A DNA stretch of 62,136 nt. Source: a virus (Duplodnaviria > Caudoviricetes). The position numbers and the translations under genes are program-made. Below the pieces are notes generated by a model. That model was not told the origin of the DNA, did no database searches, and worked only from the letters and a program-made list of their open reading frames with translations. The DNA is taken from the IMG/VR virus record IMGVR_UViG_3300021197_001167, positions 1-62,136 of that record; one strand, written 5' to 3'. Of the stretch, positions 1 through 62,136 are shown one piece after another; position 1 is the first letter of the stretch; each line of letters begins with the position of its first letter.

Positions 1-341
1 GTGAACGCATTAGTGGAAGTGTAGTCGGAATGTTGCATTTCAAATGCAGTCGCACAGTCTGCCAACATGTGTATGCAGTAGATGCGCACAGATACCTCAT
101 AGAGTTGGGGAATGTCGCTTCTGCAAGCAACGGTTCTTATTCATACCCGAAGAGATACTGTCCTCGATGTGAGGCCAGTGCAAATACAGGCGGATATGAG
201 AGCGAGCGTGAAATGGATGAGCGCATGGCAAAATTAGACAAGGAGATGAAACAATGAGTGAATACTACGCAATAAAAAACGACGCAGAATGGCTATACGC
301 AGACCAACGAGATGAGAATTATTCTCAAATCGTCATCATAC
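1..341 (+). repeat. Terminal direct repeat, copy 1 (circular/terminally redundant overlap)
   Basis: 1-341 aligns ungapped with 61796-62136. Mismatches at 11, 125, 161, 174, 186, 259-265, 267 and 310. Implies a unit length of 61,795 bp. Confidence 0.95.
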
Positions 342-706
342 CTGCGTGCTTGCTTGAAGAATCCGACGAGGCACAAATCAACGAGTATGTGCGCAGTGCG
401 ATTCCCGCAATGAAGCACGACCTGCGAATTGTCGGCACAGTCGAAACCACCGAAGAATGCGCCGATGGTTTGCGCATGGATGGCATCATGCTCATACACA
501 GCGAGGATATTCCCGCCTTTGCGCCTGCACGCTTCGGACTTAATGTTCCGTTCCGTTGGCTTGAGGATGTTCTCGGCAACGCAATGGAGAGAGGCACGCA
601 GACTTACAACGACGCATTCCTTTGCGCATATCCCCCGACATGGACTTACGGAGATACGCAGTGGCATGAATATGCCTGCTACACTGGCACATGGGGGGCG
701 GTTTGA
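254..706 (+). CDS. Hypothetical early protein
   Basis: 150-aa ORF; ATGA overlap with upstream gene; GGAG RBS-like sequence upstream. Confidence 0.75.
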   Translation: MSEYYAIKNDAEWLYADQRDENYSQIVIIPACLLEESDEAQINEYVRSAIPAMKHDLRIVGTVETTEECADGLRMDGIMLIHSEDIPAFAPARFGLNVPFRWLEDVLGNAMERGTQTYNDAFLCAYPPTWTYGDTQWHEYACYTGTWGAV

Positions 707-1429
707 ATGGAGATACGCACCATGCGAGAAGCAATGGAGTTCATTCACGGAACTTTTTACCACGCAGGCTTGAACCTTAATCCCGATTTGGGATTCCTCA
801 AGGCCAACAACAAAAGCGCATTCCCGAAATTAACTGATGAAGGGGCGCAAAAAGCACAGGCATTTTTAGTGCAGGCAGAAGAGATACTGCGCAAAGAAAA
901 CATGGATATTTGGGAGGTCTGCATTGAGATGAGCATATACATGACTACTCACGCATGGGCGGAAGCATCGTTGGTCGGAACTAATTTAGAATCCGAAGAA
1001 TGGCTTGAATACTTGCGCACCAAACATGAAGGCTACGCAGAACTTCGCACTATGGCTTGGCCTATCGAAGAAGAAACCGAAACAGACAGGGATTTTCGCA
1101 GAGCATCATTCCTATTCAACACCATAGAGACTACACACAGGCAACACCCTGCAATTGCGCAAAGCGTTCCGCAATCATGGGATTTGGGCAACGGGCAACG
1201 GGCATCGTTCCTTTGCGTAAGCCTCTTGCCTCCGAACTGGCAAGAGCAAGTTGATGATGCTATGCGCAAAATGGGAGGCAGGCAAGCCGGTGATGACGCA
1301 CAATTTGAACTAAGCCTTCAAAACGGCGCAGAACAATTTCAAGAAATAGTTGATGAAATAACGCATGAATACGGCGTGCAAGACCTTGAGGACTTCGATG
1401 ATGACCCGACAAAGGGCTTAGAGTGGTGA
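707..1429 (+). CDS. Hypothetical acidic protein
   Basis: 240-aa ORF abutting the upstream stop codon; acidic C-terminus. Confidence 0.8.
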   Translation: MEIRTMREAMEFIHGTFYHAGLNLNPDLGFLKANNKSAFPKLTDEGAQKAQAFLVQAEEILRKENMDIWEVCIEMSIYMTTHAWAEASLVGTNLESEEWLEYLRTKHEGYAELRTMAWPIEEETETDRDFRRASFLFNTIETTHRQHPAIAQSVPQSWDLGNGQRASFLCVSLLPPNWQEQVDDAMRKMGGRQAGDDAQFELSLQNGAEQFQEIVDEITHEYGVQDLEDFDDDPTKGLEW

Positions 1430-1443
1430 ATAACGCCGAAGAG

Positions 1444-1463
1444 TATATATCCCCCGACACCAT
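1444..1463 (+). promoter_or_regulatory. Early-type archaeal promoter (TATATATCCCCCGACACCAT)
   Basis: TATA box followed by a C-tract; near-identical motifs at 59439-59463 and 61023-61040; followed by a CAGGAG RBS and ATG. Confidence 0.65.
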
Positions 1464-1658
1464 CGCATAGATTACAGGAGAGAAACACATGAGCAAAATA
1501 CCCCCGATTAACGACGCATTTTTCAAGGCGCACATCAAGCCTTTGATTGACAAAGAATTAGAAGACACCCCCGAAGGCATGAGGTTAAATGTCAATTTCG
1601 AGATTGCAGAAGCAGGTCTTCAAATCACATTCACACGCACACCTATGGAGGAATCACA

Positions 1659-2003
1659 ATGAGCAACGCATTCACAGCAGACAGAGAGAAGGATGCTACG
1701 CATTTGACTTGTTGCATGTGCTACAAGCGCATAGAACACAAAGGCAACTGGACTCAAGGCGACAACGCAGAACCGTTGGTTGTTCTTGACAAGAGCCACC
1801 CATCAATCGTTAATCATAATCGCTGTTGCGCAAGTTGCAACGGCTTAGTGCTTCAAGTGCGCATGTTGCAAGCCTTCGGCCAACCCGATGTTGCGCAGTT
1901 AATTGCGGGAATGTTTCACCGAGCAAAAACGCAAACCGATGTTATCATTGCGCACATGAAAACCATTGAGGCTTTTCAATTACTGGCAGGTGGCGAAGAA
2001 TGA
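1659..2003 (+). CDS. Small Zn-finger protein
   Basis: CCMC and CCASC motifs; GGAGG RBS; ATGA coupling. Confidence 0.7.
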   Translation: MSNAFTADREKDATHLTCCMCYKRIEHKGNWTQGDNAEPLVVLDKSHPSIVNHNRCCASCNGLVLQVRMLQAFGQPDVAQLIAGMFHRAKTQTDVIIAHMKTIEAFQLLAGGEE

Positions 2004-2242
2004 GCGTATGGGAATTGCACCAAGCAGACCTGCGCACACTGATGCACCTTATGGGGTATGAGGATTCATTCGGGGTTTCAAGTCTTAGGGACATGAAGAA
2101 CAGTGTTGATTGGCCTATTTGTTGGGACACTGCGCACTTTCTATGTGCGCAATACATAGAGGCGTGGGGCGAAAATAGCGACATTAGAGACTCACTACAA
2201 TACATTGAAACCATAAAGAACGACAGGAGGCATGAAGAATGA
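2000..2242 (+). CDS. Hypothetical protein
   Basis: 80-aa ORF coupled by ATGA overlaps on both sides. Confidence 0.6.
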   Translation: MSVWELHQADLRTLMHLMGYEDSFGVSSLRDMKNSVDWPICWDTAHFLCAQYIEAWGENSDIRDSLQYIETIKNDRRHEE

Positions 2243-2351
2243 GAACTTGTTGGGTATGCAGTGCGCAATGGGATTACATCGAAGAAACCCGACACAGTCT
2301 TTTCTGCCAAGAATGCAGAGGTATTAAAACCGATAACGGAGAGGAATAAAT

Positions 2352-2630
2352 ATGAGCGAAGAACAGATTACACTTGAAGCAGTTATACAGGAAGCAATGC
2401 AACCTCTCATCGAACAGATGCAGAAGGCTATGGAGGCCATTGAATCGGGACAGAAGTTAATGACTGCGCAAGACAAAGTCATACACATGACGACAGATTC
2501 ACTGATTGACATTGCAGGTTTCACTGCGCAGGCAATCAAGCAGACCGACGACCCCGAAGTTCGCCACACATTAGGGCTAATTGCGCAAAGACTGAACGAT
2601 GTTGTCGATTCGGTGCGTGAGCAACTATGA
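2352..2630 (+). CDS. Hypothetical coiled-coil protein
   Basis: GAGGA RBS; helical heptad pattern. Confidence 0.7.
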   Translation: MSEEQITLEAVIQEAMQPLIEQMQKAMEAIESGQKLMTAQDKVIHMTTDSLIDIAGFTAQAIKQTDDPEVRHTLGLIAQRLNDVVDSVREQL

Positions 2631-3153
2631 GACAGGCATGGAGTCGAAACATAAAGGCCAAAGGCATACGCAGACCACGCAAGCGATGCGAAGCGTGCGG
2701 TAAATGCGCAAAGAAAGTCAAAGGAATATCCACAAACGGATATTACATTTGCAAGACCGAAGGTTGCGCAAGACACAAAATGACAGTGGCGGTGGCACAG
2801 GATGACAGGTTCTACTGACACGCCCACACTGATTCTTCTTGACGCAGTCAAGGTCTTGACATACCTTGCGCAGAAGCAGGGAGATGACTCAATCATGCAG
2901 GCCGCAACGCTACTGATGAACAGGCTTGACGCAATCACAGATTGGGAGGCAATGACATGACATGGCGATGCGATAACTGCGGGAAAAAATATGTTTCCGT
3001 TCACAAAAAACCACAATTGAGGTTTTACTCAAGACTGCCTATGACTAAACCCGTTGGCGCATTGCATTCTGCCAAATTGCACAGGGTTTGTTCCTTTGAA
3101 TGCAAGTGCGCAATAGAGAATTATGAGTCTTTGAACAAGGAGGTTTGGGCGCA

Positions 3154-3687
3154 ATGAACCTATTCATCCTTGACGAATCACCGATTTTCGCCGCAATGTC
3201 ATACTGCGATAAGCATGTGCCAAAGTTAATTGTTGAGTGCTTTCAAATGCTCGGCTCTGCACAGCGCAGACATGGCGCAGAAGACGCAGACATGCCCCTT
3301 ACAAGCAAGGGAACGCCTCTCATCGGCGGATATGCGGTTCACCCCGCAACTCTTTGGGTTGGCGCATCCAGTGAGAATTACATGTGGACTTGTTTTCACG
3401 CCGCAATGCTCTGCGAAGAGTTCGAGAAGCGGTTCGACAAAACGCACGCTTGCGCAGATGGCATCGAGCATTTGTTTATGATGGCAGACAGAATCCCCGA
3501 AGGAGAATTGACTCCCTTTGCGCAGTGTATGCCCGACGAATACAAAGTCGAAGGCGATGCAGTGAGCGCATACCGAGCATACTACAAGGGCGAGAAGGCT
3601 CGCTTCGCACAGTGGCAAAAAGGGCGCACTGCGCCGTATTGGTGGACTGATGACTGGCTCTACGGTGTGAACTACACAGTAAGTTGA
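3154..3687 (+). CDS. Pyrimidine-dimer DNA glycosylase (DenV/endonuclease V-like family)
   Basis: N-terminal MNLFILDESP...YCDKHVPKLIVECFQML, HPATLW and FAQCMPDEYK...AVSAYRAYY match this phage family; GGAGG RBS before the ATG at 3154. Confidence 0.8.
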   Translation: MNLFILDESPIFAAMSYCDKHVPKLIVECFQMLGSAQRRHGAEDADMPLTSKGTPLIGGYAVHPATLWVGASSENYMWTCFHAAMLCEEFEKRFDKTHACADGIEHLFMMADRIPEGELTPFAQCMPDEYKVEGDAVSAYRAYYKGEKARFAQWQKGRTAPYWWTDDWLYGVNYTVS

Positions 3688-3749
3688 ATATATACGCAAC
3701 CAAGCGCACAGTGCGCAGGTTGATATGAACAAGTTGCCTGTCTTAAATC

Positions 3750-4571
3750 ATGCAACCGTTTCGATATTGCGGAGAATGGATTTTTGCACGCCCATGCGAC
3801 ATAGTCGTTGAACGATTTATTGGTTGGCGCAGAGCAGGCCGACGCAGGTTGTTTCAACCTTGCGCAGTTCTACGGGCGGGAATCCACAGCATTATGCTCG
3901 ACGGATTAGACGCAGTATGGGATTTCATTAACGCAGTGCAACCCGACATGCCGAGGGCAGTAGTCAATCAAGGGATGAAGGGCGAGTTCATCGAGGAACA
4001 GCCGTTTGCGCAAGACTTACAGGATTTCATCAATGAATCCGATGCAGATTTTATCTCGGTTCGAGGTCACTACGCACATGTGCGTGAGCCGAACAGCACC
4101 TCGATGTTCTGCGGCCACTACGCAAGTAGAGTAAAAGCGCAGAAAGCCCCAAAATGTATTCTGTCTGCGCCTAAGTCATGGGGCGAATCAGCAGCATTGT
4201 TCCTCCCCATGCGTATGCGTGAGGGTGATGTGCGTTGGTTGCCATCGTTGGTGGTTGGAGATTACCCCCGCTTGGTTATTGCGCAGTCTTTGAGCGAGAG
4301 CAAAGCATTCGATATGGAGTCGGCAGTATTGATTTCAAGCGTTGTCTGCGCCGACGAGCAGGCGCAAGCAGAGATAAGACCCCACCTTTCATTAAAGCGC
4401 ACAGAACCGGCTACAATTATTTCTTCTATCGCAGAGATGCACCACCAGTTATGCGACAGCGACTACGAACCGTTGCCTTGCGACGACGAAACGAGAACAG
4501 GTTTGCGCTTCAAGGAAGCAGAGGATATTGAGCGTTCAAGAGCAGAGCGTTTATTTATTTCATTGAATTGA
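3750..4571 (+). CDS. Hypothetical protein (start uncertain)
   Basis: 273-aa ORF on the coding strand; the true 5' end may be at 3725 via a frameshift or indel (see findings). Confidence 0.65.
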   Translation: MQPFRYCGEWIFARPCDIVVERFIGWRRAGRRRLFQPCAVLRAGIHSIMLDGLDAVWDFINAVQPDMPRAVVNQGMKGEFIEEQPFAQDLQDFINESDADFISVRGHYAHVREPNSTSMFCGHYASRVKAQKAPKCILSAPKSWGESAALFLPMRMREGDVRWLPSLVVGDYPRLVIAQSLSESKAFDMESAVLISSVVCADEQAQAEIRPHLSLKRTEPATIISSIAEMHHQLCDSDYEPLPCDDETRTGLRFKEAEDIERSRAERLFISLN

Positions 4572-4749
4572 AAGAATACAGAAGAAAATAATGCGCACAC
4601 TGAAAGCCTGCGGCAGTTATTCTTTTTATTCTTCTTAGGTGTTTAGGTTAAGCCCCCGTATAATAATAGTCTTACACACCCTTAGAACAATTGAAAGAAT
4701 TGCGCAGAAGCGTTGCACTGCGACTCATTTATTTTTTCTTAATTCCTTC
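4560..4749. repeat. AT-rich dyad element A (inverted homolog of 49241-49433)
   Basis: Shares TCATTGA, CACTGAAAGC, TTATTCTTTT, TCTTACACACC, CGTTGCACT and CATTTATT, in the same order, with the reverse complement of 49241-49433. Confidence 0.75.
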
Positions 4750-4803
4750 AAATCCTCAAAAAGAATAAGCAGGTTTATACCGACGAATGCCATAGCACTA
4801 TAC

Positions 4804-5625
4804 ATGGCAGAAGCGACATGGAACTTTAGCACCATCGGAGAGACTGATTTTTATTTATCACCGGAGGTAGAATATGCTACGCACTTACTCATCATAAACA
4901 GCAATGCGCCGAGCAACCTGCCTGCCGTTCTCGGCGTAGAGTTGGGGTGCGTTGAGAAGGATGAGAGCAGAGTTGGATTTGTCACATCAAAGCATGTTTT
5001 GACGAAACCCCATCGGGTCTTGAATGAGAACAACCCAATGTGGCCGTTATTCAAATACAAGAATACACTCATTCTAATGGTGAATGCGCCGCCGACAATC
5101 TCGACGCAATTAGGCGCACATAGAAACGAATGGCTGTTCAACTATCCCCCTGCGAGAGACATTGTTATGAAGTTCGCACACCTTAAGCGCATAGGCACAC
5201 TCACAACATACGCACTTAACCGGCTATTCACTTCACCTTCACCGATGCCAAAGGAATGCGTTGCAGTGCGTGAGCATGAGTTGGGATTAGAAGAAACGAC
5301 AGAGTCGTTGCAGAGCATTTGGTCTTGGTTGCCAGTAGCCCTTCGGGGAATCACAGGCAAAAAGGGTTCAATCTATATCATGCCGAGCGAGGAAACGCAC
5401 AAGGACTTGAAATCGTTTGAAAGCAAATCTATTATCGAACCTGCAAAGTTCGATGAAATATGCACCTTGCTTAGAGTCGATGGCTACAAAATACCGAGAG
5501 GGGCGGCAAAAAGGGCGCAAGAGTCATATATTGGTTTATCGTCGGAGGCTTTAGAGCGCATCAAAGAATTGATTGGGGCGCACCATGAGGAAAACCTAAA
5601 CGACACAGGGGCGATGTTTCAATGA
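4804..5625 (+). CDS. PAC2-like (proteasome assembly chaperone fold) protein
   Basis: Pattern LLIIN...VGFVTS...PLFKY..TLILMVNAP...ARDIVMKFAHLKRIGTL resembles archaeal PAC2/Pba proteins; C-terminal GAMFQ is HbYX-like; TTTATA lies 30 nt upstream. Confidence 0.5.
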   Translation: MAEATWNFSTIGETDFYLSPEVEYATHLLIINSNAPSNLPAVLGVELGCVEKDESRVGFVTSKHVLTKPHRVLNENNPMWPLFKYKNTLILMVNAPPTISTQLGAHRNEWLFNYPPARDIVMKFAHLKRIGTLTTYALNRLFTSPSPMPKECVAVREHELGLEETTESLQSIWSWLPVALRGITGKKGSIYIMPSEETHKDLKSFESKSIIEPAKFDEICTLLRVDGYKIPRGAAKRAQESYIGLSSEALERIKELIGAHHEENLNDTGAMFQ

Positions 5626-5803
5626 ATGTAAAAATAAAAGCGTGGGATTACTTGCAAGAAATCAAAGAAGGGATTGGCATTGTAGATGCCGGATTGATAT
5701 TACATGCGCTTATTGAGAATGGCGCAATACACGCAGATGAAATATGGATTGCCGAGAAGTTGATTGAAGCCTATGAAGAAGTGATGGGGAAGGATGAGGA
5801 AGA

Positions 5804-7099
5804 ATGACCGATGATATTTTCGACAGAGTGCAGAGATTCTGCGACAAGAACCATTTGGTTGATGTTGCAGACAAAGTTCCTATTTTCCTATGTAGCATCG
5901 GCGCACACATGTTTAACGCAGTGAACAAATGTTCGATGTGCGACTTTGACCCACTGACTGCGCCCGAAGGCTCATTCGTCATCGAGGATTGTCCGTTGAG
6001 ACACACTGACTATCCTATCTACACACCGGCAACCCGTCTTGCAGATACACGCATTAACATACTCATTCGAGGCCAAAAGGGTTCGGGAAAAAATGTATTA
6101 CTCGACTTGTTCTGCGCAGAGAATACTGGTATTCTATGGAACAGCAAAGGAGAAGCAGGCGAAGGTTTCCGCACTATGGTTGGCGCAAACAGCATCACAG
6201 AGGCAGGTATGTTCGGTTCAGTGAATGAAGACGGAGACATTATGGGGAATCCCGTTGCACGCTACATGTGCGGGGGCTTTCTCTGCTTTGAAGAGTTCTC
6301 TTCAATATCCGATGCGTCACGCAAAGACCACAGCGTAGATATGAAAAACCAACTTCTTACATCTCTTGACAGTGGCCGAGTGAACAAATCTATGCGCAGT
6401 GGGTGGGTTCGATACAACACACGCTATACTATGTGGGCGGGAACACAACCTGCTCGGTTTGAATTGGAGTCCGGACTGGATAGAAGGTTCTTCATCATCG
6501 ACATTGTTATGACTCCCGAAAAGGAACTACTATACAAGCAGGCGCAGAATGCGCAGGCGAGCATAACCCCCGAAGAACGAAGAGAGTTAATCCAAGAATC
6601 CATATCAATGCGCAACTGGTTTATCGACAGGCAGAAGAAGGTCTTCAACAATAAACCGCAAGGCGTTGTTTTTAGTGACGAGTTCGACCAATGGGTTATG
6701 CAAGAATCAGTGCGCAGTTTTGAAAGTGACTTGTTCCGCAGACTGGCTATCGGTTATACTATGATGAAAGGCGAGTGGGTGGATAAGGAATTACTCATGG
6801 TTGAGTTGGATGACAGACTGCGTGAAATCCTTGAGTCGTCATTGAAAATGCGCAGAAATGTTATGGATGAAGACATTCGATTGATACGCACTACATTTTG
6901 GGAGAAAGATGTTCCCCGTTCAGTCTTGTTGAAGGACATTGCACGCTTGATTTGCGACAACGATTACAGTTCCGCAAAGCGTTGGATTGAGGAATACCTA
7001 ATCGGCCAAGCATGGTTCACAGAGTATGTTCCTAAGAAGGATGGGCGAGGCCGTAAAGGTGTAGTGTGCAGATTTGGTTTTCCGGAGAGTGAACGATAA
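5804..7099 (+). CDS. mcm: MCM-like replicative helicase (AAA+ core, short N-terminus)
   Basis: INILIRGQKGSGKN (Walker A), GGFLCFEEFS (Walker B), TMWAGTQP (sensor 1), LDRRFF (Arg finger). Confidence 0.7.
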   Translation: MTDDIFDRVQRFCDKNHLVDVADKVPIFLCSIGAHMFNAVNKCSMCDFDPLTAPEGSFVIEDCPLRHTDYPIYTPATRLADTRINILIRGQKGSGKNVLLDLFCAENTGILWNSKGEAGEGFRTMVGANSITEAGMFGSVNEDGDIMGNPVARYMCGGFLCFEEFSSISDASRKDHSVDMKNQLLTSLDSGRVNKSMRSGWVRYNTRYTMWAGTQPARFELESGLDRRFFIIDIVMTPEKELLYKQAQNAQASITPEERRELIQESISMRNWFIDRQKKVFNNKPQGVVFSDEFDQWVMQESVRSFESDLFRRLAIGYTMMKGEWVDKELLMVELDDRLREILESSLKMRRNVMDEDIRLIRTTFWEKDVPRSVLLKDIARLICDNDYSSAKRWIEEYLIGQAWFTEYVPKKDGRGRKGVVCRFGFPESER

Positions 7100-7368
7100 T
7101 GGTTAAAATACATTATGTCAGTAGTAGAACTGGCGGAGTGCGCAAATACCAAGCATTCCGAGATTCATGCTTTAGACAACTGCTACAATCCCCGACAGGT
7201 CAAATGCACATTGACGACTTATTGTTGAATCTAAACACAAAGAAAAATACTCCGATGAGATGCGGAATACCGATACGCAAAGGAGTTCATAATGTTATGC
7301 GCACTGATAAGAGGTTTGTGTGCGAAGGTGGAGGCATCTACTCACTGGCAAAGGGGGTCGAAGCATGA
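7099..7368 (+). CDS. Small basic winged-helix-like protein
   Basis: 89 aa; C-terminal VMRTDKRFVCEGGGIYSL resembles a wHTH wing. Confidence 0.5.
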   Translation: MVKIHYVSSRTGGVRKYQAFRDSCFRQLLQSPTGQMHIDDLLLNLNTKKNTPMRCGIPIRKGVHNVMRTDKRFVCEGGGIYSLAKGVEA

Positions 7369-7658
7369 GACATACCACAAAAGGAACTTCGGCCAACCCG
7401 CAAAATATGCGCAGACGACGATACAACAAATGGCTCGACTCTGCGGCAGAAGTTCTTGAAGAAATTGATGAAGCGAGAACTGCGGCATGGCTCATCGAGA
7501 ACCTGCCGGATAACAGACACACTCCTAAATCTACAACTGCGGCATCGCAGAAGTTGCGCAAAGACAAGAGGTTCGGCAGGTATGAAGGTTATACAACAGA
7601 TATTCTCGGTCATGCTTACAAGACATTTTTCTACTTTTACGAGGGTGATGTGCAATGA
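7365..7658 (+). CDS. Small basic winged-helix-like protein
   Basis: ATGA overlap; LRKDKRF motif is similar to the upstream gene's MRTDKRF. Confidence 0.5.
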   Translation: MRHTTKGTSANPQNMRRRRYNKWLDSAAEVLEEIDEARTAAWLIENLPDNRHTPKSTTAASQKLRKDKRFGRYEGYTTDILGHAYKTFFYFYEGDVQ

Positions 7659-8281
7659 AGAGTAAATGGTTAATCGAACAAAGACTTGCAATAGAAGACG
7701 ACCCGATGGCAATTGAAGCATTGCGTTGGGCTTTAGAATCACCCGAATGTCCTTTGTGCGCACATCGCAACAGAAGAGATTGGGAGATACAGGTTTTTAA
7801 CGGCAACATTACAACATCATACCTTGAATCAAAGTTCAATTGGGAGGTCGGCATTGTCGAAGAACACATGTCGGCGCACATGGATTATGACCCCGAAGAA
7901 GCAGAGAATGTAGAAGAGGCTCGCAGTGAAGCGATTACTACGCTTGATATGGCCGAAGATGTATTCTCACGCATAACAAAGTGGCTTGACGAATGGGAGG
8001 AACAGAAGGACATAGACGGAATCGACGCAGACTGGTTATCCACTGCTACTCGTCTTGTTGCGCAGGCCAATACAAACATTAAGTTAATTGGCACACTCAA
8101 GAAAGAGATTGGCGTTGATTCTCAAATGCTACTTGCGCATCAGCAAGTGAATGGCGTTATGGGAATCCTTGTAGATGTTCTGCGCAGTGAACCAAGACTA
8201 CTAAATCAAATCGAAATGCGCATTGGTGCGCTCAAAGCACCGACGCACACTATCGAAGCAGACTATGAGGTGATTGACTGA
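7655..8281 (+). CDS. Zn-finger/helical hypothetical protein
   Basis: CPLCAH...HMSAH putative Zn site followed by a long helical region. Confidence 0.75.
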   Translation: MKSKWLIEQRLAIEDDPMAIEALRWALESPECPLCAHRNRRDWEIQVFNGNITTSYLESKFNWEVGIVEEHMSAHMDYDPEEAENVEEARSEAITTLDMAEDVFSRITKWLDEWEEQKDIDGIDADWLSTATRLVAQANTNIKLIGTLKKEIGVDSQMLLAHQQVNGVMGILVDVLRSEPRLLNQIEMRIGALKAPTHTIEADYEVID

Positions 8282-8449
8282 TGGGTGTTTCATACGGCAA
8301 TGATAGAGGAAGACTCGGCTACTCCATGCGCACACGACAAATGCGCAGATGCAATGAGTGCGGTTATACTGCGAATGTTCTTTACAACACACACAAGCGT
8401 TGGGAAAAGAACCGGATGATTTACTGCGGTTATATGAGGGTGGTTAAGG

Positions 8450-8740
8450 ATGAATGAAGGCGAGCCTATCAAGTGGCGTGCGCACTTCAACCAACTCATC
8501 AGTCGCCCAATTCCCGAAACAGAGTTCCCCGTCATTGCGCAGAGAATGCTTGATGACGGATTGGTTGCAGTTATCAACGGAGAAGGTCTTCGATGGTTCA
8601 GTGGTCGATACCGAGTCACCGCAACGGTTGTCCGTGACATGTGGGGTTTAAGTGAGCATCAATACAAGCGATTCTATCGGTGGGTTTATATGAACGATGC
8701 CTTTAATGATTTAATAGAGGGAAACGATGATGAAGTTTAG
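8450..8740 (+). CDS. Hypothetical protein
   Basis: 96-aa ORF within a tightly coupled operon. Confidence 0.65.
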   Translation: MNEGEPIKWRAHFNQLISRPIPETEFPVIAQRMLDDGLVAVINGEGLRWFSGRYRVTATVVRDMWGLSEHQYKRFYRWVYMNDAFNDLIEGNDDEV

Positions 8741-9078
8741 ATTAGGATTCAACGGACAAGACGGCTCATGGTCGCATGACGAGATGATTACCGGAGAGTA
8801 TCAGCATGTATTTGCATGGCTACAAGGTTATTTGAAAGCAAGCAATTATGCTCTAAGAGAAATTGAAGTTATGGGGGCAGACGAATGAGTAAGGTGATTT
8901 GCGTTGCGGATTTTACAGGAATTGTTCATTGCGATAGCGACTGGACTCCGAATCATGTCGAGCATGTGCAGAGAGGAAAAACCGTTAAGGGCGTGACAGT
9001 AGAAACGCCTTCGGAATTATCCGGTTATGTGCGCATAGAGACAGAAGCAGGCGATTACTTGCTCGTTAATACCGATGA

Positions 9079-9381
9079 TTGGGTGATACAATGAATACCG
9101 ATTTACAAAAAGACATGAACGAAGTCCGAAGGGCTATGACGGAGATTGAGCAAATGGGCTACGCAGTAGTCAATGAAACAACCGGCGACAGAGACTCAAA
9201 GAAAATAAGCATTGAATGGCACATAGACGATGTGTTGGAGATTCGACCCGACTTAGACGATAGAAAGGCTATGAATGTCTTGAACATGGTTCTGCGCAAG
9301 CATGATGCAACGGTCGGTGTCAATTGGGAAGTTCTCGATTTTTGGGCTATGGAGTTATACCCCGAAGGTGATGCGCAATGA
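9079..9381 (+). CDS. Hypothetical phage protein
   Basis: ISIEWHIDDVLEIRPDL...HDATVGVNW pattern typical of small phage proteins; coupled ORF. Confidence 0.65.
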   Translation: MGDTMNTDLQKDMNEVRRAMTEIEQMGYAVVNETTGDRDSKKISIEWHIDDVLEIRPDLDDRKAMNVLNMVLRKHDATVGVNWEVLDFWAMELYPEGDAQ

Positions 9382-9608
9382 AGCCGAGTGTTCGACAAAT
9401 CATGGCAGGCTTGCGCAACATACGCAGTCGAGTTAATGCAAACGAGTTCATGGCGCACTTCTGCCCCAACAAACCTTTCGATTCATACCACGCAAACCGT
9501 TGGGAATTGTTTAGAGATGACCCCGTCGGTTTTTGGTGCAACAGTGATTCCGAACAACAAAGGTTGCTTGAGGATTTAATTATTGATATGTTGGAGATGG
9601 TTGATTGA
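9378..9608 (+). CDS. Hypothetical protein
   Basis: GGTGA RBS and ATGA overlap. Confidence 0.6.
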   Translation: MKPSVRQIMAGLRNIRSRVNANEFMAHFCPNKPFDSYHANRWELFRDDPVGFWCNSDSEQQRLLEDLIIDMLEMVD

Positions 9609-9723
9609 AACAAGAAAAATGTTCCCGATGCAAGCGCATGTTTGACTTGCAAGACTGCATGATTATCGAAGGCAAAGTTGTTTGCGTAGAATGCCACGCC
9701 TATGATGAATACGGGGTGGTTCT

Positions 9724-9987
9724 ATGAGTAAGCAATATCGAAAGTTCGCAGTTGAAAGAGCAGTTGAAGGATGGGAGGACAGCGCAGACTGGTTCAGCGC
9801 AGACGCATTATTGCCAAGAGCAATAGAAGCACTTCCCCAATCACACATGCACATGAATGTCTATGCAGTAGCAAAGGCTCTGCGCATACTTGAAGGTAAA
9901 GGCGCACTTGAAGGTCGCAAAAAGGGCGGTATCAAAGAATACAGACGAGCAGGTGTTTGGGATGGGCGTTCTCATTTTCACGCATGA
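9724..9987 (+). CDS. Winged-helix DNA-binding protein
   Basis: AVAKALRILEGKGALEGRKKGGIKEYR resembles an ArsR/MarR-like recognition helix and wing. Confidence 0.6.
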   Translation: MSKQYRKFAVERAVEGWEDSADWFSADALLPRAIEALPQSHMHMNVYAVAKALRILEGKGALEGRKKGGIKEYRRAGVWDGRSHFHA

Positions 9988-10621
9988 TGCGCAGAAATAT
10001 CGAACCGGAGACTTTGTCGAAGGCGGTTATGTTTCATGCGACCCTCAAGTAGAGGGTTTGACGGTTATTGTTCACAAGCGATACCCGACAGCGAAAGAGT
10101 GCGTTGCTTGGTTGCCACACATTGCGCACAGAATGGTTTGGGTTTGCGAAAAACCACCTAAAATGAAAAAGAATGATTCAATAATCATCGACGGTGTTTT
10201 CAAAAAGCAAGACTACACACGGAACATCGACGCAACAATGCGTTGGTCGAACAGAACAAAGTCATTTTCCGAATGCGCAAATGTTCCTGTTCCGTTGATG
10301 TTATCATTCTTGCGAGAAAACAACAAGGATATTACACTTTGGCGCACACTGGCTAAAGCGTTCACTAATGTTCCCGAAGACTTTCAACAAGCCCTAATCA
10401 ACTTCTCGCATAAACCTGTGCGCAGAATGGCATGGCCTAAGAAAAAGAAATCGGATGGTGTTTTAGAATACCCTCTCGGAATCCGTGAGAGTGATGAGCA
10501 TTGGGAAAGTATTGTTCGTTTGAATCAAGAGATTGCGAATGATTTGCGCAGAACAAGTAAAGCGTCTTTACCGAAAGGATTACCGAAGCGTGTTCAAAGT
10601 AAATTGGATGGATGGCTCTAA
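9962..10621 (+). CDS. PIP-box protein, possible degenerate clamp-loader large subunit
   Basis: Ends in QSKLDGWL (PIP-box-like); lies in the replication module. Confidence 0.5.
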   Translation: MGVLIFTHDAQKYRTGDFVEGGYVSCDPQVEGLTVIVHKRYPTAKECVAWLPHIAHRMVWVCEKPPKMKKNDSIIIDGVFKKQDYTRNIDATMRWSNRTKSFSECANVPVPLMLSFLRENNKDITLWRTLAKAFTNVPEDFQQALINFSHKPVRRMAWPKKKKSDGVLEYPLGIRESDEHWESIVRLNQEIANDLRRTSKASLPKGLPKRVQSKLDGWL

Positions 10622-10778
10622 TGACCGAAGGAGGATTCTTTTTTTGGTTTTTCGCCGTTTGGTTCACTATTTCATGGGTTAATTTTGTAAGACTCCCGTT
10701 GCGAATGCGCAGAAAGGGAATGGGTGTCGAGCAAAGTAGAGAGTCGGATGAGATGCCTGCTTCTGCAAACATGGCAAT

Positions 10779-11240
10779 GTGGCAGACGATGGGCGATTAG
10801 TAGTGCGTCTTTTATACCTTCTCGTCGGACAAACAAATGTGGCGAAGAATAACTCCCGAATGCGCAGAACGATAGTGCGCATCCTCTATGAAGGCGGAGA
10901 GATGACTCGCTCTCAAGTCTCATCGGAATTACACCGCTTAGGATTGTTCCGTGAAGTGCCGAGTGAATCAAGTCTCGCCGCACTAATTAGTAAGAATGCG
11001 CAAGTTGTCAGCGTCGGTCAAGCAAAAATCGAGTTAAGCAACGGTTTAACTGTGCGCAATATGGTTTTCGATGTTGATAGAGATTTAATCCAAGAAGAAG
11101 AGGATATTGAATTGACGATGCCTTACTCGTCAATGACTACTGCGCTCAAAGAACAAGCAGTGCGTTGCCCTTCATGCAAGCAAATGCGATACATGCCGGA
11201 TATGGATATTTGCAGGGTTTGTGAGCGTCGAGGGGTTTAA
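10779..11240 (+). CDS. wHTH plus Zn-ribbon protein (probable GTG start at 10839)
   Basis: IVRILYEGGEMTRSQV HTH-like segment; CPSC...CRVC; TTTTATA about 29 nt before GTG 10839. Confidence 0.65.
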   Translation: MADDGRLVVRLLYLLVGQTNVAKNNSRMRRTIVRILYEGGEMTRSQVSSELHRLGLFREVPSESSLAALISKNAQVVSVGQAKIELSNGLTVRNMVFDVDRDLIQEEEDIELTMPYSSMTTALKEQAVRCPSCKQMRYMPDMDICRVCERRGV

Positions 11241-11265
11241 GAGGACATAACCTTTCCTTTCAAAC

Positions 11266-11526
11266 ATGGGGAAACAAAAGAGCCTATTGCATAAGTCCAG
11301 TAGAGACTATGACTCATCGAATCCGACATACGCCTGTGGCGCACCTGTCGAACATAACCCAAACCTTACTGATGCGCAGGCTATGGCTCTTGATAGATGC
11401 CCGAACTGTTTCCCTAATGGTTTCAAGGTCGGTGCTTCACGCACCTTCGTTGAAGAAAAGCCAACCAAAAAATCGAAGGTTGTCGATGGGTTGCGTGCGA
11501 GAGGCATAGGCGGTGCATGGCTATGA
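11266..11526 (+). CDS. Small Zn-binding protein
   Basis: H...CG...CPNC motif; TTTAAG 30 nt upstream. Confidence 0.65.
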   Translation: MGKQKSLLHKSSRDYDSSNPTYACGAPVEHNPNLTDAQAMALDRCPNCFPNGFKVGASRTFVEEKPTKKSKVVDGLRARGIGGAWL

Positions 11527-12128
11527 CATTCATTATCGGAATCGCAGGGCGTATGCGCACTGGCAAATCGAGCCTCGCAGAATACTTTGAGCATTACCTT
11601 GAGCAGACACATACAACAATGACATTCTCATTTGCAGAAGCAGTCCGTCAAGAAGTGGCAGAGGCTCTTTGGCCGAAGTCCGGTTCTGCCGAAGCGAGAT
11701 ACCTTTTGGGTTTGAAAGAATCCGAACACAAAGAATCAGTGCGCCCACTGCTACAAGCATTGGGTCAAGCGAAGCGTCAAATGGTTAATGTGGATTATTG
11801 GGTCGATGCGGTGTATGATTCTATCAATCGTCAAGGTGAAACGGCAATCGCAATCATAGATGATGTGCGCCATCATAACGAGGCAGACTTCTGCATCGAA
11901 CATGGCATACTCATCCGACTGCGTGCGCCCGAAAGCACATTGATTGAGAGAGGTGCAAATCCCGAAAGGCTTGCGCACTACTCCGAGAATGCTATGCGCA
12001 CACCGTCGAAGGGAGAGTTGAAAAACCCACATAGGGTTTTGACTCTCGATACTGCGGGTCTTTCACCAAAGGGCATGTTCAAAGCATTGCGCCCTTTCAT
12101 TGATGAATTAGTGGAGGAATGCGAATGA
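11517..12128 (+). CDS. Deoxynucleoside monophosphate kinase
   Basis: IIGIAGRMRTGKSS P-loop, SFAEAVR, RPLLQALG, YWV and IIDDVRHHNEA, as in T4 gp1-type dNMP kinases. Confidence 0.85.
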   Translation: MAMTFIIGIAGRMRTGKSSLAEYFEHYLEQTHTTMTFSFAEAVRQEVAEALWPKSGSAEARYLLGLKESEHKESVRPLLQALGQAKRQMVNVDYWVDAVYDSINRQGETAIAIIDDVRHHNEADFCIEHGILIRLRAPESTLIERGANPERLAHYSENAMRTPSKGELKNPHRVLTLDTAGLSPKGMFKALRPFIDELVEECE

Positions 12129-12373
12129 GCGCAAACGATATTGCAGAAGAATGCGGGTATAACTCCGCAGTGGACTTAGTTATGGACTCATTGACCGATG
12201 AGCAAATGAAAGACATGTTGCGTGAATACCTTGCGGAATGCGAGCATTTGTATGATTTGGTTTTTGAAATTGCAACCGACCAACATGAATATGTTGATTG
12301 GGAACAGGTCAAGGCAGACGCAGACGATGCGGCGTATCAAGCATACCGAGACAGAGAGTGTGATGATGAATGA
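12119..12373 (+). CDS. Hypothetical acidic protein
   Basis: GGAGG RBS; coupled ORF. Confidence 0.6.
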   Translation: MRMSANDIAEECGYNSAVDLVMDSLTDEQMKDMLREYLAECEHLYDLVFEIATDQHEYVDWEQVKADADDAAYQAYRDRECDDE

Positions 12374-12554
12374 TTAAGCGATTTGTTCGTTGGTTTCTGC
12401 GCAGAAATGGAGTGAACCTCTGCCATTTATGCGACACAATTACTGAAAATCTACTCAACGATAGGCTCACTTGCTACGGTTGCGAGCATGAAGTCATGGG
12501 TTATGAGCATGAACATCATGCCCGAATGTGGCAGTTATACGGAGATGATTACTG

Positions 12555-13451
12555 ATGAGCAGTATTTGGTGGGAAAAACACAGACCAATGGTTCTGCGCC
12601 AGTTCGTCGGACAGAGTCATTTGATTCCGGAGTTCGAGAATATCATTGACAAGAGACAACCTATGCAACATTACATTTTTAGTTCACCCGAAGCGGGAAC
12701 TGGTAAAACCACACTTGCGTATATTCTTGCGCAGAGTCTTGGTTATCAAATCCACCACTACAATGCGTCATCTAAGAGAACAAGAGGTATTGAGTTCATT
12801 GAAGACGAGTTAATTCCTCTTGCGCAAAGTGGTTTGGGCGAAGTCATTATTCTTCTCGATGAAGCAGACCAACTTACCCTTGCGGCGCAGAGCGCACTAA
12901 AGGGAGTTATCGAAGGTTCTTCTTGCTACTTTATTTTGACATGCAATGACCTTAGCAAAATATCCCGTTGGTTGCAGAGCCGTTGCTCGGTTCGACATTT
13001 CAAAGCACATACTGTTGAGAGCGCATTAAAAACAATGCGTGATATTCTTAAGTCGGAATCAATGTCACTTGAAGACGACGACATAACTAATCTCGCAAGA
13101 ATACATGAAGGTGATTTGCGCAATACAATAGGCGCATTACAGACTCTATGCTATCTCGATGAAGAAGAAGGAAAAAAGTTCCTCCTTGAAATGGGAGAAG
13201 GTTTTGATGCTCGCCGTTATCTACGCCTTGCGGCAACCGAAAGGTCTGTTGCAGACGCAGTAAAGTTGAGTGGCAACATGAATATGCGTAGCGTAGTGCG
13301 CAGGGTTTTCGATTACGCAACAAACAGTCCAGCCGATGCAAAAATGATTGCAAAGGTCGTTGAATGCGCAATAATTAGTGAGCGTGACATTGTCATGGGA
13401 GTTGATGAAAGCGTTGTTCGGTGGGATTTTGCGAGGATGCTCTCTGTATGA
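12555..13451 (+). CDS. rfcS: Replication factor C small subunit (clamp loader)
   Basis: WWEKHRP, GTGKTT, NAS, LLDEAD, LQSRC and GDLR correspond to the RFC boxes. Confidence 0.92.
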   Translation: MSSIWWEKHRPMVLRQFVGQSHLIPEFENIIDKRQPMQHYIFSSPEAGTGKTTLAYILAQSLGYQIHHYNASSKRTRGIEFIEDELIPLAQSGLGEVIILLDEADQLTLAAQSALKGVIEGSSCYFILTCNDLSKISRWLQSRCSVRHFKAHTVESALKTMRDILKSESMSLEDDDITNLARIHEGDLRNTIGALQTLCYLDEEEGKKFLLEMGEGFDARRYLRLAATERSVADAVKLSGNMNMRSVVRRVFDYATNSPADAKMIAKVVECAIISERDIVMGVDESVVRWDFARMLSV

Positions 13452-13509
13452 ACGGGGGGTTTATATGGATAACAGGTATAGGACATATTACACAGGAAAA
13501 GTGAAGAAC

Positions 13510-14751
13510 ATGGTTGATGAAAAAATTATCGAAAGAGTAGCAAAGAATGTCGGATGCACCACAGAGGCTCTGCTTGCAAAGCATGAGAGCGTCTTGAATG
13601 CGAACAAAGCAAACCTTCAAGCGAATGGTTTGTCCGACGAAGACATACAAATGAAGACCCTAAGAATGGCCTCCGCAGAACTACGAGTTGTGACAGCACG
13701 ACTTGCTCGAAGCGGTTGCGAGAACATTGAAGGAATGTTCATCAGTGTGCCACGCACAAAGGATATTGCGGCACGCCAATATGAGAACATGAAGACTAAT
13801 CTCATGGGTCTTGATGAAGAGGCACGCACAGCACTTGTTGCTCAAGGTGTCTGCGCATTATTCTTGAACGATGATGTGAACGGCGGCTATCGCTATGTGC
13901 ATAACCCATCTCTTGAAGGCAAACAATCGTTTGATATTTCTTCTGCCGAAAAGCATGTGACAGAACTGCCAAAGGCGGCGAAGGACATTAACGATGGCAC
14001 AGGCTACTTCGTTTTGATTGCCGACAAGTCTTCTCCAACATGGCCTTCGGGCAGTCCAAATTACCGCTACGGTCGATACCGAGCGCAAAGCGAACCTATG
14101 CGTGACTGCGTGTTCTTAGGCAACAGCGCAGACAACAAAACAATTCGACCTATCAAGGTTCGATTCAACGGTGAAGACGCAATGGCAATTCACCCAACAT
14201 TCGTCACTGGCAGATTGCCGGTCAAGTTGGGTCGAAACGGCGACATTGGCTACACTAAGTCAAAGGTTTCTGTTTTCAGCGCAGATGACTCATTGGTTTC
14301 AATGTTTGACAGTGCGCCTTTCGATGAAGAAGGCAACGGTCTTTTGAAAGACCTCGCAAATGTCACTCCGCTTACTGGTCTTGCAGACCTTGAAGGTTGG
14401 CTCAAAGGACTATCCGACAAAGAAAAGTGGGATGCTCTCTGCGCAATGCCTCTTGAAGTTGCACACATTGACCCAAGAGAGAAGGGTGGCTACATCATTA
14501 CTCTCGCAGACCTTGACATTACATCTCCTATCCCTCCGATTGACCTATGGGTATCGAAGGAAGAAGAATCAAAGGTTGATTTTGCAGTCGGCTCTATTGT
14601 CATCGCTTGCGGTGGCGGTTGGATTGGCAAAGACGACGGAATGCCTCGCATGAGCGTAAGCGGTTGGTGGGTCATGGACTCCGTCGAAGGACTCGGCGTA
14701 GATGACGCAGATGAAATCGAAGAAGCAGTCGAAGACTCTATGGGATGGTGA
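13510..14751 (+). CDS. Putative ssDNA-binding protein (RPA-like OB folds)
   Basis: RPA-like N-terminal helix pattern, beta-rich body, acidic tail (DDADEIEEAVEDSMGW); own TATA box at 13460. Confidence 0.55.
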   Translation: MVDEKIIERVAKNVGCTTEALLAKHESVLNANKANLQANGLSDEDIQMKTLRMASAELRVVTARLARSGCENIEGMFISVPRTKDIAARQYENMKTNLMGLDEEARTALVAQGVCALFLNDDVNGGYRYVHNPSLEGKQSFDISSAEKHVTELPKAAKDINDGTGYFVLIADKSSPTWPSGSPNYRYGRYRAQSEPMRDCVFLGNSADNKTIRPIKVRFNGEDAMAIHPTFVTGRLPVKLGRNGDIGYTKSKVSVFSADDSLVSMFDSAPFDEEGNGLLKDLANVTPLTGLADLEGWLKGLSDKEKWDALCAMPLEVAHIDPREKGGYIITLADLDITSPIPPIDLWVSKEEESKVDFAVGSIVIACGGGWIGKDDGMPRMSVSGWWVMDSVEGLGVDDADEIEEAVEDSMGW

Positions 14752-14757
14752 TTTTGA

Positions 14758-15720
14758 GTGGCAAACGCATGGGCAAACGCAAAGAAAGGCGCAAGTAAAA
14801 AGGAATCGCAGGCAGACAAGCCTCCTATGCGTGACATGAAAGCGCACTATGAGCAATTGTTTGCGCAGAAGCGTTCTCGCACTCAAACTGTGCGCATGGC
14901 ACTCGTCGGTAAAGAAAATACCGCTAAGACTGGCACTGCTGTATCTCTTGCTCGCCAACACATCGGCGCAGACAAGCAAATCATCATTTTCGATGTTGAT
15001 AACAGCGCAGTCCAAACCATTGCGGCCAACTATCCCGACGATGAGAATATCCTCGTCATTCCTCTCTATGATGAACTGGATGATACAATTTTCAACGAGG
15101 ACAATTCGACCAACTACACGGCTCTTGTCGATAAAATGGGTCATTTCATTAACATTGTTGCGCAGAAGTGCAGGGATGGCGATGTGGGCGCAGTGATTAT
15201 GGATGGCATGTCTTCATTCTTGAAGTGGTGCGAGTTCGCAATGACTGATGTTCTTATGAATCGCAGTAAAAACCCTGTCAATGTCGAAGACGGAGACAAG
15301 TTCAATCAAGCCGAATGGCGCATACGCAACAAATTGTTCCGTGATATTGCTAATCGAGCGCATCAACTGCCTGTCGATGCAGTATTTTTCACATTTCACT
15401 TGAAAGACAAGAAGCAATTCGCAGATGTTGGCAACGGCCAAAAGGGATTGATGAAAATTGGCGAAGAACCCGAATGGGAAAAAGGCACTATGCGCCTCTT
15501 TTCACAGCAACTTTGGATGACTCGATACACCAAGAAGGGCGACCTCGCCGCAGGCGTTAAGGCAGATAAGAGCCTTGATGAAGGCTCATGGGAGATTAGA
15601 GCATCAATCGAAGAAATGAAGGGCTTCAATCAAGAGCATTTAGGCTCTACGCACACTGTCTTAAGTGTCAAGAGTGGTGAAGTCACATGGACTGGATTAC
15701 CTTTCTTGGCATGGGGTTAA
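14758..15720 (+). CDS. RecA-fold ATPase (Sak4/AAA_24-like recombinase)
   Basis: ALVGKENTAKT (Walker A), IFDVD, VIMDGMS (Walker B), FTFH; adjacent to the SSB-like gene. Confidence 0.75.
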   Translation: MANAWANAKKGASKKESQADKPPMRDMKAHYEQLFAQKRSRTQTVRMALVGKENTAKTGTAVSLARQHIGADKQIIIFDVDNSAVQTIAANYPDDENILVIPLYDELDDTIFNEDNSTNYTALVDKMGHFINIVAQKCRDGDVGAVIMDGMSSFLKWCEFAMTDVLMNRSKNPVNVEDGDKFNQAEWRIRNKLFRDIANRAHQLPVDAVFFTFHLKDKKQFADVGNGQKGLMKIGEEPEWEKGTMRLFSQQLWMTRYTKKGDLAAGVKADKSLDEGSWEIRASIEEMKGFNQEHLGSTHTVLSVKSGEVTWTGLPFLAWG

Positions 15721-16001
15721 AATGCCTGTTAAACGGGTCAAGCAAGTATTGATGCAAGGGCGTTCCTCTCGCATACACTACGCAATTGATTGCACACCGG
15801 ATGGCACATTCTCTTATGTTCTATGCAGAGGTTTCCCCTCTGTCGGCAAACATGAACCGATTCATCCCGACATTGATACAGAAGGCGCACTAAAATGTGC
15901 GCAGTGTCAAAGGGTGTTCGATAAAATGCTAAGACAAAGACCCGAAGCCTTTGAGATTGAATGACGATGGGTTTATATTGACTACTGGATAAGGAATATA
16001 T

Positions 16002-16841
16002 ATGTCGGGAACATTGACTATCGAGGCTAAAGAACTAAAAACGCTTCTCAAGCGCACGCAGAGAAACGCAACAATCAACGGAAAGGTTATTCCGCAGGTT
16101 GAGGGAACAACAATAGAGGTATCTAATGGGGTTGCGCAGACTTGCAACATTGTTCGGGATGGCATAACGAGTATTTCGCTGTTCACTACGGAGTGCGCAG
16201 AGGGCGAACCTTCTACAATTGTTGTCGCAAACATCTCTTTGATGCTTGGCGCACTATCCAAACACAAGGGCGCAGTGCGCTTGACTCAAGAGGATGGTAA
16301 AATAAAAATCGTTTCTGCCGCAAAACAAACAACTCTAATCAGTAGCAAGGATGCTAAGGCTTTTACGCACACTAAAAAGACTGTGAAGGAATGGTCTAAG
16401 GAGAGCAAAGAGCGTTTCATTGGCGCAATAATGAAGAACGAAGGTAAATACACTGCATCCACTGGCGATATTATCGAACCTTACAACGACTTAACAGTAA
16501 ATGTGGAGACCATACTTGACGCAATGGATAGCGGTTCTATGAACGGACAAAAGGTATCTCAATACAAGTTCTCTTGTGAAAAAGACGGCATTCTTTGGTT
16601 GAGCGCAGGTGATGAAATCAAAGGGCGCACAAGGACAGCCCTATGTCACACGCCAAAACAATTTATAACAGTTATCGGAGGCAGTCTTGAAAATGTTCTG
16701 CGCACTATGACTGGCGCAGTAAAATTACAATTCTTCGATTTAACCCCTTTGGGTGGAGGTATTTCACTACTTATCTCTCAAGGAGGGCTACTCGACACAG
16801 TCATATTTCAACGGGAGGTTGCGAAACCCGATGCCGATTGA
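16002..16841 (+). CDS. Putative sliding clamp (divergent PCNA)
   Basis: 279 aa; LTIEAKELKTLLK start with repeating beta-alpha-beta pattern; lies between RFC and PolB; TTTATA 30 nt upstream. Confidence 0.55.
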   Translation: MSGTLTIEAKELKTLLKRTQRNATINGKVIPQVEGTTIEVSNGVAQTCNIVRDGITSISLFTTECAEGEPSTIVVANISLMLGALSKHKGAVRLTQEDGKIKIVSAAKQTTLISSKDAKAFTHTKKTVKEWSKESKERFIGAIMKNEGKYTASTGDIIEPYNDLTVNVETILDAMDSGSMNGQKVSQYKFSCEKDGILWLSAGDEIKGRTRTALCHTPKQFITVIGGSLENVLRTMTGAVKLQFFDLTPLGGGISLLISQGGLLDTVIFQREVAKPDAD

Positions 16842-17196
16842 TATTGCCAAACACATGAGGGATAACACCAACTTCGCAAGAACTCTGCGCAGTAGAACTT
16901 TTGAGAAGTTCACGCAAGAGCAAGTTGAAGAAGTGTTGTCGCACATGGGAGAGGTAATGTCACTGCATAAAATACACCGCAAAGTGGCAGTTATGGGAGT
17001 TGTTTTGTTTCACATGGAGGTTGAACAAGTCTTGCATGGCGGTCAAATAACGGACAAGGTGAATGAAATAATGATTCCCCAAAACGCACTGCACCCTTCA
17101 AGTGTGGGTCATATTCTTAAGTTAATAGAAAGGTGGGGATATATCGAAAGGATATTCATACCGAACCAAAATTATCAATACAGGAGAGTAAAATAA
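16831..17196 (+). CDS. Winged-helix protein
   Basis: LHPSSVGHILKLIERWGYIER wHTH pattern; GGAGG RBS. Confidence 0.6.
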   Translation: MPIDIAKHMRDNTNFARTLRSRTFEKFTQEQVEEVLSHMGEVMSLHKIHRKVAVMGVVLFHMEVEQVLHGGQITDKVNEIMIPQNALHPSSVGHILKLIERWGYIERIFIPNQNYQYRRVK

Positions 17197-17502
17197 ATGA
17201 AATTAAGTTTTAAATGCAATGAATGTGAATCGGAACTAAAAGTCGGAGTCAATAATGATTCTGCGCAGAATGTCGTTTGTCTTGAGTGCGGAGAACAGCA
17301 CCGAGTAGTCGTCAGTGTGCAGAATACTGTTTCTTCGCATAATACATACCGCAAAGAATCATGGCTTGCGAATGAATACGCCGGAAAAGGGCGCAGTATG
17401 GCTTCTATCGCCAAACAGTGCGCAGTATCACCGATGACGATTTACAAGTGGCTTAACACACACGGAATAGCAACAAGACCGACTGGCCGACGCAAAGACT
17501 GA
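17197..17502 (+). CDS. Zn-ribbon plus HTH protein
   Basis: CNEC...CLEC; SMASIAKQCAVSPMTIYKWL HTH. Confidence 0.75.
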   Translation: MKLSFKCNECESELKVGVNNDSAQNVVCLECGEQHRVVVSVQNTVSSHNTYRKESWLANEYAGKGRSMASIAKQCAVSPMTIYKWLNTHGIATRPTGRRKD

Positions 17503-17507
17503 TTGGC

Positions 17508-17993
17508 ATGTTATCCGATATGCGCATTTCATTTGCCTTTTCACACACAGAATTAGAAGGTGATTGGGGCAGTCCTTTGCAATGCGCAAGTGACAAGGGC
17601 TATCCTCATATTTTCGATGAAATGATTTATTGGGTTCTTTGGGTCGGTGAAGAAGCAATTGCATATACTGGCTCTTTGCGCATAGGGGATTTTGCGTTTG
17701 TTGGCAATACCTATGTGCGCAAGGAATGGCGAAGCAGGGGTTTGCATAAGCATCTCTTGAATGAGCGCAACAAATCCGATTTACTGCGCAACATTCCTAA
17801 AGTCACAATCATTAACCCAATCGAAGGCATAACTTCTACTCGTCTTGAGTCGGTTGTTCTTTCTCTTGGCTACACTAAGGTTGAGTCTTTTGATGATGTA
17901 GAGGACATTATGCACCAATGGGTTTATGAGGACATTGCTCATCATAACATTTGGAGGCTTAACAGTGATAGTAGAAAGAACGAAGAAGAATAG
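17508..17993 (+). CDS. GNAT-family acetyltransferase
   Basis: YVRKEWRSRGLHKHLL acetyl-CoA-binding motif A; LGYTKV C-terminal motif. Confidence 0.75.
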   Translation: MLSDMRISFAFSHTELEGDWGSPLQCASDKGYPHIFDEMIYWVLWVGEEAIAYTGSLRIGDFAFVGNTYVRKEWRSRGLHKHLLNERNKSDLLRNIPKVTIINPIEGITSTRLESVVLSLGYTKVESFDDVEDIMHQWVYEDIAHHNIWRLNSDSRKNEEE

Positions 17994-20190
17994 CGTTTTA
18001 ATTCGATACAGGGATGCAGAGGGAAACAGGCAGACGCAGACTGTTTCTGCGAATCCGTTTTGCTATATCGAGCCTCATAACATAGGCGATTTGAAAACAC
18101 CGTTCACTGTCCTTCCCGATGAAGGCTATGAGGGTCTTTATGGGGAAAAATTGCGTAGAGTTGTGTTCGACAATACCGATGATTTGCGCAGTATCTCAAA
18201 GAAGGTTCGCACATGGGAGGCGAACATTGCGCACCCAAACAAGGTTCTCGTTGAACATAATGTAAATATCCCGATGTATCAACATCGAACATGGTTCTTC
18301 GATATGGAGTGGATGATGGACTCCGGCCAAATAACAATTATCGTCATCGAAGACTCGGAGGATGGGGAGTATGTCTTATTCACGCATCCCGATTACAAGG
18401 CAGGTTTCTATGATTCAATACCTTGCAAAGACCACCCCGAAGGGATGACGGAGTGCGCAAGTGGTGAAAGGCAGTTCAAGTGCTTCAAAGACGAAAAATC
18501 ATTACTACAAGGGTTCACAAAACTTCTGCGCAAAAAAGACCCCGACATACTGACTGGTTGGAATGTAGTCAATGCAGACTGCCAACAATTATTCAAGCGA
18601 TTCAAAGCAAACGGTCTTGACATACGCACACTTTCGCCTATGCGCAAAGTTCGATATGACTTCGGGGAATGGGCGCAGCCAATCGCAGGCTACAACACCA
18701 TAGACTTGATGATTGCGTTTAAGAAGTTGTGGACTTTGAAGAACGGACAATTGCCTTCGATGGGATTAGGTGCAGTATCGACATATTGCTTGAAAGAGAC
18801 TAAGGTTGATTTGAAAGACGGGCATGATACCTATTTTACAGATATTGGCACATACCTCGACTACGCAAGACAAGATGTGCGCCTTTTACCGAGATTGAAT
18901 GACTTGGTCGGCGCATTAGATTACTTCACAGCAGTTCAACACATTGCGCAGTGCGATATACGCACTACTCCGTATGTGACGAAGGTTTTTCCTATCCTCG
19001 CTCTGCGTGACAAAGAGTTCAAAGAACAGATACCGAGCAAACCTCAATTCGAGAAGGTCGATTATGAGGGCGCAGACATTCAAGTGCCGGAGGCCGGTGT
19101 GTATCAAAACATAGGAATAATGGATATTAAGGCCATGTATCACTCAAATATCAAGAAGCATAACATTTGTTGGACTACGCTCGCTGATAAAGGAATTGAT
19201 TGCGGCAATGGAGTTAAGTTTGCGCAAAGAAATGGATTACTCGGCAGGCAGATGGATAAAATGACTGTTCTACGCAACAGATACAAGAAGTTGATGAAGT
19301 CTGCGCAAACAGAAAAAGAGCGCAAAATGTATGACGCATTACAGTATGCTACTAAATCCCTCGTTGCCTCTATGTATGGTGTGGCAGGTGACTCCAAATG
19401 TGGATTCTATCACCCCGATATTGCCTCCGCTATCACATTCACATCGAGAAAGACTTTGTTTGAACTTCGAGATATTGCAAATGAATTAGGTTGCACAGTG
19501 CGCTACGGACACACTGACTCGATTATGTGTGATGTAGAGTCTCCCGAAAAAGGTTTAGAACTTCTGCGCACAGTAAATGAGCGCATGAGTCCTATTGAAA
19601 CAGAGTTCGAGAAGTGGTGCGATACATTCCTTATCATGGCTAAGAACCGTTATGCGGCGAGTGTATCATGGACTGAAGGACAGCATCATGCCTCCGAAAT
19701 CTATGTGAAAGGCATTGAAATGAAACAAGGTCGATTACCTAATGCGCTAAAGTCTGCTCTACAATCAACTATACACGGAATACTAAACGAAAAGAATGAG
19801 GTTGAGATTACTCAAGAGATTGAGGATTTAGTGCGCAGAATAATTTCCGGTGATATTCCGGTGCGTGACCTTTGCATCAAAGCAAAGTTGAACAAGAATC
19901 TAAGCGAATACTCAACTCTCGGTGAAGCGAGAGCCGGTGCGCAGTGGGCGAACACCCATTTAGGCAAAGGTTATCGAAAGGATGATTACTTCTTGACTAC
20001 GCTAAATGAGAAGGGAGAATACATCGCCTTCGATGACCCAAGCGAAGTCGAAGGTATTGCGCAGATAGGCTACAAGCACATAGCCGAGCGATTTGTCTTT
20101 AACAAAGTTGCACCGTATTATGAAGTCATGGAGTGGGATATTGTTTCGCTTGAGAATGCACTTAACGGTTTGAACGGGAATTGGATTTGA
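17965..20190 (+). CDS. polB: Family B DNA polymerase
   Basis: ExoI FDME, ExoII GWNVVNAD, ExoIII YARQD; polymerase motifs DIKAMYHS, KSLVASMYG, YGHTDS, KNRY, VKGIE; GTG start after GGAGG. Confidence 0.95.
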   Translation: MIVERTKKNSVLIRYRDAEGNRQTQTVSANPFCYIEPHNIGDLKTPFTVLPDEGYEGLYGEKLRRVVFDNTDDLRSISKKVRTWEANIAHPNKVLVEHNVNIPMYQHRTWFFDMEWMMDSGQITIIVIEDSEDGEYVLFTHPDYKAGFYDSIPCKDHPEGMTECASGERQFKCFKDEKSLLQGFTKLLRKKDPDILTGWNVVNADCQQLFKRFKANGLDIRTLSPMRKVRYDFGEWAQPIAGYNTIDLMIAFKKLWTLKNGQLPSMGLGAVSTYCLKETKVDLKDGHDTYFTDIGTYLDYARQDVRLLPRLNDLVGALDYFTAVQHIAQCDIRTTPYVTKVFPILALRDKEFKEQIPSKPQFEKVDYEGADIQVPEAGVYQNIGIMDIKAMYHSNIKKHNICWTTLADKGIDCGNGVKFAQRNGLLGRQMDKMTVLRNRYKKLMKSAQTEKERKMYDALQYATKSLVASMYGVAGDSKCGFYHPDIASAITFTSRKTLFELRDIANELGCTVRYGHTDSIMCDVESPEKGLELLRTVNERMSPIETEFEKWCDTFLIMAKNRYAASVSWTEGQHHASEIYVKGIEMKQGRLPNALKSALQSTIHGILNEKNEVEITQEIEDLVRRIISGDIPVRDLCIKAKLNKNLSEYSTLGEARAGAQWANTHLGKGYRKDDYFLTTLNEKGEYIAFDDPSEVEGIAQIGYKHIAERFVFNKVAPYYEVMEWDIVSLENALNGLNGNWI

Positions 20191-20227
20191 CGACGGGTTT
20201 ATATGAGGACTGGTGCGTGGTGATAGT

Positions 20228-20509
20228 ATGGCGAGAGATACAAAAAAGCCCACAGTTAAACAGATGCAAGCACTACTTGCGGAAATGACTACTACACTTG
20301 AGCAACAAAACCAAATGTTGAGAGTTGTATTCGCAGAATGCGACAAGTTGAACATGGTTATGGTTCGGATGCTTGAGGCGCAGGGATTACTTCACAAAGA
20401 AGAATGTCCGGAATGCGGTTTCAAAATCAACACACCTCTTCTTGAGGACATTGCTTTACCCATCAACTGTCCGGCCTGCGAGTATAAATTGCGGGATGAG
20501 GAAGAATGA
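20228..20509 (+). CDS. Coiled-coil plus Zn-ribbon protein
   Basis: CPEC...CPAC; TTTATA 30 nt upstream. Confidence 0.7.
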   Translation: MARDTKKPTVKQMQALLAEMTTTLEQQNQMLRVVFAECDKLNMVMVRMLEAQGLLHKEECPECGFKINTPLLEDIALPINCPACEYKLRDEEE

Positions 20510-21360
20510 AAGAAGCATCGAAAATGTCAATTGAAGAATTGAAAGCCAATTCAAGTTATGACCCCACAGAAGAGGGAAAATTGCTTAAGTTGAGCAAGTC
20601 TTCATTTATGACATACTCAAAATGCCCTCGCCAATTTTGGATGCAGAAGGTTGTCTTGAAGGATATGCGAATGCCTGCTACTCCGCAGATGGAGAGGGGT
20701 TCACGCATACACACTGGACTTGAAACACTCTATGATAATTGGGAGGGTCAAAGCACTCTTGCGCCACTAATCCCTGCCGAAGCACATGAAGAAGGCATTG
20801 ATGAAATGGTGAACCTTGAGCAACAGCGCATTGATTTGTGGGGTATCGACAAGTTCAAGCCGATAGAGTATGAAGAATACCGAGCAGTCTATGACGCAGA
20901 GCGTGATGTAGTGCTTGTCGGATTGATTGACGCAGTATTAGTTCATCCCGACGGAGGACTTTGCATTTATGAATTGAAAACCGGAAACATGAATGACGGT
21001 AAATTGTCACGCACACGCAGAGAGTTGTGCTACTATGCGCACATGTTGCGCTTGATGGGTGAAACCCGACCAATTACGCACTTTGCATACCTTGCGCCCG
21101 ACGCAGACAATGTGGACTTTGTTATGAAAATGGTCGAAGACCCAAAAAGACAAGTCATGCTTGGTGATGAAAAGGGAATCCTAATCGTTGAAAAAGTCAA
21201 TGGGCGCAGTCATAACGCATTCATTAAGGCACTGGATAAAGCAGTAGCCGGACTAAAGGCGCATGAGAATCCTATGAAGTGGTCGGACTACTTTTGCCCT
21301 CAATGGTGCGATTTTGCGCCTGCTTGCGAGAGTGAAATGACGGGTGTTGGAGAATGGTGA
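20506..21360 (+). CDS. Cas4-like PD-(D/E)XK exonuclease
   Basis: CPRQFW, GSRIH, GLID and ELKTG motifs; C-terminal CPQWC...C completes a four-Cys Fe-S set. Confidence 0.85.
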   Translation: MKEASKMSIEELKANSSYDPTEEGKLLKLSKSSFMTYSKCPRQFWMQKVVLKDMRMPATPQMERGSRIHTGLETLYDNWEGQSTLAPLIPAEAHEEGIDEMVNLEQQRIDLWGIDKFKPIEYEEYRAVYDAERDVVLVGLIDAVLVHPDGGLCIYELKTGNMNDGKLSRTRRELCYYAHMLRLMGETRPITHFAYLAPDADNVDFVMKMVEDPKRQVMLGDEKGILIVEKVNGRSHNAFIKALDKAVAGLKAHENPMKWSDYFCPQWCDFAPACESEMTGVGEW

Positions 21361-21744
21361 TACCCCCAAAGCATCTGCGCATAAAGTGCGTAAAACCACT
21401 GGCTCATAATCCACAGTTTGAAGGAAAGGCGCATTGTATGCACTGCGCAAGAGATAACAAGAAAGAGTAAGGTGAAACAGAATGAAACCCGAATGGCAAT
21501 GGCAAATTGAAAAGAAACCAATTGGGAAATCATTTCCTCCCCAAGAAGTATTAAATTATTTGAAAGGTGTCAAGAAATGATTATCTGCGCAGAATGTGAC
21601 GGTGAAATGGTCGTCAGCAACGAGAAGGGAAAACCAATGATGCTCTTAACTGGCGATATTGATACTGGCAATGAGCGAATCGCTGTATGCAAGGTGTGCA
21701 ATCATCGTGTGGTTCTTAAGGACTGATGCTCTCCGTTGGTTTGT

Positions 21745-22734
21745 ATGCTACAATTCCCCCGTCAAGTCGGACTCAAGCGAACCATTTGTCATAACAGACA
21801 AGAGTTCGTTCAGTATATCCGCAGGCTCAACGGAAAAACCTCAATCTACACCTCCCTATACCCCTTCGATGAAGTCGGGGATTATGACTCTGCCATCATG
21901 GATAGAGCATGGTGGGATTTCGATATGAACGACGATTTCACTATGGATGATGTGAAGCATGATGTTGCCGCACTAATTCAGCGTTTAGAGGGCGATGTGA
22001 GGCTCGTTGCGACCGGCAGAGGGTTTCATATCCACCAGTGCTTTAAACGCCCCGTAAGAGGCCGAGAATGGGCTATTCACCTTGACAGGTATGAGCGTAA
22101 AATGGCAGAAGGTTTGAGTAGCCTCGATGGAGTCGGTTATCCGGAAAAATTGACAAGGGTTTCGGGAACATACAATCCGAAGCGCAAGAAGTGGGCAGTG
22201 ACTATCCCTGCGCATGACTTCGCACAAGACCCCTTCAATTACCGGATTCCGGAAAAACCTTTACCGGAATACATCAATATCGACCCCTTTCAAGGCAGTA
22301 TTACGGAAAATGAATGCTTTGATTTGGTAAAATGGGCTTTTGACAACCCAATCCCTGTGCGCAAAAGTGTTTCAGTTGGTGAAGGAATATCGGTCGGCGC
22401 AACAAACGGAGAGTGCGCACTGCCACCTTGTCTTGAGCGTGCTATCGGTGTATCAAACCCACCTCATCATGTTCGGGTCGCATTGGTTCAAGAGATGCGC
22501 AGACAGTTGGCATTCTACGCACCCCCCTCCGCACTATCCAACGAGGAAAACCATGATATAACAAACAAAATATGCCTTTTCATAGAGAGTCTTGGTTGGC
22601 AAGACTACATCGAAGGAATTACTCGAAAATATGTAGCAGGTGCAGTGCGCAAATATGAACATGCACCGAGTCCGAACTGGTATCGAAAACATAATTTATG
22701 CAATGGAGAAGGGTGTTGGTTCTGTGCGCAGTGA
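21745..22734 (+). CDS. Archaeo-eukaryotic primase, catalytic domain fused to a PriL-like C-terminal domain
   Basis: WWDFD and TGRGFHIH catalytic motifs; LPPCL, HHVR and terminal Cys cluster resemble the PriL C-terminal domain. Confidence 0.85.
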   Translation: MLQFPRQVGLKRTICHNRQEFVQYIRRLNGKTSIYTSLYPFDEVGDYDSAIMDRAWWDFDMNDDFTMDDVKHDVAALIQRLEGDVRLVATGRGFHIHQCFKRPVRGREWAIHLDRYERKMAEGLSSLDGVGYPEKLTRVSGTYNPKRKKWAVTIPAHDFAQDPFNYRIPEKPLPEYINIDPFQGSITENECFDLVKWAFDNPIPVRKSVSVGEGISVGATNGECALPPCLERAIGVSNPPHHVRVALVQEMRRQLAFYAPPSALSNEENHDITNKICLFIESLGWQDYIEGITRKYVAGAVRKYEHAPSPNWYRKHNLCNGEGCWFCAQ

Positions 22735-22966
22735 AGAAGAAATGATAACGATGCTTAAAGAAGCCTCAAAGTTGAGGGATAGGTGGCTTCAAGTCTTGAC
22801 TGACAAGACATGGGCTGACGATTCGGAGATGCGCAGAGCGATACGCAATTACAATGCTCTGCGTGGCGTTATCAAGAGTCTGCGTTGGGCTTTACAGCAA
22901 CCATTAGCCGGAAACCCTCTCTATTAAGACACTCGCTTAAATACTCCCTCTGCGCAGTTATACGCA

Positions 22967-23665
22967 ATGATAACCGCAGACGACAGGGAGAATGACAAAT
23001 TACTCCATCGTTTATTCGTTAAAGTCGGGAATCGAAAGACAGACCCGAAAGGGCAATGTATTGTCAAAAGACTCAAGACTGGTGATTACATCATCGGGGA
23101 TTATGGCATCGAGGCAAAAGAGATTAACGACCTTTACCGAAGTATTCTCGGTATTGGGCGCAATGGGCGCACTGTGAAGCATCAGTTGGCAGAACTATGC
23201 GAAGCAGTCGAATACCCAATCCTCGCAGTGTATAATACAACACTCAAGCCATATTTCAAAGGCCGTAAGGCGAAAAGACAAGAAGTAGCAAGAGAGATAC
23301 TGCGCCAACAAAGAATCATCAAATCATTCAAAATGACTCTCTACTCACAGTTCCCCAAAGTGCGCCTAATCGAGTTCAACGACATGGATGACTTCATCGA
23401 ATGGCTCGCCATACTAAACATGAACAGCGCAATGCGCACACGCTTTCAACCTGCCATCAAAGAGATGCCGGATGACCCAAGACTGCGTGCGTTGATTGCG
23501 ATTCAAGGAATTACCGAACCAATCGCAATAGCATTACTTGAAAAATACGGGTCACTCGGAGAATTATTAAAGGCAAAAGTCACGCAAAAGGATTTGATGA
23601 AGGTTAAAGGCGTTGGCAGAACTACTGCAAGACGGATTAAAGACATGCGCAAAGCGTGGGTTTAA
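22967..23665 (+). CDS. ERCC4/XPF-family nuclease with HhH motifs
   Basis: ADDRE, LKTGDY and IEAK..DL motifs; IQGI and VKGVG HhH motifs. Confidence 0.88.
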   Translation: MITADDRENDKLLHRLFVKVGNRKTDPKGQCIVKRLKTGDYIIGDYGIEAKEINDLYRSILGIGRNGRTVKHQLAELCEAVEYPILAVYNTTLKPYFKGRKAKRQEVAREILRQQRIIKSFKMTLYSQFPKVRLIEFNDMDDFIEWLAILNMNSAMRTRFQPAIKEMPDDPRLRALIAIQGITEPIAIALLEKYGSLGELLKAKVTQKDLMKVKGVGRTTARRIKDMRKAWV

Positions 23666-23668
23666 TAA
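23661..23668 (+). promoter_or_regulatory. TATA box for the RNA locus
   Basis: GGG-TTTAATAA, the same class as other viral promoters; +30 falls on the first G of the hairpin at 23691. Confidence 0.65.
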
Positions 23669-23690
23669 AGCATAGGAACAAGGGTTAATT

Positions 23691-23764
23691 GCGGGAGAGC
23701 GACAACATACCTCCGATGGGCTTTCGGTTCTGTGTCTTGTTTTCCTCCTTCGTCGCCTCCCGCA
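23691..23764 (+). ncRNA. Putative small RNA with a terminal stem and anti-SD loops
   Basis: GCGGGAG-A-GCGAC pairs with GTCGC-CTCCCGC (12 bp plus a bulge); inner CCGA/TCGG hairpin; ATACCTCC and TTCCTCCTT lie in unpaired regions. Confidence 0.55.
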
Positions 23765-23776
23765 TCTATTTCCTTT

Positions 23777-23852
23777 GGGGTCGTAGTTTAACCGGAAGAA
23801 CACTTCGTTTGCAACGAAGAGGCTAAGGGTTCAAATCCCTTCGACTCCACCA
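23777..23852 (+). tRNA. tRNA-Ala (UGC)
   Basis: Acceptor stem GGGGTCG/CGACTCC with G3:U70, A73 and encoded CCA; D stem GTTT/GAAC; anticodon stem CTTCG/CGAAG with loop TTTGCAA; T arm AAGGG-TTCAAAT-CCCTT. Confidence 0.95.
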
Positions 23853-23853
23853 A

Positions 23854-26800
23854 TCAATACGGCCTCATACTGTTGCTCTGCGCAACACCGAGATTTGAAT
23901 ACCTTCGCATTTTAACAGACAAAGAGTGGATAGTCACTGATGAAAAACCGGCGTTATCATTGCCCTGCGCAGGGCTACGCTCTATTTTTACACTTAATGT
24001 ATTACCTGCTACTTCTGCGCCATTTAACGCACTGGTTGAAAACAATGTGTGGCTTTGTCGAGTTAATGAACCAATTACAATAACTGTTTGTGCTGCGGTG
24101 GCTGCCGTTTCTGCGCAAGTCACTGTTGTTGTTAATTCCCCGTTTAGCGATGTATCGCCTTCAAAGGATAACTGCGCAATAACTTCTACAAACCCACCCT
24201 CCGATACATCATTTGGCACACGCACATTGATGCTGTGGCTGTGTGTTTCGCCCTGTGCGCCTGTTTCGGGATTGATGACTCCACCCAAAACGAATCCATC
24301 GGATGCAGGGATGCTTACGCCTTCGCTACTCATCATTGTTGATTCGATGCCGTCTATATCTCGGTTTGATGATAAGGCCGTAGAGGGTCTGTTTTGCCCT
24401 ATTACACTGAAAGAACCATCGGATAGCCCGACATCTGTTGCGAAGGATGCTTTGCCCTTTAACCCTCTAAATATTGATGTTCCTAAGAGGTTTGCAGACA
24501 TACCCGCAAACTTGCTTGATGGGTCGCCACCTTCGCCACCCATCGAGTTGAATGCTTGCGCCGGAATCAAGCCTCCCCCGCCCATAGGTGGCAGAGGTAA
24601 AACCGGAGGTATGGTTGGAGGGGGTATTTCGGGTCTTGGTGGTCTATTTGGTAAGCCCCCGCCATCTTCTGCAAGTTGTTTAAAGACACCCGCAAGAGTG
24701 TATTTGAAATGTTTTTCAGTGCGCTGTAAATCTAAAGCAACCTTATCGACTTGTTTATCCTTTTTGTTCCATGTAATACCTGCAATGTTAAGTGTTTCAT
24801 TGGTTAAATCCATGTGCGTATCAGTCAAAGACACCGTAGAAGCCGGAACATAATTTATGTCATCTACAATAGCAAGACGAGGCGCATAGTATGCTGTGCG
24901 CAGTTCTGCTTGTTTCCCCATACCTGCGTCAATTTTGTGTCCGAGAGGGAATGCGTTTGAAGTAGTAAAACCATGCGAGTTATAGGTTGTTAATCCTGTA
25001 ATGTCGTGCGCATTGTAAATATTTCCTGTATGTTCAAATCTGCGTGCAATGCTTTGTAAATAGTCATAATTAACAGAAAAAATAACTTTTTTTGCTGTGC
25101 TTGAGTATGAAGAAGGCAGTTGAACTTCAAACATACCGTTCCCTGTAATTTCAACAGACGCAGAACCGGCCAGTGTATTTACACTATACTCCGGTGGTAT
25201 TTCCGAACCGGCAGAACCGCTTGTTGTTTCGTTAAATGTGTAATCTAAAAGCCATAACTTGTATGTGTTTGCATCACTTACTGGATTTGTTGAACGACCA
25301 TTGCCCGAAGCACCATGAAGGCTAATTGCAAGCCTTAGTTCGTTGTTTGTTGTTTCGCTAAACTTTGGTGTATTTTTATCAACATTCACTACTTTAAGAC
25401 AAGGTGTTAAACTGTTTGTTCCGTAGTGGGGTATGCCATTGCTTTTTGAATTGCCAAATTGATAATGAACAGGATGAATCCCCGAATGAGGCGTAAATCC
25501 GCTATCGCAATATATCGAAAGTCTTTGCGAAGCATTCCCAACAATTGTATTCCACCCATTCTGCAAAATAACAGAAGAACCATAACCTGCACCGGAAGCA
25601 TCCCATTGCGCAGTGCCACTCGGCCCACTTATTGTAAAAATCAATGACCCCACTTGAGTATTGCTGCCAGTAGCACTATGAACATGTATTCCTTTTGTTT
25701 CTAAAACACTTTGATTTTCAACAATTGCTTGAACAACAGTAATGCTATCATTTCTTGTTTCGCTATCTGTAAGAGAAACAGAGCCTAATTGATGCGAAAA
25801 TAAAGTTTGAGATGAGTGCGCAAAGTCTTGAACTCCGTTAAATGGCATACCGCCCCATAGATTAGTCCAAGAAGCATTTGCTTTTTTATTATAGAGAAAT
25901 CCTCTGCGCATAACATCTTGCACATATCCATATCGACCGCCGGATAGCATTTTGCTTTTTTCTCCGGCTTGAAGTAATACTTCTGCGTTAATTTGCACTT
26001 GCGCATTAGATTCACGCAAAAACTCTTGTTTTGCAAGAGCCATTGCTTCTGCTTCACTGAAAACCTTTGGTTGTTGTAGCACACGCCATCGAGTAGTAGC
26101 ACCTTCGACGGGAGTTGGGTATTCTGCGTAGTTGCTGTTTCCGTTAAAATACACACGCACATTTGTAATCTGCGCACCCATTCTTGTTTGCATTGAGGAT
26201 TGCTTTAGATTTGCTCTTGTAAAGGCAATGTTGGAGGGTATTTGCTGCCGAATAGTAAGGATATTATCTCTATCCATTAACCAGTTAAATGTCGTTTGCT
26301 TTCCAACCACACCGTTTCCGTCTTTATCAACAATGTTTGTAGCGATGTTCATAATAGTCATACCTTTACCGTCAAACATTGACCCGAATGAATCTTTTTG
26401 CGCAGAACCAACAGCATCCGGCATGTATCTTGTCTTTGGCATTTCATAAATGCAAGGAAGTGTTGTGTTTCTTGCCCATGTATCTGCTGTTGTAATTGAA
26501 TACATACTGCGCAATTTATCATCTGCGTAATATGTTCCTCTGTTTTGGCTTTTTACTACGCCTTCAATGTTCACAGAAAGTCGCAACGGGAATAACGCAG
26601 AAGGTGTGTTAAAGACAAGAACTTTTTCAAAAATACCCGCACTATTTGCTGTTGTTTTTAATGTAATAGTTGCTCTTGATGCAGGGCTTGAGTAATTTGC
26701 ACGCTCACTTGCAACAAGTGTTTTAACTGTATTTGGGTCTTCTGCGTTTGGCAGACTTGTTATAAATACACCTGTTAATTTATCTCCAAGTGTTGCGTCA

Positions 26801-29800
26801 GTTCCCTTTCCAGTCCATGAGTAATAATAAATTAAATCCTCTTGTCCTCTGTTGCTTCCTTTTTGACAAATAATCGCACCTGTTCCCGCAGTCGGGAATT
26901 GTGTATTATCATCTACATAAAGAACAGTGTCTCCAAGCGCAATGTCTTGTGTCATAATTGTGTTGTCATTAAGCATAAACAAAGAGTTCGGGTGATGATG
27001 AATTGTAGTTCCGGCAGTTGTCTTGTAAGAGGATATTGCCGATTTGTAATATGCGTCTGTTAAGAACGGGAATCCCTTTGTAGCAAGCACATAGTCTCCG
27101 AAATCAACAAGCCCACCGCTTGCATATCCAGTTCTGCCACCTGTTGCGGCAGTGTTGAGATTGTAAAATCGAGATGCGTCGATAACAAGGAATGAACCAC
27201 CTTTATTTTCCCAATTATGGTATCTATCGTCAAGAGATTCATAATTGCTACCGCCGTGTAAAGAAGACCATGAAGTGCCATAGTAAGGTTCTGTTGTTGC
27301 ATCGAACTGCCAAATATCAACATCTTCACCAATTTTTAATTCTGTGAATACATCGGGGAATCCGGATTCATCGAATTGGTCTGCAAGAGCGACATTTACT
27401 TTGTAATTTTTAGTAGTTGGTAAAATTATCCCAAAGTCTTTAGTGCGCAATCCGCCATCTGCATTTGCTGTTCCGTCGTTGCGCATATCAGCCCAAAGAA
27501 CATACAAGTGTTTGTAGCCATTGCTTTCATCGACTTTGCGCAGACTAATAATTGTTTTTGTAATGTCAAATTGTTTTTTAATTCCCTTTACTCCGGTTAT
27601 TTCAATGTTTCCTTTGCGCAAAGTTCCTGTTTGAGTTGCCGGTGCAACTTGAACTGTTGGAGAACCAACAAATGCTATTCTATCTCTTTTGGCTTTGATT
27701 GCATCGGGGTCATTAAAATGATGTGCTGCACCAAGCGACCATTGAGAACCGCCTTGAGCAACAGACTTAGCATAAGAAAACTCGTTAATCATTGGTTCAA
27801 ACTCGATTCTTTCTGCGTAGTATTCTGTGCTACTTGCAAGTTGCGACGATACTTGAAAAACACCGTTTAAATCGTAGTGGTCGAAACCTTCATGGATAAC
27901 AATATCGCCCCTTGAAACTGATGCGCTTGCGCTTGTAAATCGACCAGTTCCGCTATCCCAAGTAAGATTATTTGAAATAGAAGGCGTGACGACTCCGTTT
28001 GCTATGCAGTATTGAGAGTCTCCTGTATCTGTGTCAAGAAGTTCAAGAATAAATCCTTCATCTTCCATGTTGTAATGTTTAATGAACCACCAAAGACCGG
28101 CTTCATCAAAATGAATTGAAGTAGTGTCTTTATCAAGGAATCCCGAAGTATGTTGTGTTGCTCGAATACCATTCCAAGTAAGCGGAGTTCCGTTGCTGTT
28201 ATAACCAGTTGAACCATTTGCGGCAATATAATTTGGCGAAAGAATTGAATGAGTGGCAGAGCCTATTCCTGTTCTCCAATAAGGAACGGGGTCAATAATC
28301 CCAAACTGCGCTTTGAAGAAAGGGGATAGTGGCAAGTCACGCATCCAACGAGCGTGAACACGACTATGCTTAACAGTGTTAAACTTCAAAAAGTCGCCTG
28401 TTGAACCGTATGAGCCATAATCAAATAAACCCGTTCCGTTTGATTGCCTTTTAGCAAGAAGCGGTAAATCTTTAGGAACTCTATGCGCAATAGGAGATGC
28501 GTGCGCACTAAGTTTGCGCAAATCTACTGCTTGCCCTCTTTCATTAAAGTTTGAAGCAAGAAGACTTGCTGAACCTTGCTCTATTCGAGGAATAATACAA
28601 CGAACTTTAGTTGCAGTTATTGATGCTAAAACCTTAAACTGTGTTTGCGTGTAATAATTCCCTGCATCAGTGTTTGAAATCATTCCATCTTGAAGAACAA
28701 ATACATCTCCAAAGGATAAGTTATGATTAGTAGCAGTAGTCACATCAACCAAATGCTCTTGGGGAATAGAAGTATCAATGGCAGGGCTTGTATAACCTTG
28801 TGTTGTTTGTTGAGTAGCATAATTTGAACCACCAGTAGCAGAATAATTAAGCACATCTATTCTTGTTGTCTCGAAAAGAATATCACTTGTTCCTGTTGGC
28901 ATATCTGTTGTCGTGACAATTTTTACCCACATGTCACCTGCGCCAGTTGAAGTAGTGCTTGTTAATGCACCGTTTATACGGTTGCGTATGACTTCCATGC
29001 TTGTGATTGTATAACCGCCCGAAAGATTGTCATACCCATTAGTGCCTTTTACATGAATAGTTCCACCATTGGTTAAACCTTTATAGGAGGTAATTGTTTT
29101 TCTTGTAAAATTAGCACTCCCAAAGGTTATTGTTGGGCTTGCGTCATACTTGACATAAAATGCTAATTTATCATTTCCTTGATTGCTTGAATAACCCACT
29201 ATTTCACACAAAGACCATGTATTATCTGCGCCTCCGGCATTTGTGTCACCCACACCCCCGCCTTCCCATTGATTTTCTAAATTATTCGGGCCTGCTTCGT
29301 CTTCGTTAATATACATTTGAATCGTTTGACTCGAATACAAATGAGTTCTTGGGTTATCATGTTTTTGAAATGTCAAACCGGATTGCGAAGTATCATACTT
29401 GTTAAAACCTAATGTATTTTCTCCTATTGTAAGCGCAGAAGAACCAAACATCATAGAATCTGCTAAGGTTTGTGTGTCATAGGCTCTTTTTGTATTTACA
29501 GCATCCATTGAAATATGTTCATTCAATGAAAAGAAAGCATTAGTTCCTGTTTCCCAAATAGGCAAAACACGGTCAAGCACACTTGCAGAATCTCTTGCAG
29601 TAAGAGTTGTTTCAAGTGTTTGTTGTTGGCTGTTTTGCATGTGCGCAATTTCTTCAAGATAACCCGACCAAATAGGGCGTGACTCATCATCTCTAAAAGA
29701 AAGTAGTCGCCATTCTGTTGCAGAAGAACCAGTAGTAAGTGCCGATAAAGAATAATCATTTAAGTCGTCAAGCAATGTAATAGACATACTCGATACATTG

Positions 29801-31155
29801 TCTGCACCGCTTGTATAATCCATTGCTGAAATAAGCGGAGGATATTCTGCTGTGCCTGCACGCCAGTTAAGAGGCAAGCATAATGCTGCCCTATCAATTA
29901 GTGTGTCAAGAACTACTCCTTGAGAACCTGCACCCGACCATTTAGCATCAAGCGACCATCCCTTAGCAGTAAGCATTGTCACATTTGTATCAATAGAACC
30001 TGTTGCAAATGCGCTTGTATTATCGTTTGAATATGCTTGCCATGTATTGTTTGTAAAATTAAAGAAAACATACACATCAGCCCAAATTGAATCGGGATTG
30101 TATGCAGTAGCATTAGCCTGTCCTTCTTGCCATTGATTTAACGCCCCTGTGATGCCTAAATTGGCAAGAGATATGTCAATAGTAGCCAACGATGCAGTGT
30201 CGCTAAAATCGTCGCTTGTAGTGGTGTAAGAAGCAGTATTTTTGTAGCCGACTTTTAGAATGTAATTGTCAAAAGTCCAATCACCTATTTTGTGTGCTGC
30301 AATGCGCAAATGAAACATTTCACCAATTCCACGCATACGCAGTGCGCCATCATAGGTTATGATTCTCGATGTTTTACTTGTATTTACATCGTTGTAAATG
30401 CTATTGACAAGAAATTGTTGTTGCGCAGGGGATTTGACATTGAATAAGTATTTTGAGGGTCTTGTTTCACCAAAGGAAAGAGATGACTGCGGGGCTTCTC
30501 CGGTATAAACGCTGGTAAAAAATGTATGTTTTATTTCTTGGCCTAATTCCCCACGCAGTAATCGAGCAAATCCGCCTGTGTGAATCCCTTCTGTCAAGTA
30601 TGAGCCTGCATAATTAAGAGAGCGTGAACCTCCGAGGGTGGGGTCGATAGTTCCTGTTGGCATGTAGTAATCGCCATCGGTGTCATGCCCGTTAAAAAAG
30701 CGCAAATAACCTTCATTGCCTGCGCCATTCCATTTTTGTCTATTTGACGCAAGAGAAGTCGGAACAAGAAGTCTTGGTTGGTTTTCGGGATAACTGCCGT
30801 CGGTATTTGCTGTATCAACGGTAATCCATTCATGCAAACCTCGATTCATTTTTAATTTTGTATTTGCCGTCTGCGCATAATCCCATGAGTCATTTGAACC
30901 CGAACCTCCGTGTTGCGCAGGGTCAAGTTCGGCATACTCACCGCTTCCTAAACGCTCTACATAGGGATGAGCAAAACGAGGACTTAGGATATTTTCTCCG
31001 CCGTAAAGACTGCCATGATGCGATAATGTGTGTGAAAGCGTGCGAGAACTTGCAGTGTTTTTATCATCTGCAACGGCTCTTGCACTATGAAAGTCGTCGT
31101 AATAACCTGCAAGCCAATAAGACTGTTCAAAAGAAACTGTTTTCATATCATACAC
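23854..31155 (-). CDS. Giant tail tip/baseplate-receptor-binding protein (2433 aa)
   Basis: Directly follows the tape measure gene; beta-rich, S/T/G/N-rich; ITNVRVY segment reminiscent of tail hub proteins; Pro-rich linker near the C-terminus. Confidence 0.75.
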   Translation of the reverse strand: MYDMKTVSFEQSYWLAGYYDDFHSARAVADDKNTASSRTLSHTLSHHGSLYGGENILSPRFAHPYVERLGSGEYAELDPAQHGGSGSNDSWDYAQTANTKLKMNRGLHEWITVDTANTDGSYPENQPRLLVPTSLASNRQKWNGAGNEGYLRFFNGHDTDGDYYMPTGTIDPTLGGSRSLNYAGSYLTEGIHTGGFARLLRGELGQEIKHTFFTSVYTGEAPQSSLSFGETRPSKYLFNVKSPAQQQFLVNSIYNDVNTSKTSRIITYDGALRMRGIGEMFHLRIAAHKIGDWTFDNYILKVGYKNTASYTTTSDDFSDTASLATIDISLANLGITGALNQWQEGQANATAYNPDSIWADVYVFFNFTNNTWQAYSNDNTSAFATGSIDTNVTMLTAKGWSLDAKWSGAGSQGVVLDTLIDRAALCLPLNWRAGTAEYPPLISAMDYTSGADNVSSMSITLLDDLNDYSLSALTTGSSATEWRLLSFRDDESRPIWSGYLEEIAHMQNSQQQTLETTLTARDSASVLDRVLPIWETGTNAFFSLNEHISMDAVNTKRAYDTQTLADSMMFGSSALTIGENTLGFNKYDTSQSGLTFQKHDNPRTHLYSSQTIQMYINEDEAGPNNLENQWEGGGVGDTNAGGADNTWSLCEIVGYSSNQGNDKLAFYVKYDASPTITFGSANFTRKTITSYKGLTNGGTIHVKGTNGYDNLSGGYTITSMEVIRNRINGALTSTTSTGAGDMWVKIVTTTDMPTGTSDILFETTRIDVLNYSATGGSNYATQQTTQGYTSPAIDTSIPQEHLVDVTTATNHNLSFGDVFVLQDGMISNTDAGNYYTQTQFKVLASITATKVRCIIPRIEQGSASLLASNFNERGQAVDLRKLSAHASPIAHRVPKDLPLLAKRQSNGTGLFDYGSYGSTGDFLKFNTVKHSRVHARWMRDLPLSPFFKAQFGIIDPVPYWRTGIGSATHSILSPNYIAANGSTGYNSNGTPLTWNGIRATQHTSGFLDKDTTSIHFDEAGLWWFIKHYNMEDEGFILELLDTDTGDSQYCIANGVVTPSISNNLTWDSGTGRFTSASASVSRGDIVIHEGFDHYDLNGVFQVSSQLASSTEYYAERIEFEPMINEFSYAKSVAQGGSQWSLGAAHHFNDPDAIKAKRDRIAFVGSPTVQVAPATQTGTLRKGNIEITGVKGIKKQFDITKTIISLRKVDESNGYKHLYVLWADMRNDGTANADGGLRTKDFGIILPTTKNYKVNVALADQFDESGFPDVFTELKIGEDVDIWQFDATTEPYYGTSWSSLHGGSNYESLDDRYHNWENKGGSFLVIDASRFYNLNTAATGGRTGYASGGLVDFGDYVLATKGFPFLTDAYYKSAISSYKTTAGTTIHHHPNSLFMLNDNTIMTQDIALGDTVLYVDDNTQFPTAGTGAIICQKGSNRGQEDLIYYYSWTGKGTDATLGDKLTGVFITSLPNAEDPNTVKTLVASERANYSSPASRATITLKTTANSAGIFEKVLVFNTPSALFPLRLSVNIEGVVKSQNRGTYYADDKLRSMYSITTADTWARNTTLPCIYEMPKTRYMPDAVGSAQKDSFGSMFDGKGMTIMNIATNIVDKDGNGVVGKQTTFNWLMDRDNILTIRQQIPSNIAFTRANLKQSSMQTRMGAQITNVRVYFNGNSNYAEYPTPVEGATTRWRVLQQPKVFSEAEAMALAKQEFLRESNAQVQINAEVLLQAGEKSKMLSGGRYGYVQDVMRRGFLYNKKANASWTNLWGGMPFNGVQDFAHSSQTLFSHQLGSVSLTDSETRNDSITVVQAIVENQSVLETKGIHVHSATGSNTQVGSLIFTISGPSGTAQWDASGAGYGSSVILQNGWNTIVGNASQRLSIYCDSGFTPHSGIHPVHYQFGNSKSNGIPHYGTNSLTPCLKVVNVDKNTPKFSETTNNELRLAISLHGASGNGRSTNPVSDANTYKLWLLDYTFNETTSGSAGSEIPPEYSVNTLAGSASVEITGNGMFEVQLPSSYSSTAKKVIFSVNYDYLQSIARRFEHTGNIYNAHDITGLTTYNSHGFTTSNAFPLGHKIDAGMGKQAELRTAYYAPRLAIVDDINYVPASTVSLTDTHMDLTNETLNIAGITWNKKDKQVDKVALDLQRTEKHFKYTLAGVFKQLAEDGGGLPNRPPRPEIPPPTIPPVLPLPPMGGGGLIPAQAFNSMGGEGGDPSSKFAGMSANLLGTSIFRGLKGKASFATDVGLSDGSFSVIGQNRPSTALSSNRDIDGIESTMMSSEGVSIPASDGFVLGGVINPETGAQGETHSHSINVRVPNDVSEGGFVEVIAQLSFEGDTSLNGELTTTVTCAETAATAAQTVIVIGSLTRQSHTLFSTSALNGAEVAGNTLSVKIERSPAQGNDNAGFSSVTIHSLSVKMRRYSNLGVAQSNSMRPY

Positions 31156-34100
31156 CTATACCCGAAGTTCTTAACTCTGCTCGCACTCCATCTGCTACTT
31201 GACTCACCATTTCGGGTAATGTCATGCCATTAAAGACATTGGTTTGAATAATTTCTGTTTTATGCAAAAGGTTCTCGATGCCACCTTGCGATACTTGCTT
31301 GTATAGTGCGCCAGTAAAGTTTTGCCGTTGGCCGAAAAATAGTTCTTCTCTTGCATTTGCAAAACCAAACATTTCACCCATTGCTGTTTCGTTTGCCGCA
31401 ATTAACTGGTCTTCTGCGGCTTTGTTTGCATCTTCTTGTTGCGCAAACATTAAGTCGAGATAATTTTTCTGCGCAATTAGTGCTTCTCTATCATATATCT
31501 CGTTTAACTCTGCCATTCTATCGAGAGCATCTTGTTCGTCGTCAAACTGTTCGTGATAAATACGACCTGTCAAATCAGCGTGTGTCACATTAAACATTTC
31601 TTTATCATATTCCATGCCAACTTTACCGCCTCCGGGCAACATGTGCTTAAAGTCTAAACCTATAAATTGCGTTTGGTCGTAAGTATTCATTTCTGCGCCG
31701 TGAAACAAGTCGTCGTCAAGAGTTCTGTTAATGTTCGCAAGTCGTCTTTTGCTGTCAAGAACTCCTAATATATCCTTTTCTGCATTATCTGCGGCTTTTA
31801 ACGCTTTGTTCATATCACCGTAAAGGATGCTGTCTTCATCAAGTGCTGACATACCTTGCCTGTATTCTTCGGCTTTTGCTCTTATTGTTGCTAATGACGC
31901 ACCGAGAAGTTTTTCGTCATGCTTAATATCTTGCATTGAGGAATCAACAATTCCGGGCAAGATTGCTTCATCGCTACTCATAATGTCTGCAAGACGGGAT
32001 TCCATAGTGTTAAGTCCTTCGTTAAAATCGTTGAGATTGTCAAGTGGGCCGGACATGAAACCAGTCTTGCTCATAAACGCATCAACGAGTAAGAAACCTG
32101 CGGCCATTGCCGCCGCCGCACCAAGCAATGATAAACCGCTTGTCATCATACCAGTGAGAACTACATTTTTTCCTTTTTCTGCGTTTTCTAATTTTAGCGC
32201 AGCAATTTTTCTAAATAGTGCGGGAACAACCATTGCAGTAATTATTGCGCTCATTTGCTTTTCGGAATCTACAATAAATGGCAAAAGCATGGCAATAGGC
32301 ATCATAGCACCATTAACTCCTTTGATTGCGCCTGCAAGGGATTTATTCGACCACACAGCCTGCATATCGGCTTTTACACCTTGCATTGTGGACATAGCAT
32401 CTCTTTTTTCTGCCATTGCTTTTTCTTTAAGAGATAGTTCCGCTTGTTCAGTTGCAATAATAGATTGTTCAACTAAAAGGTTGTGTTCCATCATTGAAGC
32501 GTTGCTTGTTTCTAATGCCGCAACTTCGGTTAATAATGCCTGTGGTATTGCTTCACCGGACAACTTCATTCTTATCATGTCGCTACGGATAAGACCTATT
32601 TTGATTCTGTTTTCGTTGATTAAAGAGTTGTTTAACATCAACTTTTGAGTATGTAGTGTTTTTTCTGCCGCAGTAAGAGGAACAATCATAGCAAACTCGC
32701 TTTGCATTAGTGCGTGTTCTTCTTTTCTTTGCGCAATTTGTTGCACCATAGCATCGTTTCTTTGCCGAAGACCTGCAACTCCTTCCGACTGAAAAGCGTT
32801 AAATGTTTTTAACCCTGTTGCAGAAGTTGCATTTATTCTTGTATAGATTCCTAAATTAGCACCAACAGTATTTATTGTATTGTTAATTCCGTGAAACTTT
32901 GCGTCATTTGCAGTAATAGCCAACCCCAATGATGTTATCGAACCTTCTGTGTATGCGTGACCTCTTCCTAAATCATCATTTACTGTGCGATATATTAACA
33001 AAGGAGTTATACCTTGATTATATGATGCAGTCAAAGCCTGTAATGCAGAATGTTGTTGATAAGAAGTAGCAATGTTTTCTTTGCGTGCTATGCGCAAACC
33101 CCCAAGTTGTGTGCGCATATTTTGAATTGACGCACTAAATCCACTGTTTGAAGTTGCCATTTGTTGAGATAGCACTTTATGGTTTGCAGAGTAAGCATTT
33201 TGAGTAGAATTAACAAATGCAATTGTATTTGCTTGAGCCATGTATGCGTTCTTTTGATTGTGCGCCTCCATACTCATCATTTTTTGAACTGCGCCAAGAG
33301 TCTTAAACGCAATAATCATGTTAAATACTTGAAAACCAACATCTGCAAATGGTCGAGCAAGGTTTGTGTAAAGTCCGGATAACTGTATTACATTTTCCAT
33401 AACTTTAAGTCCAAAATCGTGTTCCGATATTTTTACAACCATTTCATAAAAATCATGTTGATATGATGTTGCTTTGAAATACGCATCAGTAAGGTTTTCT
33501 CCTAATTCGACTTGAAGATTAGTAATTGCTGCCTGCAATTGTTCCATCTCGAATACTGCGCTTTCTGCTCTGTTTGAAAACTCACCTATTGCGTCATGCG
33601 TTCCTAAATATGCTTCCTGTTGCAACTCAAGAAGTCGAGGTTGATTTTCCATTAACTTTAGGAACTTGACATAGTGACGAGAACCTGCAATTGACACAGC
33701 AAGGTTTCGCTTTTGTTCTGCGCTCATACTTGCGTATGCAGGGCCAATTTCTTTAATAATGTCCGACAGTTTCATTTGCGTGACTGTTGATGCTTCAACG
33801 CCACCCATTAACTTTTGAAGTTCTTTTACTGCTTGGGTATTTTCATTACCTATGCGTTGATAAATCATACGCAGACCAGTTCCCGCACGACTGACTTCTT
33901 CACCAGTCTCAAGCAAAAGAGCAGACATAGCCGCCATTTCACCAATAGATTCACCGGCAATGTTTGCCTGTGAAGCGAATTGGTTAAGAACAAATGTAAT
34001 GTCCTCCATTGTAGCAACGGAGGTGTTTTCAACTGTGTTCAACTGGTCTAAAACACGCAGAGTATTTCCACGCACTAAATTAGCCTGTTGTTCTGCGCCT

Positions 34101-34624
34101 AATTGGTCGTATTGCGCCTTTGTCAAATTACCCATCATAAAGCCAGTCTGTTGCGCAAGAGCAATCAAACGGTTCATTCCCATTTCGGTTTCCATTTCAC
34201 CGACTGCGGCCATCAAAAGACCTGCTCTTGTAGCCTCAATAATTGCTTCTTGAGACTTCAATACATTCTTTAATTGAGAAGTTCTTGTGGATGCGGCAAG
34301 TGCTTGTTCACCTGTAAATCCGAATTGAAGACCGAGGTTTTTTGCTGATTCTGCGAATCTATCTGCTTCCCCTGTTATTCCTCCGTAAAACTTGCGCACA
34401 CGGATTAGTTGAGTCTCATACGCATAAAATGCGTCTGTAATTTCTGTGACTGATTCAAGAACGGCAGAAGCCATTTCATCGAATCCGTCTGCGATGTTTG
34501 CGGCGGCATCTGCAAGAATTGCTTGTTGAACTGTTGCGGCGGTTTTAGTGTCTTTGATAAGTTTGTTGGCTTGAAAAGTTCCGACAATATCGAAAAAGAC
34601 TCTCGCCGCACCTGCTCTTGCCAT
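31148..34624 (-). CDS. Tail tape measure protein
   Basis: 1158 aa, helical and A/Q/L-rich; GEEVSRAGTGLRMI TP901-like motif; hydrophobic segments; follows the chaperone genes. Confidence 0.9.
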   Translation of the reverse strand: MARAGAARVFFDIVGTFQANKLIKDTKTAATVQQAILADAAANIADGFDEMASAVLESVTEITDAFYAYETQLIRVRKFYGGITGEADRFAESAKNLGLQFGFTGEQALAASTRTSQLKNVLKSQEAIIEATRAGLLMAAVGEMETEMGMNRLIALAQQTGFMMGNLTKAQYDQLGAEQQANLVRGNTLRVLDQLNTVENTSVATMEDITFVLNQFASQANIAGESIGEMAAMSALLLETGEEVSRAGTGLRMIYQRIGNENTQAVKELQKLMGGVEASTVTQMKLSDIIKEIGPAYASMSAEQKRNLAVSIAGSRHYVKFLKLMENQPRLLELQQEAYLGTHDAIGEFSNRAESAVFEMEQLQAAITNLQVELGENLTDAYFKATSYQHDFYEMVVKISEHDFGLKVMENVIQLSGLYTNLARPFADVGFQVFNMIIAFKTLGAVQKMMSMEAHNQKNAYMAQANTIAFVNSTQNAYSANHKVLSQQMATSNSGFSASIQNMRTQLGGLRIARKENIATSYQQHSALQALTASYNQGITPLLIYRTVNDDLGRGHAYTEGSITSLGLAITANDAKFHGINNTINTVGANLGIYTRINATSATGLKTFNAFQSEGVAGLRQRNDAMVQQIAQRKEEHALMQSEFAMIVPLTAAEKTLHTQKLMLNNSLINENRIKIGLIRSDMIRMKLSGEAIPQALLTEVAALETSNASMMEHNLLVEQSIIATEQAELSLKEKAMAEKRDAMSTMQGVKADMQAVWSNKSLAGAIKGVNGAMMPIAMLLPFIVDSEKQMSAIITAMVVPALFRKIAALKLENAEKGKNVVLTGMMTSGLSLLGAAAAMAAGFLLVDAFMSKTGFMSGPLDNLNDFNEGLNTMESRLADIMSSDEAILPGIVDSSMQDIKHDEKLLGASLATIRAKAEEYRQGMSALDEDSILYGDMNKALKAADNAEKDILGVLDSKRRLANINRTLDDDLFHGAEMNTYDQTQFIGLDFKHMLPGGGKVGMEYDKEMFNVTHADLTGRIYHEQFDDEQDALDRMAELNEIYDREALIAQKNYLDLMFAQQEDANKAAEDQLIAANETAMGEMFGFANAREELFFGQRQNFTGALYKQVSQGGIENLLHKTEIIQTNVFNGMTLPEMVSQVADGVRAELRTSGIGV

Positions 34625-34626
34625 TC

Positions 34627-34851
34627 TTAATCACCGTCGCCTTTTAACCAGTTGCCTATTACTCCGCCCATTTGCTTATTGCTTATTGTCTCTCTTTGAT
34701 GGCGTTTTTGATTACGGCGAGCAACTGCTTTATTGGCGTTGCCTTTACCGTTGGCGGCATCGTTTTGTTCGGTAATTCTTTCACTTATCTCCCTTGCGAT
34801 TTCCATATCAAATTGCATCTTTTCGTAGCCCATTTCATCATTGTATTTCAT
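34627..34851 (-). CDS. Tail assembly chaperone, frameshift extension (gpT-like)
   Basis: Its frame is open back to the slippery site at 34926-34920, in the -1 frame of the upstream ORF. Confidence 0.75.
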   Translation of the reverse strand: MKYNDEMGYEKMQFDMEIAREISERITEQNDAANGKGNANKAVARRNQKRHQRETISNKQMGGVIGNWLKGDGD

Positions 34852-34913
34852 GTATAGTTCATGCGGTGATATTCCTTTGAATGTGCTACATAGGGAGGGT
34901 GCAATTTTATGGA

Positions 34914-35264
34914 TTAGTCCAAAGGGACTCCACCCTCCAAAGTGTCTCCACGCACAAATGCAAGCAACATGCGCACTTCTTCGGAGGTTAGGGTGTTATA
35001 GTCAAAATCTACTGGTTCAATAATACAGTTCGGAATCCATGCTTCGATTTGGTCGAGCATACCTCCGCCTGCTTCATCGAGCATATCTGCAAACTCTTCG
35101 TTTTGTTCGGGAGTCCATTCTGTCGGGTCTTTACCGAAGTGGCGAGTCTTTCTAAAAATCTTCGCTTGGATATTCTCAATTTTAATTTTTTCCATTCCGG
35201 AGGCTTGGCGAACCCAAACCTTCGTTCCGTCTTTCAATTCAATTTCTTTTTTCAATACTGGCAT
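34914..35264 (-). CDS. Tail assembly chaperone (gpG-like)
   Basis: Lies between tail tube and tape measure genes; ends at a C CCT TTG slippery heptamer. Confidence 0.8.
   Translation of the reverse strand: MPVLKKEIELKDGTKVWVRQASGMEKIKIENIQAKIFRKTRHFGKDPTEWTPEQNEEFADMLDEAGGGMLDQIEAWIPNCIIEPVDFDYNTLTSEEVRMLLAFVRGDTLEGGVPLD
34920..34926 (-). other. Programmed -1 ribosomal frameshift site CCCTTTG
   Basis: X XXY YYZ heptamer in the correct phase; the -1 frame reads GLIHKIAPSLCSTFKGISPHELY into MKYNDE without a stop. Confidence 0.8.
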
Positions 35265-35302
35265 ACTTTTTCACTTCTCTTCTCTACTTTACTTTACTAA
35301 AT

Positions 35303-35494
35303 CTACTGGTCTTCGTATGTTATGACTGCAAAACAGTTATTTCCGACATTTTTTCTTACTACTGAAATGTCAATAACTTTATCGCCTGCGGCCAATGCTC
35401 TAAGCGCAGTTTGTATCTGCGTGTGAATTGTATTGTTGTTTCCATAAACTGTCGTTGAGGTCAGTTTGGAGGCATCAGTGATGGTGTGGCTCAT
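35303..35494 (-). CDS. Small hypothetical virion-module protein
   Basis: 63-aa ORF with a GAGGGG RBS-like sequence, between tail tube and chaperone genes. Confidence 0.65.
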   Translation of the reverse strand: MSHTITDASKLTSTTVYGNNNTIHTQIQTALRALAAGDKVIDISVVRKNVGNNCFAVITYEDQ

Positions 35495-35506
35495 CTAAGA
35501 ACCCCC

Positions 35507-36568
35507 TCAAGCATCATAGTTTGCAACAATTGAAGTGTCCGAACCACGACAAGCAATAGCGCACATTTGGTCTGCGCCTGCTAAATCATAAAGACCATGA
35601 AAGTTCACAGTCATTGTTTGCGAATCTCGACCCGATACTGATGTTTCGGGCATTTCATAATGGACTTTGTAGAAGTCAAATCGAATAAAGTTTGTTGCCG
35701 ATACTTCAAAGAGAACTGAAATTGCGGGTGTTGAAGCAGAGGGATTAACCAATCCTTGTCCGTTGGTTGCAGTTGCGCCCATTAACTCATCAAAGAAGGG
35801 TTCTCCTTCTCCGCCGGAGGAATCAGCAGAAAGAAGAGACTTGTGAAAGGTCATAGAGCCGGAAACTTCACGGAGAGTCGTTGGGGGAACTCGCACGCAT
35901 GTTTCGTCGCTTAGACTGTATGAGTTTTCAATATCACGATTTGTTTTGATTTCAAAGTCAATGCTTTGAACAAGATTTGAAAAACCACCGCTTGAAGAAG
36001 TAGCGGCTTCATCAAAATTAACAAAGGACTTTGCAAAGTGTGCGGCATCTCCGGTATAGGTTGGCACGCCTGTTTTTAGGTCGCCAGTAGAAGAAGTTTG
36101 CTTTGCACCAGTTGTATTTACTGTAAGCATTGAGTATTCGCCAACGCTTGCAGAAATACTGATAGATTCAATAACTTGCCCTGCAAAAATGTGTTCGTGT
36201 GAATCACGGCCAACTGCAATAGTGTATGAAGGAAGTTCTGCGGCACTGCCGTTCCCTAATTCTGTAAAGGTTCGAGCATCTGTTGCACCTCCCGACGGAG
36301 TATCGTTTCCAAAAATACCGTGAAGTAGTGTAAAGGTAAAAGCGTCGGGTTGCAAAGCCATGCTAATGCTACCTTCTGCGGTTTTCTTGCTCACAATTGC
36401 CTTTGAAGCACCGTAGTAATTCATGTCGCTACGCTTCATTACATCATAGGATTGTTGAAATGACTCCGATTCCACTTCACCGACAACATAACTTGCGTGG
36501 TCGTGTGCAATGGGTGTGCCATAAGTTGCTTCTTTTGCTATACGGACATATCGAGTGTGATTCGCCAT
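35507..36568 (-). CDS. Major tail tube protein
   Basis: IAKEATYGT N-terminus; AEGSI, PSYTI and REVSGSMT segments typical of siphovirus tail tubes; synteny. Confidence 0.85.
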   Translation of the reverse strand: MANHTRYVRIAKEATYGTPIAHDHASYVVGEVESESFQQSYDVMKRSDMNYYGASKAIVSKKTAEGSISMALQPDAFTFTLLHGIFGNDTPSGGATDARTFTELGNGSAAELPSYTIAVGRDSHEHIFAGQVIESISISASVGEYSMLTVNTTGAKQTSSTGDLKTGVPTYTGDAAHFAKSFVNFDEAATSSSGGFSNLVQSIDFEIKTNRDIENSYSLSDETCVRVPPTTLREVSGSMTFHKSLLSADSSGGEGEPFFDELMGATATNGQGLVNPSASTPAISVLFEVSATNFIRFDFYKVHYEMPETSVSGRDSQTMTVNFHGLYDLAGADQMCAIACRGSDTSIVANYDA

Positions 36569-36624
36569 ATTCTTAATGAAGCAAGGGTTGGCTTATCAAT
36601 GTTTCCACTGTAATGTTTATAACC

Positions 36625-37731
36625 TTATGCTTCTCGGAGGAACATGCGTATTTTCTTCATGTATGTTAAAGTCATAGTATGAATGCAAACGGTTTCATCG
36701 TCGTCAATTTTTGTATCGAACTTTGCATCATAGTTGATAATGCTATCAACGCCTGCTTGAAGTCCAGTAGTAGTGTATAGTTCATCAAATACTTCTCCAA
36801 GAATCGACGCACCAAGACGATATGCGTTTTCATAATTTGTTCCCTTTGTAGTGACAAAAATCATTACATCATACTGTTGGTCGGTTCTTGTTCCGGCAAG
36901 AGTTAAAAAATCCGGAGAGTCAGCCTTTTGAATCATCACATGCACACTTGGCGTTGGGTATCGGTTAATCATGCTGTTGCTTGACAAATCATACCCGTAG
37001 CGGATTCCACTTGACCTTACATGTGTTTTTAACAACAAGCGATTACTATTGCGCAGAACTTCAACAACCTTCATTCCTGTGCGCAGAAGACTATGAGAAA
37101 TAAAATCGGACATATCCATTTCATCGGGAGAGTAAGAGCCATGCGGAGTAAAATAAACAGAGTAAAAATCAACCGTTCCGGTCGTAGTTCCGAAGAAAGC
37201 ACCCTGCGCAGAAGAACTTTTGCCAGTCACCTCAAGGTAATGTGTGTTTGCATCATCGTCTTCAATAATTTCGCCCATATACAATCGGGCTTTGCCGGAA
37301 CTGTCGAGAGTCAAACGCAATATAACGGGAATAGCCTCGTCATCAGCCATAGCCAAATCAAGAGTGTTGCTGGTTGTTGTAGTGCTTCCAACGAGTTTCA
37401 ACTTATTGAAAGTTCCATCACTATGAACTTCGACTCTATGAGTTCCATTATCGAGAGCCATAAGAACCTCACCATCACTCGCAACCGCTTCGATATGGAT
37501 AGCGGCAATCATAGTGAGGGAGTTATCATCATTAGCGACAGTTTGTTTCCAAGTCTGCCCTCCACTGGCCGAAGAGACACGCCAGTAGCCATTTGATGAA
37601 GCACCATCGCTTGCATCACCTGCTGTTAAAGTCCACGCAGTATTGTTGTCTCCAACGGGATTTAACGGGTCTTGTCCGTTTAGTCTTGCAGTCCAATAAT
37701 CGCTTTGTTTTGATACACTCATAATTCTCAA
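36625..37731 (-). CDS. Tail terminator-like protein with an extra N-terminal beta domain
   Basis: C-terminal YPTPSVHV...YDVMIFV pattern; immediately upstream of the tail tube gene. Confidence 0.55.
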   Translation of the reverse strand: MRIMSVSKQSDYWTARLNGQDPLNPVGDNNTAWTLTAGDASDGASSNGYWRVSSASGGQTWKQTVANDDNSLTMIAAIHIEAVASDGEVLMALDNGTHRVEVHSDGTFNKLKLVGSTTTTSNTLDLAMADDEAIPVILRLTLDSSGKARLYMGEIIEDDDANTHYLEVTGKSSSAQGAFFGTTTGTVDFYSVYFTPHGSYSPDEMDMSDFISHSLLRTGMKVVEVLRNSNRLLLKTHVRSSGIRYGYDLSSNSMINRYPTPSVHVMIQKADSPDFLTLAGTRTDQQYDVMIFVTTKGTNYENAYRLGASILGEVFDELYTTTGLQAGVDSIINYDAKFDTKIDDDETVCIHTMTLTYMKKIRMFLREA

Positions 37732-38429
37732 CCTCTTACTCCTGTTCCGCCAGTATTTGTTTTAATGCTTGCGCCGCCACTGCTCTCTGCTTTCGCCATA
37801 GCACCGCTTACGCTAAAGCCTGCATTTAATGCCGCAATCATTATCGCTTCTTTGGAGTTTGCTTCAATTCTTCTTACAGATGCCTTTTCAATTTCACCGA
37901 TATAGTCCATTGTTTTACGAAAGCCCGGATGCACTCTGCGCATACGCATACCAGTAGTCATCCAATTACCAACTCCTGTTTTAGCATACCAACGAGTGCT
38001 TGATTGAACCAACATAGGTAAATTACCGTAATTAAAAGGATTCATACCTTTTGCAACAATATGAGAAAGACGACCGCCTCTTTGTCCTAAAACACCTATT
38101 GGGGCTTCTTGTATTGAATCGCCAGTGTGAACAGTGAACTCCATTTTTTTATTCCTGTGAACCTTTAGAGCATTTGCTACTTTAGTGTGAATGTTTGTTG
38201 AGCGACCATAAGGAGGGAATGCGGGTGTGCGCACAGTAGCAAGTGGCCCTGCTAATGCTTTTAATTGTTTTTTCATAGAGTCCACCTCTTTTAACAATGC
38301 GGCATACATAGTATTGTCAAGAGACTCTTTGCCATGCGGCTCAAGTCTTTTAATAGCCATTTGTAGAGGTTTAGCATTATAGTTTATAGTGACTTCACTA
38401 TTTACCCCTCTACGAGTGTGTGTATTCAT
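37728..38429 (-). CDS. Tail completion/neck protein (HK97 gp10-like)
   Basis: Basic protein; RRVHPG motif; synteny in the neck region. Confidence 0.5.
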   Translation of the reverse strand: MNTHTRRGVNSEVTINYNAKPLQMAIKRLEPHGKESLDNTMYAALLKEVDSMKKQLKALAGPLATVRTPAFPPYGRSTNIHTKVANALKVHRNKKMEFTVHTGDSIQEAPIGVLGQRGGRLSHIVAKGMNPFNYGNLPMLVQSSTRWYAKTGVGNWMTTGMRMRRVHPGFRKTMDYIGEIEKASVRRIEANSKEAIMIAALNAGFSVSGAMAKAESSGGASIKTNTGGTGVRG

Positions 38430-38433
38430 TGTA

Positions 38434-38964
38434 TCAAGCCTTGCCTAAATGCGCAAGTCTTTGAAGACAATGATGACCTCTTTCACGGAAAGCCTGTCCT
38501 CTTAGTCCACCGTCTGCGCCAGTTTGGTGTGTTCCTTCATCTTCAAGATATTGACCTGCTGCCAAGTCTGCGCAGATTTCACGCAGAACATGCGCAAACT
38601 CTCCTTGTTGAACTGTGACTCCGGTTGCATGGTCGAATGAAATACCAGTCACGCCAGTAAGTGTGTGCGTAGATTTTCCAGTCCATGAAAAGGAATCTCC
38701 GTCAATGTTGCCACTGCCTGCGTCTGCGAATGATGTTCCGCTTGTAAGAACAAGACTTGTAGCACCTGCCTCAACTGCACCATTTGCTGTCGTTTCGCCA
38801 GTCTCTCGACTTGGCTCATCACGACCATATTCAAGAAACGATTGGTCTATTGCTATTGAAGCATGTCGAATATGTCGAGTAATGCGAGAAGAAGCCCTGC
38901 TTCTTTGCGCACTATCAAGTCCTAATCGAGAACCAACATCAGCGATGCTACAATAATACACCAT
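38434..38964 (-). CDS. Head-tail connector-like protein
   Basis: YYCSIADV N-terminus and LREICADLAA, typical of gp6/gp36-like adaptors, with a beta-rich insertion. Confidence 0.6.
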   Translation of the reverse strand: MVYYCSIADVGSRLGLDSAQRSRASSRITRHIRHASIAIDQSFLEYGRDEPSRETGETTANGAVEAGATSLVLTSGTSFADAGSGNIDGDSFSWTGKSTHTLTGVTGISFDHATGVTVQQGEFAHVLREICADLAAGQYLEDEGTHQTGADGGLRGQAFRERGHHCLQRLAHLGKA

Positions 38965-38965
38965 T

Positions 38966-39286
38966 TTACTTCACCTGTTCTTTTAGTTTTGCGATTAACT
39001 CGTCTTTTGTTCCCTTTGCGTCAATTCCATGTTCTGCGCACAAGTTAAGAAGTTCCGATTTGCGCATACGCTTCATTTTTGAAAAGGATGGCAGAGATTT
39101 AACTTCTTCAACAATTTCTTTTGCATCATCTGCTAATGACATTGCTTCTTCAAGTGTAAGTTGTCCGTCTTCAAGTGCTTCATCAAGAGCAGGTTTAATT
39201 TTTTTGTAGTATTTCAAAGCAAGCCCTGCGCCAAATAAACCTATTGCGCCTATAATTCCTAATGTTTCCATATCCATTTTATTCAC
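38966..39286 (-). CDS. Membrane-anchored SAP-domain protein
   Basis: Hydrophobic N-terminal helix; MRKSELLNLCAEHGIDAKGTKDELIAKL matches the SAP motif. Confidence 0.65.
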   Translation of the reverse strand: MNKMDMETLGIIGAIGLFGAGLALKYYKKIKPALDEALEDGQLTLEEAMSLADDAKEIVEEVKSLPSFSKMKRMRKSELLNLCAEHGIDAKGTKDELIAKLKEQVK

Positions 39287-39470
39287 CTCTGTATTCTACA
39301 ACGACCATTTTTGACTTCGGCACTATCGCAAAATGACGGCTTTCGCCATCCCTGTATAAACGGTAGCCGTGTGGTGTTTCTTCAATCTTTACATTAGTAT
39401 AGCACTTTTCCGGCGGGATATACACTATTTTACCTCGTCGCTTTCTATTTTCTTCACTCATTCTTCTCAC
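39279..39470 (-). CDS. Small hypothetical protein
   Basis: Coupled ORF in the structural operon. Confidence 0.55.
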   Translation of the reverse strand: MRRMSEENRKRRGKIVYIPPEKCYTNVKIEETPHGYRLYRDGESRHFAIVPKSKMVVVEYRGE

Positions 39471-39576
39471 CTGTTATCAAGTCTTTCTTTTGGTTTTTTT
39501 CTTCTTTGTCAAGCATTTTCGATTGCTCGTCAAACCATTTATCTAATAAATTGCATCTTGTCATATTATCATCTCA

Positions 39577-42141
39577 TTATATTGAAGGTCTTAATCTATA
39601 ATTAGGAATGAATCTACCCCTTCCATCATCAAGTAGTTGATAGTCTGCAATAAGGAGTATTCTTACTGTGCTTGGGTTTTCGGGTTCGCCGTCTGGGTGT
39701 CCTCCAACTTGCGAACCATTCATTACTTGATGCTCGCCAGCGTCAATAACTCTAACATTATTTACCCCATCTCCCGAAAATATTTGTAGTAAAGTCATAC
39801 CAAAGAAAACACCGCCTCCTACGGGAACATCTCTCATACTTTCAACAAAATAAGTTGGATAAGCACCTGTGGCTGAAAGTGGTATAGTCACATAATTAGT
39901 AGAATCAGCAGCAACTCTACTTTGACCGTAAAATATGTATTCACGACCTGTATTTGTTCCTACTGCACCTATGGCATCAATATTAACAATGACAGGATTA
40001 TTTGTATCGGTTTGTGGGGTAAATACTGATGTATTTTTTCCACTCCCTGTTGATAGCCCAAGTTGTATTGTGTCACCATTTGCTAATAATCTAAATGGTG
40101 AAAAGTTATTCGCTGTTGGGGCTTGGTCGTGCCTAAACAATGGATAACCACCGCCACTTGACGCAATAGTAATATTCCTACTTCCGCTTGCTGATTCAAC
40201 TAATGTAATACCTGTGCCTGCAACTAATTTATTTACCAAATAATCTTCTGTTGAGTCCGATGAAGATGTTTTTACCTTATCGTTATTTGCCGCAAAACTA
40301 AGTTGGTGTCCTATTGATGCCGCACTTGTAGTATCAAGCGTAATACTCATATTATTTCCTTGCAGTATTTTTGCACTAAGGTATGAAGGTATAAGGTCGC
40401 TTGAACTTATACGCAATTTAGAACCGTCAATAGTAATAGTTTTTTCTGCACCCGTTCCAGTGGCAAAAACATTTCTGTTTCCTGTTCCACCCGAAACAAC
40501 GGGAATTAGCCCATCGACAAAATTAAGAGTTGTAGCCGTAGTAGTCAATGCTACGCCTTCGTCTTTGACCGTTATACCACCACTGCCACCACTCACTGTT
40601 TGCCAAGAACAAGTGCCGTCGCCATTTTCTCTTAAAAACTTAGAACCGCTTGTTTCTCCCGTCGATTTTAATTCTGTGCCTTCTAAATCACAACCAATAG
40701 TCACTGCGCCTGTTGCACCACTAACCGTAATTCCTGTTCCCGCTACATTAGATGTGACACCTGTATTAGTTATAGTTAAAGTATCTGTTGCGCTTGCCAC
40801 TGATGTAATACCCGTTCCTTGAGCAATTGTTAAGGTATTACCGTCAGTAATTGTTTGACTTGAACCACTTGAACCTGCAACAGTAAAAGAAGTCATGCCT
40901 CCGCCTCCGCCTCCGCTACCTACTGCGCTTGAGCCAAACATTAGTGCGCCCGAAGTGCTATGAACCCATAATTGATTATCAAGTGGACTGCCTACTACGC
41001 CCGTCGTAATTATCATTCCGCCTTGACCTATGGTTAATGTTCCTGTTGCGTCATTAAAATTGAAAGTGCCATCTGTGCCAAGTTTTTGAGAAGTAAAACC
41101 ATAAGGAATTGCACCGCTTGCTATACTCACTAAACCTGTTCCTCCGCCCGAAACACCTAAGTTGTAAATGCCTTTATAGTAATAAATGCCGTCTGCTATG
41201 GGTAAAAAGCCCCATGTTCCTTTAATCGTTGGTCTATTAACAAGATGTATTGTTGCACCATAAACATCACTACCTTTCATTGAACAACCACTGTTAATGG
41301 TTAAGTTTGTTAATCGAACAATAGCACCTGCAATAACACCTACAAAGCCACCACTGCCGTTTGCCGTTCCATCAATAATTACATTTTCAAAAGCAAAAGT
41401 CCAATCGTTGTAAATAGGAGAACCTGTGACGGGAAAAGTAAAACCCGAACTTTTTGCTTGAAAAGTCCAAGTGCCTGCGCCGCCGTCAAACAAAGCCGGA
41501 GAGCCAATTGGTGTGCTAAATTGATTTGCGCCACCGTTATGTGAGCCTGTTGAAGTAATAGTCCAATTCATTAACCTATCATCAGCAGAAGGGGAGGAAG
41601 GCGCAGAAACATTGCCGCCACCAATGCTTATGCTTTTCATTTCAACATTGTATTTGTTTGCACTAAATGATGGCGTGATATAATCTGTTCTAAAGCCTGC
41701 TTTGAAAATCATGTGTGGGTATTTTCCCGCATCAATAGTTGTTCTTGTGCTGCCTGCAAAATTAAATTGAAGATTGTCAAATAAACCGTCTTCTGCAACC
41801 ATATCTGCGCAGTTAAGTTTTACATACGCTAAGTTGCTATGATAAGCAGGCGTGCCGTTAAAAGTTATTGCAACTGGCGCAGAAGGATTTATTCTTCGTT
41901 CTTCGTTTATGCTTAAACCAGTTGCGATAATACAATTTGTTGCAAACTTTACTGAACCTGTAAAGCCTGCTTGTATATCCATAATGCTTACTTCTGCTAT
42001 GTTCCAAGTGCATTCATAGGGAACATTGCCTGCAAACTGCACTGTATCGCCCGCAGTCGGAACGCCATTAGGAGTCCAGTTGCTTGCAACATTAGCGTTG
42101 CCGTTTGCAGAAGCAGACCATGTATATGTTGCCAAAATCAC
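39577..42141 (-). CDS. Fiber/adhesin-like structural protein (854 aa)
   Basis: G/S/T-rich; repeated AGTGIT motifs and ASNWTPNGVPTAGDTV, typical of fibers and adhesins. Confidence 0.75.
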   Translation of the reverse strand: MILATYTWSASANGNANVASNWTPNGVPTAGDTVQFAGNVPYECTWNIAEVSIMDIQAGFTGSVKFATNCIIATGLSINEERRINPSAPVAITFNGTPAYHSNLAYVKLNCADMVAEDGLFDNLQFNFAGSTRTTIDAGKYPHMIFKAGFRTDYITPSFSANKYNVEMKSISIGGGNVSAPSSPSADDRLMNWTITSTGSHNGGANQFSTPIGSPALFDGGAGTWTFQAKSSGFTFPVTGSPIYNDWTFAFENVIIDGTANGSGGFVGVIAGAIVRLTNLTINSGCSMKGSDVYGATIHLVNRPTIKGTWGFLPIADGIYYYKGIYNLGVSGGGTGLVSIASGAIPYGFTSQKLGTDGTFNFNDATGTLTIGQGGMIITTGVVGSPLDNQLWVHSTSGALMFGSSAVGSGGGGGGMTSFTVAGSSGSSQTITDGNTLTIAQGTGITSVASATDTLTITNTGVTSNVAGTGITVSGATGAVTIGCDLEGTELKSTGETSGSKFLRENGDGTCSWQTVSGGSGGITVKDEGVALTTTATTLNFVDGLIPVVSGGTGNRNVFATGTGAEKTITIDGSKLRISSSDLIPSYLSAKILQGNNMSITLDTTSAASIGHQLSFAANNDKVKTSSSDSTEDYLVNKLVAGTGITLVESASGSRNITIASSGGGYPLFRHDQAPTANNFSPFRLLANGDTIQLGLSTGSGKNTSVFTPQTDTNNPVIVNIDAIGAVGTNTGREYIFYGQSRVAADSTNYVTIPLSATGAYPTYFVESMRDVPVGGGVFFGMTLLQIFSGDGVNNVRVIDAGEHQVMNGSQVGGHPDGEPENPSTVRILLIADYQLLDDGRGRFIPNYRLRPSI

Positions 42142-42536
42142 ACCTGCCTACTATTGCTACTATCAATAACAAAAGCAGAACCGCCTTTTTCGGCAATTTG
42201 ACTTAAAAGTAAGTCGGCTTGACTCTCAAACGATTTAAGTTGAGAACCAAGTCTTATGTCCGTTCTTCTCTGCTCTGCTTCCGGCACATACGATGGTATG
42301 GTATCAATCATTACACGCAGACAATCTACGCATACAAGGAACTTAATTGCCGATTCACATTCAGTATCGGAGACTGCGCCCTGCGCAGAAACACCATATA
42401 GTGTTGCGCTTCTGCGCAAACGAGTAATTTGCGCACTACGAATGGTGATATATTCGCTTACTGTTGCGTCATTCAGTCCTCTCGGTCTGTTTAGCAAATC
42501 ACGAATTGTCGCTACTGATGGATTTGTTATTGCCAC
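42138..42536 (-). CDS. Head completion/adaptor protein
   Basis: 132-aa helical protein downstream of the MCP. Confidence 0.5.
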   Translation of the reverse strand: MAITNPSVATIRDLLNRPRGLNDATVSEYITIRSAQITRLRRSATLYGVSAQGAVSDTECESAIKFLVCVDCLRVMIDTIPSYVPEAEQRRTDIRLGSQLKSFESQADLLLSQIAEKGGSAFVIDSSNSRQV

Positions 42537-42936
42537 TCTTCTTCACCTTTGCACTGCTTTTCTTCTTTGGTGTAGCCTTTTTAGCCTTTGGTTTTGGCTT
42601 TTCAACCTTTGGTTCTTCAAAAGTTTCTGTCTTAGGAACATCAATTAAAGTGTGAACATCGGGGTTGTATTCTGCCCGACCCAAAGGAAACATTGCGCCA
42701 GTTTTCATAACTGTGCGTGCAAATTGACTTGCGGGAACAAAAATTACAGTGCCAATAGGGATTTCAACAGGTAATTGTTGTCTTGCATAAAATCGAGACT
42801 TAATTCGACGGAATAAATATCCTCGCTTTGCCTCCCAAGAGTTAAAACGGTGCATTAAAGCATCGAATGTGTCTTCTTCGGGAAGAGGGATTCCTTTTTC
42901 CTTTAGTGCCTTAGCAACTGCCGCCTTACTCTTCAT
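42499..42936 (-). CDS. Hypothetical protein with a Lys-rich tail
   Basis: N-terminal SAP/HeH-like helix pair; PKAKKATPKKK C-terminus. Confidence 0.6.
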   Translation of the reverse strand: MKSKAAVAKALKEKGIPLPEEDTFDALMHRFNSWEAKRGYLFRRIKSRFYARQQLPVEIPIGTVIFVPASQFARTVMKTGAMFPLGRAEYNPDVHTLIDVPKTETFEEPKVEKPKPKAKKATPKKKSSAKVKKSGNNKSISSDNS

Positions 42937-43126
42937 CCTTTATCACCTTTGGTTTAGGTTTAGAAGTCTTAACAGCCTTTGCTACTGGTTTTTTAAACCC
43001 ATCGCATAAGTCTTGAACCGCCCTTCGGCTTGTTTCGGCAGAGATTAACTTTGCCTCATCATCCGACAAGGAACGACCAAGACGCTTTTCTGCGTATTTG
43101 CAGAGGAAGTCGGCTCTATCGCTCAA
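42926..43126 (-). CDS. Small hypothetical protein
   Basis: GAGGTG RBS and TTG start after the MCP. Confidence 0.6.
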   Translation of the reverse strand: MSDRADFLCKYAEKRLGRSLSDDEAKLISAETSRRAVQDLCDGFKKPVAKAVKTSKPKPKVIKDEE

Positions 43127-43141
43127 TTAAAACACCTCGCA

Positions 43142-44068
43142 TCAAGCAGAGATGTTCGTAATCTTACAAATGCGGTTGTTCTTGCCATCGCCTGCGGTTT
43201 GTCCGTCTTGCATTTCGTGAACAACACAAGCCATGTAGCCAGTTAGCATCCAATCATAACCAACGCCCGGAATACGGGTTAGTTCGGTTTCCATGAATCC
43301 GTCACCATTGTATTGCAAGAACTCTGCTGTCTCTGCGCCCGGAATTAGTAAGAGTGCAGTGTCAGCAAGTAGTGCATCACGGCTGTAATAGATTGTCAAG
43401 TTTGCCATTCTCTTCAAGTGTTCTTGAAGTGATTCAACAACATTCCCGTAAAGAGTGGTTTGCAAAAGAACATTGCGGTGCTTTGAAGGAACAATAAGAG
43501 CAAGTGGTTCATCTCCGGAAACACGACCGTTCTCGAAGATTTTATCCATTGCACTAAGAATGTTTGCTTCTGCATCACCGCTTGCTGTGTCCCATTCCGA
43601 GCCACCTGCAACAGCGAGACTTTGACCTGCACCGCCAATAAGAGCAGAGATAATTAGGTTGTCGATGACAGTTGCACGATTGCGCACAATTGCCATTTGC
43701 TGTCGGTCAAGGTTCTCGAAAGTTTCGCCACGCAAAAGGGTGGAGTCAAGGAAGATACATCGACCTTGTCCTTTCTTCAAATGCACGCTGTAAGAAGCAG
43801 TTCCGATTTTGGTCGGGTCTGTCACTGCGTTATCAGCAAGAGGATAAGTAAAAGTTCCTTCTGCACCAGTGTAGAAAGTGAACTCAAGGTATGGCACAGA
43901 GCGCACACCAACAACTTTTGTTCCGACTGAAATAGTAGTGGATTGAAGTTCGATAAAGTCACGAAGAGTTTGTTCAAGCACTGCATCGGATTGTCCGAAT
44001 GGGCCGGTTGCTGCTTCGATAGTCAAGATTTGTTCAAGGGTTTCATTTGGCATATTATTCATCTCCAT
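43142..44068 (-). CDS. Major capsid protein (HK97 fold, probable)
   Basis: About 300 aa, after the protease/scaffold and decoration genes; VIDNLIISAL spine helix; W...DAEANILSA and LIVP motifs. Confidence 0.8.
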   Translation of the reverse strand: MEMNNMPNETLEQILTIEAATGPFGQSDAVLEQTLRDFIELQSTTISVGTKVVGVRSVPYLEFTFYTGAEGTFTYPLADNAVTDPTKIGTASYSVHLKKGQGRCIFLDSTLLRGETFENLDRQQMAIVRNRATVIDNLIISALIGGAGQSLAVAGGSEWDTASGDAEANILSAMDKIFENGRVSGDEPLALIVPSKHRNVLLQTTLYGNVVESLQEHLKRMANLTIYYSRDALLADTALLLIPGAETAEFLQYNGDGFMETELTRIPGVGYDWMLTGYMACVVHEMQDGQTAGDGKNNRICKITNISA

Positions 44069-44080
44069 TATTTTTTAGTT

Positions 44081-44503
44081 TCAGTTAGCACCGCCAACGC
44101 CGGTCATAACAGGAATCAAGTCGCCTGCTACAAGAGTAGCATGTGTTCCGCCAATGTAATAACCGATGATTTTTCCGGCATCGTCGCTTCCGGAGTCATC
44201 ACCGTCTGCAACAAGTCCGGAGTTGTCTGCATAAACAGGAAGTCCAGTTGTGTAAGTTTGACCTGCTTTTGATGCGACCATTAGAACTCCGCCAAGAGGT
44301 CGGAATCCAACAGTTGCACCTGCTGCTTGCACAAGACCCGAAGAATCTCTTTCGGATTCATCAGCAGAGACTCCGATAACGGTTTCTCCCCATGTGACAA
44401 GGTCAAGTGTGTTCGATGTTCCGTCGTTGGTGAGCAAATAGCCCGGCCCTGCGACGGTTGTTCCTGTTTTCAATACTGCGCTTCGCACTTCATCTTTATT
44501 CAT
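44081..44503 (-). CDS. Capsid decoration/cement protein
   Basis: G-rich beta protein (VIGVSA, GLPVYA..G, IIGY) between scaffold and MCP genes. Confidence 0.65.
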   Translation of the reverse strand: MNKDEVRSAVLKTGTTVAGPGYLLTNDGTSNTLDLVTWGETVIGVSADESERDSSGLVQAAGATVGFRPLGGVLMVASKAGQTYTTGLPVYADNSGLVADGDDSGSDDAGKIIGYYIGGTHATLVAGDLIPVMTGVGGAN

Positions 44504-44515
44504 TTTTAATCACCT

Positions 44516-46933
44516 TCAAATTAGATTTTTTGTTCGTGCCTCTTCAAAAGTTGGCGCACCGGAACTTTCTCGTTCTGCGGCACTTAGAGTTTGATTCCAA
44601 GCACCTGCCCATGCGTTCCATGCCTTTGCATAGAGGGAAACTGGTGTCTTAACCAACTTGCGGTTAAGGTAATTTGCGACGACTTCTTCGGACTCAACAG
44701 GAGTCTTTACAGTAGCCTCGACATTGGATGCAACAGGTGTCATCTCCTTGACAGGGGATGCTTCTTCTGCTACTGGCATTTTAGCCTCAAAGGAAGCCAT
44801 GATTGTTTCAATGGTTTCCGAAGGAAGGTCTGCAACGCCTGCAATTCCAAGTTCAGTTGCCTTCTCGACAAGAGCAAGGCGTGCTTCTTCTGCAACCGCT
44901 TTTTCTGCGGCTTCAATAGATTCGAGTTTTGCATCACGCTCTGCAAGAGAAGCCTTTAGTGCTTCAATCTCTGCGGCGTAATCAATAGTTGGTGTTTCCT
45001 CTGCAACAGGTGTCTCAACGACAACCTCTTCTTCGGATGCGATGATAATTTCTTCTTCACTCATGGTAGTAGTCTCCGTTGCGATATTCGGAAGAGACTG
45101 TTGATGACTATTAAAGGATTCTGCGGATTCTGCCATTTTTACCCTTTCGACGGTTTGAATCTTTGCGCCGGAGTATGCAGGGCGATGAACAATTGCGAGA
45201 TGGTCGAAAGTAAAATCAGTCTCGAACTTCATAATCATTCTGCCGTCTTCTGCTTCTATCATTTCATCGGGAACTCCACTGCCACCAATAGAAACTCCAT
45301 AACCTTGTCTTAGCCAAAGTCCGGATTCAAGGGATTCAAACAATTCTTTGCGGTGAACTTCTGCTTTGAATCGAACCTCCCAATTCCCACCCATTTTATC
45401 AACAGTGGTTGCTTCGGTGACAAAACCGACTACTGCTTCGTCAATACCCCCTGTCATATTACGAGTAAATCTACCGTTTTCGGATTTAGGATGATTTAAT
45501 GTTAAATCTGCACCAATCATTTGAGATACTGCAAGGTTTGCCCCTGCTCTTGTAATTTCCCAACCATTCTTGTTTGTTCCTTGATGAAATGCTATTCCGG
45601 AGATTGCAATAATGTATTCGCCAGTGTCGGCTTGAACGACCATGTCATCAACTGTAATTTCAACATCTAATTGAAATGTAGCCTTAACACACTTGCCACC
45701 CTCCATTTTGTAGCCAGTTCTGCAAGAGTTGCTATAACCTCCGCTACCGCCGCCTCCGCCGCCGTAGCCTTCAACTTCTTGTTCTTCTTTAAAATTATGA
45801 CCTTCATGTGCTTTCATGCACTCTTCTTCGGAGTAGCCCATTTCTTGACAACGGCTCATGTATTCATCATGTGTTTCATCATCGTTTGGAGTTGGTTCTG
45901 CCGCTTCAACAGAACCGCATTTGCCACCACAGCCACAACCGCCCATAACTGTTTCCATTCCATCGTCTGTTTTATTAAAGTCTTCATTGCTTTCAACTTT
46001 AGAGCCACTTCGCCATTGATAACAAGACCAATAACCTGCGGTTGTTTTGTCTTTCTTTTCTGCGCAGTTATGCCTATCACGGAATGCTTTGCGTCTTTTT
46101 GGGTCATCACGCTTGATTTCCATGTTGGGGTCGCCAAATCGAACAATAATTACTTTACCTGCGGGATTCTTAACATATACAGCAAACTTCTTTTTTTCTT
46201 TAGGAGTTCGGAATGGTTTGTTTAATTTTACTTTGCGCCCTTGATATTCTGCGCCTGTAAATGCTTCTCCATCCCAATCTTCATAATCCTCGTCAATACT
46301 TGCTCTCGGATGAGATTTAGGCAACAAGTCATTGTCTTGTTTGTAGTTTGGGTTGCTTGGTCTGCCGTTGCGCAGTAAATACAAGAATGCCTTAACCCTT
46401 GCAATACCCCAACCGCCTCTTGACATGTTGGGTGCGTGTGAACGAGAAAATGCGCCTGCGCCTCTGCGATACACAGACTTTAGACGACCCATACTTGCTT
46501 TCGAGCCTTTACCTTTGCTTGAAACCTTTTTATTGTGTTCAGTCATCATTTTGCGCAAACGGGCTTCTGTTTCCTTGCTTACTTTAATACTATTATTAGG
46601 TTTGCTTGCAGAATCCTTTTTATTTTTCTTAGAACCTTTTCTGCGCTCACTTGGTTTAGCAGGGGTCTTGCGTGGGTCGTTTTTCTTTGGTTTTCCGTAT
46701 TGAAGTGCTTCGACTGTTGCGCCTAATTCTTCTTCTGCGTCGGGGTCATTCTTTCGATACCACTTAATAAACTCGTCTTCTGTTTTTGCAGGGGAATACA
46801 ACTTAGTTCCGTCTGCAAGTGTTGATTCATGGATTTCTCCATTAAAACCAATTTCTTGAGATTTTTTCTGCGCACCTTCGGGTGTGCTAAACAAGTAATC
46901 CTCCATTTTAGACTCGATTAACATAGTAATCAT
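44516..46933 (-). CDS. Prohead protease/scaffold polyprotein with basic N-terminal domains
   Basis: SGIAFH..NKNGW, LNHP, GVSIG and HLAIVHRPAY protease motifs; acidic coiled-coil scaffold C-terminus; basic N-terminal modules. Confidence 0.8.
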   Translation of the reverse strand: MITMLIESKMEDYLFSTPEGAQKKSQEIGFNGEIHESTLADGTKLYSPAKTEDEFIKWYRKNDPDAEEELGATVEALQYGKPKKNDPRKTPAKPSERRKGSKKNKKDSASKPNNSIKVSKETEARLRKMMTEHNKKVSSKGKGSKASMGRLKSVYRRGAGAFSRSHAPNMSRGGWGIARVKAFLYLLRNGRPSNPNYKQDNDLLPKSHPRASIDEDYEDWDGEAFTGAEYQGRKVKLNKPFRTPKEKKKFAVYVKNPAGKVIIVRFGDPNMEIKRDDPKRRKAFRDRHNCAEKKDKTTAGYWSCYQWRSGSKVESNEDFNKTDDGMETVMGGCGCGGKCGSVEAAEPTPNDDETHDEYMSRCQEMGYSEEECMKAHEGHNFKEEQEVEGYGGGGGGSGGYSNSCRTGYKMEGGKCVKATFQLDVEITVDDMVVQADTGEYIIAISGIAFHQGTNKNGWEITRAGANLAVSQMIGADLTLNHPKSENGRFTRNMTGGIDEAVVGFVTEATTVDKMGGNWEVRFKAEVHRKELFESLESGLWLRQGYGVSIGGSGVPDEMIEAEDGRMIMKFETDFTFDHLAIVHRPAYSGAKIQTVERVKMAESAESFNSHQQSLPNIATETTTMSEEEIIIASEEEVVVETPVAEETPTIDYAAEIEALKASLAERDAKLESIEAAEKAVAEEARLALVEKATELGIAGVADLPSETIETIMASFEAKMPVAEEASPVKEMTPVASNVEATVKTPVESEEVVANYLNRKLVKTPVSLYAKAWNAWAGAWNQTLSAAERESSGAPTFEEARTKNLI

Positions 46934-47352
46934 GCCTTTTTCTTAGAATCCATTACTTCGCTGTGCGCATTTCGTATTTTATCCATTTCTTGACTGTGCG
47001 CCTGCGCAGAAGTCTTCATTTCATTGATATGGTTTTGCGCAATTCTTTCAAGTTCAATTTTATGGTCTTTTTCTGCGGAATCACGCTCTCGTTGATGCTT
47101 TAGTTCAGTGGGGATATTATCAACTTCTTGGGTTTGTTCGGACTCCCACATGCGCAGAACTGTTGAAAGTGCTGGCCCTGCAACACCGCCAATGATAGCA
47201 ATAAGTGCAATAAATCCATCGAGATTTTGTAAAACTACATCGGGTTTCCAAATACCCATGCCGACTACTGCACCACAAGCAAGCAACCATAGGTAAATTG
47301 CAGGTTTTACGGTCGATGAAACCATTTTGTCGTTAAAGGACTTCCCACTCAT
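46930..47352 (-). CDS. Membrane protein (two TM helices; holin-like candidate)
   Basis: Two hydrophobic segments and a charged C-terminus; TTGATAAA 31 nt upstream of ATG 47352. Confidence 0.55.
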   Translation of the reverse strand: MSGKSFNDKMVSSTVKPAIYLWLLACGAVVGMGIWKPDVVLQNLDGFIALIAIIGGVAGPALSTVLRMWESEQTQEVDNIPTELKHQRERDSAEKDHKIELERIAQNHINEMKTSAQAHSQEMDKIRNAHSEVMDSKKKA

Positions 47353-47401
47353 GGTATTTACCACAGTTCAAGTGTTTTATCAATCCTTTTATCAAACAGA
47401 C

Positions 47402-47647
47402 TTACATGGCTGATGTGCCGGTGAGAACAATACTGATAATACCAATACCCGCAAACATAACTTTGCGCAGTAAATCAAACCCTTCTTTAAGAACTTGATT
47501 TTGAACTTTTAACTCGCCTTCAAGACCTGCAAGGCGTGCGTCTGTTCGAGTTTGTGCTTTTACAATTTGCGCAGAAAGTTGTTTTAAGTCTCGAACATCT
47601 TCTTCTACTGCGTCAAGTCGAAATCCGAGAACATCGTTTGCCATCAC
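47402..47647 (-). CDS. Coiled-coil protein with a C-terminal TM helix
   Basis: Heptad repeat followed by VMFAGIGIISIVLTG. Confidence 0.65.
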   Translation of the reverse strand: MMANDVLGFRLDAVEEDVRDLKQLSAQIVKAQTRTDARLAGLEGELKVQNQVLKEGFDLLRKVMFAGIGIISIVLTGTSAM

Positions 47648-49059
47648 ATTTCACCTTCTCTTGGCATGTCTTCTTCTTCATCCCGTTCTTCTACTGGTTC
47701 TTCTTCGGGTGTTTCGGTGACTGTTGGTGCGTCTTTGCGCACATCGCCATTTTCTTCTTCGGGTAATGCTACGATGTCAAGTGCTTGATTTAATGAAAGA
47801 ACCCCATTGCTATAACCTAATGTTGCTCTGCGCATTTTGTCAAGGCGTGTTTCTTCATCAACCGGCTCAAATGTCAATACTGGCAAGTCTCTTTTTGCGT
47901 GGTCGATACCCAACAACTCTAAGTGCGCACTAAATAGTGCGTTCACTGATTGCTTGAGAATACTTTGTATGCGTCGAATTGCATTGCTTGCCCAAAGGTT
48001 TGCAGTGTATGATGCTGCAAAGGTTGAACCTTTCTCTTGACCTGCCGCAGTGCGTGGCACTTGCAGAACTGCCGCAATGTCTGCATTAACATTGTCAAGG
48101 AATCCGGAACTATCCGGCAAAGCGGTTCTTTGGTCGATGTGTTTAATGTTCACATAATCGGGGAAAATTGGCACTTGGTCGCCTCTTAAGGACTCCATAG
48201 TGCTGATGACTTGATTCATAATGAAAAGCAAACGCTCTCTTTGCTCGTCGGGATTTTGAATATGCTTAACTGCATCCATGTCAATACTAATGTATTGTTT
48301 TGTCATTGCGTCTTCGAGAGCAATGCGGTTATTCATACTGTTGTATTTTGCCCTTATAGCCTGCTTGAGAGCCGTGAAACGGGATGCACCCCATATACCG
48401 TAAGTTGTGCGTGTTTCGTTGTCAATAAACCAATTAGAACGGTAATCCATGCGAACATGCAATATCTCATCGGCGGGGAACTCTTGCATAGTTGTTTCTC
48501 CTTCACGCAAAAAGTATCTTTCAACTCTAATGACAGGGTCGTTGTCATCTGCTGTTGCGCTTCTGTTTCTATCATCGAGCATTGTAATTTGAGATACTGG
48601 CAGACTTTCTACATTCGTAATACCATCTTTACCAGTTCCGACCAGTTTGCTAATGTCATTGCCATAAACCATGAGGTTGCGCATAGCGTTAATGAGAATG
48701 TCGTCAAAATCTATGTTATCAACAAGGTTTTGCAATGCAGTTCTTATGCGTGCGTTGCGTGCAGAACTCCAATTGATAGTGTAGTTATTTGCAGTTAAGG
48801 ACACTGCTCGGACTGCACCGTTAAGTTCGGGGTCAAGTTTAAGCATTTCATCAAATAAATAAAAATCATTAGAGAAGTTGCTGTCGTCACGCAACTTATT
48901 GGTTTCTGTGACTACATCTTTAATGCCTGCCATCATGGTAAATGGACTTCGATGACCGACGCTGTGGCGCAAATCATCATTTTGAATGCCAATAACGGCT
49001 TTCGGCGCAGTGTTTTCTGCCTTTTTCCCGATGTTGCCAAAGAAAGGAATACGAGCCAT
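47644..49059 (-). CDS. Portal protein
   Basis: DPELNGAV, LMVYGN, EILHVR, WGAS and IAAVLQVP motifs; size and position; TTTATG 30 nt upstream of ATG 49059. Confidence 0.85.
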   Translation of the reverse strand: MARIPFFGNIGKKAENTAPKAVIGIQNDDLRHSVGHRSPFTMMAGIKDVVTETNKLRDDSNFSNDFYLFDEMLKLDPELNGAVRAVSLTANNYTINWSSARNARIRTALQNLVDNIDFDDILINAMRNLMVYGNDISKLVGTGKDGITNVESLPVSQITMLDDRNRSATADDNDPVIRVERYFLREGETTMQEFPADEILHVRMDYRSNWFIDNETRTTYGIWGASRFTALKQAIRAKYNSMNNRIALEDAMTKQYISIDMDAVKHIQNPDEQRERLLFIMNQVISTMESLRGDQVPIFPDYVNIKHIDQRTALPDSSGFLDNVNADIAAVLQVPRTAAGQEKGSTFAASYTANLWASNAIRRIQSILKQSVNALFSAHLELLGIDHAKRDLPVLTFEPVDEETRLDKMRRATLGYSNGVLSLNQALDIVALPEEENGDVRKDAPTVTETPEEEPVEERDEEEDMPREGEM

Positions 49060-49240
49060 GTTCTGTCTTATGAAGGGTTGCTTCATAAAGGTATGCCCGA
49101 AGAAGCGTAATAAAACATCACATAACATGCTGTATTATGAATACTTTCGCAGAAGTCTTTGCAAAAGGCGGAGTGACACTTATTATTCTTGAAATACTGT
49201 GGTGGCTTCTTGTCCTCATATTTATTCTTTCAAGGCGTAA

Positions 49241-49433
49241 GAAGAAATTAAAAAAGAATAAATGGGCTTAAGTGCAACGGTTTCGGGTTATTCTTTTAAT
49301 TACTCTTAAGGTGTGTAAGAATTATTCTTACAGAATAATCCGCCCTTTTATCTAAATGTCTTAGAAGAAATAAAAGAATAAAGTCAAGTTGCTTTCAGTG
49401 CAACGATTATTTCTTTATTTATTTTGTCAATGA
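49241..49433. repeat. AT-rich dyad element B at the transcription divergence point (candidate origin/regulatory hub)
   Basis: Two AAAGAATAA...TTATT(T)CTTT units, each enclosing AGTGCAACG; central palindrome TGTAAGAA-TTA-TTCTTACA (49314-49332); inverted homolog of 4560-4749. Confidence 0.75.
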
Positions 49434-49492
49434 CTCAAAAAGAATTAAATTAGTGCAAGCCTTTAAGTGGCAAGCCCATAGTAGAATGTTTA

Positions 49493-50719
49493 ATGAGCGA
49501 AGTCGAGTATCACGATGTAGTCAAGTCCGAAATTGAACATTATAATGGTAATATGGCGCATTTTTCTCGCCACATGGCAAAGGTTATGCCCGAACTTACA
49601 TCTGAAAGTCACCGATGGCGTTTGCGTATGCTAAAACAACACATGGGCGACATTTTTCCTGTTCTTGAAAGTGTTGATTACAATGCAGAAATACCAAAAC
49701 AATTTGACGGAACTCAAGCACAGTTAATACGCATTATGCAAAAGCGATTTCCCGAAATCTCAAAAGCAGGTTGGGAGTCAAGAGTGCGTGCGGCATGGGC
49801 GAGAGAAGCAGTCACTCGAACAGAAACACCTCATTTTATTGTTGAACACTTGAAAAAGAAGTCAAGTAGCCAAGAAGACCTATGGAATGCTATTGAAGAA
49901 CGCTCAAAGGCGGCAATTCTCGCTAATGAAGATGCTCGTTGGGCTACATTTCACATGAAATCCGATAAGCGATACATAGGTATTGCGTTTCAAAGCGACC
50001 AACACATCGGCAATCCATTCTGCGACCATGAAAGGTTGCGTGAAGACACAGAAGCAATTGAAAGACACCCCGAATGCTATGTTATACACGCAGGCGACTA
50101 TATCGACAACTTTATGATTGACAAACCTCGCCCTGCAATGAAAGCACCTATTCCTCCTTCTATCCAGTGGCAGTTGTGCGAACACTACATTAACATGAGT
50201 CCTAATTCACTTATGGCAATTGTTGCGGGCAATCACGACCTTTGGACTGCGGGCGCAACAGATTATGACCCTCTAAAGCGTCTTGCTCAAGACAGAGGCG
50301 TTTTGTATCACCCGTATGAGTTAAACCTAAAGGTTATTCATGGCGACATTCCTTATCACCTTAGTATTCGACACAAGCGAAGAGGTAATTCAAACCTTGA
50401 CCCAAGCCGTGTAATTAAGAAAATGTGGGATGACGGAGAATGCGACTTTGATATTGGAGTTATCGGGCATCATCACACACCTTCTGTTGTTCCCTTTACT
50501 CGTCATGCAGTTGAGCGTTGGGCTTTAAGGCCGGGGGCTTACAAGACAATCGACAGTTTCGGTGAAATGTGCGGTTTTCCGAGAGAACGCCCAACATCAC
50601 CTATTGTTATCCTTGATTCTCAAACAAGAGATATTCAAGCATTTACAGACCTTAGACATGGGTTGCGATTACTCAACACACTGAATGGGAGAGATGTTAA
50701 TGCCTTTGTGGATGAGTAA
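49493..50719 (+). CDS. Calcineurin-like metallophosphoesterase with an N-terminal helical extension
   Basis: SDQHIG, GDYID, GNHD, RH and GHHH motifs. Confidence 0.88.
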   Translation: MSEVEYHDVVKSEIEHYNGNMAHFSRHMAKVMPELTSESHRWRLRMLKQHMGDIFPVLESVDYNAEIPKQFDGTQAQLIRIMQKRFPEISKAGWESRVRAAWAREAVTRTETPHFIVEHLKKKSSSQEDLWNAIEERSKAAILANEDARWATFHMKSDKRYIGIAFQSDQHIGNPFCDHERLREDTEAIERHPECYVIHAGDYIDNFMIDKPRPAMKAPIPPSIQWQLCEHYINMSPNSLMAIVAGNHDLWTAGATDYDPLKRLAQDRGVLYHPYELNLKVIHGDIPYHLSIRHKRRGNSNLDPSRVIKKMWDDGECDFDIGVIGHHHTPSVVPFTRHAVERWALRPGAYKTIDSFGEMCGFPRERPTSPIVILDSQTRDIQAFTDLRHGLRLLNTLNGRDVNAFVDE

Positions 50720-50924
50720 GGATAAAGAAGTCCGAATTGCCGATATGGGCGAAGACTTCGTCGCAATAAACATTTTTAGTGAAGAATATGTCGTTGGTGT
50801 TATGCTTGAAAGAGAAGAAATTGAAAAACTTGTTCTTGCTATGGCAGAATACTGCGGAATTGGTCTTTTTGGAAAAAACGGAGATGGTCTAAATGGTTCG
50901 TTTAATGACAACCTTTCATCTTGA
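50712..50924 (+). CDS. Small hypothetical protein
   Basis: Coupled ORF between the phosphoesterase and TerL genes. Confidence 0.55.
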   Translation: MSKDKEVRIADMGEDFVAINIFSEEYVVGVMLEREEIEKLVLAMAEYCGIGLFGKNGDGLNGSFNDNLSS

Positions 50925-52383
50925 GCGTAGTAGATTTGATATACGCCATTTTTATGAATGGCTCGGCTACAATTGGGGTGAACACATTGGAACATGGCTT
51001 GACATGTATGGAGACAGAAGAGATAAACAAGTTCACCGTGTTTGTATTATTGCACCGAGAGACCATTCAAAGTCCACTACACTTAGGGTAAAAATCCTTC
51101 ATCAACTGCTTTTTGAAAAGTGGCGTGGAAAACCCTTTACTATTTGGCTATTTTCCGCAAATAAAGACCTTGCAATGAACCGTTTAGATGAAATCCGTCA
51201 AGACTTAAAAAGGCATCCCGAACTTTCTAAAAAAATCGACACTACTAAGGGCAATCGTTTTGAACTCCGTTTGACAAATGGTGCTTGGATTAAGGCAACA
51301 TCAGTCGGGTCGGGTATTCGTGGTGAACACCCCGCCGCAATTGCACTTGATGATATAATAGACGACCAAAACGACATGTCCTATGATAACTACCAACAGT
51401 GGTTTAGGAAAAAATTAACTCCGATGTTGTCTCCTAAGACTTCGCTTTACTGCGTAGGAACTCCTATGAGTATGAATGACCTTTACCATACAGAAATGTT
51501 AAACAATGATGCTTGGGACACATGGCAAGAAGGCGCAATAACAAATTATGATGAGTGGCGCAATGACCCCGACATTAAACCTGTTTGCTTATGGCCTTCG
51601 GAACGCCCACTTGAGTTTCTTATGGAACAACGAGAAGCAATTGGCGAACTGGCTTTTGCGCAAGAATATCTGTGTAAGGTAGTCGATGATGATAGCGCAG
51701 TATTCCCTCAAACACTTACACGCAAAAATCTAAGCATGGATGCAGTCTTGCAAAAGAAAAAATTGTATAACGGCGAGTATGTTGTAGGTTTTGACCCATC
51801 ACACGGTATCGGACAAGACTATACAGTAGCAGTAGTAGTTCGACAAGACGAAGAAGGCTTTATTCACATTGTAGATATGTGGAGGCGCAACGATTTCCCC
51901 CCTGCAAAGCAAATACAGAAGATTGCAGACTTAGATGAGGCATTTAAACACCCTGTATTCGCATTTGAGAGCGCAGGGTTTCAAAATCTGTATCAATCGC
52001 TCATAAATCAACATGGTTTAACGCTAAACCTTAAAATGAGCAAGGTATCAAACAAAACACTTAAGCAAGGCTTGTTAAATCGCCTTAGAGTGTGGTTTGA
52101 ACAAGAAAAAGTCATAATCCCCTATGGAAACGACGCTACAAGAATGACTATGAGCATACTACTGGATGAATTAGAGTCTCATGCGTGGAAAGACGGCGAT
52201 ATAGTCGATAAAGGCAAGCATAACGACACTGTAATGGCCTTAGCGCACGCCATAGACCAAATAAAGTCATCAACAAGTGGCGGTTTAGCCATGACAACAG
52301 GTGCTTTAGACGCTTCACAGTGGAATACAGCCAAAAAAACAAAACATTTAAGAAGAAATGGTAGATTTATACCGTTTTTTTAG
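50893..52383 (+). CDS. terL: Terminase large subunit
   Basis: APRDHSKST (Walker A), ALDD (Walker B), GTP, FAQEY; nuclease motifs GFDPS and HNDTVMA. Confidence 0.95.
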   Translation: MVRLMTTFHLERSRFDIRHFYEWLGYNWGEHIGTWLDMYGDRRDKQVHRVCIIAPRDHSKSTTLRVKILHQLLFEKWRGKPFTIWLFSANKDLAMNRLDEIRQDLKRHPELSKKIDTTKGNRFELRLTNGAWIKATSVGSGIRGEHPAAIALDDIIDDQNDMSYDNYQQWFRKKLTPMLSPKTSLYCVGTPMSMNDLYHTEMLNNDAWDTWQEGAITNYDEWRNDPDIKPVCLWPSERPLEFLMEQREAIGELAFAQEYLCKVVDDDSAVFPQTLTRKNLSMDAVLQKKKLYNGEYVVGFDPSHGIGQDYTVAVVVRQDEEGFIHIVDMWRRNDFPPAKQIQKIADLDEAFKHPVFAFESAGFQNLYQSLINQHGLTLNLKMSKVSNKTLKQGLLNRLRVWFEQEKVIIPYGNDATRMTMSILLDELESHAWKDGDIVDKGKHNDTVMALAHAIDQIKSSTSGGLAMTTGALDASQWNTAKKTKHLRRNGRFIPFF

Positions 52384-52634
52384 GTTTATAAGCCTAATTT
52401 GAGAAAAATACGGGTAATTTTTTGAGGTGGTTGGCGTGTGCGGGGCGGCGACAGCGCACTGTTTTTGGCGCAAAATCAGCGCACTATATAGCCCTATTTA
52501 GAAAATCGAACAGGCTCGCAGTGTTGCGTTTTTGACCCTTCTGCGCACTATTTTTCGAGTTGAAATGAGGGTTTCTATTGAGTTCTATTGATAATTAGTG
52601 TGTGCATGCCCAAAAAAAGTGCCATCTGAAAAAT

Positions 52635-53565
52635 CTAAACGATTGACTGAAAGCCTATACTGCGCAGACTAATGAACCTCAAGTTAAGTAGTGCCACCCC
52701 TATTCGATGCACTGCGCTGTTGTTTGCCATCGGAAATGTTTGCTTTTGTGTGTTGGTTGGCTCTCTGCGCTGTATCTATTCGATGCACTGAAAGCCTGTT
52801 GATGTTGCCATAGGCTCGCAGTGTCCTCTTTTTGAAGTGATAATTCAACACTCATCCAATTAGTGCGCAGAGAACGAAAACCGATGCACTGCGCCCCACT
52901 TGGTTGCCTTGTTGAACTGATTCTATCAAATATCAGCACATTATGCCGGTTTCCGGAAACAATGCGCCGAATAAAGGATATGAGAAAAGTTGCGCAAAGA
53001 GAGGGCTAAACGGTGGACTGAACGGCTGTTATGGTGGTTTGAGTGGGTCAATTTTCCAGATTTCGGACTTACATAATACGGTAAAACAAGGCTCTAAACG
53101 ACGCACTGCGAAGCCGACACTACTTCAAAACCGATGCACTGCGCCAAAAACGATGCACTGCTCGACCGATGGCCTCTGTCGGGTCTGTTTTGGGCGGAGG
53201 TTTCCCTCGCAATAATGGGGCGCAGTGTGTCGATTGTGGGGTGATTTCCGGTTTTCGGAGTGAGTCGCCACATTTCGCCGTTTGTCGGATTGTCTGCGCC
53301 GAAATCCGGCGTTTGCTGAAATGGGCTATTTCCCTAAACGATGCACTGCGAGGCTGTTCACTCTCTAAACGATAGACTGCGAAGCGGGCTTGCAGTGTGC
53401 CTTTTAGGGTTGTGCGCTCACTATATGAGAAGAGACACCGCCGCAGTGTGCCATTTAGGATTCCTAAACGATAGACTGAAAGCCTGCGCATTTGCTCTGA
53501 TTGGGTGATTCAAAACCGTTGCACTGCAAGACTGCGCAGAGTGCTAAACGATAGACTGCGAGGCT
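52635..53565. repeat. Iteron-like dispersed repeat field, approximately CTAAACGAT(GC/AG)ACTG(CGA/AA)AGC
   Basis: Direct copies start near 52635, 52700, 52776, 52876, 53094, 53126, 53145, 53334, 53365, 53464, 53511 and 53544; partial inverted copies (GGCT(C/T)GCAGTG) near 52512, 52812 and 53387. Confidence 0.85.
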
Positions 53566-53652
53566 GTTGTGTGCTACTGGAAAAGTGGTGTAAAAAATAA
53601 ACCGTTGTGCGTCAAGGTTTAGTATATGAGAATAACCCGTTCTTGAACGCTG

Positions 53653-55659
53653 TTGCATCACATTTCCCTTCATATACCCTCAATGAAAGAGCAAAGCGGA
53701 GGCATCCAAATGATACAAAACAAAATATTGAAAATGTTGTTCATCTGCCTCGCAGTGGTGCTTTTTGCACCTTGCGAGTCGATGACTGAAAGCAATACCG
53801 TTAATGCTACGGAAATGACCGAAACCCCACAAACCGTTGCACTGCAACACATTGACAGCGCAGAATTGCCCCAGAGCAAACCTATGCACCGTCACTCGTT
53901 CAAGCGAGCAGTCAAGCGGTTTAACCTTGCAATGAGCAGGCCGAGAGTTCTTCTTAGGCTCGCAGTGCAACGAATAAGGGATGGTTTGAGCAAGAACTAC
54001 GATAGCGAAGGAATGCGCAGAGTTGTAGAAACAGAGGCGCAGTGTCCTTCTTGTGATGTGAAGGAGTCGAATTATTCGCCCTTTGTCATCAGGATTGCAG
54101 GCCAACCAATCGAGGCGCAGTGCGTCGATTGCGCCCTTGATTTGCAACTTGAGATGAGTGAACAAATGCCACGCAGTCAAGCGTTTAGCGCATTGATTCT
54201 CGGCATTTCTTTTGCCCTTGTTGCAACTCTGTTTGACCCAACACTGGCGAGCAGTGTGGCGTTTATCGGTGCTGTGCGCCGACCAGTTCCGGAGGAATTG
54301 AAGCCATTGAAAGCCGCCGGTTTGATGGTGCGCAGAATTGCGAAAAACCGTGACACTGAATGCTATGAGTGCGGTTGCGAATTGACCCATAATGGCGAAT
54401 ACGGCGCACCTGTTGTTATGATGAGTCGAGTCGGATATACCAAGAAAAAGCCACACTGCGCCCAATGTGCAGTTATGCGATTCACTGGCAACCCTCGACC
54501 AAAACCAACACCGGAAACACCCGAAAAACCGCAACCTGCGCCACTGCCGGAGGTCAAACCGACACCGACACCGGAGGCAAAACCTGCGCCAGTTATCGAG
54601 GTAAAAGGCGACACTGCGCAACAATTGGCGGCCATGATTGCAACTCTTGCAACTGGCGCAATTGATGAAGAAGCAGTGCGCAAAATTGCCCAAGAAGAGG
54701 ACACTGCGCTAATGTCGAAGGTCGGCGACCAAGTGAGAAATGAGATAACCGAGGCCATCAAAAATCTGGCAAAACCAACCCAAATCACTCTGCGCAAAAA
54801 CGGCAAAAACATTGAACTGAAAGGCATTCGCCACTTCAAAACCGAAGAGATTTTGTTCTCGATTGTGAACGCAAAAGCGCAGAACTTGAACTTAACCGGC
54901 GAAGCAGGCACTGGCAAAACGCATTTGCTCGACCAAATCCATGAAGCACTTGAGAAGTCGGGATGGTTCAAGGAAATGGGGGTCAAGAAGCCTCGCAGTT
55001 GCTACATTATGTCTGCCAACAAGGACATGCAAGCACCGGAGTTAATCGGTCGTGAATCGCCCAGATTTTTCGATGATGACTCCGGCAGACCTGCCGGAGA
55101 ATGGGATTTTCTGCCGAATGAACTACTGGCTCAATTTGAGCATGGTGGCATTCTTGGACTTGATGAAATGGACAGGTTCGCAGACTCGACATTGAGTGCG
55201 CTAAATGCGGCACTGGCAAACGGTTTCATCACCACGCCAAAGGGTGTAAGAGTCATGCGTCATCCGGCCTGCATCATCATTGCAACAGGCAACACAAAAG
55301 GTCAAGGCGCAAGCCCAAAATACACCGCCGCAAACAAGCAAGATTCGGCCACCCTCGACCGTTTCGCAGGCAATTTCATCGACATTGACTACGACCCCGC
55401 AATCGAAGAAGCAATTTGCGCAAATCCGGAACTACTCGATGCACTGCGCAACATTCGCAGGCTTGGAGATAAGCACCAAATCAAGGGTTGCGTGGTCTCA
55501 TATCGAGCAATGATGCAAGGTCGCCAATATGTCGAAGCGGGTTGCAGTGTTGCGTTTTTCGCTCGCCGGTTCGCTTTGCAATTCGGCGCAGAGAATGCGA
55601 TAAAGTTGGGTCACGGACAAGATGTTGAGTTCGACTCCGGCCTTTGGGGAGGGGCTTAA
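53653..55659 (+). CDS. MoxR/CbbQ-type AAA+ ATPase with a long N-terminal extension (start uncertain)
   Basis: LTGEAGTGKT, LGLDEMD, ATGN and DSATLDRF motifs; the N-terminus has CxxC pairs, a hydrophobic segment and a Pro-rich linker. Confidence 0.88.
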   Translation: MHHISLHIPSMKEQSGGIQMIQNKILKMLFICLAVVLFAPCESMTESNTVNATEMTETPQTVALQHIDSAELPQSKPMHRHSFKRAVKRFNLAMSRPRVLLRLAVQRIRDGLSKNYDSEGMRRVVETEAQCPSCDVKESNYSPFVIRIAGQPIEAQCVDCALDLQLEMSEQMPRSQAFSALILGISFALVATLFDPTLASSVAFIGAVRRPVPEELKPLKAAGLMVRRIAKNRDTECYECGCELTHNGEYGAPVVMMSRVGYTKKKPHCAQCAVMRFTGNPRPKPTPETPEKPQPAPLPEVKPTPTPEAKPAPVIEVKGDTAQQLAAMIATLATGAIDEEAVRKIAQEEDTALMSKVGDQVRNEITEAIKNLAKPTQITLRKNGKNIELKGIRHFKTEEILFSIVNAKAQNLNLTGEAGTGKTHLLDQIHEALEKSGWFKEMGVKKPRSCYIMSANKDMQAPELIGRESPRFFDDDSGRPAGEWDFLPNELLAQFEHGGILGLDEMDRFADSTLSALNAALANGFITTPKGVRVMRHPACIIIATGNTKGQGASPKYTAANKQDSATLDRFAGNFIDIDYDPAIEEAICANPELLDALRNIRRLGDKHQIKGCVVSYRAMMQGRQYVEAGCSVAFFARRFALQFGAENAIKLGHGQDVEFDSGLWGGA

Positions 55660-55740
55660 ACAGGCCACTGCGCACCGGAATGACGGCCAGTTCAATACTT
55701 GCTCGACCAATGCGCAGAATCTGGAGAAAATGGAGGTGAC

Positions 55741-56703
55741 ATGATGACAAAAGGAGATATTTCAAAGGCGCAGTCTTGCGTTAATGGCAATCCTTGCAAC
55801 GGCTATTCAGTCGAGGCAGTCGAAGGAATCGGAAAGGTGACGGTTTGCATGGGTGTTGCGCCGCTAATCAGCGCACTAAGTTGCAAAAAGTCGGTTGGAG
55901 TTCATGGCGGAAAGTTCCGATATGGCACAACAGCACCGGCAAAAGCAAACGACTGGCGAGACATACCGGCAGAGTGCTTCAAGAACGGCAAAAGCGGGAC
56001 ACACGGCGACATTTACGAGTCGTTCTACACAAACGAAACCCAAGCACCGGAGGACATTTCAAAGGCTGTTTGGGATGCAGTGCCGGAAGCAATGAAAGAG
56101 GTTCTAAACGATGAAGTGCGCTTCAATTCGATACTTGGAGAAATCAACCTTGACCGCCTTTTCATGGGCGACCGTCGATTTTTGCGCAGAAGAGTTCAAG
56201 ACGAGCAAAACAAGCCCATAATCGGGCTTGCAGTGCCTGTTCAAGCGAACTGCAACATCAGAACCGAAATCGTTTCAATTCGTTCAATTGTTTGCGCCAT
56301 TGCGGTCGAAATCCTTGAATCAATGGGCTACTGCGTTGAAGTCTATGCGGTGGCTTATGGTCGTGGCGAATACGGCGACAGTGGGCAAAAGAACGGACTT
56401 CAAGCCCTTCGCATCAAGCAAGCCGGTGAGACTATGGCGACCTCAACTATCCTCAATTCAACGAGTGGTTGGGCTTTCCGCACTGCGTTTTTCGGTATGA
56501 TTGAATACGCCGGAGATGCTCAAGCCGGACTTGGCTCAAGTTGCGCAATGACAGAGGAACAAATCGACTTACTGCAAGCCTATTTGCCTGCTGTTGATGA
56601 CTTCTTAATGTTGAACTGCTATCCAACTTCAAACAATCGAGAGGCCGCAATCAAGCAAGCCATTGATGAATTGGTGCGCAACATTACGCCATACCTTGAA
56701 TGA
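55741..56703 (+). CDS. VWA-like partner of the MoxR ATPase
   Basis: INLDRLFMG, VEILESMGYCVEVY and AFRTAFF segments; position after the MoxR gene; GGAGGTG RBS. Confidence 0.65.
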   Translation: MMTKGDISKAQSCVNGNPCNGYSVEAVEGIGKVTVCMGVAPLISALSCKKSVGVHGGKFRYGTTAPAKANDWRDIPAECFKNGKSGTHGDIYESFYTNETQAPEDISKAVWDAVPEAMKEVLNDEVRFNSILGEINLDRLFMGDRRFLRRRVQDEQNKPIIGLAVPVQANCNIRTEIVSIRSIVCAIAVEILESMGYCVEVYAVAYGRGEYGDSGQKNGLQALRIKQAGETMATSTILNSTSGWAFRTAFFGMIEYAGDAQAGLGSSCAMTEEQIDLLQAYLPAVDDFLMLNCYPTSNNREAAIKQAIDELVRNITPYLE

Positions 56704-57222
56704 GGCACTGCAAGCCTAAAACGGACTGAAAACGGACTGAAAAAACAACCAAACGGAGGACAAAAAACAAACGAAAAGGCTTGAGTTCAAGGTGTGCGCA
56801 CCGAGCCTTGAACAGCCCACTGCTCGCCATCGGTGCGTTTTTCTTATTTTCAAAAACGCAACACTGCGCCCCATTTCGGGATTCTCTGCGCAGTCGGTCA
56901 AAATCGAATCAGCGCAAGCCATCGAAAAAATCGACAGCGCAGAAAATCGACAACGCAGAAATTATTGTGCAGAACAGAGCAGAAAATCGGCACGCAGAAC
57001 TTCTCCCCCCCTTAGCCAAGTATGCGCAAAATAATCTCTGCAATTTTTTTCGTTTTTCGCAGCCTGCGCCCTGCACACACATACACACACACATGAGGCA
57101 CACACATGCACATAATGCACACCTGCATAATGCGTCATAAAATTATATTGCGTGCGGGAACAGGCGGGCAGTGGTGCTTTTCATGTGAGGGGTTTATATC
57201 CCCCTGCCGCTTAGGGTTGAAC

Positions 57223-57480
57223 ATGGAAGACAACACCATAGGAAGCAAGACAGCGAATGACGAGGATTGGGTTTTCAGTGCAGAAACGAAGCACTGCGAG
57301 ACTGGTGAGGTGGCGTTTTGCATCGTCATTATCACCGTAGAAGACAGAAAAGAGATGCCGAGCATGGGCGAATGGCTTGAACAATTCTGCCAAGCCACTC
57401 AAACAGTTCCGACAAGGTTCACAATCACCGACATGACAGGCGCAGAGATTGCAAAGGGTCGAGCAGAGGTGGGCGAATGA
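57223..57480 (+). CDS. Hypothetical early protein
   Basis: ATG lies 30 nt after TTTATATCCCCC. Confidence 0.65.
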   Translation: MEDNTIGSKTANDEDWVFSAETKHCETGEVAFCIVIITVEDRKEMPSMGEWLEQFCQATQTVPTRFTITDMTGAEIAKGRAEVGE

Positions 57481-57977
57481 ACGGCATTCTCGGACTTTTG
57501 CTCATCGCATCCATGCTATACGCATACTGTGCGCTCATGGACTACGCATTCAAAAAGGCAATGGGGGAGTCATCCGTCAATCATTTGGAGACTCCGGAGA
57601 TGAACCCCCCTGCCACCACTCAAACCACGCTTGAGGATTTCAGCGCAGACGAGGATTTTCATATCAAGTTCTGCGTCGGATGCACCAAGCGCACCGGCTT
57701 TTCATACGGCGAGTGCAACCTCTGCGCTCTGCCAACCGAAGACGCAGACCTCAAGCCTGCGCAACAGACGCACATGCAATGGGCGAAGGCGAGAGCATTG
57801 GCCGAGTTGCCGAACCACATGCTCGCAATCGCTTCGATGACCTCGGACATGCGCAAGCATCCCGAAACCGAAGCCCTTGAAATGATGTGCGCAATGTTCG
57901 CCATGACGAACCCAAATCCCCAAACGACGAGAGCATTCATTGAAGGATTTAACGACGCATTGGGGGTGAACGCATGA
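57477..57977 (+). CDS. TM plus PIP-box-like plus Zn-finger early protein
   Basis: Hydrophobic N-terminus, QTTLEDF, CVGC...CNLC. Confidence 0.65.
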   Translation: MNGILGLLLIASMLYAYCALMDYAFKKAMGESSVNHLETPEMNPPATTQTTLEDFSADEDFHIKFCVGCTKRTGFSYGECNLCALPTEDADLKPAQQTHMQWAKARALAELPNHMLAIASMTSDMRKHPETEALEMMCAMFAMTNPNPQTTRAFIEGFNDALGVNA

Positions 57978-58249
57978 ACGCAATGGATAGGGTCAAATTG
58001 AACCTGCAACTGCGTAAAGCGCAGAACGCTTTGGCAGTTCTCGATGAGGTGCGTTGCGCAGTCCGTGAACTGGCAGAACAGGAAGAGGTCAAGTTCGACA
58101 ACATGTGCGAGCGTGGCCTTGAGGATTCGGAGACAGCGCAGAAAATCGAAGAGGCGCAGGGTGTGCTTGAAGAAGGCGAGGCAGGCGTAGATGAGGCGCA
58201 CAGTGCGCTTGAAAACGCAATCGTAGAACTTGAGGGGTTGATTCAATGA
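57974..58249 (+). CDS. Acidic helical-hairpin phage protein
   Basis: EEVKFDNM...LEDSE pattern; ATGA coupling. Confidence 0.7.
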   Translation: MNAMDRVKLNLQLRKAQNALAVLDEVRCAVRELAEQEEVKFDNMCERGLEDSETAQKIEEAQGVLEEGEAGVDEAHSALENAIVELEGLIQ

Positions 58250-58692
58250 AGAAAGCAATTATGCACATCTGCCGAACCGGAATCAAAGAACAGTTCTACA
58301 CGCTGTATATCGAGGGCATCGTTGTAAGGGGTGCATCAACGGCGCACTACTGCCAGTTCATGCAGAACCTCGCACACACACAGGCAGACGCAGAAGCGAA
58401 GGCCGAAGAACTCAAGGAACGCATGAGTTGGTGGGATGAAATCGAGGTTCAAATCCATGACTCCCCTCGCCCAATCTATGCGCACTATACAACTTACTGC
58501 GACATTGAAATGAAAATGTCAAAGTCACGCAAAGTATGGTGGGGCAATATCAATGAAGCGTTTTGGGTTCTTTGGAAGTGCGACAAGGCCGACCTCAAAA
58601 AAGAGGGCTACTGGATTAAGCGCACAGACGAAGGGAAGTGGCTTCTCTTCAAGCGTGTGCAGGCTGATGAAATCGAATGGAAGTGGGATTGA
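58246..58692 (+). CDS. Hypothetical protein
   Basis: Coupled 148-aa ORF; Trp-rich C-terminus. Confidence 0.7.
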   Translation: MKKAIMHICRTGIKEQFYTLYIEGIVVRGASTAHYCQFMQNLAHTQADAEAKAEELKERMSWWDEIEVQIHDSPRPIYAHYTTYCDIEMKMSKSRKVWWGNINEAFWVLWKCDKADLKKEGYWIKRTDEGKWLLFKRVQADEIEWKWD

Positions 58693-58780
58693 TGAGCGAC
58701 TTCATCCCCTTCTTGGCCGGTGGCTTTATCATCATGGTTCTGTTCCCTTTATTCATGGCATACATTATGGAGATGATTGA

Positions 58781-59440
58781 ATGAATTGGACTTGCCCCTG
58801 CGGAAAACCTGCCGACCTTTACGGCGCAAACATCGGCGGCGTGCCAGTGTGCGCAGAATGCGAAGCAGAGGAACGATATGAAACATCGGTTGCTCTGTCG
58901 GTTGCGCATCAAGAACTGCTCAAGCCCAAATTGACAATCGAACTTATCCCCGTCGGAACATGGGGGTCAAATCTGCGCAGTATGATGACGCAGACCCAAT
59001 GGGATAAGTTGCGTAAGCACTGCTACGCAGAGGCGGGTCATGTGTGCGAGATTTGCGGAGATTCCGGATTGAATCAAGGGCGCAAGCACGCAGTAGAAGC
59101 ACATGAGATTTGGACTTATGACGACGCAAATTGCGTTCAAACGCTTGAGCGCATTCACATTTTATGTCCTCGATGCCATCAAGTCAAGCACTTGGGGCGC
59201 ACACTGAAATATGGCGGAGGCCACAAAGCAAGGGCGCACATCGCAAGGGTGAACGGCATGACTGCGCAAGGCGTGCGAGCATACGAAGAACTCGCATTCC
59301 TCGTTCACGCACTGCGCTCTCGCTTCCGTTGGACTGTGAACATCGACGCACTCAAGCAATACACTGGCGAGGGAATGCCCTTGACGATGAAGCAAGTCAA
59401 AGAAGCAATAAAGAAGGCGAAAAGCGGGAAAACAGCCTAA
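58781..59440 (+). CDS. HNH-like nuclease
   Basis: ELIP..WGSNLR, CEICG, EAHEIW and LCPRCHQVKH motifs. Confidence 0.75.
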   Translation: MNWTCPCGKPADLYGANIGGVPVCAECEAEERYETSVALSVAHQELLKPKLTIELIPVGTWGSNLRSMMTQTQWDKLRKHCYAEAGHVCEICGDSGLNQGRKHAVEAHEIWTYDDANCVQTLERIHILCPRCHQVKHLGRTLKYGGGHKARAHIARVNGMTAQGVRAYEELAFLVHALRSRFRWTVNIDALKQYTGEGMPLTMKQVKEAIKKAKSGKTA

Positions 59441-59463
59441 ACAAATATATACCCCGACACCAT
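59439..59463 (+). promoter_or_regulatory. Early-type promoter
   Basis: AAACAAATATATACCCC is identical to 61023-61039; CCCCGACACCAT is shared with 1452-1463. Confidence 0.7.
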
Positions 59464-59488
59464 GAGAGAAAATAAGGAGAGACAAAAA

Positions 59489-59908
59489 ATGTTGAACATA
59501 CCCGATGATTACGAGCCTTACAAAATGAACTGTTGCGCAGGGGATGCCGTCGTTGGCATTCTATGCCGAAGACCCGACGGTGGCGTGTCCGATTGGCACG
59601 CAACCATGAACACAAAAGCAGTTAATGGCATCTGCCCGATTTCGGGCAAAGAGATGAAAGAAGTTCGCACTGGTGTATATGTGCGCAAGACTGGCGACAT
59701 TACCGTAGTGATGACGAACAGCCGAGCAATGAGGGCGCATGGTCGAACTACTGTTTCACCAAAGCGCACAGTCATGCCAAAGCGCACAGTCACATACAAG
59801 AAACCACGAAGCCCTGCATTCCCTGCGCTCAACAAGGCAAAGCCTGCGCAAGCGGAAAGGTCAATCAACGACATGATGGCAGACGCATTGAAGGAGGCGG
59901 GACTTTGA
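59489..59908 (+). CDS. Hypothetical basic protein
   Basis: AAGGAG RBS; PKRTV repeated twice. Confidence 0.65.
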   Translation: MLNIPDDYEPYKMNCCAGDAVVGILCRRPDGGVSDWHATMNTKAVNGICPISGKEMKEVRTGVYVRKTGDITVVMTNSRAMRAHGRTTVSPKRTVMPKRTVTYKKPRSPAFPALNKAKPAQAERSINDMMADALKEAGL

Positions 59909-60234
59909 ACGGTTGGGATTTGCGCAACGAGTGGGGCGAACCCGTCGGCAACGCTGACCCTTTCGGCAATGTGACCGGATGGACTGACGGCGCAGGCGCA
60001 GTCGATATTGGCGACGGCGTATATGTGCCAACGCAAGAATATGAAACGGTTCGACTGCCCGATGAGTTGGGTGGCGAATGGTGCGTGATTCTTTCATCAA
60101 GCCTGCGCACATTGCCCGACGGTCGCATAGGTCGTCATCATGTTCTCGCACACCCAACAATTGACTGCATCGCTTTGCTCAACGGCGACGGTGCGCTATG
60201 GGTGCGCAAGCAGACAGGAGGCGAAGAAGAATGA
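59905..60234 (+). CDS. Hypothetical protein
   Basis: GGAGG RBS and TTG start overlapping the upstream stop. Confidence 0.55.
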   Translation: MNGWDLRNEWGEPVGNADPFGNVTGWTDGAGAVDIGDGVYVPTQEYETVRLPDELGGEWCVILSSSLRTLPDGRIGRHHVLAHPTIDCIALLNGDGALWVRKQTGGEEE

Positions 60235-60322
60235 AAGCAAGTGATTTTAGAAAAATGAAAAAGTGGGAATTGTTGCAATATATATTAGAGGCGGAAGCAG
60301 ACAATTTGGAGGATGAAGACGC

Positions 60323-60580
60323 ATGAGCAGAGAAGACCAATCGCAGTTCCCCGCAGTCGTTGTCGAGGTTGGCAACGGCGCAGACTACACCATTTTTTCT
60401 TATGACTACTCGCACCCATACCTCCCCGCAAGTAGCATTGCAGATGACAATGCGAAAGCATACGCAGAGAAGTATTTGCTCTCTGCGCAACCACCAATCA
60501 AGCATTCGATTTATCATGTAAAAACGCAAAGCGATTTTTACGCAATCATTGACAAGCGAAACGGAGGCGAAGAAGAATGA
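60323..60580 (+). CDS. Hypothetical protein
   Basis: GGAGG RBS; coupled ORF. Confidence 0.6.
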   Translation: MSREDQSQFPAVVVEVGNGADYTIFSYDYSHPYLPASSIADDNAKAYAEKYLLSAQPPIKHSIYHVKTQSDFYAIIDKRNGGEEE

Positions 60581-60822
60581 GATTGGTGCGCCACTGCCAA
60601 AAAGAAAGCAGAGAACAGGAACGCAAAGAGTGCGCAAGGTTTAGAATCACATATTTAGCCCCCGAACAGCGCACGCCTCAAACCATTTACTTCTACGGTC
60701 GTTTGCGCCAAGTCACAGAATGGAGAGAAGCAAACCCAACTTTCAAAAAATTGAGCAGTGGTTTGTGCAAACACCTTTGCGCAGAGTGCGGCGAATGGCA
60801 CAGAGGGGAGGCTTGGCAATGA
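60577..60822 (+). CDS. Small Cys-containing protein
   Basis: CAECGEWH; ATGA coupling. Confidence 0.55.
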   Translation: MRLVRHCQKESREQERKECARFRITYLAPEQRTPQTIYFYGRLRQVTEWREANPTFKKLSSGLCKHLCAECGEWHRGEAWQ

Positions 60823-61022
60823 GCGCATACTCATACATGCTCGCAGGCTTGGCCGTAGCAACCGAAGACTGGTTGCTCTGCGCAACGCCGAAGGACACAG
60901 CAGGCGGTTTGAACTGGCAGGTCATGCGTGGACTCGCACTTGACGCACAAAGCATGGGCGCACGCCCCTTTGAAATCCTTGAAGCACTTGAAGAAGGGCT
61001 TGCAAAAGCGGGTGAAACCCCC

Positions 61023-61040
61023 AAACAAATATATACCCCC
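61023..61040 (+). promoter_or_regulatory. Early-type promoter
   Basis: AAACAAATATATACCCCC, followed by a CAGGAG RBS and ATG 61074. Confidence 0.7.
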
Positions 61041-61073
61041 ACCGCATAGGACAGAATACAGGAGACTGAAAAC

Positions 61074-61538
61074 ATGAGCAGAAAATTATGGATGAAAATT
61101 GATACGAACCAAACACCGACGATTCTCGCAGAGGGCGGCAACGACGCACTAAGCCTTTCGGAAAAGCAAGAGGCAGTTGGTGGCCTAATCGAATACTGCA
61201 CCTTTGGGCGCAATGTGCAAATGCCAGTGCCGTTTGAAGGCCGACTTCTCATGGCGACAATCATTGATGTTATCGCAAACGAAGAAGGCCGACTTGTCGA
61301 AGAACCACAGCAGAACGCAATAGGCACATACTGCGCATTCGGCCAATCCGTCTTTGAAGCACCTTACTCAATCGTTGGCGATGTTCTCGTTCATATACGC
61401 ATTGATGATGATGCGCCGGATGCTACGCAAGAAGACATTATTCGCATGGTGATGGGCGAGCAAGCAATGCGCACACACATGATACACAGCCTCATACTTG
61501 AAGAGGCCGACTATGAAATGGAGGATGATGCAGAATGA
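61074..61538 (+). CDS. DUF3846-like protein
   Basis: QEAVGGLIE, NEEGRL and IVGDVL motifs. Confidence 0.7.
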   Translation: MSRKLWMKIDTNQTPTILAEGGNDALSLSEKQEAVGGLIEYCTFGRNVQMPVPFEGRLLMATIIDVIANEEGRLVEEPQQNAIGTYCAFGQSVFEAPYSIVGDVLVHIRIDDDAPDATQEDIIRMVMGEQAMRTHMIHSLILEEADYEMEDDAE

Positions 61539-61807
61539 ACATTGAAAGGATAGGAGAGGCAAAACACGCAATCGCAAATTACATTTCGCAGATAGATGCC
61601 ATGCGCAGAGCGCACACGGAGATTGAGGTTGCAATATCGCACTTCAACGCAGTTCATGCGCCGATGCCTGCCGATGCAGATGTTGCCGCTTTCAACAATC
61701 GCCACGCTTTGCGTGCTATGACCGACGGGTTGGAGATGCAAATAAGGGTTGCCAAATTGCGCATAACCAATTTGCAAAGGGTCATCGACGAAGAGGTGAA
61801 CGCATGA
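61535..61807 (+). CDS. Hypothetical helical protein
   Basis: GGAGG RBS; ATGA coupling. Confidence 0.65.
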   Translation: MNIERIGEAKHAIANYISQIDAMRRAHTEIEVAISHFNAVHAPMPADADVAAFNNRHALRAMTDGLEMQIRVAKLRITNLQRVIDEEVNA

Positions 61808-62136
61808 GTGGAAGTGTAGTCGGAATGTTGCATTTCAAATGCAGTCGCACAGTCTGCCAACATGTGTATGCAGTAGATGCGCACAGATACCTCATAGAGT
61901 TGGGGAATGTCGCTTCTGCGAGCAACGGTTCTTATTCATACCCGAAGAGATACTGCCCTCGATGTGAGACCAGTGCAAATGCAGGCGGATATGAGAGCGA
62001 GCGTGAAATGGATGAGCGCATGGCAAAATTAGACAAGGAGATGAAACAATGAGCAGCGCATCCGCAATAAAAAACGACGCAGAATGGCTATACGCAGACC
62101 AACGGGATGAGAATTATTCTCAAATCGTCATCATAC
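61796..62136 (+). repeat. Terminal direct repeat, copy 2
   Basis: 327 of 341 positions identical to 1-341. Confidence 0.95.
61804..62052 (+). CDS. Small Zn-ribbon protein (also present in the repeat copy at 9-257)
   Basis: CSRTVC...CPRC; ATG is intact in this copy but reads ATT in the 5' copy. Confidence 0.65.
   Translation: MSGSVVGMLHFKCSRTVCQHVYAVDAHRYLIELGNVASASNGSYSYPKRYCPRCETSANAGGYESEREMDERMAKLDKEMKQ

What the first reader, a model, noticed from the sequence alone, without database searches (positions are those of the whole stretch)
23661..23852. Putative viral anti-Shine-Dalgarno small RNA upstream of tRNA-Ala
Seen: a 74-nt element whose ends pair (GCGGGAG-A-GCGAC / GTCGC-CTCCCGC). 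It begins exactly 30 nt after a GGG-TTTAATAA box, the same spacing found for ATGs at many promoters in this genome. Its unpaired interior carries two anti-SD tracts, ATACCTCC and TGTTTTCCTCCTT, resembling the archaeal 16S 3' end (ACCUCC). The second tract is partly complementary to the early-gene leaders CAGGAGACTGAAAACATG (about 61060), CAGGAGAGAAACACATG (about 1475) and AAGGAGAGACAAAAAATG (about 59474). Inference: a trans-acting sRNA that masks SD-led host or early viral mRNAs while leaderless viral mRNAs escape, acting as a translational switch. I know of no such system described in these viruses.
Basis: partly seen in the sequence, partly recalled or inferred. Interest (0 to 1): 0.85.

Follow-up and report, generated by a model that had tools for sequence, protein, structure and literature searches.

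The report
Virus small RNA with anti-Shine-Dalgarno loops
A group of uncultured, probably archaeal, tailed viruses keeps a gene for a 75-base folded RNA whose open loop copies the ribosome's mRNA-docking sequence, so it may steer which messages get translated during infection, though nothing has been tested.

Summary
Window 23691-23764 (+) is a real, single-copy small RNA gene. It has its own archaeal-type promoter (TATA box 23661-23668, over the ERCC4 nuclease stop codon). It sits at the same spot in 31 of 80 related virus loci. Across 24 distinct versions the 12-16 bp end-to-end stem keeps pairing while its sequence changes: 98.7% of cells paired against 64.7% in shuffles, with 12 G-U and 0 A-C cells, so the + strand is read. 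The 30-56 nt loop is 70-88% pyrimidine. CCUCC-type tracts are enriched beyond composition and predicted unpaired. No Rfam family matches. The tRNA is incidental, present in 6 of 32.

Function is inferred. No RNA run was listed, and no extended target exists in the virus. One new lead: late structural genes use GGUGA-type ribosome sites, while early genes use GGAGG-type sites, which the loops complement.

This scan noted the same architecture before on other DNA (Asgard, Methanothrix, other marine archaeal viruses). Sequence look-ups found no shared sequence.

The parts
22967..23665 (+). ERCC4/XPF-type nuclease gene with a C-terminal helix-hairpin-helix domain. It is the last gene of the + strand replication block. 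Its stop codon (23663-23665) lies inside the RNA's TATA box.
   Evidence: Pfam ERCC4 8.4e-11 and HHH_5 9.6e-10. Used as the anchor to fetch 80 related loci.
23658..23668 (+). Promoter box GGG-TTTAATAA (TATA-like box at 23661-23668).
   Evidence: The first T is 30 nt before G 23691. A TATA-like hexamer starts at -29 to -31 in 23 of 24 distinct homologues, and at -34 in L005. It belongs to the GGGTTTAWNW class: 11 copies against 1.5 expected.
23681..23690 (+). A/T-rich stretch ending in T(-1), just before G(+1). Inferred initially melted region and initiator.
   Evidence: T-G at the start in all 24 distinct homologues (alignment A7). The sequences upstream are listed. The role is inferred from the general archaeal promoter layout.
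23691..23764 (+). The small RNA, from inferred start G 23691 to the conserved A after the stem.
   Evidence: Covariance model R3 scores it 82.8 bits, E 4e-15, as the only copy in the window. Fold.
23691..23703 (+). 5' arm of the closing stem (GCGGGAG, bulged A 23698, GCGAC).
23707..23714 (+). Anti-SD-like tract 1 (AUACCUCC).
   Evidence: CCUC in the 5' half of the loop occurs in 16 of 24 homologues, with mean unpaired probability 0.72.
23725..23729 (+). Central YGGYU motif (CGGUU), predicted to pair weakly with part of tract 1.
   Evidence: YGGYT occurs 31 times in 24 loops against 4.9 expected (0 of 2000 shuffles). The GG is mostly paired, with unpaired probability 0.21.
23738..23750 (+). Anti-SD-like tract 2 (UGUUUUCCUCCUU), the more accessible tract.
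   Evidence: CCUC in the 3' half of the loop occurs in 18 of 24 homologues, with mean unpaired probability 0.88.
23752..23763 (+). 3' arm of the closing stem (GUCGC CUCCCGC), followed by the conserved unpaired A 23764.
   Evidence: A follows the stem in 21 of 24 homologues.
23777..23852 (+). tRNA-Ala(UGC) with encoded CCA. It starts 13 nt after the RNA with no room for its own TATA box, so it is probably co-transcribed. It is variable cargo, not part of the RNA family.
   Evidence: ARAGORN and Rfam 70.5 bits. A tRNA is present in 6 of 32 homologous loci: Ala in 3, Pro in 3.
23854..31155 (-). Converging 2433-aa ORF, the last gene of the late tail module. Its stop codon abuts the RNA or tRNA.
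   Evidence: ORF list. No Pfam hit. Its neighbours are a tape-measure-like protein and a tail tube protein.

Best explanation
Shown. Window 23691-23764 (+) is an independent gene for a non-coding RNA of about 74 nt, kept by one clade of uncultured tailed viruses with archaeal-type gene signals. It is read from a TATA box that overlaps the stop codon of the ERCC4 nuclease gene. The first and last 12-16 bases form a G+C-rich clamp. That clamp holds open a 30-56 nt pyrimidine-rich loop.

Inferred mechanism. The loop displays one or two UCCUCC/CACCUC tracts, the same letters as the mRNA-docking tail of 16S rRNA. These tracts pair in trans with GGAGG-type Shine-Dalgarno sequences and compete with the ribosome, lowering translation of such messages. 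In these viruses GGAGG-type sites dominate the early and part of the replication genes. The late structural genes use GGUGA-type sites, which most loops do not complement. The RNA's promoter belongs to the class used in the replication block. The RNA could therefore shift translation from early (and perhaps host) messages to late ones. The closing stem would protect both ends from exonucleases. In genomes with a tRNA just downstream, the tRNA rides on the same transcript.
For: The gene is real and is RNA.
- R3 finds it at the same place in the window and in 31 of 80 loci at E <= 0.0036. The next hits have E 3 and 6.3.
- There is one strong copy in each of 5 whole relatives.
- In 24 distinct sequences, 98.7% of 302 cells pair, against a shuffle mean of 64.7 (0 of 500 reach it) and 38-56% in slid controls.
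- 102 cells are changed on both sides, against 29 in shuffles.
- RNAalifold gives the same 12 pairs, 10 with compensation.
- All 24 single-sequence folds show the stem. Fifteen representatives have z -2.7 to -5.5.

Strand. There are 12 G-U cells and 0 A-C cells.

Promoter. The TATA box lies at -29 to -31 in 23 of 24 homologues, the same geometry as before leaderless ATGs.

Not coding. 8 of 9 close pairs differ by lengths that are not multiples of 3.

Motif.
- CCTCC occurs in 12 of 16 clade representatives against 2.9 expected (0 of 2000 shuffles).
- CCTC occurs 42 times against 14.3. TCCTC occurs 26 times against 6.1, and CACCTC 6 times against 0.39.
- CCUC has unpaired probability 0.81.
- The motif is not explained by pairing to the RNA's own 5' arm or by a triplex.

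SD flavour.
- Viral SDs are GGAGG/GAGGUGA/GGUGAU.
- Late-strand genes: 51 GGTG-type against 12 GGAG-type. RNA-strand genes: 47 against 87. The direction is the same in 6 of 6 genomes.
- Coding background is equal, with ratios 0.78 and 0.82.
- In the window the GGAG-only share falls from 10 of 15 (early) to 5 of 12 (replication) to 1 of 12 (late).
- 22 of 24 loops complement GGAGG-type 5-mers; 8 of 24 complement GGUGA-type.
- A genome's own loop binds RNA-strand SD regions better than late ones: -12.55 against -10.14 kcal/mol. The summed gap is -14.40 against -8.67 +/- 2.16 for shuffled loops, and 0 of 60 shuffles reach it.
Against: - No expression data: no RNA run was listed. The 5' and 3' ends are inferred.
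- No extended target site in the virus.
- A crude duplex screen shows start regions no better than internal windows: -17.79 against -17.78 kcal/mol.
- About 60% of the early-versus-late binding gap is plain composition. Per genome the excess is weak: 5, 15, 14, 6, 1 and 22 of 60 shuffles reach it.
- The SD-flavour split is significant in only 4 of 6 genomes taken singly (p = 0.036, 0.006, 0.21, 0.0008, 0.033, 0.17). Orthologues across genomes are not independent.
- Loops of L006, L013/L014, L018/L019 and L030 carry UCACC, which would also mask GGUGA-type late sites.
- One covariation measure is not exceptional: pairs with a change on both sides number 10 against 8.2, and 42 of 500 shuffles reach it.
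- Alignment A7 was fitted to the model.
- Five of 24 elements hold runs of T5 or longer inside the loop, which might stop an archaeal polymerase early.
- The host and its SD usage are unknown.
Confidence: 0.45

Rival explanations
1. Protein decoy or sponge. The open C/U-rich loop, with its CCUCC tracts and repeated YGGYU motif, is a binding platform for a host or viral RNA-binding protein. Candidates are a factor that normally holds the 16S rRNA 3' tail, a KH-domain protein or an Sm-like protein. The RNA would titrate or recruit it.
For: - Two short motifs are enriched beyond composition, and one of them (YGGYU, 31 against 4.9) has no obvious role in SD pairing.
- No specific RNA target was found.
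- Some tracts extend along the 16S-tail sequence: ATCACCTC in L030 and CACCTCCT in L020.
- That archaeal Sm-like proteins bind small RNAs is cited in the reference list of PMC5867862. KH-type binders of the 16S tail are recalled only.
Against: No candidate partner was identified. The Pfam scans of 20 window proteins showed no RNA-binding domain, and most small ORFs were not scanned. The commonest tract, UCCUCC (20 of 29 CCTC are preceded by T), departs from the 16S tail, which has A there.
Confidence: 0.2
2. Transcript-end element. The hairpin marks where the replication operon and the converging late tail operon end. It would act as a terminator, an insulator and a 3'-end stabiliser, and as the leader of the tRNA where one is present. 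It would have no trans-acting role.
For: It always lies exactly between the two converging blocks, within 2-12 nt of the tail gene's stop codon where no tRNA is present. The loops hold U tracts: T4 or longer in 14 of 24. The minus strand can also form the stem.
Against: - 0 of 24 have a T5 or longer tract in the 20 nt after the stem.
- A terminator does not explain a TATA box at a fixed -30 with T-G at the start in 23 of 24.
- It does not explain the strand-specific G-U pattern, 12 against 0.
- It does not explain the conserved accessible CCUCC tracts.
- More distant relatives have the same converging layout without the element.
Confidence: 0.1
3. Cis-antisense timer. The RNA gene overlaps the read-through tail of the late operon's transcript. 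The function lies in the perfect duplex between the two RNAs, by transcriptional interference or double-strand RNA cleavage, and not in the loop tracts.
For: The position next to the late operon's end is conserved. No T tract on the minus strand separates the tail gene's stop from the element.
Against: Pure antisense action needs neither a covarying stem nor conserved loop motifs. Insertion of a tRNA or of about 100 nt of other sequence between the RNA and the tail gene is tolerated.
Confidence: 0.07
4. tRNA-like minihelix. The 12 bp closing stem plus an unpaired A mimics the acceptor and T arm stack of a tRNA. The RNA would then be processed, CCA-tailed or recognised by tRNA enzymes or tRNA-targeting defences.
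For: An A follows the stem in 21 of 24 homologues, is followed by CC in 14 of 24 and by CCA in 6 of 24. The window's stem is 7 bp, a bulge, then 5 bp. tRNA genes have been inserted next to it twice. An earlier scan note (e1-5652765) described a similar idea for another virus RNA.
Against: ARAGORN and the Rfam tRNA model do not see it. No T-loop or D-arm is present. Stem length varies from 12 to 16 bp. The window's own copy has no CC after the A. The significance of the CC was not tested against local composition.
Confidence: 0.05
5. Small hydrophobic peptide gene. The U/C-rich sequence would encode a Phe/Leu/Ser/Pro-rich peptide, starting at the NTG that spans -2 to +1.
For: A 45-codon TTG ORF runs 23689-23826. 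At least one frame is free of stops on the + strand in 24 of 24 elements, which is expected from the low A content.
Against: 8 of 9 close pairs differ by frameshifting lengths. The ORF runs into the tRNA. Compensatory stem changes are not expected of coding sequence.
Confidence: 0.02

Closest known systems
Methanosarcina mazei intergenic sRNAs sRNA41, sRNA154 and sRNA162
   Same: These are archaeal, separately transcribed small RNAs. Their stable structure displays loops with anti-ribosome-binding-site sequence that mask RBSs and repress translation. For sRNA41 the targets lie within polycistronic mRNAs (passages of the review PMC5867862; the primary papers were not read).
   Different: They are cellular, condition-regulated, and have defined metabolic targets. 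The RNA here is virus-encoded and has no detectable sequence relation to any Rfam family. It shows only the generic SD core with no extended target. It is built as one long end-to-end clamp around a single large loop. Its function is untested.
Closing-stem, CU-loop small RNAs noted earlier in this scan (Thorarchaeota, Hermodarchaeia, Methanothrix, other marine archaeal viruses: e1-5560401, e1-5447935, e1-2640597, e1-5652750, e1-5652765)
   Same: The architecture as described in those notes is the same: own promoter, G+C-rich end-to-end stem, open pyrimidine-rich loop with CCUCC.
   Different: These are unpublished AI notes on other genomes. Look-ups by sequence with three versions of this element found no look-alike. 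Common descent is therefore not shown. I could not read their sequences.
Bacterial C-rich-loop sRNAs that mask Shine-Dalgarno sites (RsaE/RoxS type; Cuckoo/CcsR RNAs)
   Same: Unpaired C-rich motifs pair with G-rich ribosome-binding sites of many mRNAs. This is recalled knowledge; the names also appear in earlier scan notes.
   Different: They are bacterial, have several small hairpin loops instead of one clamp, and are cellular. No Rfam match was found here.
Haloferax volcanii Val-tRNA-derived fragment
   Same: An archaeal small RNA that inhibits translation globally at the small ribosomal subunit (abstract of PMC11009984 as shown in the listing).
   Different: By that abstract it binds the 30S subunit itself. 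The RNA here would bind the mRNA side by imitating the rRNA tail, and it is a primary transcript, not a tRNA fragment.

Membership tests
Archaeal anti-RBS intergenic sRNAs (sRNA41/sRNA154 type) | Separately transcribed intergenic small RNA | tested here: inconclusive
   The promoter geometry is met: TATA box at -29 to -31 in 23 of 24, with T-G at the start. No transcript data: no RNA run was listed.
Archaeal anti-RBS intergenic sRNAs (sRNA41/sRNA154 type) | Unpaired loop carrying sequence complementary to ribosome-binding sites | tested here: met
   CCTCC occurs in 15 of 24 loops against 4.0 expected (0 of 2000 shuffles). CCUC has unpaired probability 0.81. The viral SD consensus is GGAGG/GAGGUGA.
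Archaeal anti-RBS intergenic sRNAs (sRNA41/sRNA154 type) | Sequence or structure homology to the Methanosarcina RNAs | tested here: inconclusive
   No Rfam family matches the element in the window (E up to 10) or, at the gathering threshold, in the 20 relatives' loci searched. I do not know which of these sRNAs Rfam holds, and I held no sequence of them.
Archaeal anti-RBS intergenic sRNAs (sRNA41/sRNA154 type) | Shown repression of translation of defined targets | not testable with these tools
   Needs experiments.
tRNA / tRNA-like RNA | Cloverleaf recognised by tRNA detectors | tested here: not met
   ARAGORN and Rfam RF00005 hit only 23777-23852, not the element.
tRNA / tRNA-like RNA | Acceptor-like stem followed by discriminator and CCA | tested here: inconclusive
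   An A follows the stem in 21 of 24, CC follows in 14 of 24, and CCA in 6 of 24. The window's own copy has none.
tRNA 5' leader | Always precedes a tRNA gene | tested here: not met
   A tRNA lies downstream in 6 of 32 homologous loci.
Archaeal intrinsic terminator | Oligo-U tract at the transcript end | tested here: not met
   0 of 24 have T5 or longer in the 20 nt after the stem. 5 of 24 have T5 or longer inside the loop.
C/D box sRNA | C box RUGAUGA and D box CUGA | tested here: not met
   0 of 24 have either box. The box motifs are recalled.
Protein-coding small ORF | Reading frame kept among close relatives | tested here: not met
   8 of 9 close pairs differ by net lengths that are not multiples of 3.

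The most novel reading that the evidence does not exclude
The virus times its own gene expression, and perhaps shuts off its host, at the level of ribosome docking. Early genes carry GGAGG-type docking sites. Late structural genes carry GGUGA-type sites, which use a different part of the 16S rRNA tail. A virus-made copy of the CCUCC part of that tail, produced together with the replication genes, soaks up GGAGG-type sites so that ribosomes move to late messages. Late-operon read-through across the RNA gene could then neutralise it. This would be a viral 'anti-SD mimic' switch of a kind not described for any virus, as far as my searches show.
Probability: 0.2. Interest if true: 0.85.

Novelty: new variant of a known kind. 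Interest (0 to 1): 0.66.

Why it matters
Very few regulatory RNAs of archaeal viruses are known, and none that I found acts on ribosome docking (searches, listings only). This RNA family is well defined and can go straight to experiment. It has 24 distinct versions, a clear promoter, a covarying clamp and conserved accessible tracts.

Together with the module-specific Shine-Dalgarno flavours seen in six genomes, it gives a concrete hypothesis. An archaeal virus might re-order translation during infection without encoding any translation factor. The hypothesis can be checked with GGAGG-led, GGUGA-led and leaderless reporters.

It also adds a viral case to a recurring archaeal design: a closing stem around an open CCUCC loop. 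This scan keeps meeting that design, and only the Methanosarcina sRNAs have tied it to a function.

Tried and rejected
- **Rfam.** Nothing but the tRNA.
- **Expression.** The look-up of sequencing runs with kind rna on 19000-28999 listed no RNA holder.
- **MAFFT alignments A1 and A2.** They put the 3' arms out of register. I replaced them with three rounds of covariance models.
- **Triplex.** A Hoogsteen-parallel match of the loop to the purine 5' arm scored 101 against 95.6, and 86 of 1000 shuffles reach it. Rejected.
- **Alternative pairing of the loop with the 5' arm.** 100 against 107.7, and 978 of 1000 shuffles reach it. Rejected.
- **Extended targets in the window.** None for either tract.
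- **RNAduplex of the whole loop against start regions.** No better than internal windows.
- **Stop-free frames as a coding test.** Uninformative, because the element is A-poor.
- **Host.** The host is not determined. 'Archaeal' rests on promoter and leaderless signals, the XPF-type nuclease, and a PolB nearest (22%) to haloarchaeal tailed viruses.
- **Promoter pattern.** GGTTTAWAWR was too strict and missed the RNA's own box. It was replaced.
- **Literature.** The first search was badly posed and gave nothing useful. PMC11706807 has no ERCC4, non-coding or small-RNA passage in its main text. PMC5434244 has no ERCC4, XPF, TATA, promoter or MoxR passage. Supplements were closed and may list such genes.
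- **Terminal repeat check.** A prefix=suffix test and the repeat finder failed. A local alignment then showed the overlap.
Full report
**What is there.** The window is a complete 62-kb record of a tailed virus. It encodes portal, large terminase, tail tube and tape-measure-like proteins, a family B polymerase, an RFC-like ATPase, a PD-(D/E)XK nuclease and an ERCC4/XPF-HhH nuclease. Genes run on the + strand up to 23665 and on the - strand from 49128 down to 23854. The finding therefore sits where the replication block and the late tail block converge.

- TTTAATAA at 23661-23668, over the ERCC4 stop codon.
- G 23691, 30 nt after the first T of that box.
- A 5' arm GCGGGAG-A-GCGAC and a 3' arm GTCGC-CTCCCGC, around a 48-nt interior.
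- tRNA-Ala(UGC) at 23777-23852.

The + strand folds to -29.6 kcal/mol (z -4.29, 0 of 200 shuffles). The - strand folds less well.

**Relatives.** The ERCC4 protein found 196 relatives in viral contigs, of which 80 loci were kept. Every locus with ERCC4 identity of 58.8% or more that reaches far enough carries an equivalent element 22-25 nt after the stop codon. Loci at 52.5% identity or less do not.

MAFFT could not keep the arms in register. I therefore built covariance models in three rounds. Results with the last model, R3:
- It finds the window and 31 of 80 loci at E <= 0.0036, all at that place on the + strand.
- L003 is cut off inside the element.
- The next hits have E 3 and 6.3.
- Five complete genomes of more distant relatives have none at E < 0.9.
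- Five whole genomes of carriers have one strong copy each.

**It is an RNA structure read from the + strand.** On 24 distinct sequences:
- 98.7% of 302 cells pair. The shuffle mean is 64.7%, and 0 of 500 shuffles reach the observed value.
- With the partner slid by 1-3 columns, only 38-56% pair.
- 102 cells carry changes on both sides, against 29 in shuffles.
- The count of pairs with any such change is not exceptional (10 against 8.2; 42 of 500 shuffles reach it).

That alignment was fitted to the model. Three checks support the same stem:
- RNAalifold run on that same alignment (A7) predicts the same 12 pairs and no inner helix.
- All 24 single-sequence folds show the stem.
- Fifteen representatives have z -2.7 to -5.5.

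Close pairs show fresh compensation, for example L018 against L019. The stem cells hold 12 G-U and 0 A-C, so selection acts on the + strand transcript.

It is not coding. 8 of 9 close pairs differ by lengths that are not multiples of three.

**It has its own promoter.** A TATA-like hexamer starts at -29 to -31 from the G in 23 of 24 distinct homologues. The 24 nt between box and start differ freely, and T-G at the start is invariant. The ERCC4 C-terminal residues differ between clades, so the box is not kept by the protein.

In the window the same hexamer peaks at -31/-30 before candidate ATGs (8 of 221). GGGTTTAWNW occurs 11 times against 1.5 expected, mostly in the replication block. Thirty-three nt after its first G stands an ATG in 4 cases, and the RNA's G in this one.

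The tRNA starts 7-13 nt after the RNA, which leaves no room for a box of its own. It is present in only 6 of 32 loci, as Ala or Pro. It is cargo added to this transcription unit, not the reason for it.

**The loop.**
- Loops are 30-56 nt long and 70-88% pyrimidine.
- Against shuffles of each loop, CCTCC occurs in 15 of 24 loops (4.0 expected) and in 12 of 16 clade representatives (2.9 expected).
- CCTC occurs 42 times against 14.3, and YGGYT 31 times against 4.9. All of these loop counts give 0 of 2000 shuffles.
- TCCTC, CCTCCT and CACCTC are also enriched.
- The CCUC tracts are predicted open (0.81 overall; 0.88 for the 3' tract). The central GG is mostly paired.
- Neither a triplex nor alternative pairing with the 5' arm explains the tracts.

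**What it might do.** The virus's own genes show the docking rule. 39 of 81 predicted genes have a match of 5 nt or more to AGGAGGTGATC at -17 to -4, against 7.3 for controls. These genes lie in all modules. Only 7 have a TATA box 30 nt before the ATG.

No site in the genome matches either tract beyond the SD core. A crude duplex screen does not favour start regions.

A different pattern emerged. In the window the share of GGAG-only sites falls from 10 of 15 in the early block, to 5 of 12 in the replication block, to 1 of 12 in the late block. There 11 of 12 are (A)GGTGA(T).

In the window plus five whole relatives:
- Late-strand genes have 51 GGTG-type against 12 GGAG-type sites.
- RNA-strand genes have 47 against 87.
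- The direction is the same in 6 of 6 genomes. Four of the six are significant alone, and orthologues are not independent.
- Coding background does not differ, with ratios 0.78 and 0.82.

22 of 24 loops complement GGAGG-type 5-mers, and 8 of 24 complement GGUGA-type. Each genome's own loop binds RNA-strand SD regions better than late ones: -12.55 against -10.14 kcal/mol. About 60% of that gap is composition, but the summed gap exceeds all 60 shuffles.

This fits an RNA that masks GGAGG-type sites and spares late genes. The UCACC-bearing loops of four clades speak against a simple rule.

**Rivals.** I considered a protein decoy, a transcript-end element, a cis-antisense timer, a tRNA-like minihelix and a peptide gene. 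They are weighed in their own sections. The terminator and peptide readings fail direct tests.

**Comparison.** The nearest published systems are the Methanosarcina mazei sRNAs that mask ribosome-binding sites (passages of PMC5867862). This RNA works like them on paper, but membership is not shown.

Earlier notes of this scan describe the same design in Asgard archaea, Methanothrix and other marine archaeal viruses. Sequence look-ups found nothing shared.

My literature searches listed no archaeal virus RNA of this kind (listings and abstracts only). Supplements were closed.

**Verdict.** The gene and its features are real (about 0.9). The SD-masking mechanism is the best reading, at about 0.45. 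It is a new, virus-borne variant of a known kind of regulator.

Noticed in passing
window, all genes; also whole relatives G006-G010 (L084-L102): Shine-Dalgarno flavour differs by module. Late structural genes use (A)GGUGA(U). Early genes use GGAGG/AGGAG. Replication genes are mixed. Pooled over six genomes: 51 GGTG-type against 12 GGAG-type on the late strand, and 47 against 87 on the other strand. Coding background ratios are equal.
   Followed up: partly
window 8644, 8682, 11233, 13457, 15969, 17920, 20195, 23658, 57190 (+); 28432, 43000 (-): The promoter-like box GGGTTTAWNW occurs 11 times against 1.5 expected. An ATG stands exactly 33 nt after its first G at 11266, 16002, 20228 and 57223, which points to leaderless operon starts.
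   Followed up: partly
window 1-300 and about 61796-62136: The first 300 nt recur near the end of the record with about 10 small differences and one 3-nt indel. The ends overlap imperfectly, as in a circularly permuted or terminally redundant genome assembled from a mixed population.
   Followed up: partly
window 23777-23852; L009-L011 about 3809-3883: The tRNA cargo at this site differs between clades: Ala(UGC) with encoded CCA and a G3-U70 pair in the window, L001 and L002, and Pro(UGG) in L009-L011. It is always 7-13 nt after the small RNA.
   Followed up: partly
L022 about 1598-1700; L027 about 3806-3920: These two relatives carry about 100 nt of extra sequence, with small hairpins, between the small RNA and the tail gene's stop codon. 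The content is unknown.
   Followed up: no
L001 3724-3796: A 99%-related virus has a T7 run inside the loop and has lost one C from each CCUCC tract by single-base deletions. The tracts are therefore not immutable.
   Followed up: no
L083 (genome contigs): The only ERCC4 relative in 185,579 species genomes lies on a 61-kb contig binned with an Opitutales (bacterial) MAG. This is most likely a mis-binned virus contig.
   Followed up: no
window 23854-31155 (-): A 2433-aa ORF with no Pfam match ends the tail module. Its C-terminal end (reverse complement of TCAATAxGG) is conserved across relatives.
   Followed up: no

Follow-up and report, generated by a model that had tools for sequence, protein, structure and literature searches.

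A 23-bp motif array beside the terminase gene in a marine phage known from uncultured material: most probably a site of gene control that has been amplified

Repeated, asymmetric sites serve different ends in well-described phages and plasmids. The stoperators of mycobacteriophage L5 are sites of the gp71 repressor. Many asymmetric repeats of ~20 bp, mostly direct and varying in specificity between close relatives, are found in P1 incC/incA, lambda ori and iteron plasmids, while lambda cosB and SPP1 pacL/pacR are repeated docking sites beside terminase genes, with 3-7 sites next to terS. In phage TLS, 18 oriented 21-base intergenic repeats lie upstream of start codons, and its authors liken them to stoperators or enhancer sites (PMC11447400). 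At the start of its first-expressed genes, the siphovirus T5 carries the injection stop signal (iss) region, a large untranslated stretch rich in repeats and inverted repeats (10.1101/866236).

Here we describe a field of repeats in a stretch of 62,136 nucleotides, hereafter the window, from an uncultured marine phage. The group to which this phage belongs is without a cultured relative: no relatives of its terminase large subunit (TerL) were found among 185,579 bacterial and archaeal genomes, no near DNA match of the phage was found among deposited phages, and of 50,697 deposited phage records the closest by TerL shows 25% identity. Most of its genes are without a family match. The array is most likely an amplified gene-control site rather than a proven replication origin or packaging site. 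The coordinates of all features are collected in Table 1.

Motif copies in the gap after TerL and beyond

The gap begins 1 bp past the TerL stop codon, and so adjoins the terminase gene, and extends over 1326 bp (52384-53709) to the first early gene. The true start of the latter is the ATG at 53710, as opposed to the TTG at 53653 in the raw open reading frame (ORF), and both start codon and N-terminus are conserved. Pfam and PHROGs scans of the gap ORFs gave zero matches. Small genes were considered for the 13 gap ORFs of 40-123 aa, but their translated matches came mainly from the two closest relatives, where they are 40-83% identical (TerL, 95-98%). Stops interrupt 15 of the 39 best matches, and this interpretation was dropped. 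An earlier, sequence-only reading had described about 1.3 kb lacking a credible ORF, which is confirmed, no ORF in the gap being conserved, and A/T tracts, which hold only weakly, since two 40-bp windows (at 52384 and 52564) reach 70% A+T. The gap is best explained as a non-coding control region, opening just past what is probably the TerL-operon terminator and closing at the first gene of the long rightward early/replication arm.

The repeated unit is an asymmetric 23-bp motif with the consensus CTAAACGATGCACTGCGAGGCTG. A repeat search recovered 12 direct copies of a 25-nt repeat within 52635-53568, and the 15-mer AAACGATGCACTGCG, allowing up to 3 mismatches, matches 23 times in the window, where 2.6 matches are expected and 0 of 100 shuffles reach that count; 15 of these matches fall in 52517-54186. 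A weight matrix trained solely on the 12 direct copies, and applied with a threshold of at least 10 bits, gave 33 matches genome-wide compared to 1.3-1.6 in Markov shuffles (largest 5). Seventeen lie in the gap (13 forward and 4 reverse, or 76% forward), 12 in 53710-57500 and 4 in the other 57 kb, placing 29 of the 33 inside 52384-57500. Start-to-start spacing between neighbours is irregular (19-188 bp), and six arrays displayed no consistent helical phasing at 10.0, 10.5 or 11.0 bp, although those of the window and of L010 alone gave a weak signal (p ~0.02) at 11.0 bp. The sequence-only reading had counted at least 12 direct and several partial inverted copies of a ~20-bp motif, irregularly spaced, and had named outlying copies. 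These claims are borne out, the outliers being real at 53830 (+), 53955 (-) and 56696 (+), and the genome-wide matrix mapping which it proposed as a check shows the sites (~1.5 expected) to be concentrated after TerL. A CRISPR-like array was rejected given the irregular spacing and the presence of both orientations. The degenerate 10-mer CGNYNSACTG also matches across the early arm; it overlaps hyper-abundant TGCGCA-type words and was excluded as evidence.

Motif copies overlie coding DNA at the level of the nucleic acid. The AAA_5 gene carries eight (53745-, 53830+, 53901-, 53955-, 54166-, 54244-, 55432+ and 55537-), six of them reverse, compared to 0.41 in synonymous-codon shuffles (largest 3 in 300 shuffles), and the DUF7192 gene carries two compared to 0.07. 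A repeat at the protein level, with CxxC encoded by CGCAGTG, was rejected, since both orientations and more than one reading phase are represented among the copies. The smaller field beyond these genes also carries AAAATCGACAGCGCAGAA-type repeats.

Further from the gap, the motif is part of a module of ~215 bp, two copies of which align at 75% mean column identity; each comprises two motif copies, then T-rich blocks. The module 1 site is conserved in the complete relatives G001, G002 and G004 (at +13.5 to +14.3 kb) as well as in G006, a genome of the sister clade. The pre-portal site lies in reverse orientation ~1500 bp upstream of the TerL start (-2990 relative to the TerL end); 10 of 12 loci retain it, and it is also present in G002, G004 and G006. 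The solitary copies 7916(-) and 51165(-) lie within genes and are opposed to the direction of transcription; G001, G002 and G004 each carry a reverse counterpart of the former at a corresponding distance (+16.6 to +18.1 kb). An asymmetric site recurs at the heads of several transcription units (replication, portal and early arm) and is oriented with them, predominantly so in the array.

Table 1. Features of the window, with positions counted from its first letter. Bits refer to the weight matrix; seed copies are among those on which it was trained.
Feature	Coordinates	Strand	Remarks
Module copy 1, before replication operon	4566..4810	+	motif copies 4588(+), 4706(+)
Solitary copy in gene 7655-8281	7916..7938	-	17.6 bits
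Module copy 2, divergent region portal gene / TerL operon	49125..49425	-	motif copies 49388(-), 49262(-), facing portal gene
Terminase large subunit gene (TerL)	50893..52383	+	PHROG phrog_38 E=6.5e-42; Pfam Terminase_6C; left edge of gap
Solitary copy inside TerL	51165..51187	-	14.1 bits; also at -1215 in G002
Non-coding motif array	52384..53709	.	17 sites at >=10 bits
Conserved post-TerL block	52384..52475	+	A/T-rich tract, box GAGGTGGTTGGCGTG (52424-52438), variable G+C-rich segment, TTTTTGGCG
Motif copy	52511..52533	-	20.6 bits; matrix; orientation varies among relatives
Motif copy (seed)	52635..52657	+	repeat search, matrix
Motif copy (seed)	52700..52722	+	repeat search, matrix
Motif copy (seed)	52776..52798	+	repeat search, matrix
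Motif copy AAAACCGATGCACTGCGCCCCAC	52877..52899	+	best-conserved site in aligned first 630 bp of array
Motif copy (seed)	53006..53028	+	repeat search, matrix
Motif copy (seed)	53094..53116	+	repeat search, matrix
Motif copy	53127..53149	+	15.0 bits; matrix
Motif copy (seed)	53146..53168	+	repeat search, matrix
Motif copy	53215..53237	-	11.3 bits; matrix
Motif copy, consensus-like CTAAACGATGCACTGCGAGGCTG	53334..53356	+	repeat search, 15-mer, matrix
Motif copy (seed)	53365..53387	+	stem-loop with 53385(-) copy, then T-run
Motif copy	53385..53407	-	20.9 bits; matrix
Motif copy	53436..53458	-	10.3 bits; matrix
Motif copy (seed)	53464..53486	+	repeat search, matrix
Motif copy (seed)	53512..53534	+	repeat search, matrix
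Motif copy (seed), last strong one	53544..53566	+	144 nt upstream of ATG 53710
First early gene, membrane-anchored CxxC-rich AAA_5 (MoxR/CobS-like) ATPase	53710..55659	+	Pfam AAA_5 E=2.2e-12; PHROG 249
DUF7192 gene	55699..56703	+	Pfam DUF7192; motif copies 56104+, 56560+
Second, smaller field of forward motif-like copies	56696..57304	+	56696, 56852, 57282; short forms 56719, 56730; doubtful coding

Relatives, a shifted variant and the sister clade

The same distribution of the motif was found in the three complete relatives, which carry 28-39 sites each compared to ~1 expected, with 19-24 in the first 2 kb past TerL; conservation in related genomes, a further check proposed at the outset, is hence upheld. 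Gap orientation in five relatives ranges from 12-4 to 18-1 (iterated matrix, at least 17 bits). Site positions in the first 500 bp of the array are kept across relatives at 79-95% TerL identity, and the majority fraction is 0.74 in the sites versus 0.57 in the spacers. At the best-conserved site, AAACCG..ACTGCG.CC is invariant in 11 of 11 sequences, and a similar single copy occurs in G006 at +4256. The first array site takes opposite orientations in different relatives. A protein-binding array, as initially proposed, is the natural reading of sites that outconserve their spacers, keep their positions and exceed synonymous shuffles in coding DNA; the binding itself we infer.

One near-identical relative, L009, carries an altered motif. 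The 3' half is changed from ACTG to ACCG or ACAG, and the array and the solitary pre-portal site alike show the change. TerL and the two genes before it are 88-100% identical to the window at the DNA level (88-95% for the genes before TerL), and this near-identity stops near 52400-52500: the array region is 52-82% identical, compared to 92-100% in the flanks. Among 30 stretches found in a search for longer contigs with the L009-type motif, L009 alone contained more than one match.

The block immediately following TerL contains a box, GAGGTGGTTGGCGTG, which occurs once in the window and is invariant in 11 of 11 sequences of the window's clade (A). RNAalifold detected no covarying stem in the block in this clade. 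The sister clade (B) has the same block layout, in which the stems are perfect, 9-10 bp long and of five distinct sequences, and are joined by a T-run; these hairpins were read directly from the sequences, as RNAalifold mis-registered the stems there. Judged from this layout, the block is probably the terminator of the TerL operon.

Beyond the block, the clades part. G006, whose TerL is 70% identical, retains the motif in each of the two modules (at -3005 in reverse and at +16628 in forward orientation) and has the copy at +4256 mentioned above, but no array. From the same starting boundary, perfect hairpins replace the array in clade B, densely packed and arbitrary in sequence. These hairpins occur at about one per 80 bp, also inside the conserved AAA_5 and DUF7192 genes, and are selected inside coding sequence. 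The region is strongly structured (in its first three 2-kb bins, z averages -4.8, -2.8 and -1.2), while folding of the window's region is near background (mean z of -0.67 and -0.87 versus ~-0.35). Both clades share a polar zone of elements which starts sharply at the post-TerL boundary and decays downstream. That selected hairpins replace the array, even in conserved genes, hints that the leading part of the genome is under a constraint of which a non-exhaustive literature search yielded no description.

Weighing explanations for the array

The array could be a replication origin or copy-control field, its 23-bp repeats acting as iterons for a phage initiator and the solitary copies autoregulating that initiator. 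Numerous, mostly direct, asymmetric repeats of ~23 bp are what such a field would contain, the motif shifted in concert in L009, as a specificity pair would, and the conserved copies 4588(+) and 7916(-) flank an operon with a helicase-like P-loop protein (5804-7099). We nevertheless regard an origin as rather unlikely. DnaA boxes (up to 1 mismatch) number 0 in 52000-54000, A+T-rich DNA is limited to the two short windows noted above, phasing is inconsistent, the array is ~14 kb from the nearest helicase-like gene, and GC skew tracks gene direction, taking no turn at the array. Family scans of the phage ORFs recognised no replication initiator gene. An origin would also leave the conserved site in the late portal-promoter region unexplained, and the sister clade is without any array. 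We rate as comparably doubtful the proposal that the region is a genome end, with the post-TerL box as a cos/pac cleavage site and the array as a cosB/pacL-like docking site for terminase, or else as the first-entering end of the DNA, on the model of the first-step-transfer/iss region of T5 or the left end of T7. Its location is suggestive: the array directly follows TerL and precedes the early genes, the box is the best-conserved non-coding element across clades A, B and others, the near-identity to L009 ends here, run X1 exhibits a contig break and depth change at 52395-52401, and the polar zone of both clades begins exactly at this boundary. However, family scans found no TerS gene in any ORF, and TerL and its two preceding genes are near-identical to those of L009 despite the differing 3' half of the motif. 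Breakpoints of related contigs lie at unrelated places, short contigs share no common end base past the box, DnaA boxes are absent, unlike in T5 iss, and box, hairpin and T-run are more simply read as a terminator. Motif copies at two distant operon heads would be unexpected for a packaging signal. The origin, packaging and staged-entry roles envisaged in the sequence-only reading have gained no direct support; for genome ends the analysis covered 22 runs, all of them assembled contigs.

Two further explanations appear much less probable. The gap might be transcribed as a long leader or non-coding RNA in which the 23-mer is an RNA-binding or processing site, with the clade-B hairpins as its counterpart. 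Most copies do run with transcription, and the structure and selection of the clade-B hairpins would be accommodated; yet the window's region has no excess folding and no match to Rfam covariance models (52000-54700, E up to 1), a quarter of the gap copies and most of those in the AAA_5 gene are reverse, the orientation of a fixed-position site flips between relatives, and the copies ahead of the portal gene belong to the opposite strand of a promoter region. This makes an RNA-level element very unlikely. Marginally more improbable still, the motif may have no function of its own, being a short repeat which local recombination or gene conversion multiplied within a rapidly evolving spacer. The region indeed diverges much faster than its flanks, and in one run a possible 726-bp deletion joint links two copies (52660 to 53387), its shorter side fitting only 21 letters. 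Against this, the sites are conserved beyond their spacers and in position, as described above, and copies in two conserved genes exceed synonymous-codon shuffles by ~20-fold, where a 23-bp insertion would break the frame. Broader in scope, and unlikely though less so than these two, is the view that across the family the first 5-6 kb past the TerL terminator bear a dense, lineage-specific nucleic-acid "overprint" which ignores gene boundaries and would mark a directional process, starting at that boundary and reading DNA or RNA. Motif and arbitrary-sequence hairpins would then be alternative solutions of the two clades to the same problem, candidates for which may include entry of the leading end in steps or coupled to transcription, end protection, and deliberate slowing of polymerases.

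Proposed transcription control and comparison with known systems

The reading we prefer, tentatively and with a probability of roughly 0.4, takes the motif to be the site of a putative factor controlling transcription throughout the family, a site which this lineage has amplified where the early arm begins. The motif belongs to a module present twice, heading the replication operon and the portal operon, and is kept there in a clade without the array; this fits a transcription-control element. We also count in favour of this reading the motif shift shared by the array and the solitary pre-portal site of L009, and the number of sigma-70-like promoters in 52200-53900 (0 versus 2.0 expected), with the TLS repeats as a precedent. 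The factor, which may be an activator, a repressor or a promoter-specificity factor, would be common to the whole phage family. Single or paired copies of the element in the ~215-bp module would precede the replication operon and, reversed, the portal/structural operon, while amplification at the early-arm head would have produced the at least 17 gap sites and ~12 more over the first early genes. Many factor molecules bound at this junction might throttle or shut off rightward early transcription; alternatively, the array could be a sink for the factor, timing the switch to the replication and structural operons. That transcription is the process concerned, and in which direction it would be affected, we likewise infer.

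Several observations count against a transcription-control element. Scans of 104 ORF translations (Pfam, PHROGs) and of 29 (NCBIfam) brought up neither a sigma factor nor an RNA polymerase or repressor, leaving the element with no recognised factor gene. The sole HTH-like protein (17197-17502, Zn-ribbon and HTH) has weak matches and is the one candidate regulator. Known sets of operators or stoperators are much sparser than 17 sites in a gene-free 1.3 kb, most copies in the AAA_5 gene are reverse, 7916(-) and 51165(-) are antisense inside genes, and the first array site flips orientation among relatives. A sequence-specific factor also leaves the arbitrary-sequence hairpins of clade B unexplained, so the region may have a role beyond the motif. 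The motif presumably recalls promoters of the T7 type; promoters for a phage RNA polymerase were rejected, as neither a polymerase nor a sigma factor was found in these scans. Proteins of 2433, 854 and 805 aa look like fibre, Gly/Ser-rich and scaffold-type proteins, and had no match to PDB sequences below E = 0.1.

The 23-bp element is a first handle on how the programme of these phages is organised: a single signal stands at the head of each of the early, replication and structural blocks and is amplified about twenty-fold at one junction. Were its factor found, the array would be a natural system for relating site number to the timing of gene switches, as well as for following the joint change of site and factor between near-identical phages.

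Among known systems, cosB and pacL/pacR likewise have repeated sites beside a terminase gene, with docking here putative, but the sites number at least 17 and lie downstream of terL, terS was not found, and the motif is also at two distant operon heads. The T5 iss is likewise a repeat-rich untranslated region before the first-expressed genes, there within a long terminal repeat and with 8 DnaA boxes; here there are 0 DnaA boxes, the record is without end repeats, and general family scans of the phage ORFs named no A1/A2 homologue. Iteron fields such as those of P1, lambda ori and plasmids are matched in their many asymmetric, mostly direct repeats of ~20 bp and in a specificity that changes between close relatives. 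Unlike them, the array is without regular or phased spacing, a clear A+T-rich unwinding element or DnaA boxes, is several times longer, and has no recognised initiator gene beside it. With the L5 stoperators and the TLS repeats, our motif has in common an asymmetric site of 13-23 bp, tens of copies per genome, and solitary copies that occupy short non-coding intervals where gene blocks begin, pointing with transcription. The L5 and TLS sites are scattered, one per intergenic gap, and L5 has its gp71, whereas a cognate repressor was not recognised here in family scans; in the present phage, 17 copies are packed into 1.3 kb and others extend over coding DNA, in both orientations.

Sequence content of the gap after TerL

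The IMG/VR record (62,136 bp, classed as linear) is estimated by CheckV to be 100% complete. No close cultured phage was found, TerL's best hit among the phage-collection records sharing 25% identity, and a TerL search of 185,579 bacterial and archaeal genomes returned no relative.

TerL stops at 52383; downstream of it, the first gene begins at ATG 53710, which is preceded by GGAGG and opens an N-terminus (MIQN..., with a hydrophobic segment) common to relatives; the gap is therefore 52384–53709. It contains no Pfam or PHROGs match, and its small ORFs lack conservation at the protein level. A repeat search recovered a 25-nt unit in 12 direct copies, and a 15-mer search 23 matches (2.6 expected). 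A weight matrix derived solely from the 12 direct copies, with a threshold of at least 10 bits, yielded 33 sites genome-wide against 1.3–1.6 in shuffles: 17 in the gap (13 forward, four reverse), 12 in the following 3.8 kb and four in the other 57 kb. Relative to synonymous-codon shuffles, the AAA_5 gene holds eight copies (0.41 in shuffles) and the DUF7192 gene two (0.07). These intragenic copies occur in both orientations and more than one reading phase, and are under DNA-level selection. The sequence-only reading of a gene-free, motif-repeating field whose copies spread into the MoxR ORF is thus borne out.

Immediately after TerL lies a block, conserved across clades, in which an A/T-rich tract and GAGGTGGTTGGCG occur with a G+C-rich hairpin and a T-run; it is probably a terminator, though it may instead be a cleavage site. 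In one run a contig break and depth change at 52395–52401 fit a mosaic boundary there. One run includes a contig in which 52660 is followed, after 11 other letters, by 53387; only 21 letters match on the shorter side of this joint, which is a possible 726-bp deletion between two copies of the motif. At the array, across ~52000–54000, G+C steps from ~0.42 in TerL and the structural genes to ~0.50, and AT skew climbs from ~0.05 to 0.15–0.25 in the early arm.

Features of the window; solitary sites are placed relative to the TerL end, and G001, G002 and G004 are complete array-bearing relatives
Feature	Position	Orientation	Content or conservation
Early arm	53710, past record end, to ~23.7 kb	plus	AAA_5 ATPase, DUF7192 protein, HNH nuclease, family-B DNA polymerase, PD-(D/E)XK exonuclease, ERCC4 nuclease
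Siphovirus structural genes	49128 down to 23854	minus	portal, tail tube, tape measure, 2433-aa protein
Short operon ending with TerL	49493-52383	plus	
Module copy before replication operon	4566-4810	forward	
Module copy before portal gene	49125-49425	reverse	
Solitary site	-2990	reverse	kept in G002, G004
Solitary site	~+13.5 to +14.3 kb	forward, except G004	kept in G001, G002, G004
Solitary site	~+16.6 to +18.1 kb	reverse	kept in G001, G002, G004
Solitary site	-1215	reverse	kept in G002 only

Several other features may be recorded here. The AAA_5 (MoxR/CobS-like) ATPase (53710–55659) combines an N-terminal membrane anchor with another hydrophobic stretch, and also carries paired CxxC motifs and a Pro-rich linker; across relatives its N-terminal half ranges from ~300 to 570 residues and whole proteins from 649 to 921 aa. 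A second stretch, 56704–57223, where motif-like copies in forward orientation occur alongside AAAATCGACAGCGCAGAA-type repeats and runs of CACACA, is probably non-coding. For raw ORFs 56781–57140 and 57106–57480, G006, a complete sister-clade genome, offers no match, and both may be spurious. The palindrome TGCGCA occurs 227 times in the whole window (11.8 expected from base composition), reaching, for example, 3.5–6 copies per kb in 17926–22734. Its copies occupy all three reading phases of both strands as well as non-coding DNA. It contains 48% of all GCGC and numbers 155–178 copies in the complete array-bearing relatives; more distant clades show no enrichment, and no methyltransferase was recognised.

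The zone in array-bearing and sister-clade relatives

Among 43 loci gathered by TerL, all relatives with TerL identity of at least 79% concentrate the heptamer CACTGCG downstream of TerL and carry arrays of 12–19 matrix sites. Site positions are kept in the first 500 bp (~127, 254, 321, 396, 432 and 498 bp past TerL) while spacers diverge; column conservation is 0.74 within sites and 0.57 elsewhere, although the aligner may pair non-orthologous copies. The whole-genome site pattern recurs in three complete relatives. One related locus, L009, is 92–100% identical to the window up to ~52400 and 52–82% thereafter, with the same site spacings; about half of its array sites read ACCG where the window has ACTG, and its solitary pre-portal site is altered at the same base.

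In the sister clade, the region after TerL is instead a field of perfect hairpins, with GAA, TTCG, TACG and TAAA loops. Density is 11–15 per kb in the first ~6 kb past TerL versus 0.1–1 per kb upstream (L032/G006, L036, L038, L041, L029–L031). Counting stems of at least 7 bp, G006 carries 128 hairpins (13–15 in shuffles), 77 of them in those first 6 kb, with density decaying downstream; folding z-scores in its zone are -4.8, -2.8 and -1.2, while the window's own lie near background. In sister-clade locus L038, nine hairpins fall in the AAA_5 gene and ten in the DUF7192 gene (0.48 and 0.35 in synonymous shuffles), and are selected inside these conserved genes. Thus each of the two clades overprints the same polar zone with an element of its own, the basis of a less likely reading in which the zone would be a family-wide polar overprint.

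Candidate roles of the array

The four sites outside the zone have counterparts at matching places in complete relatives and are not random; the pre-portal site is retained in 10 of 12 loci. The places at -2990 and +13.5–14.3 kb are two copies, 75% identical, of one ~215-bp module; in each copy, T-rich blocks follow a pair of motif sites. The duplicated module suggests ATG 4805 as the true start of ORF 4639–5625. In G006 (TerL 70% identical) the motif persists at both modules and as a single copy 4.3 kb past TerL, and there is no array. The element therefore predates the array and is characteristic of the heads of major gene blocks, a placement expected of a transcription-control site, not of an origin iteron or packaging signal.

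The roles proposed from sequence alone are possible, though less probable. As a replication origin, the array has no DnaA boxes and almost no A+T-rich DNA, its sites are spaced without phasing, and GC skew does not turn there. The nearest helicase-like gene lies at 5804–7099; its 431-aa product returned no significant family match and is 71% identical to its G006 counterpart. Read by eye, P-loop and arginine-finger-like motifs give it the helicase-like label, and with its GQKGSGKN P-loop, CFEEF acidic box and LDRRF motif it resembles AAA+ helicases of the MCM or Mg-chelatase kind. A packaging site is likewise disfavoured: no TerS gene was found among the window's ORFs, and genes upstream of TerL are unchanged between L009 and the window where the motif changes. 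Against a genome-end region for staged entry, related contigs, as assembled, break at unrelated places.

Given the apparent age and placement of the element, our tentative reading (probability roughly 0.4) is that this lineage amplified a transcription-control site where the early arm begins, giving the array. The motif would bind a protein and affect transcription; a candidate site-specific DNA binder is the 101-aa product of 17197–17502, the sole HTH-like protein recognised in the window, with weak zinc-ribbon and HTH matches resembling the IS1 InsA N-terminus. This transcription-factor reading leaves the hairpin and motif overprint of a shared zone unexplained.

Among the nearest precedents we count the L5 stoperators and iteron fields; the array lacks tested defining features of an iteron origin. 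Phage TLS, with its oriented 21-base intergenic repeats (PMC11447400), and the T5 iss region (10.1101/866236) provide two further precedents; the array also lacks tested defining features of the latter. To the dispersed-regulatory-site kind the array is only a partial match, owing to its unusual density.
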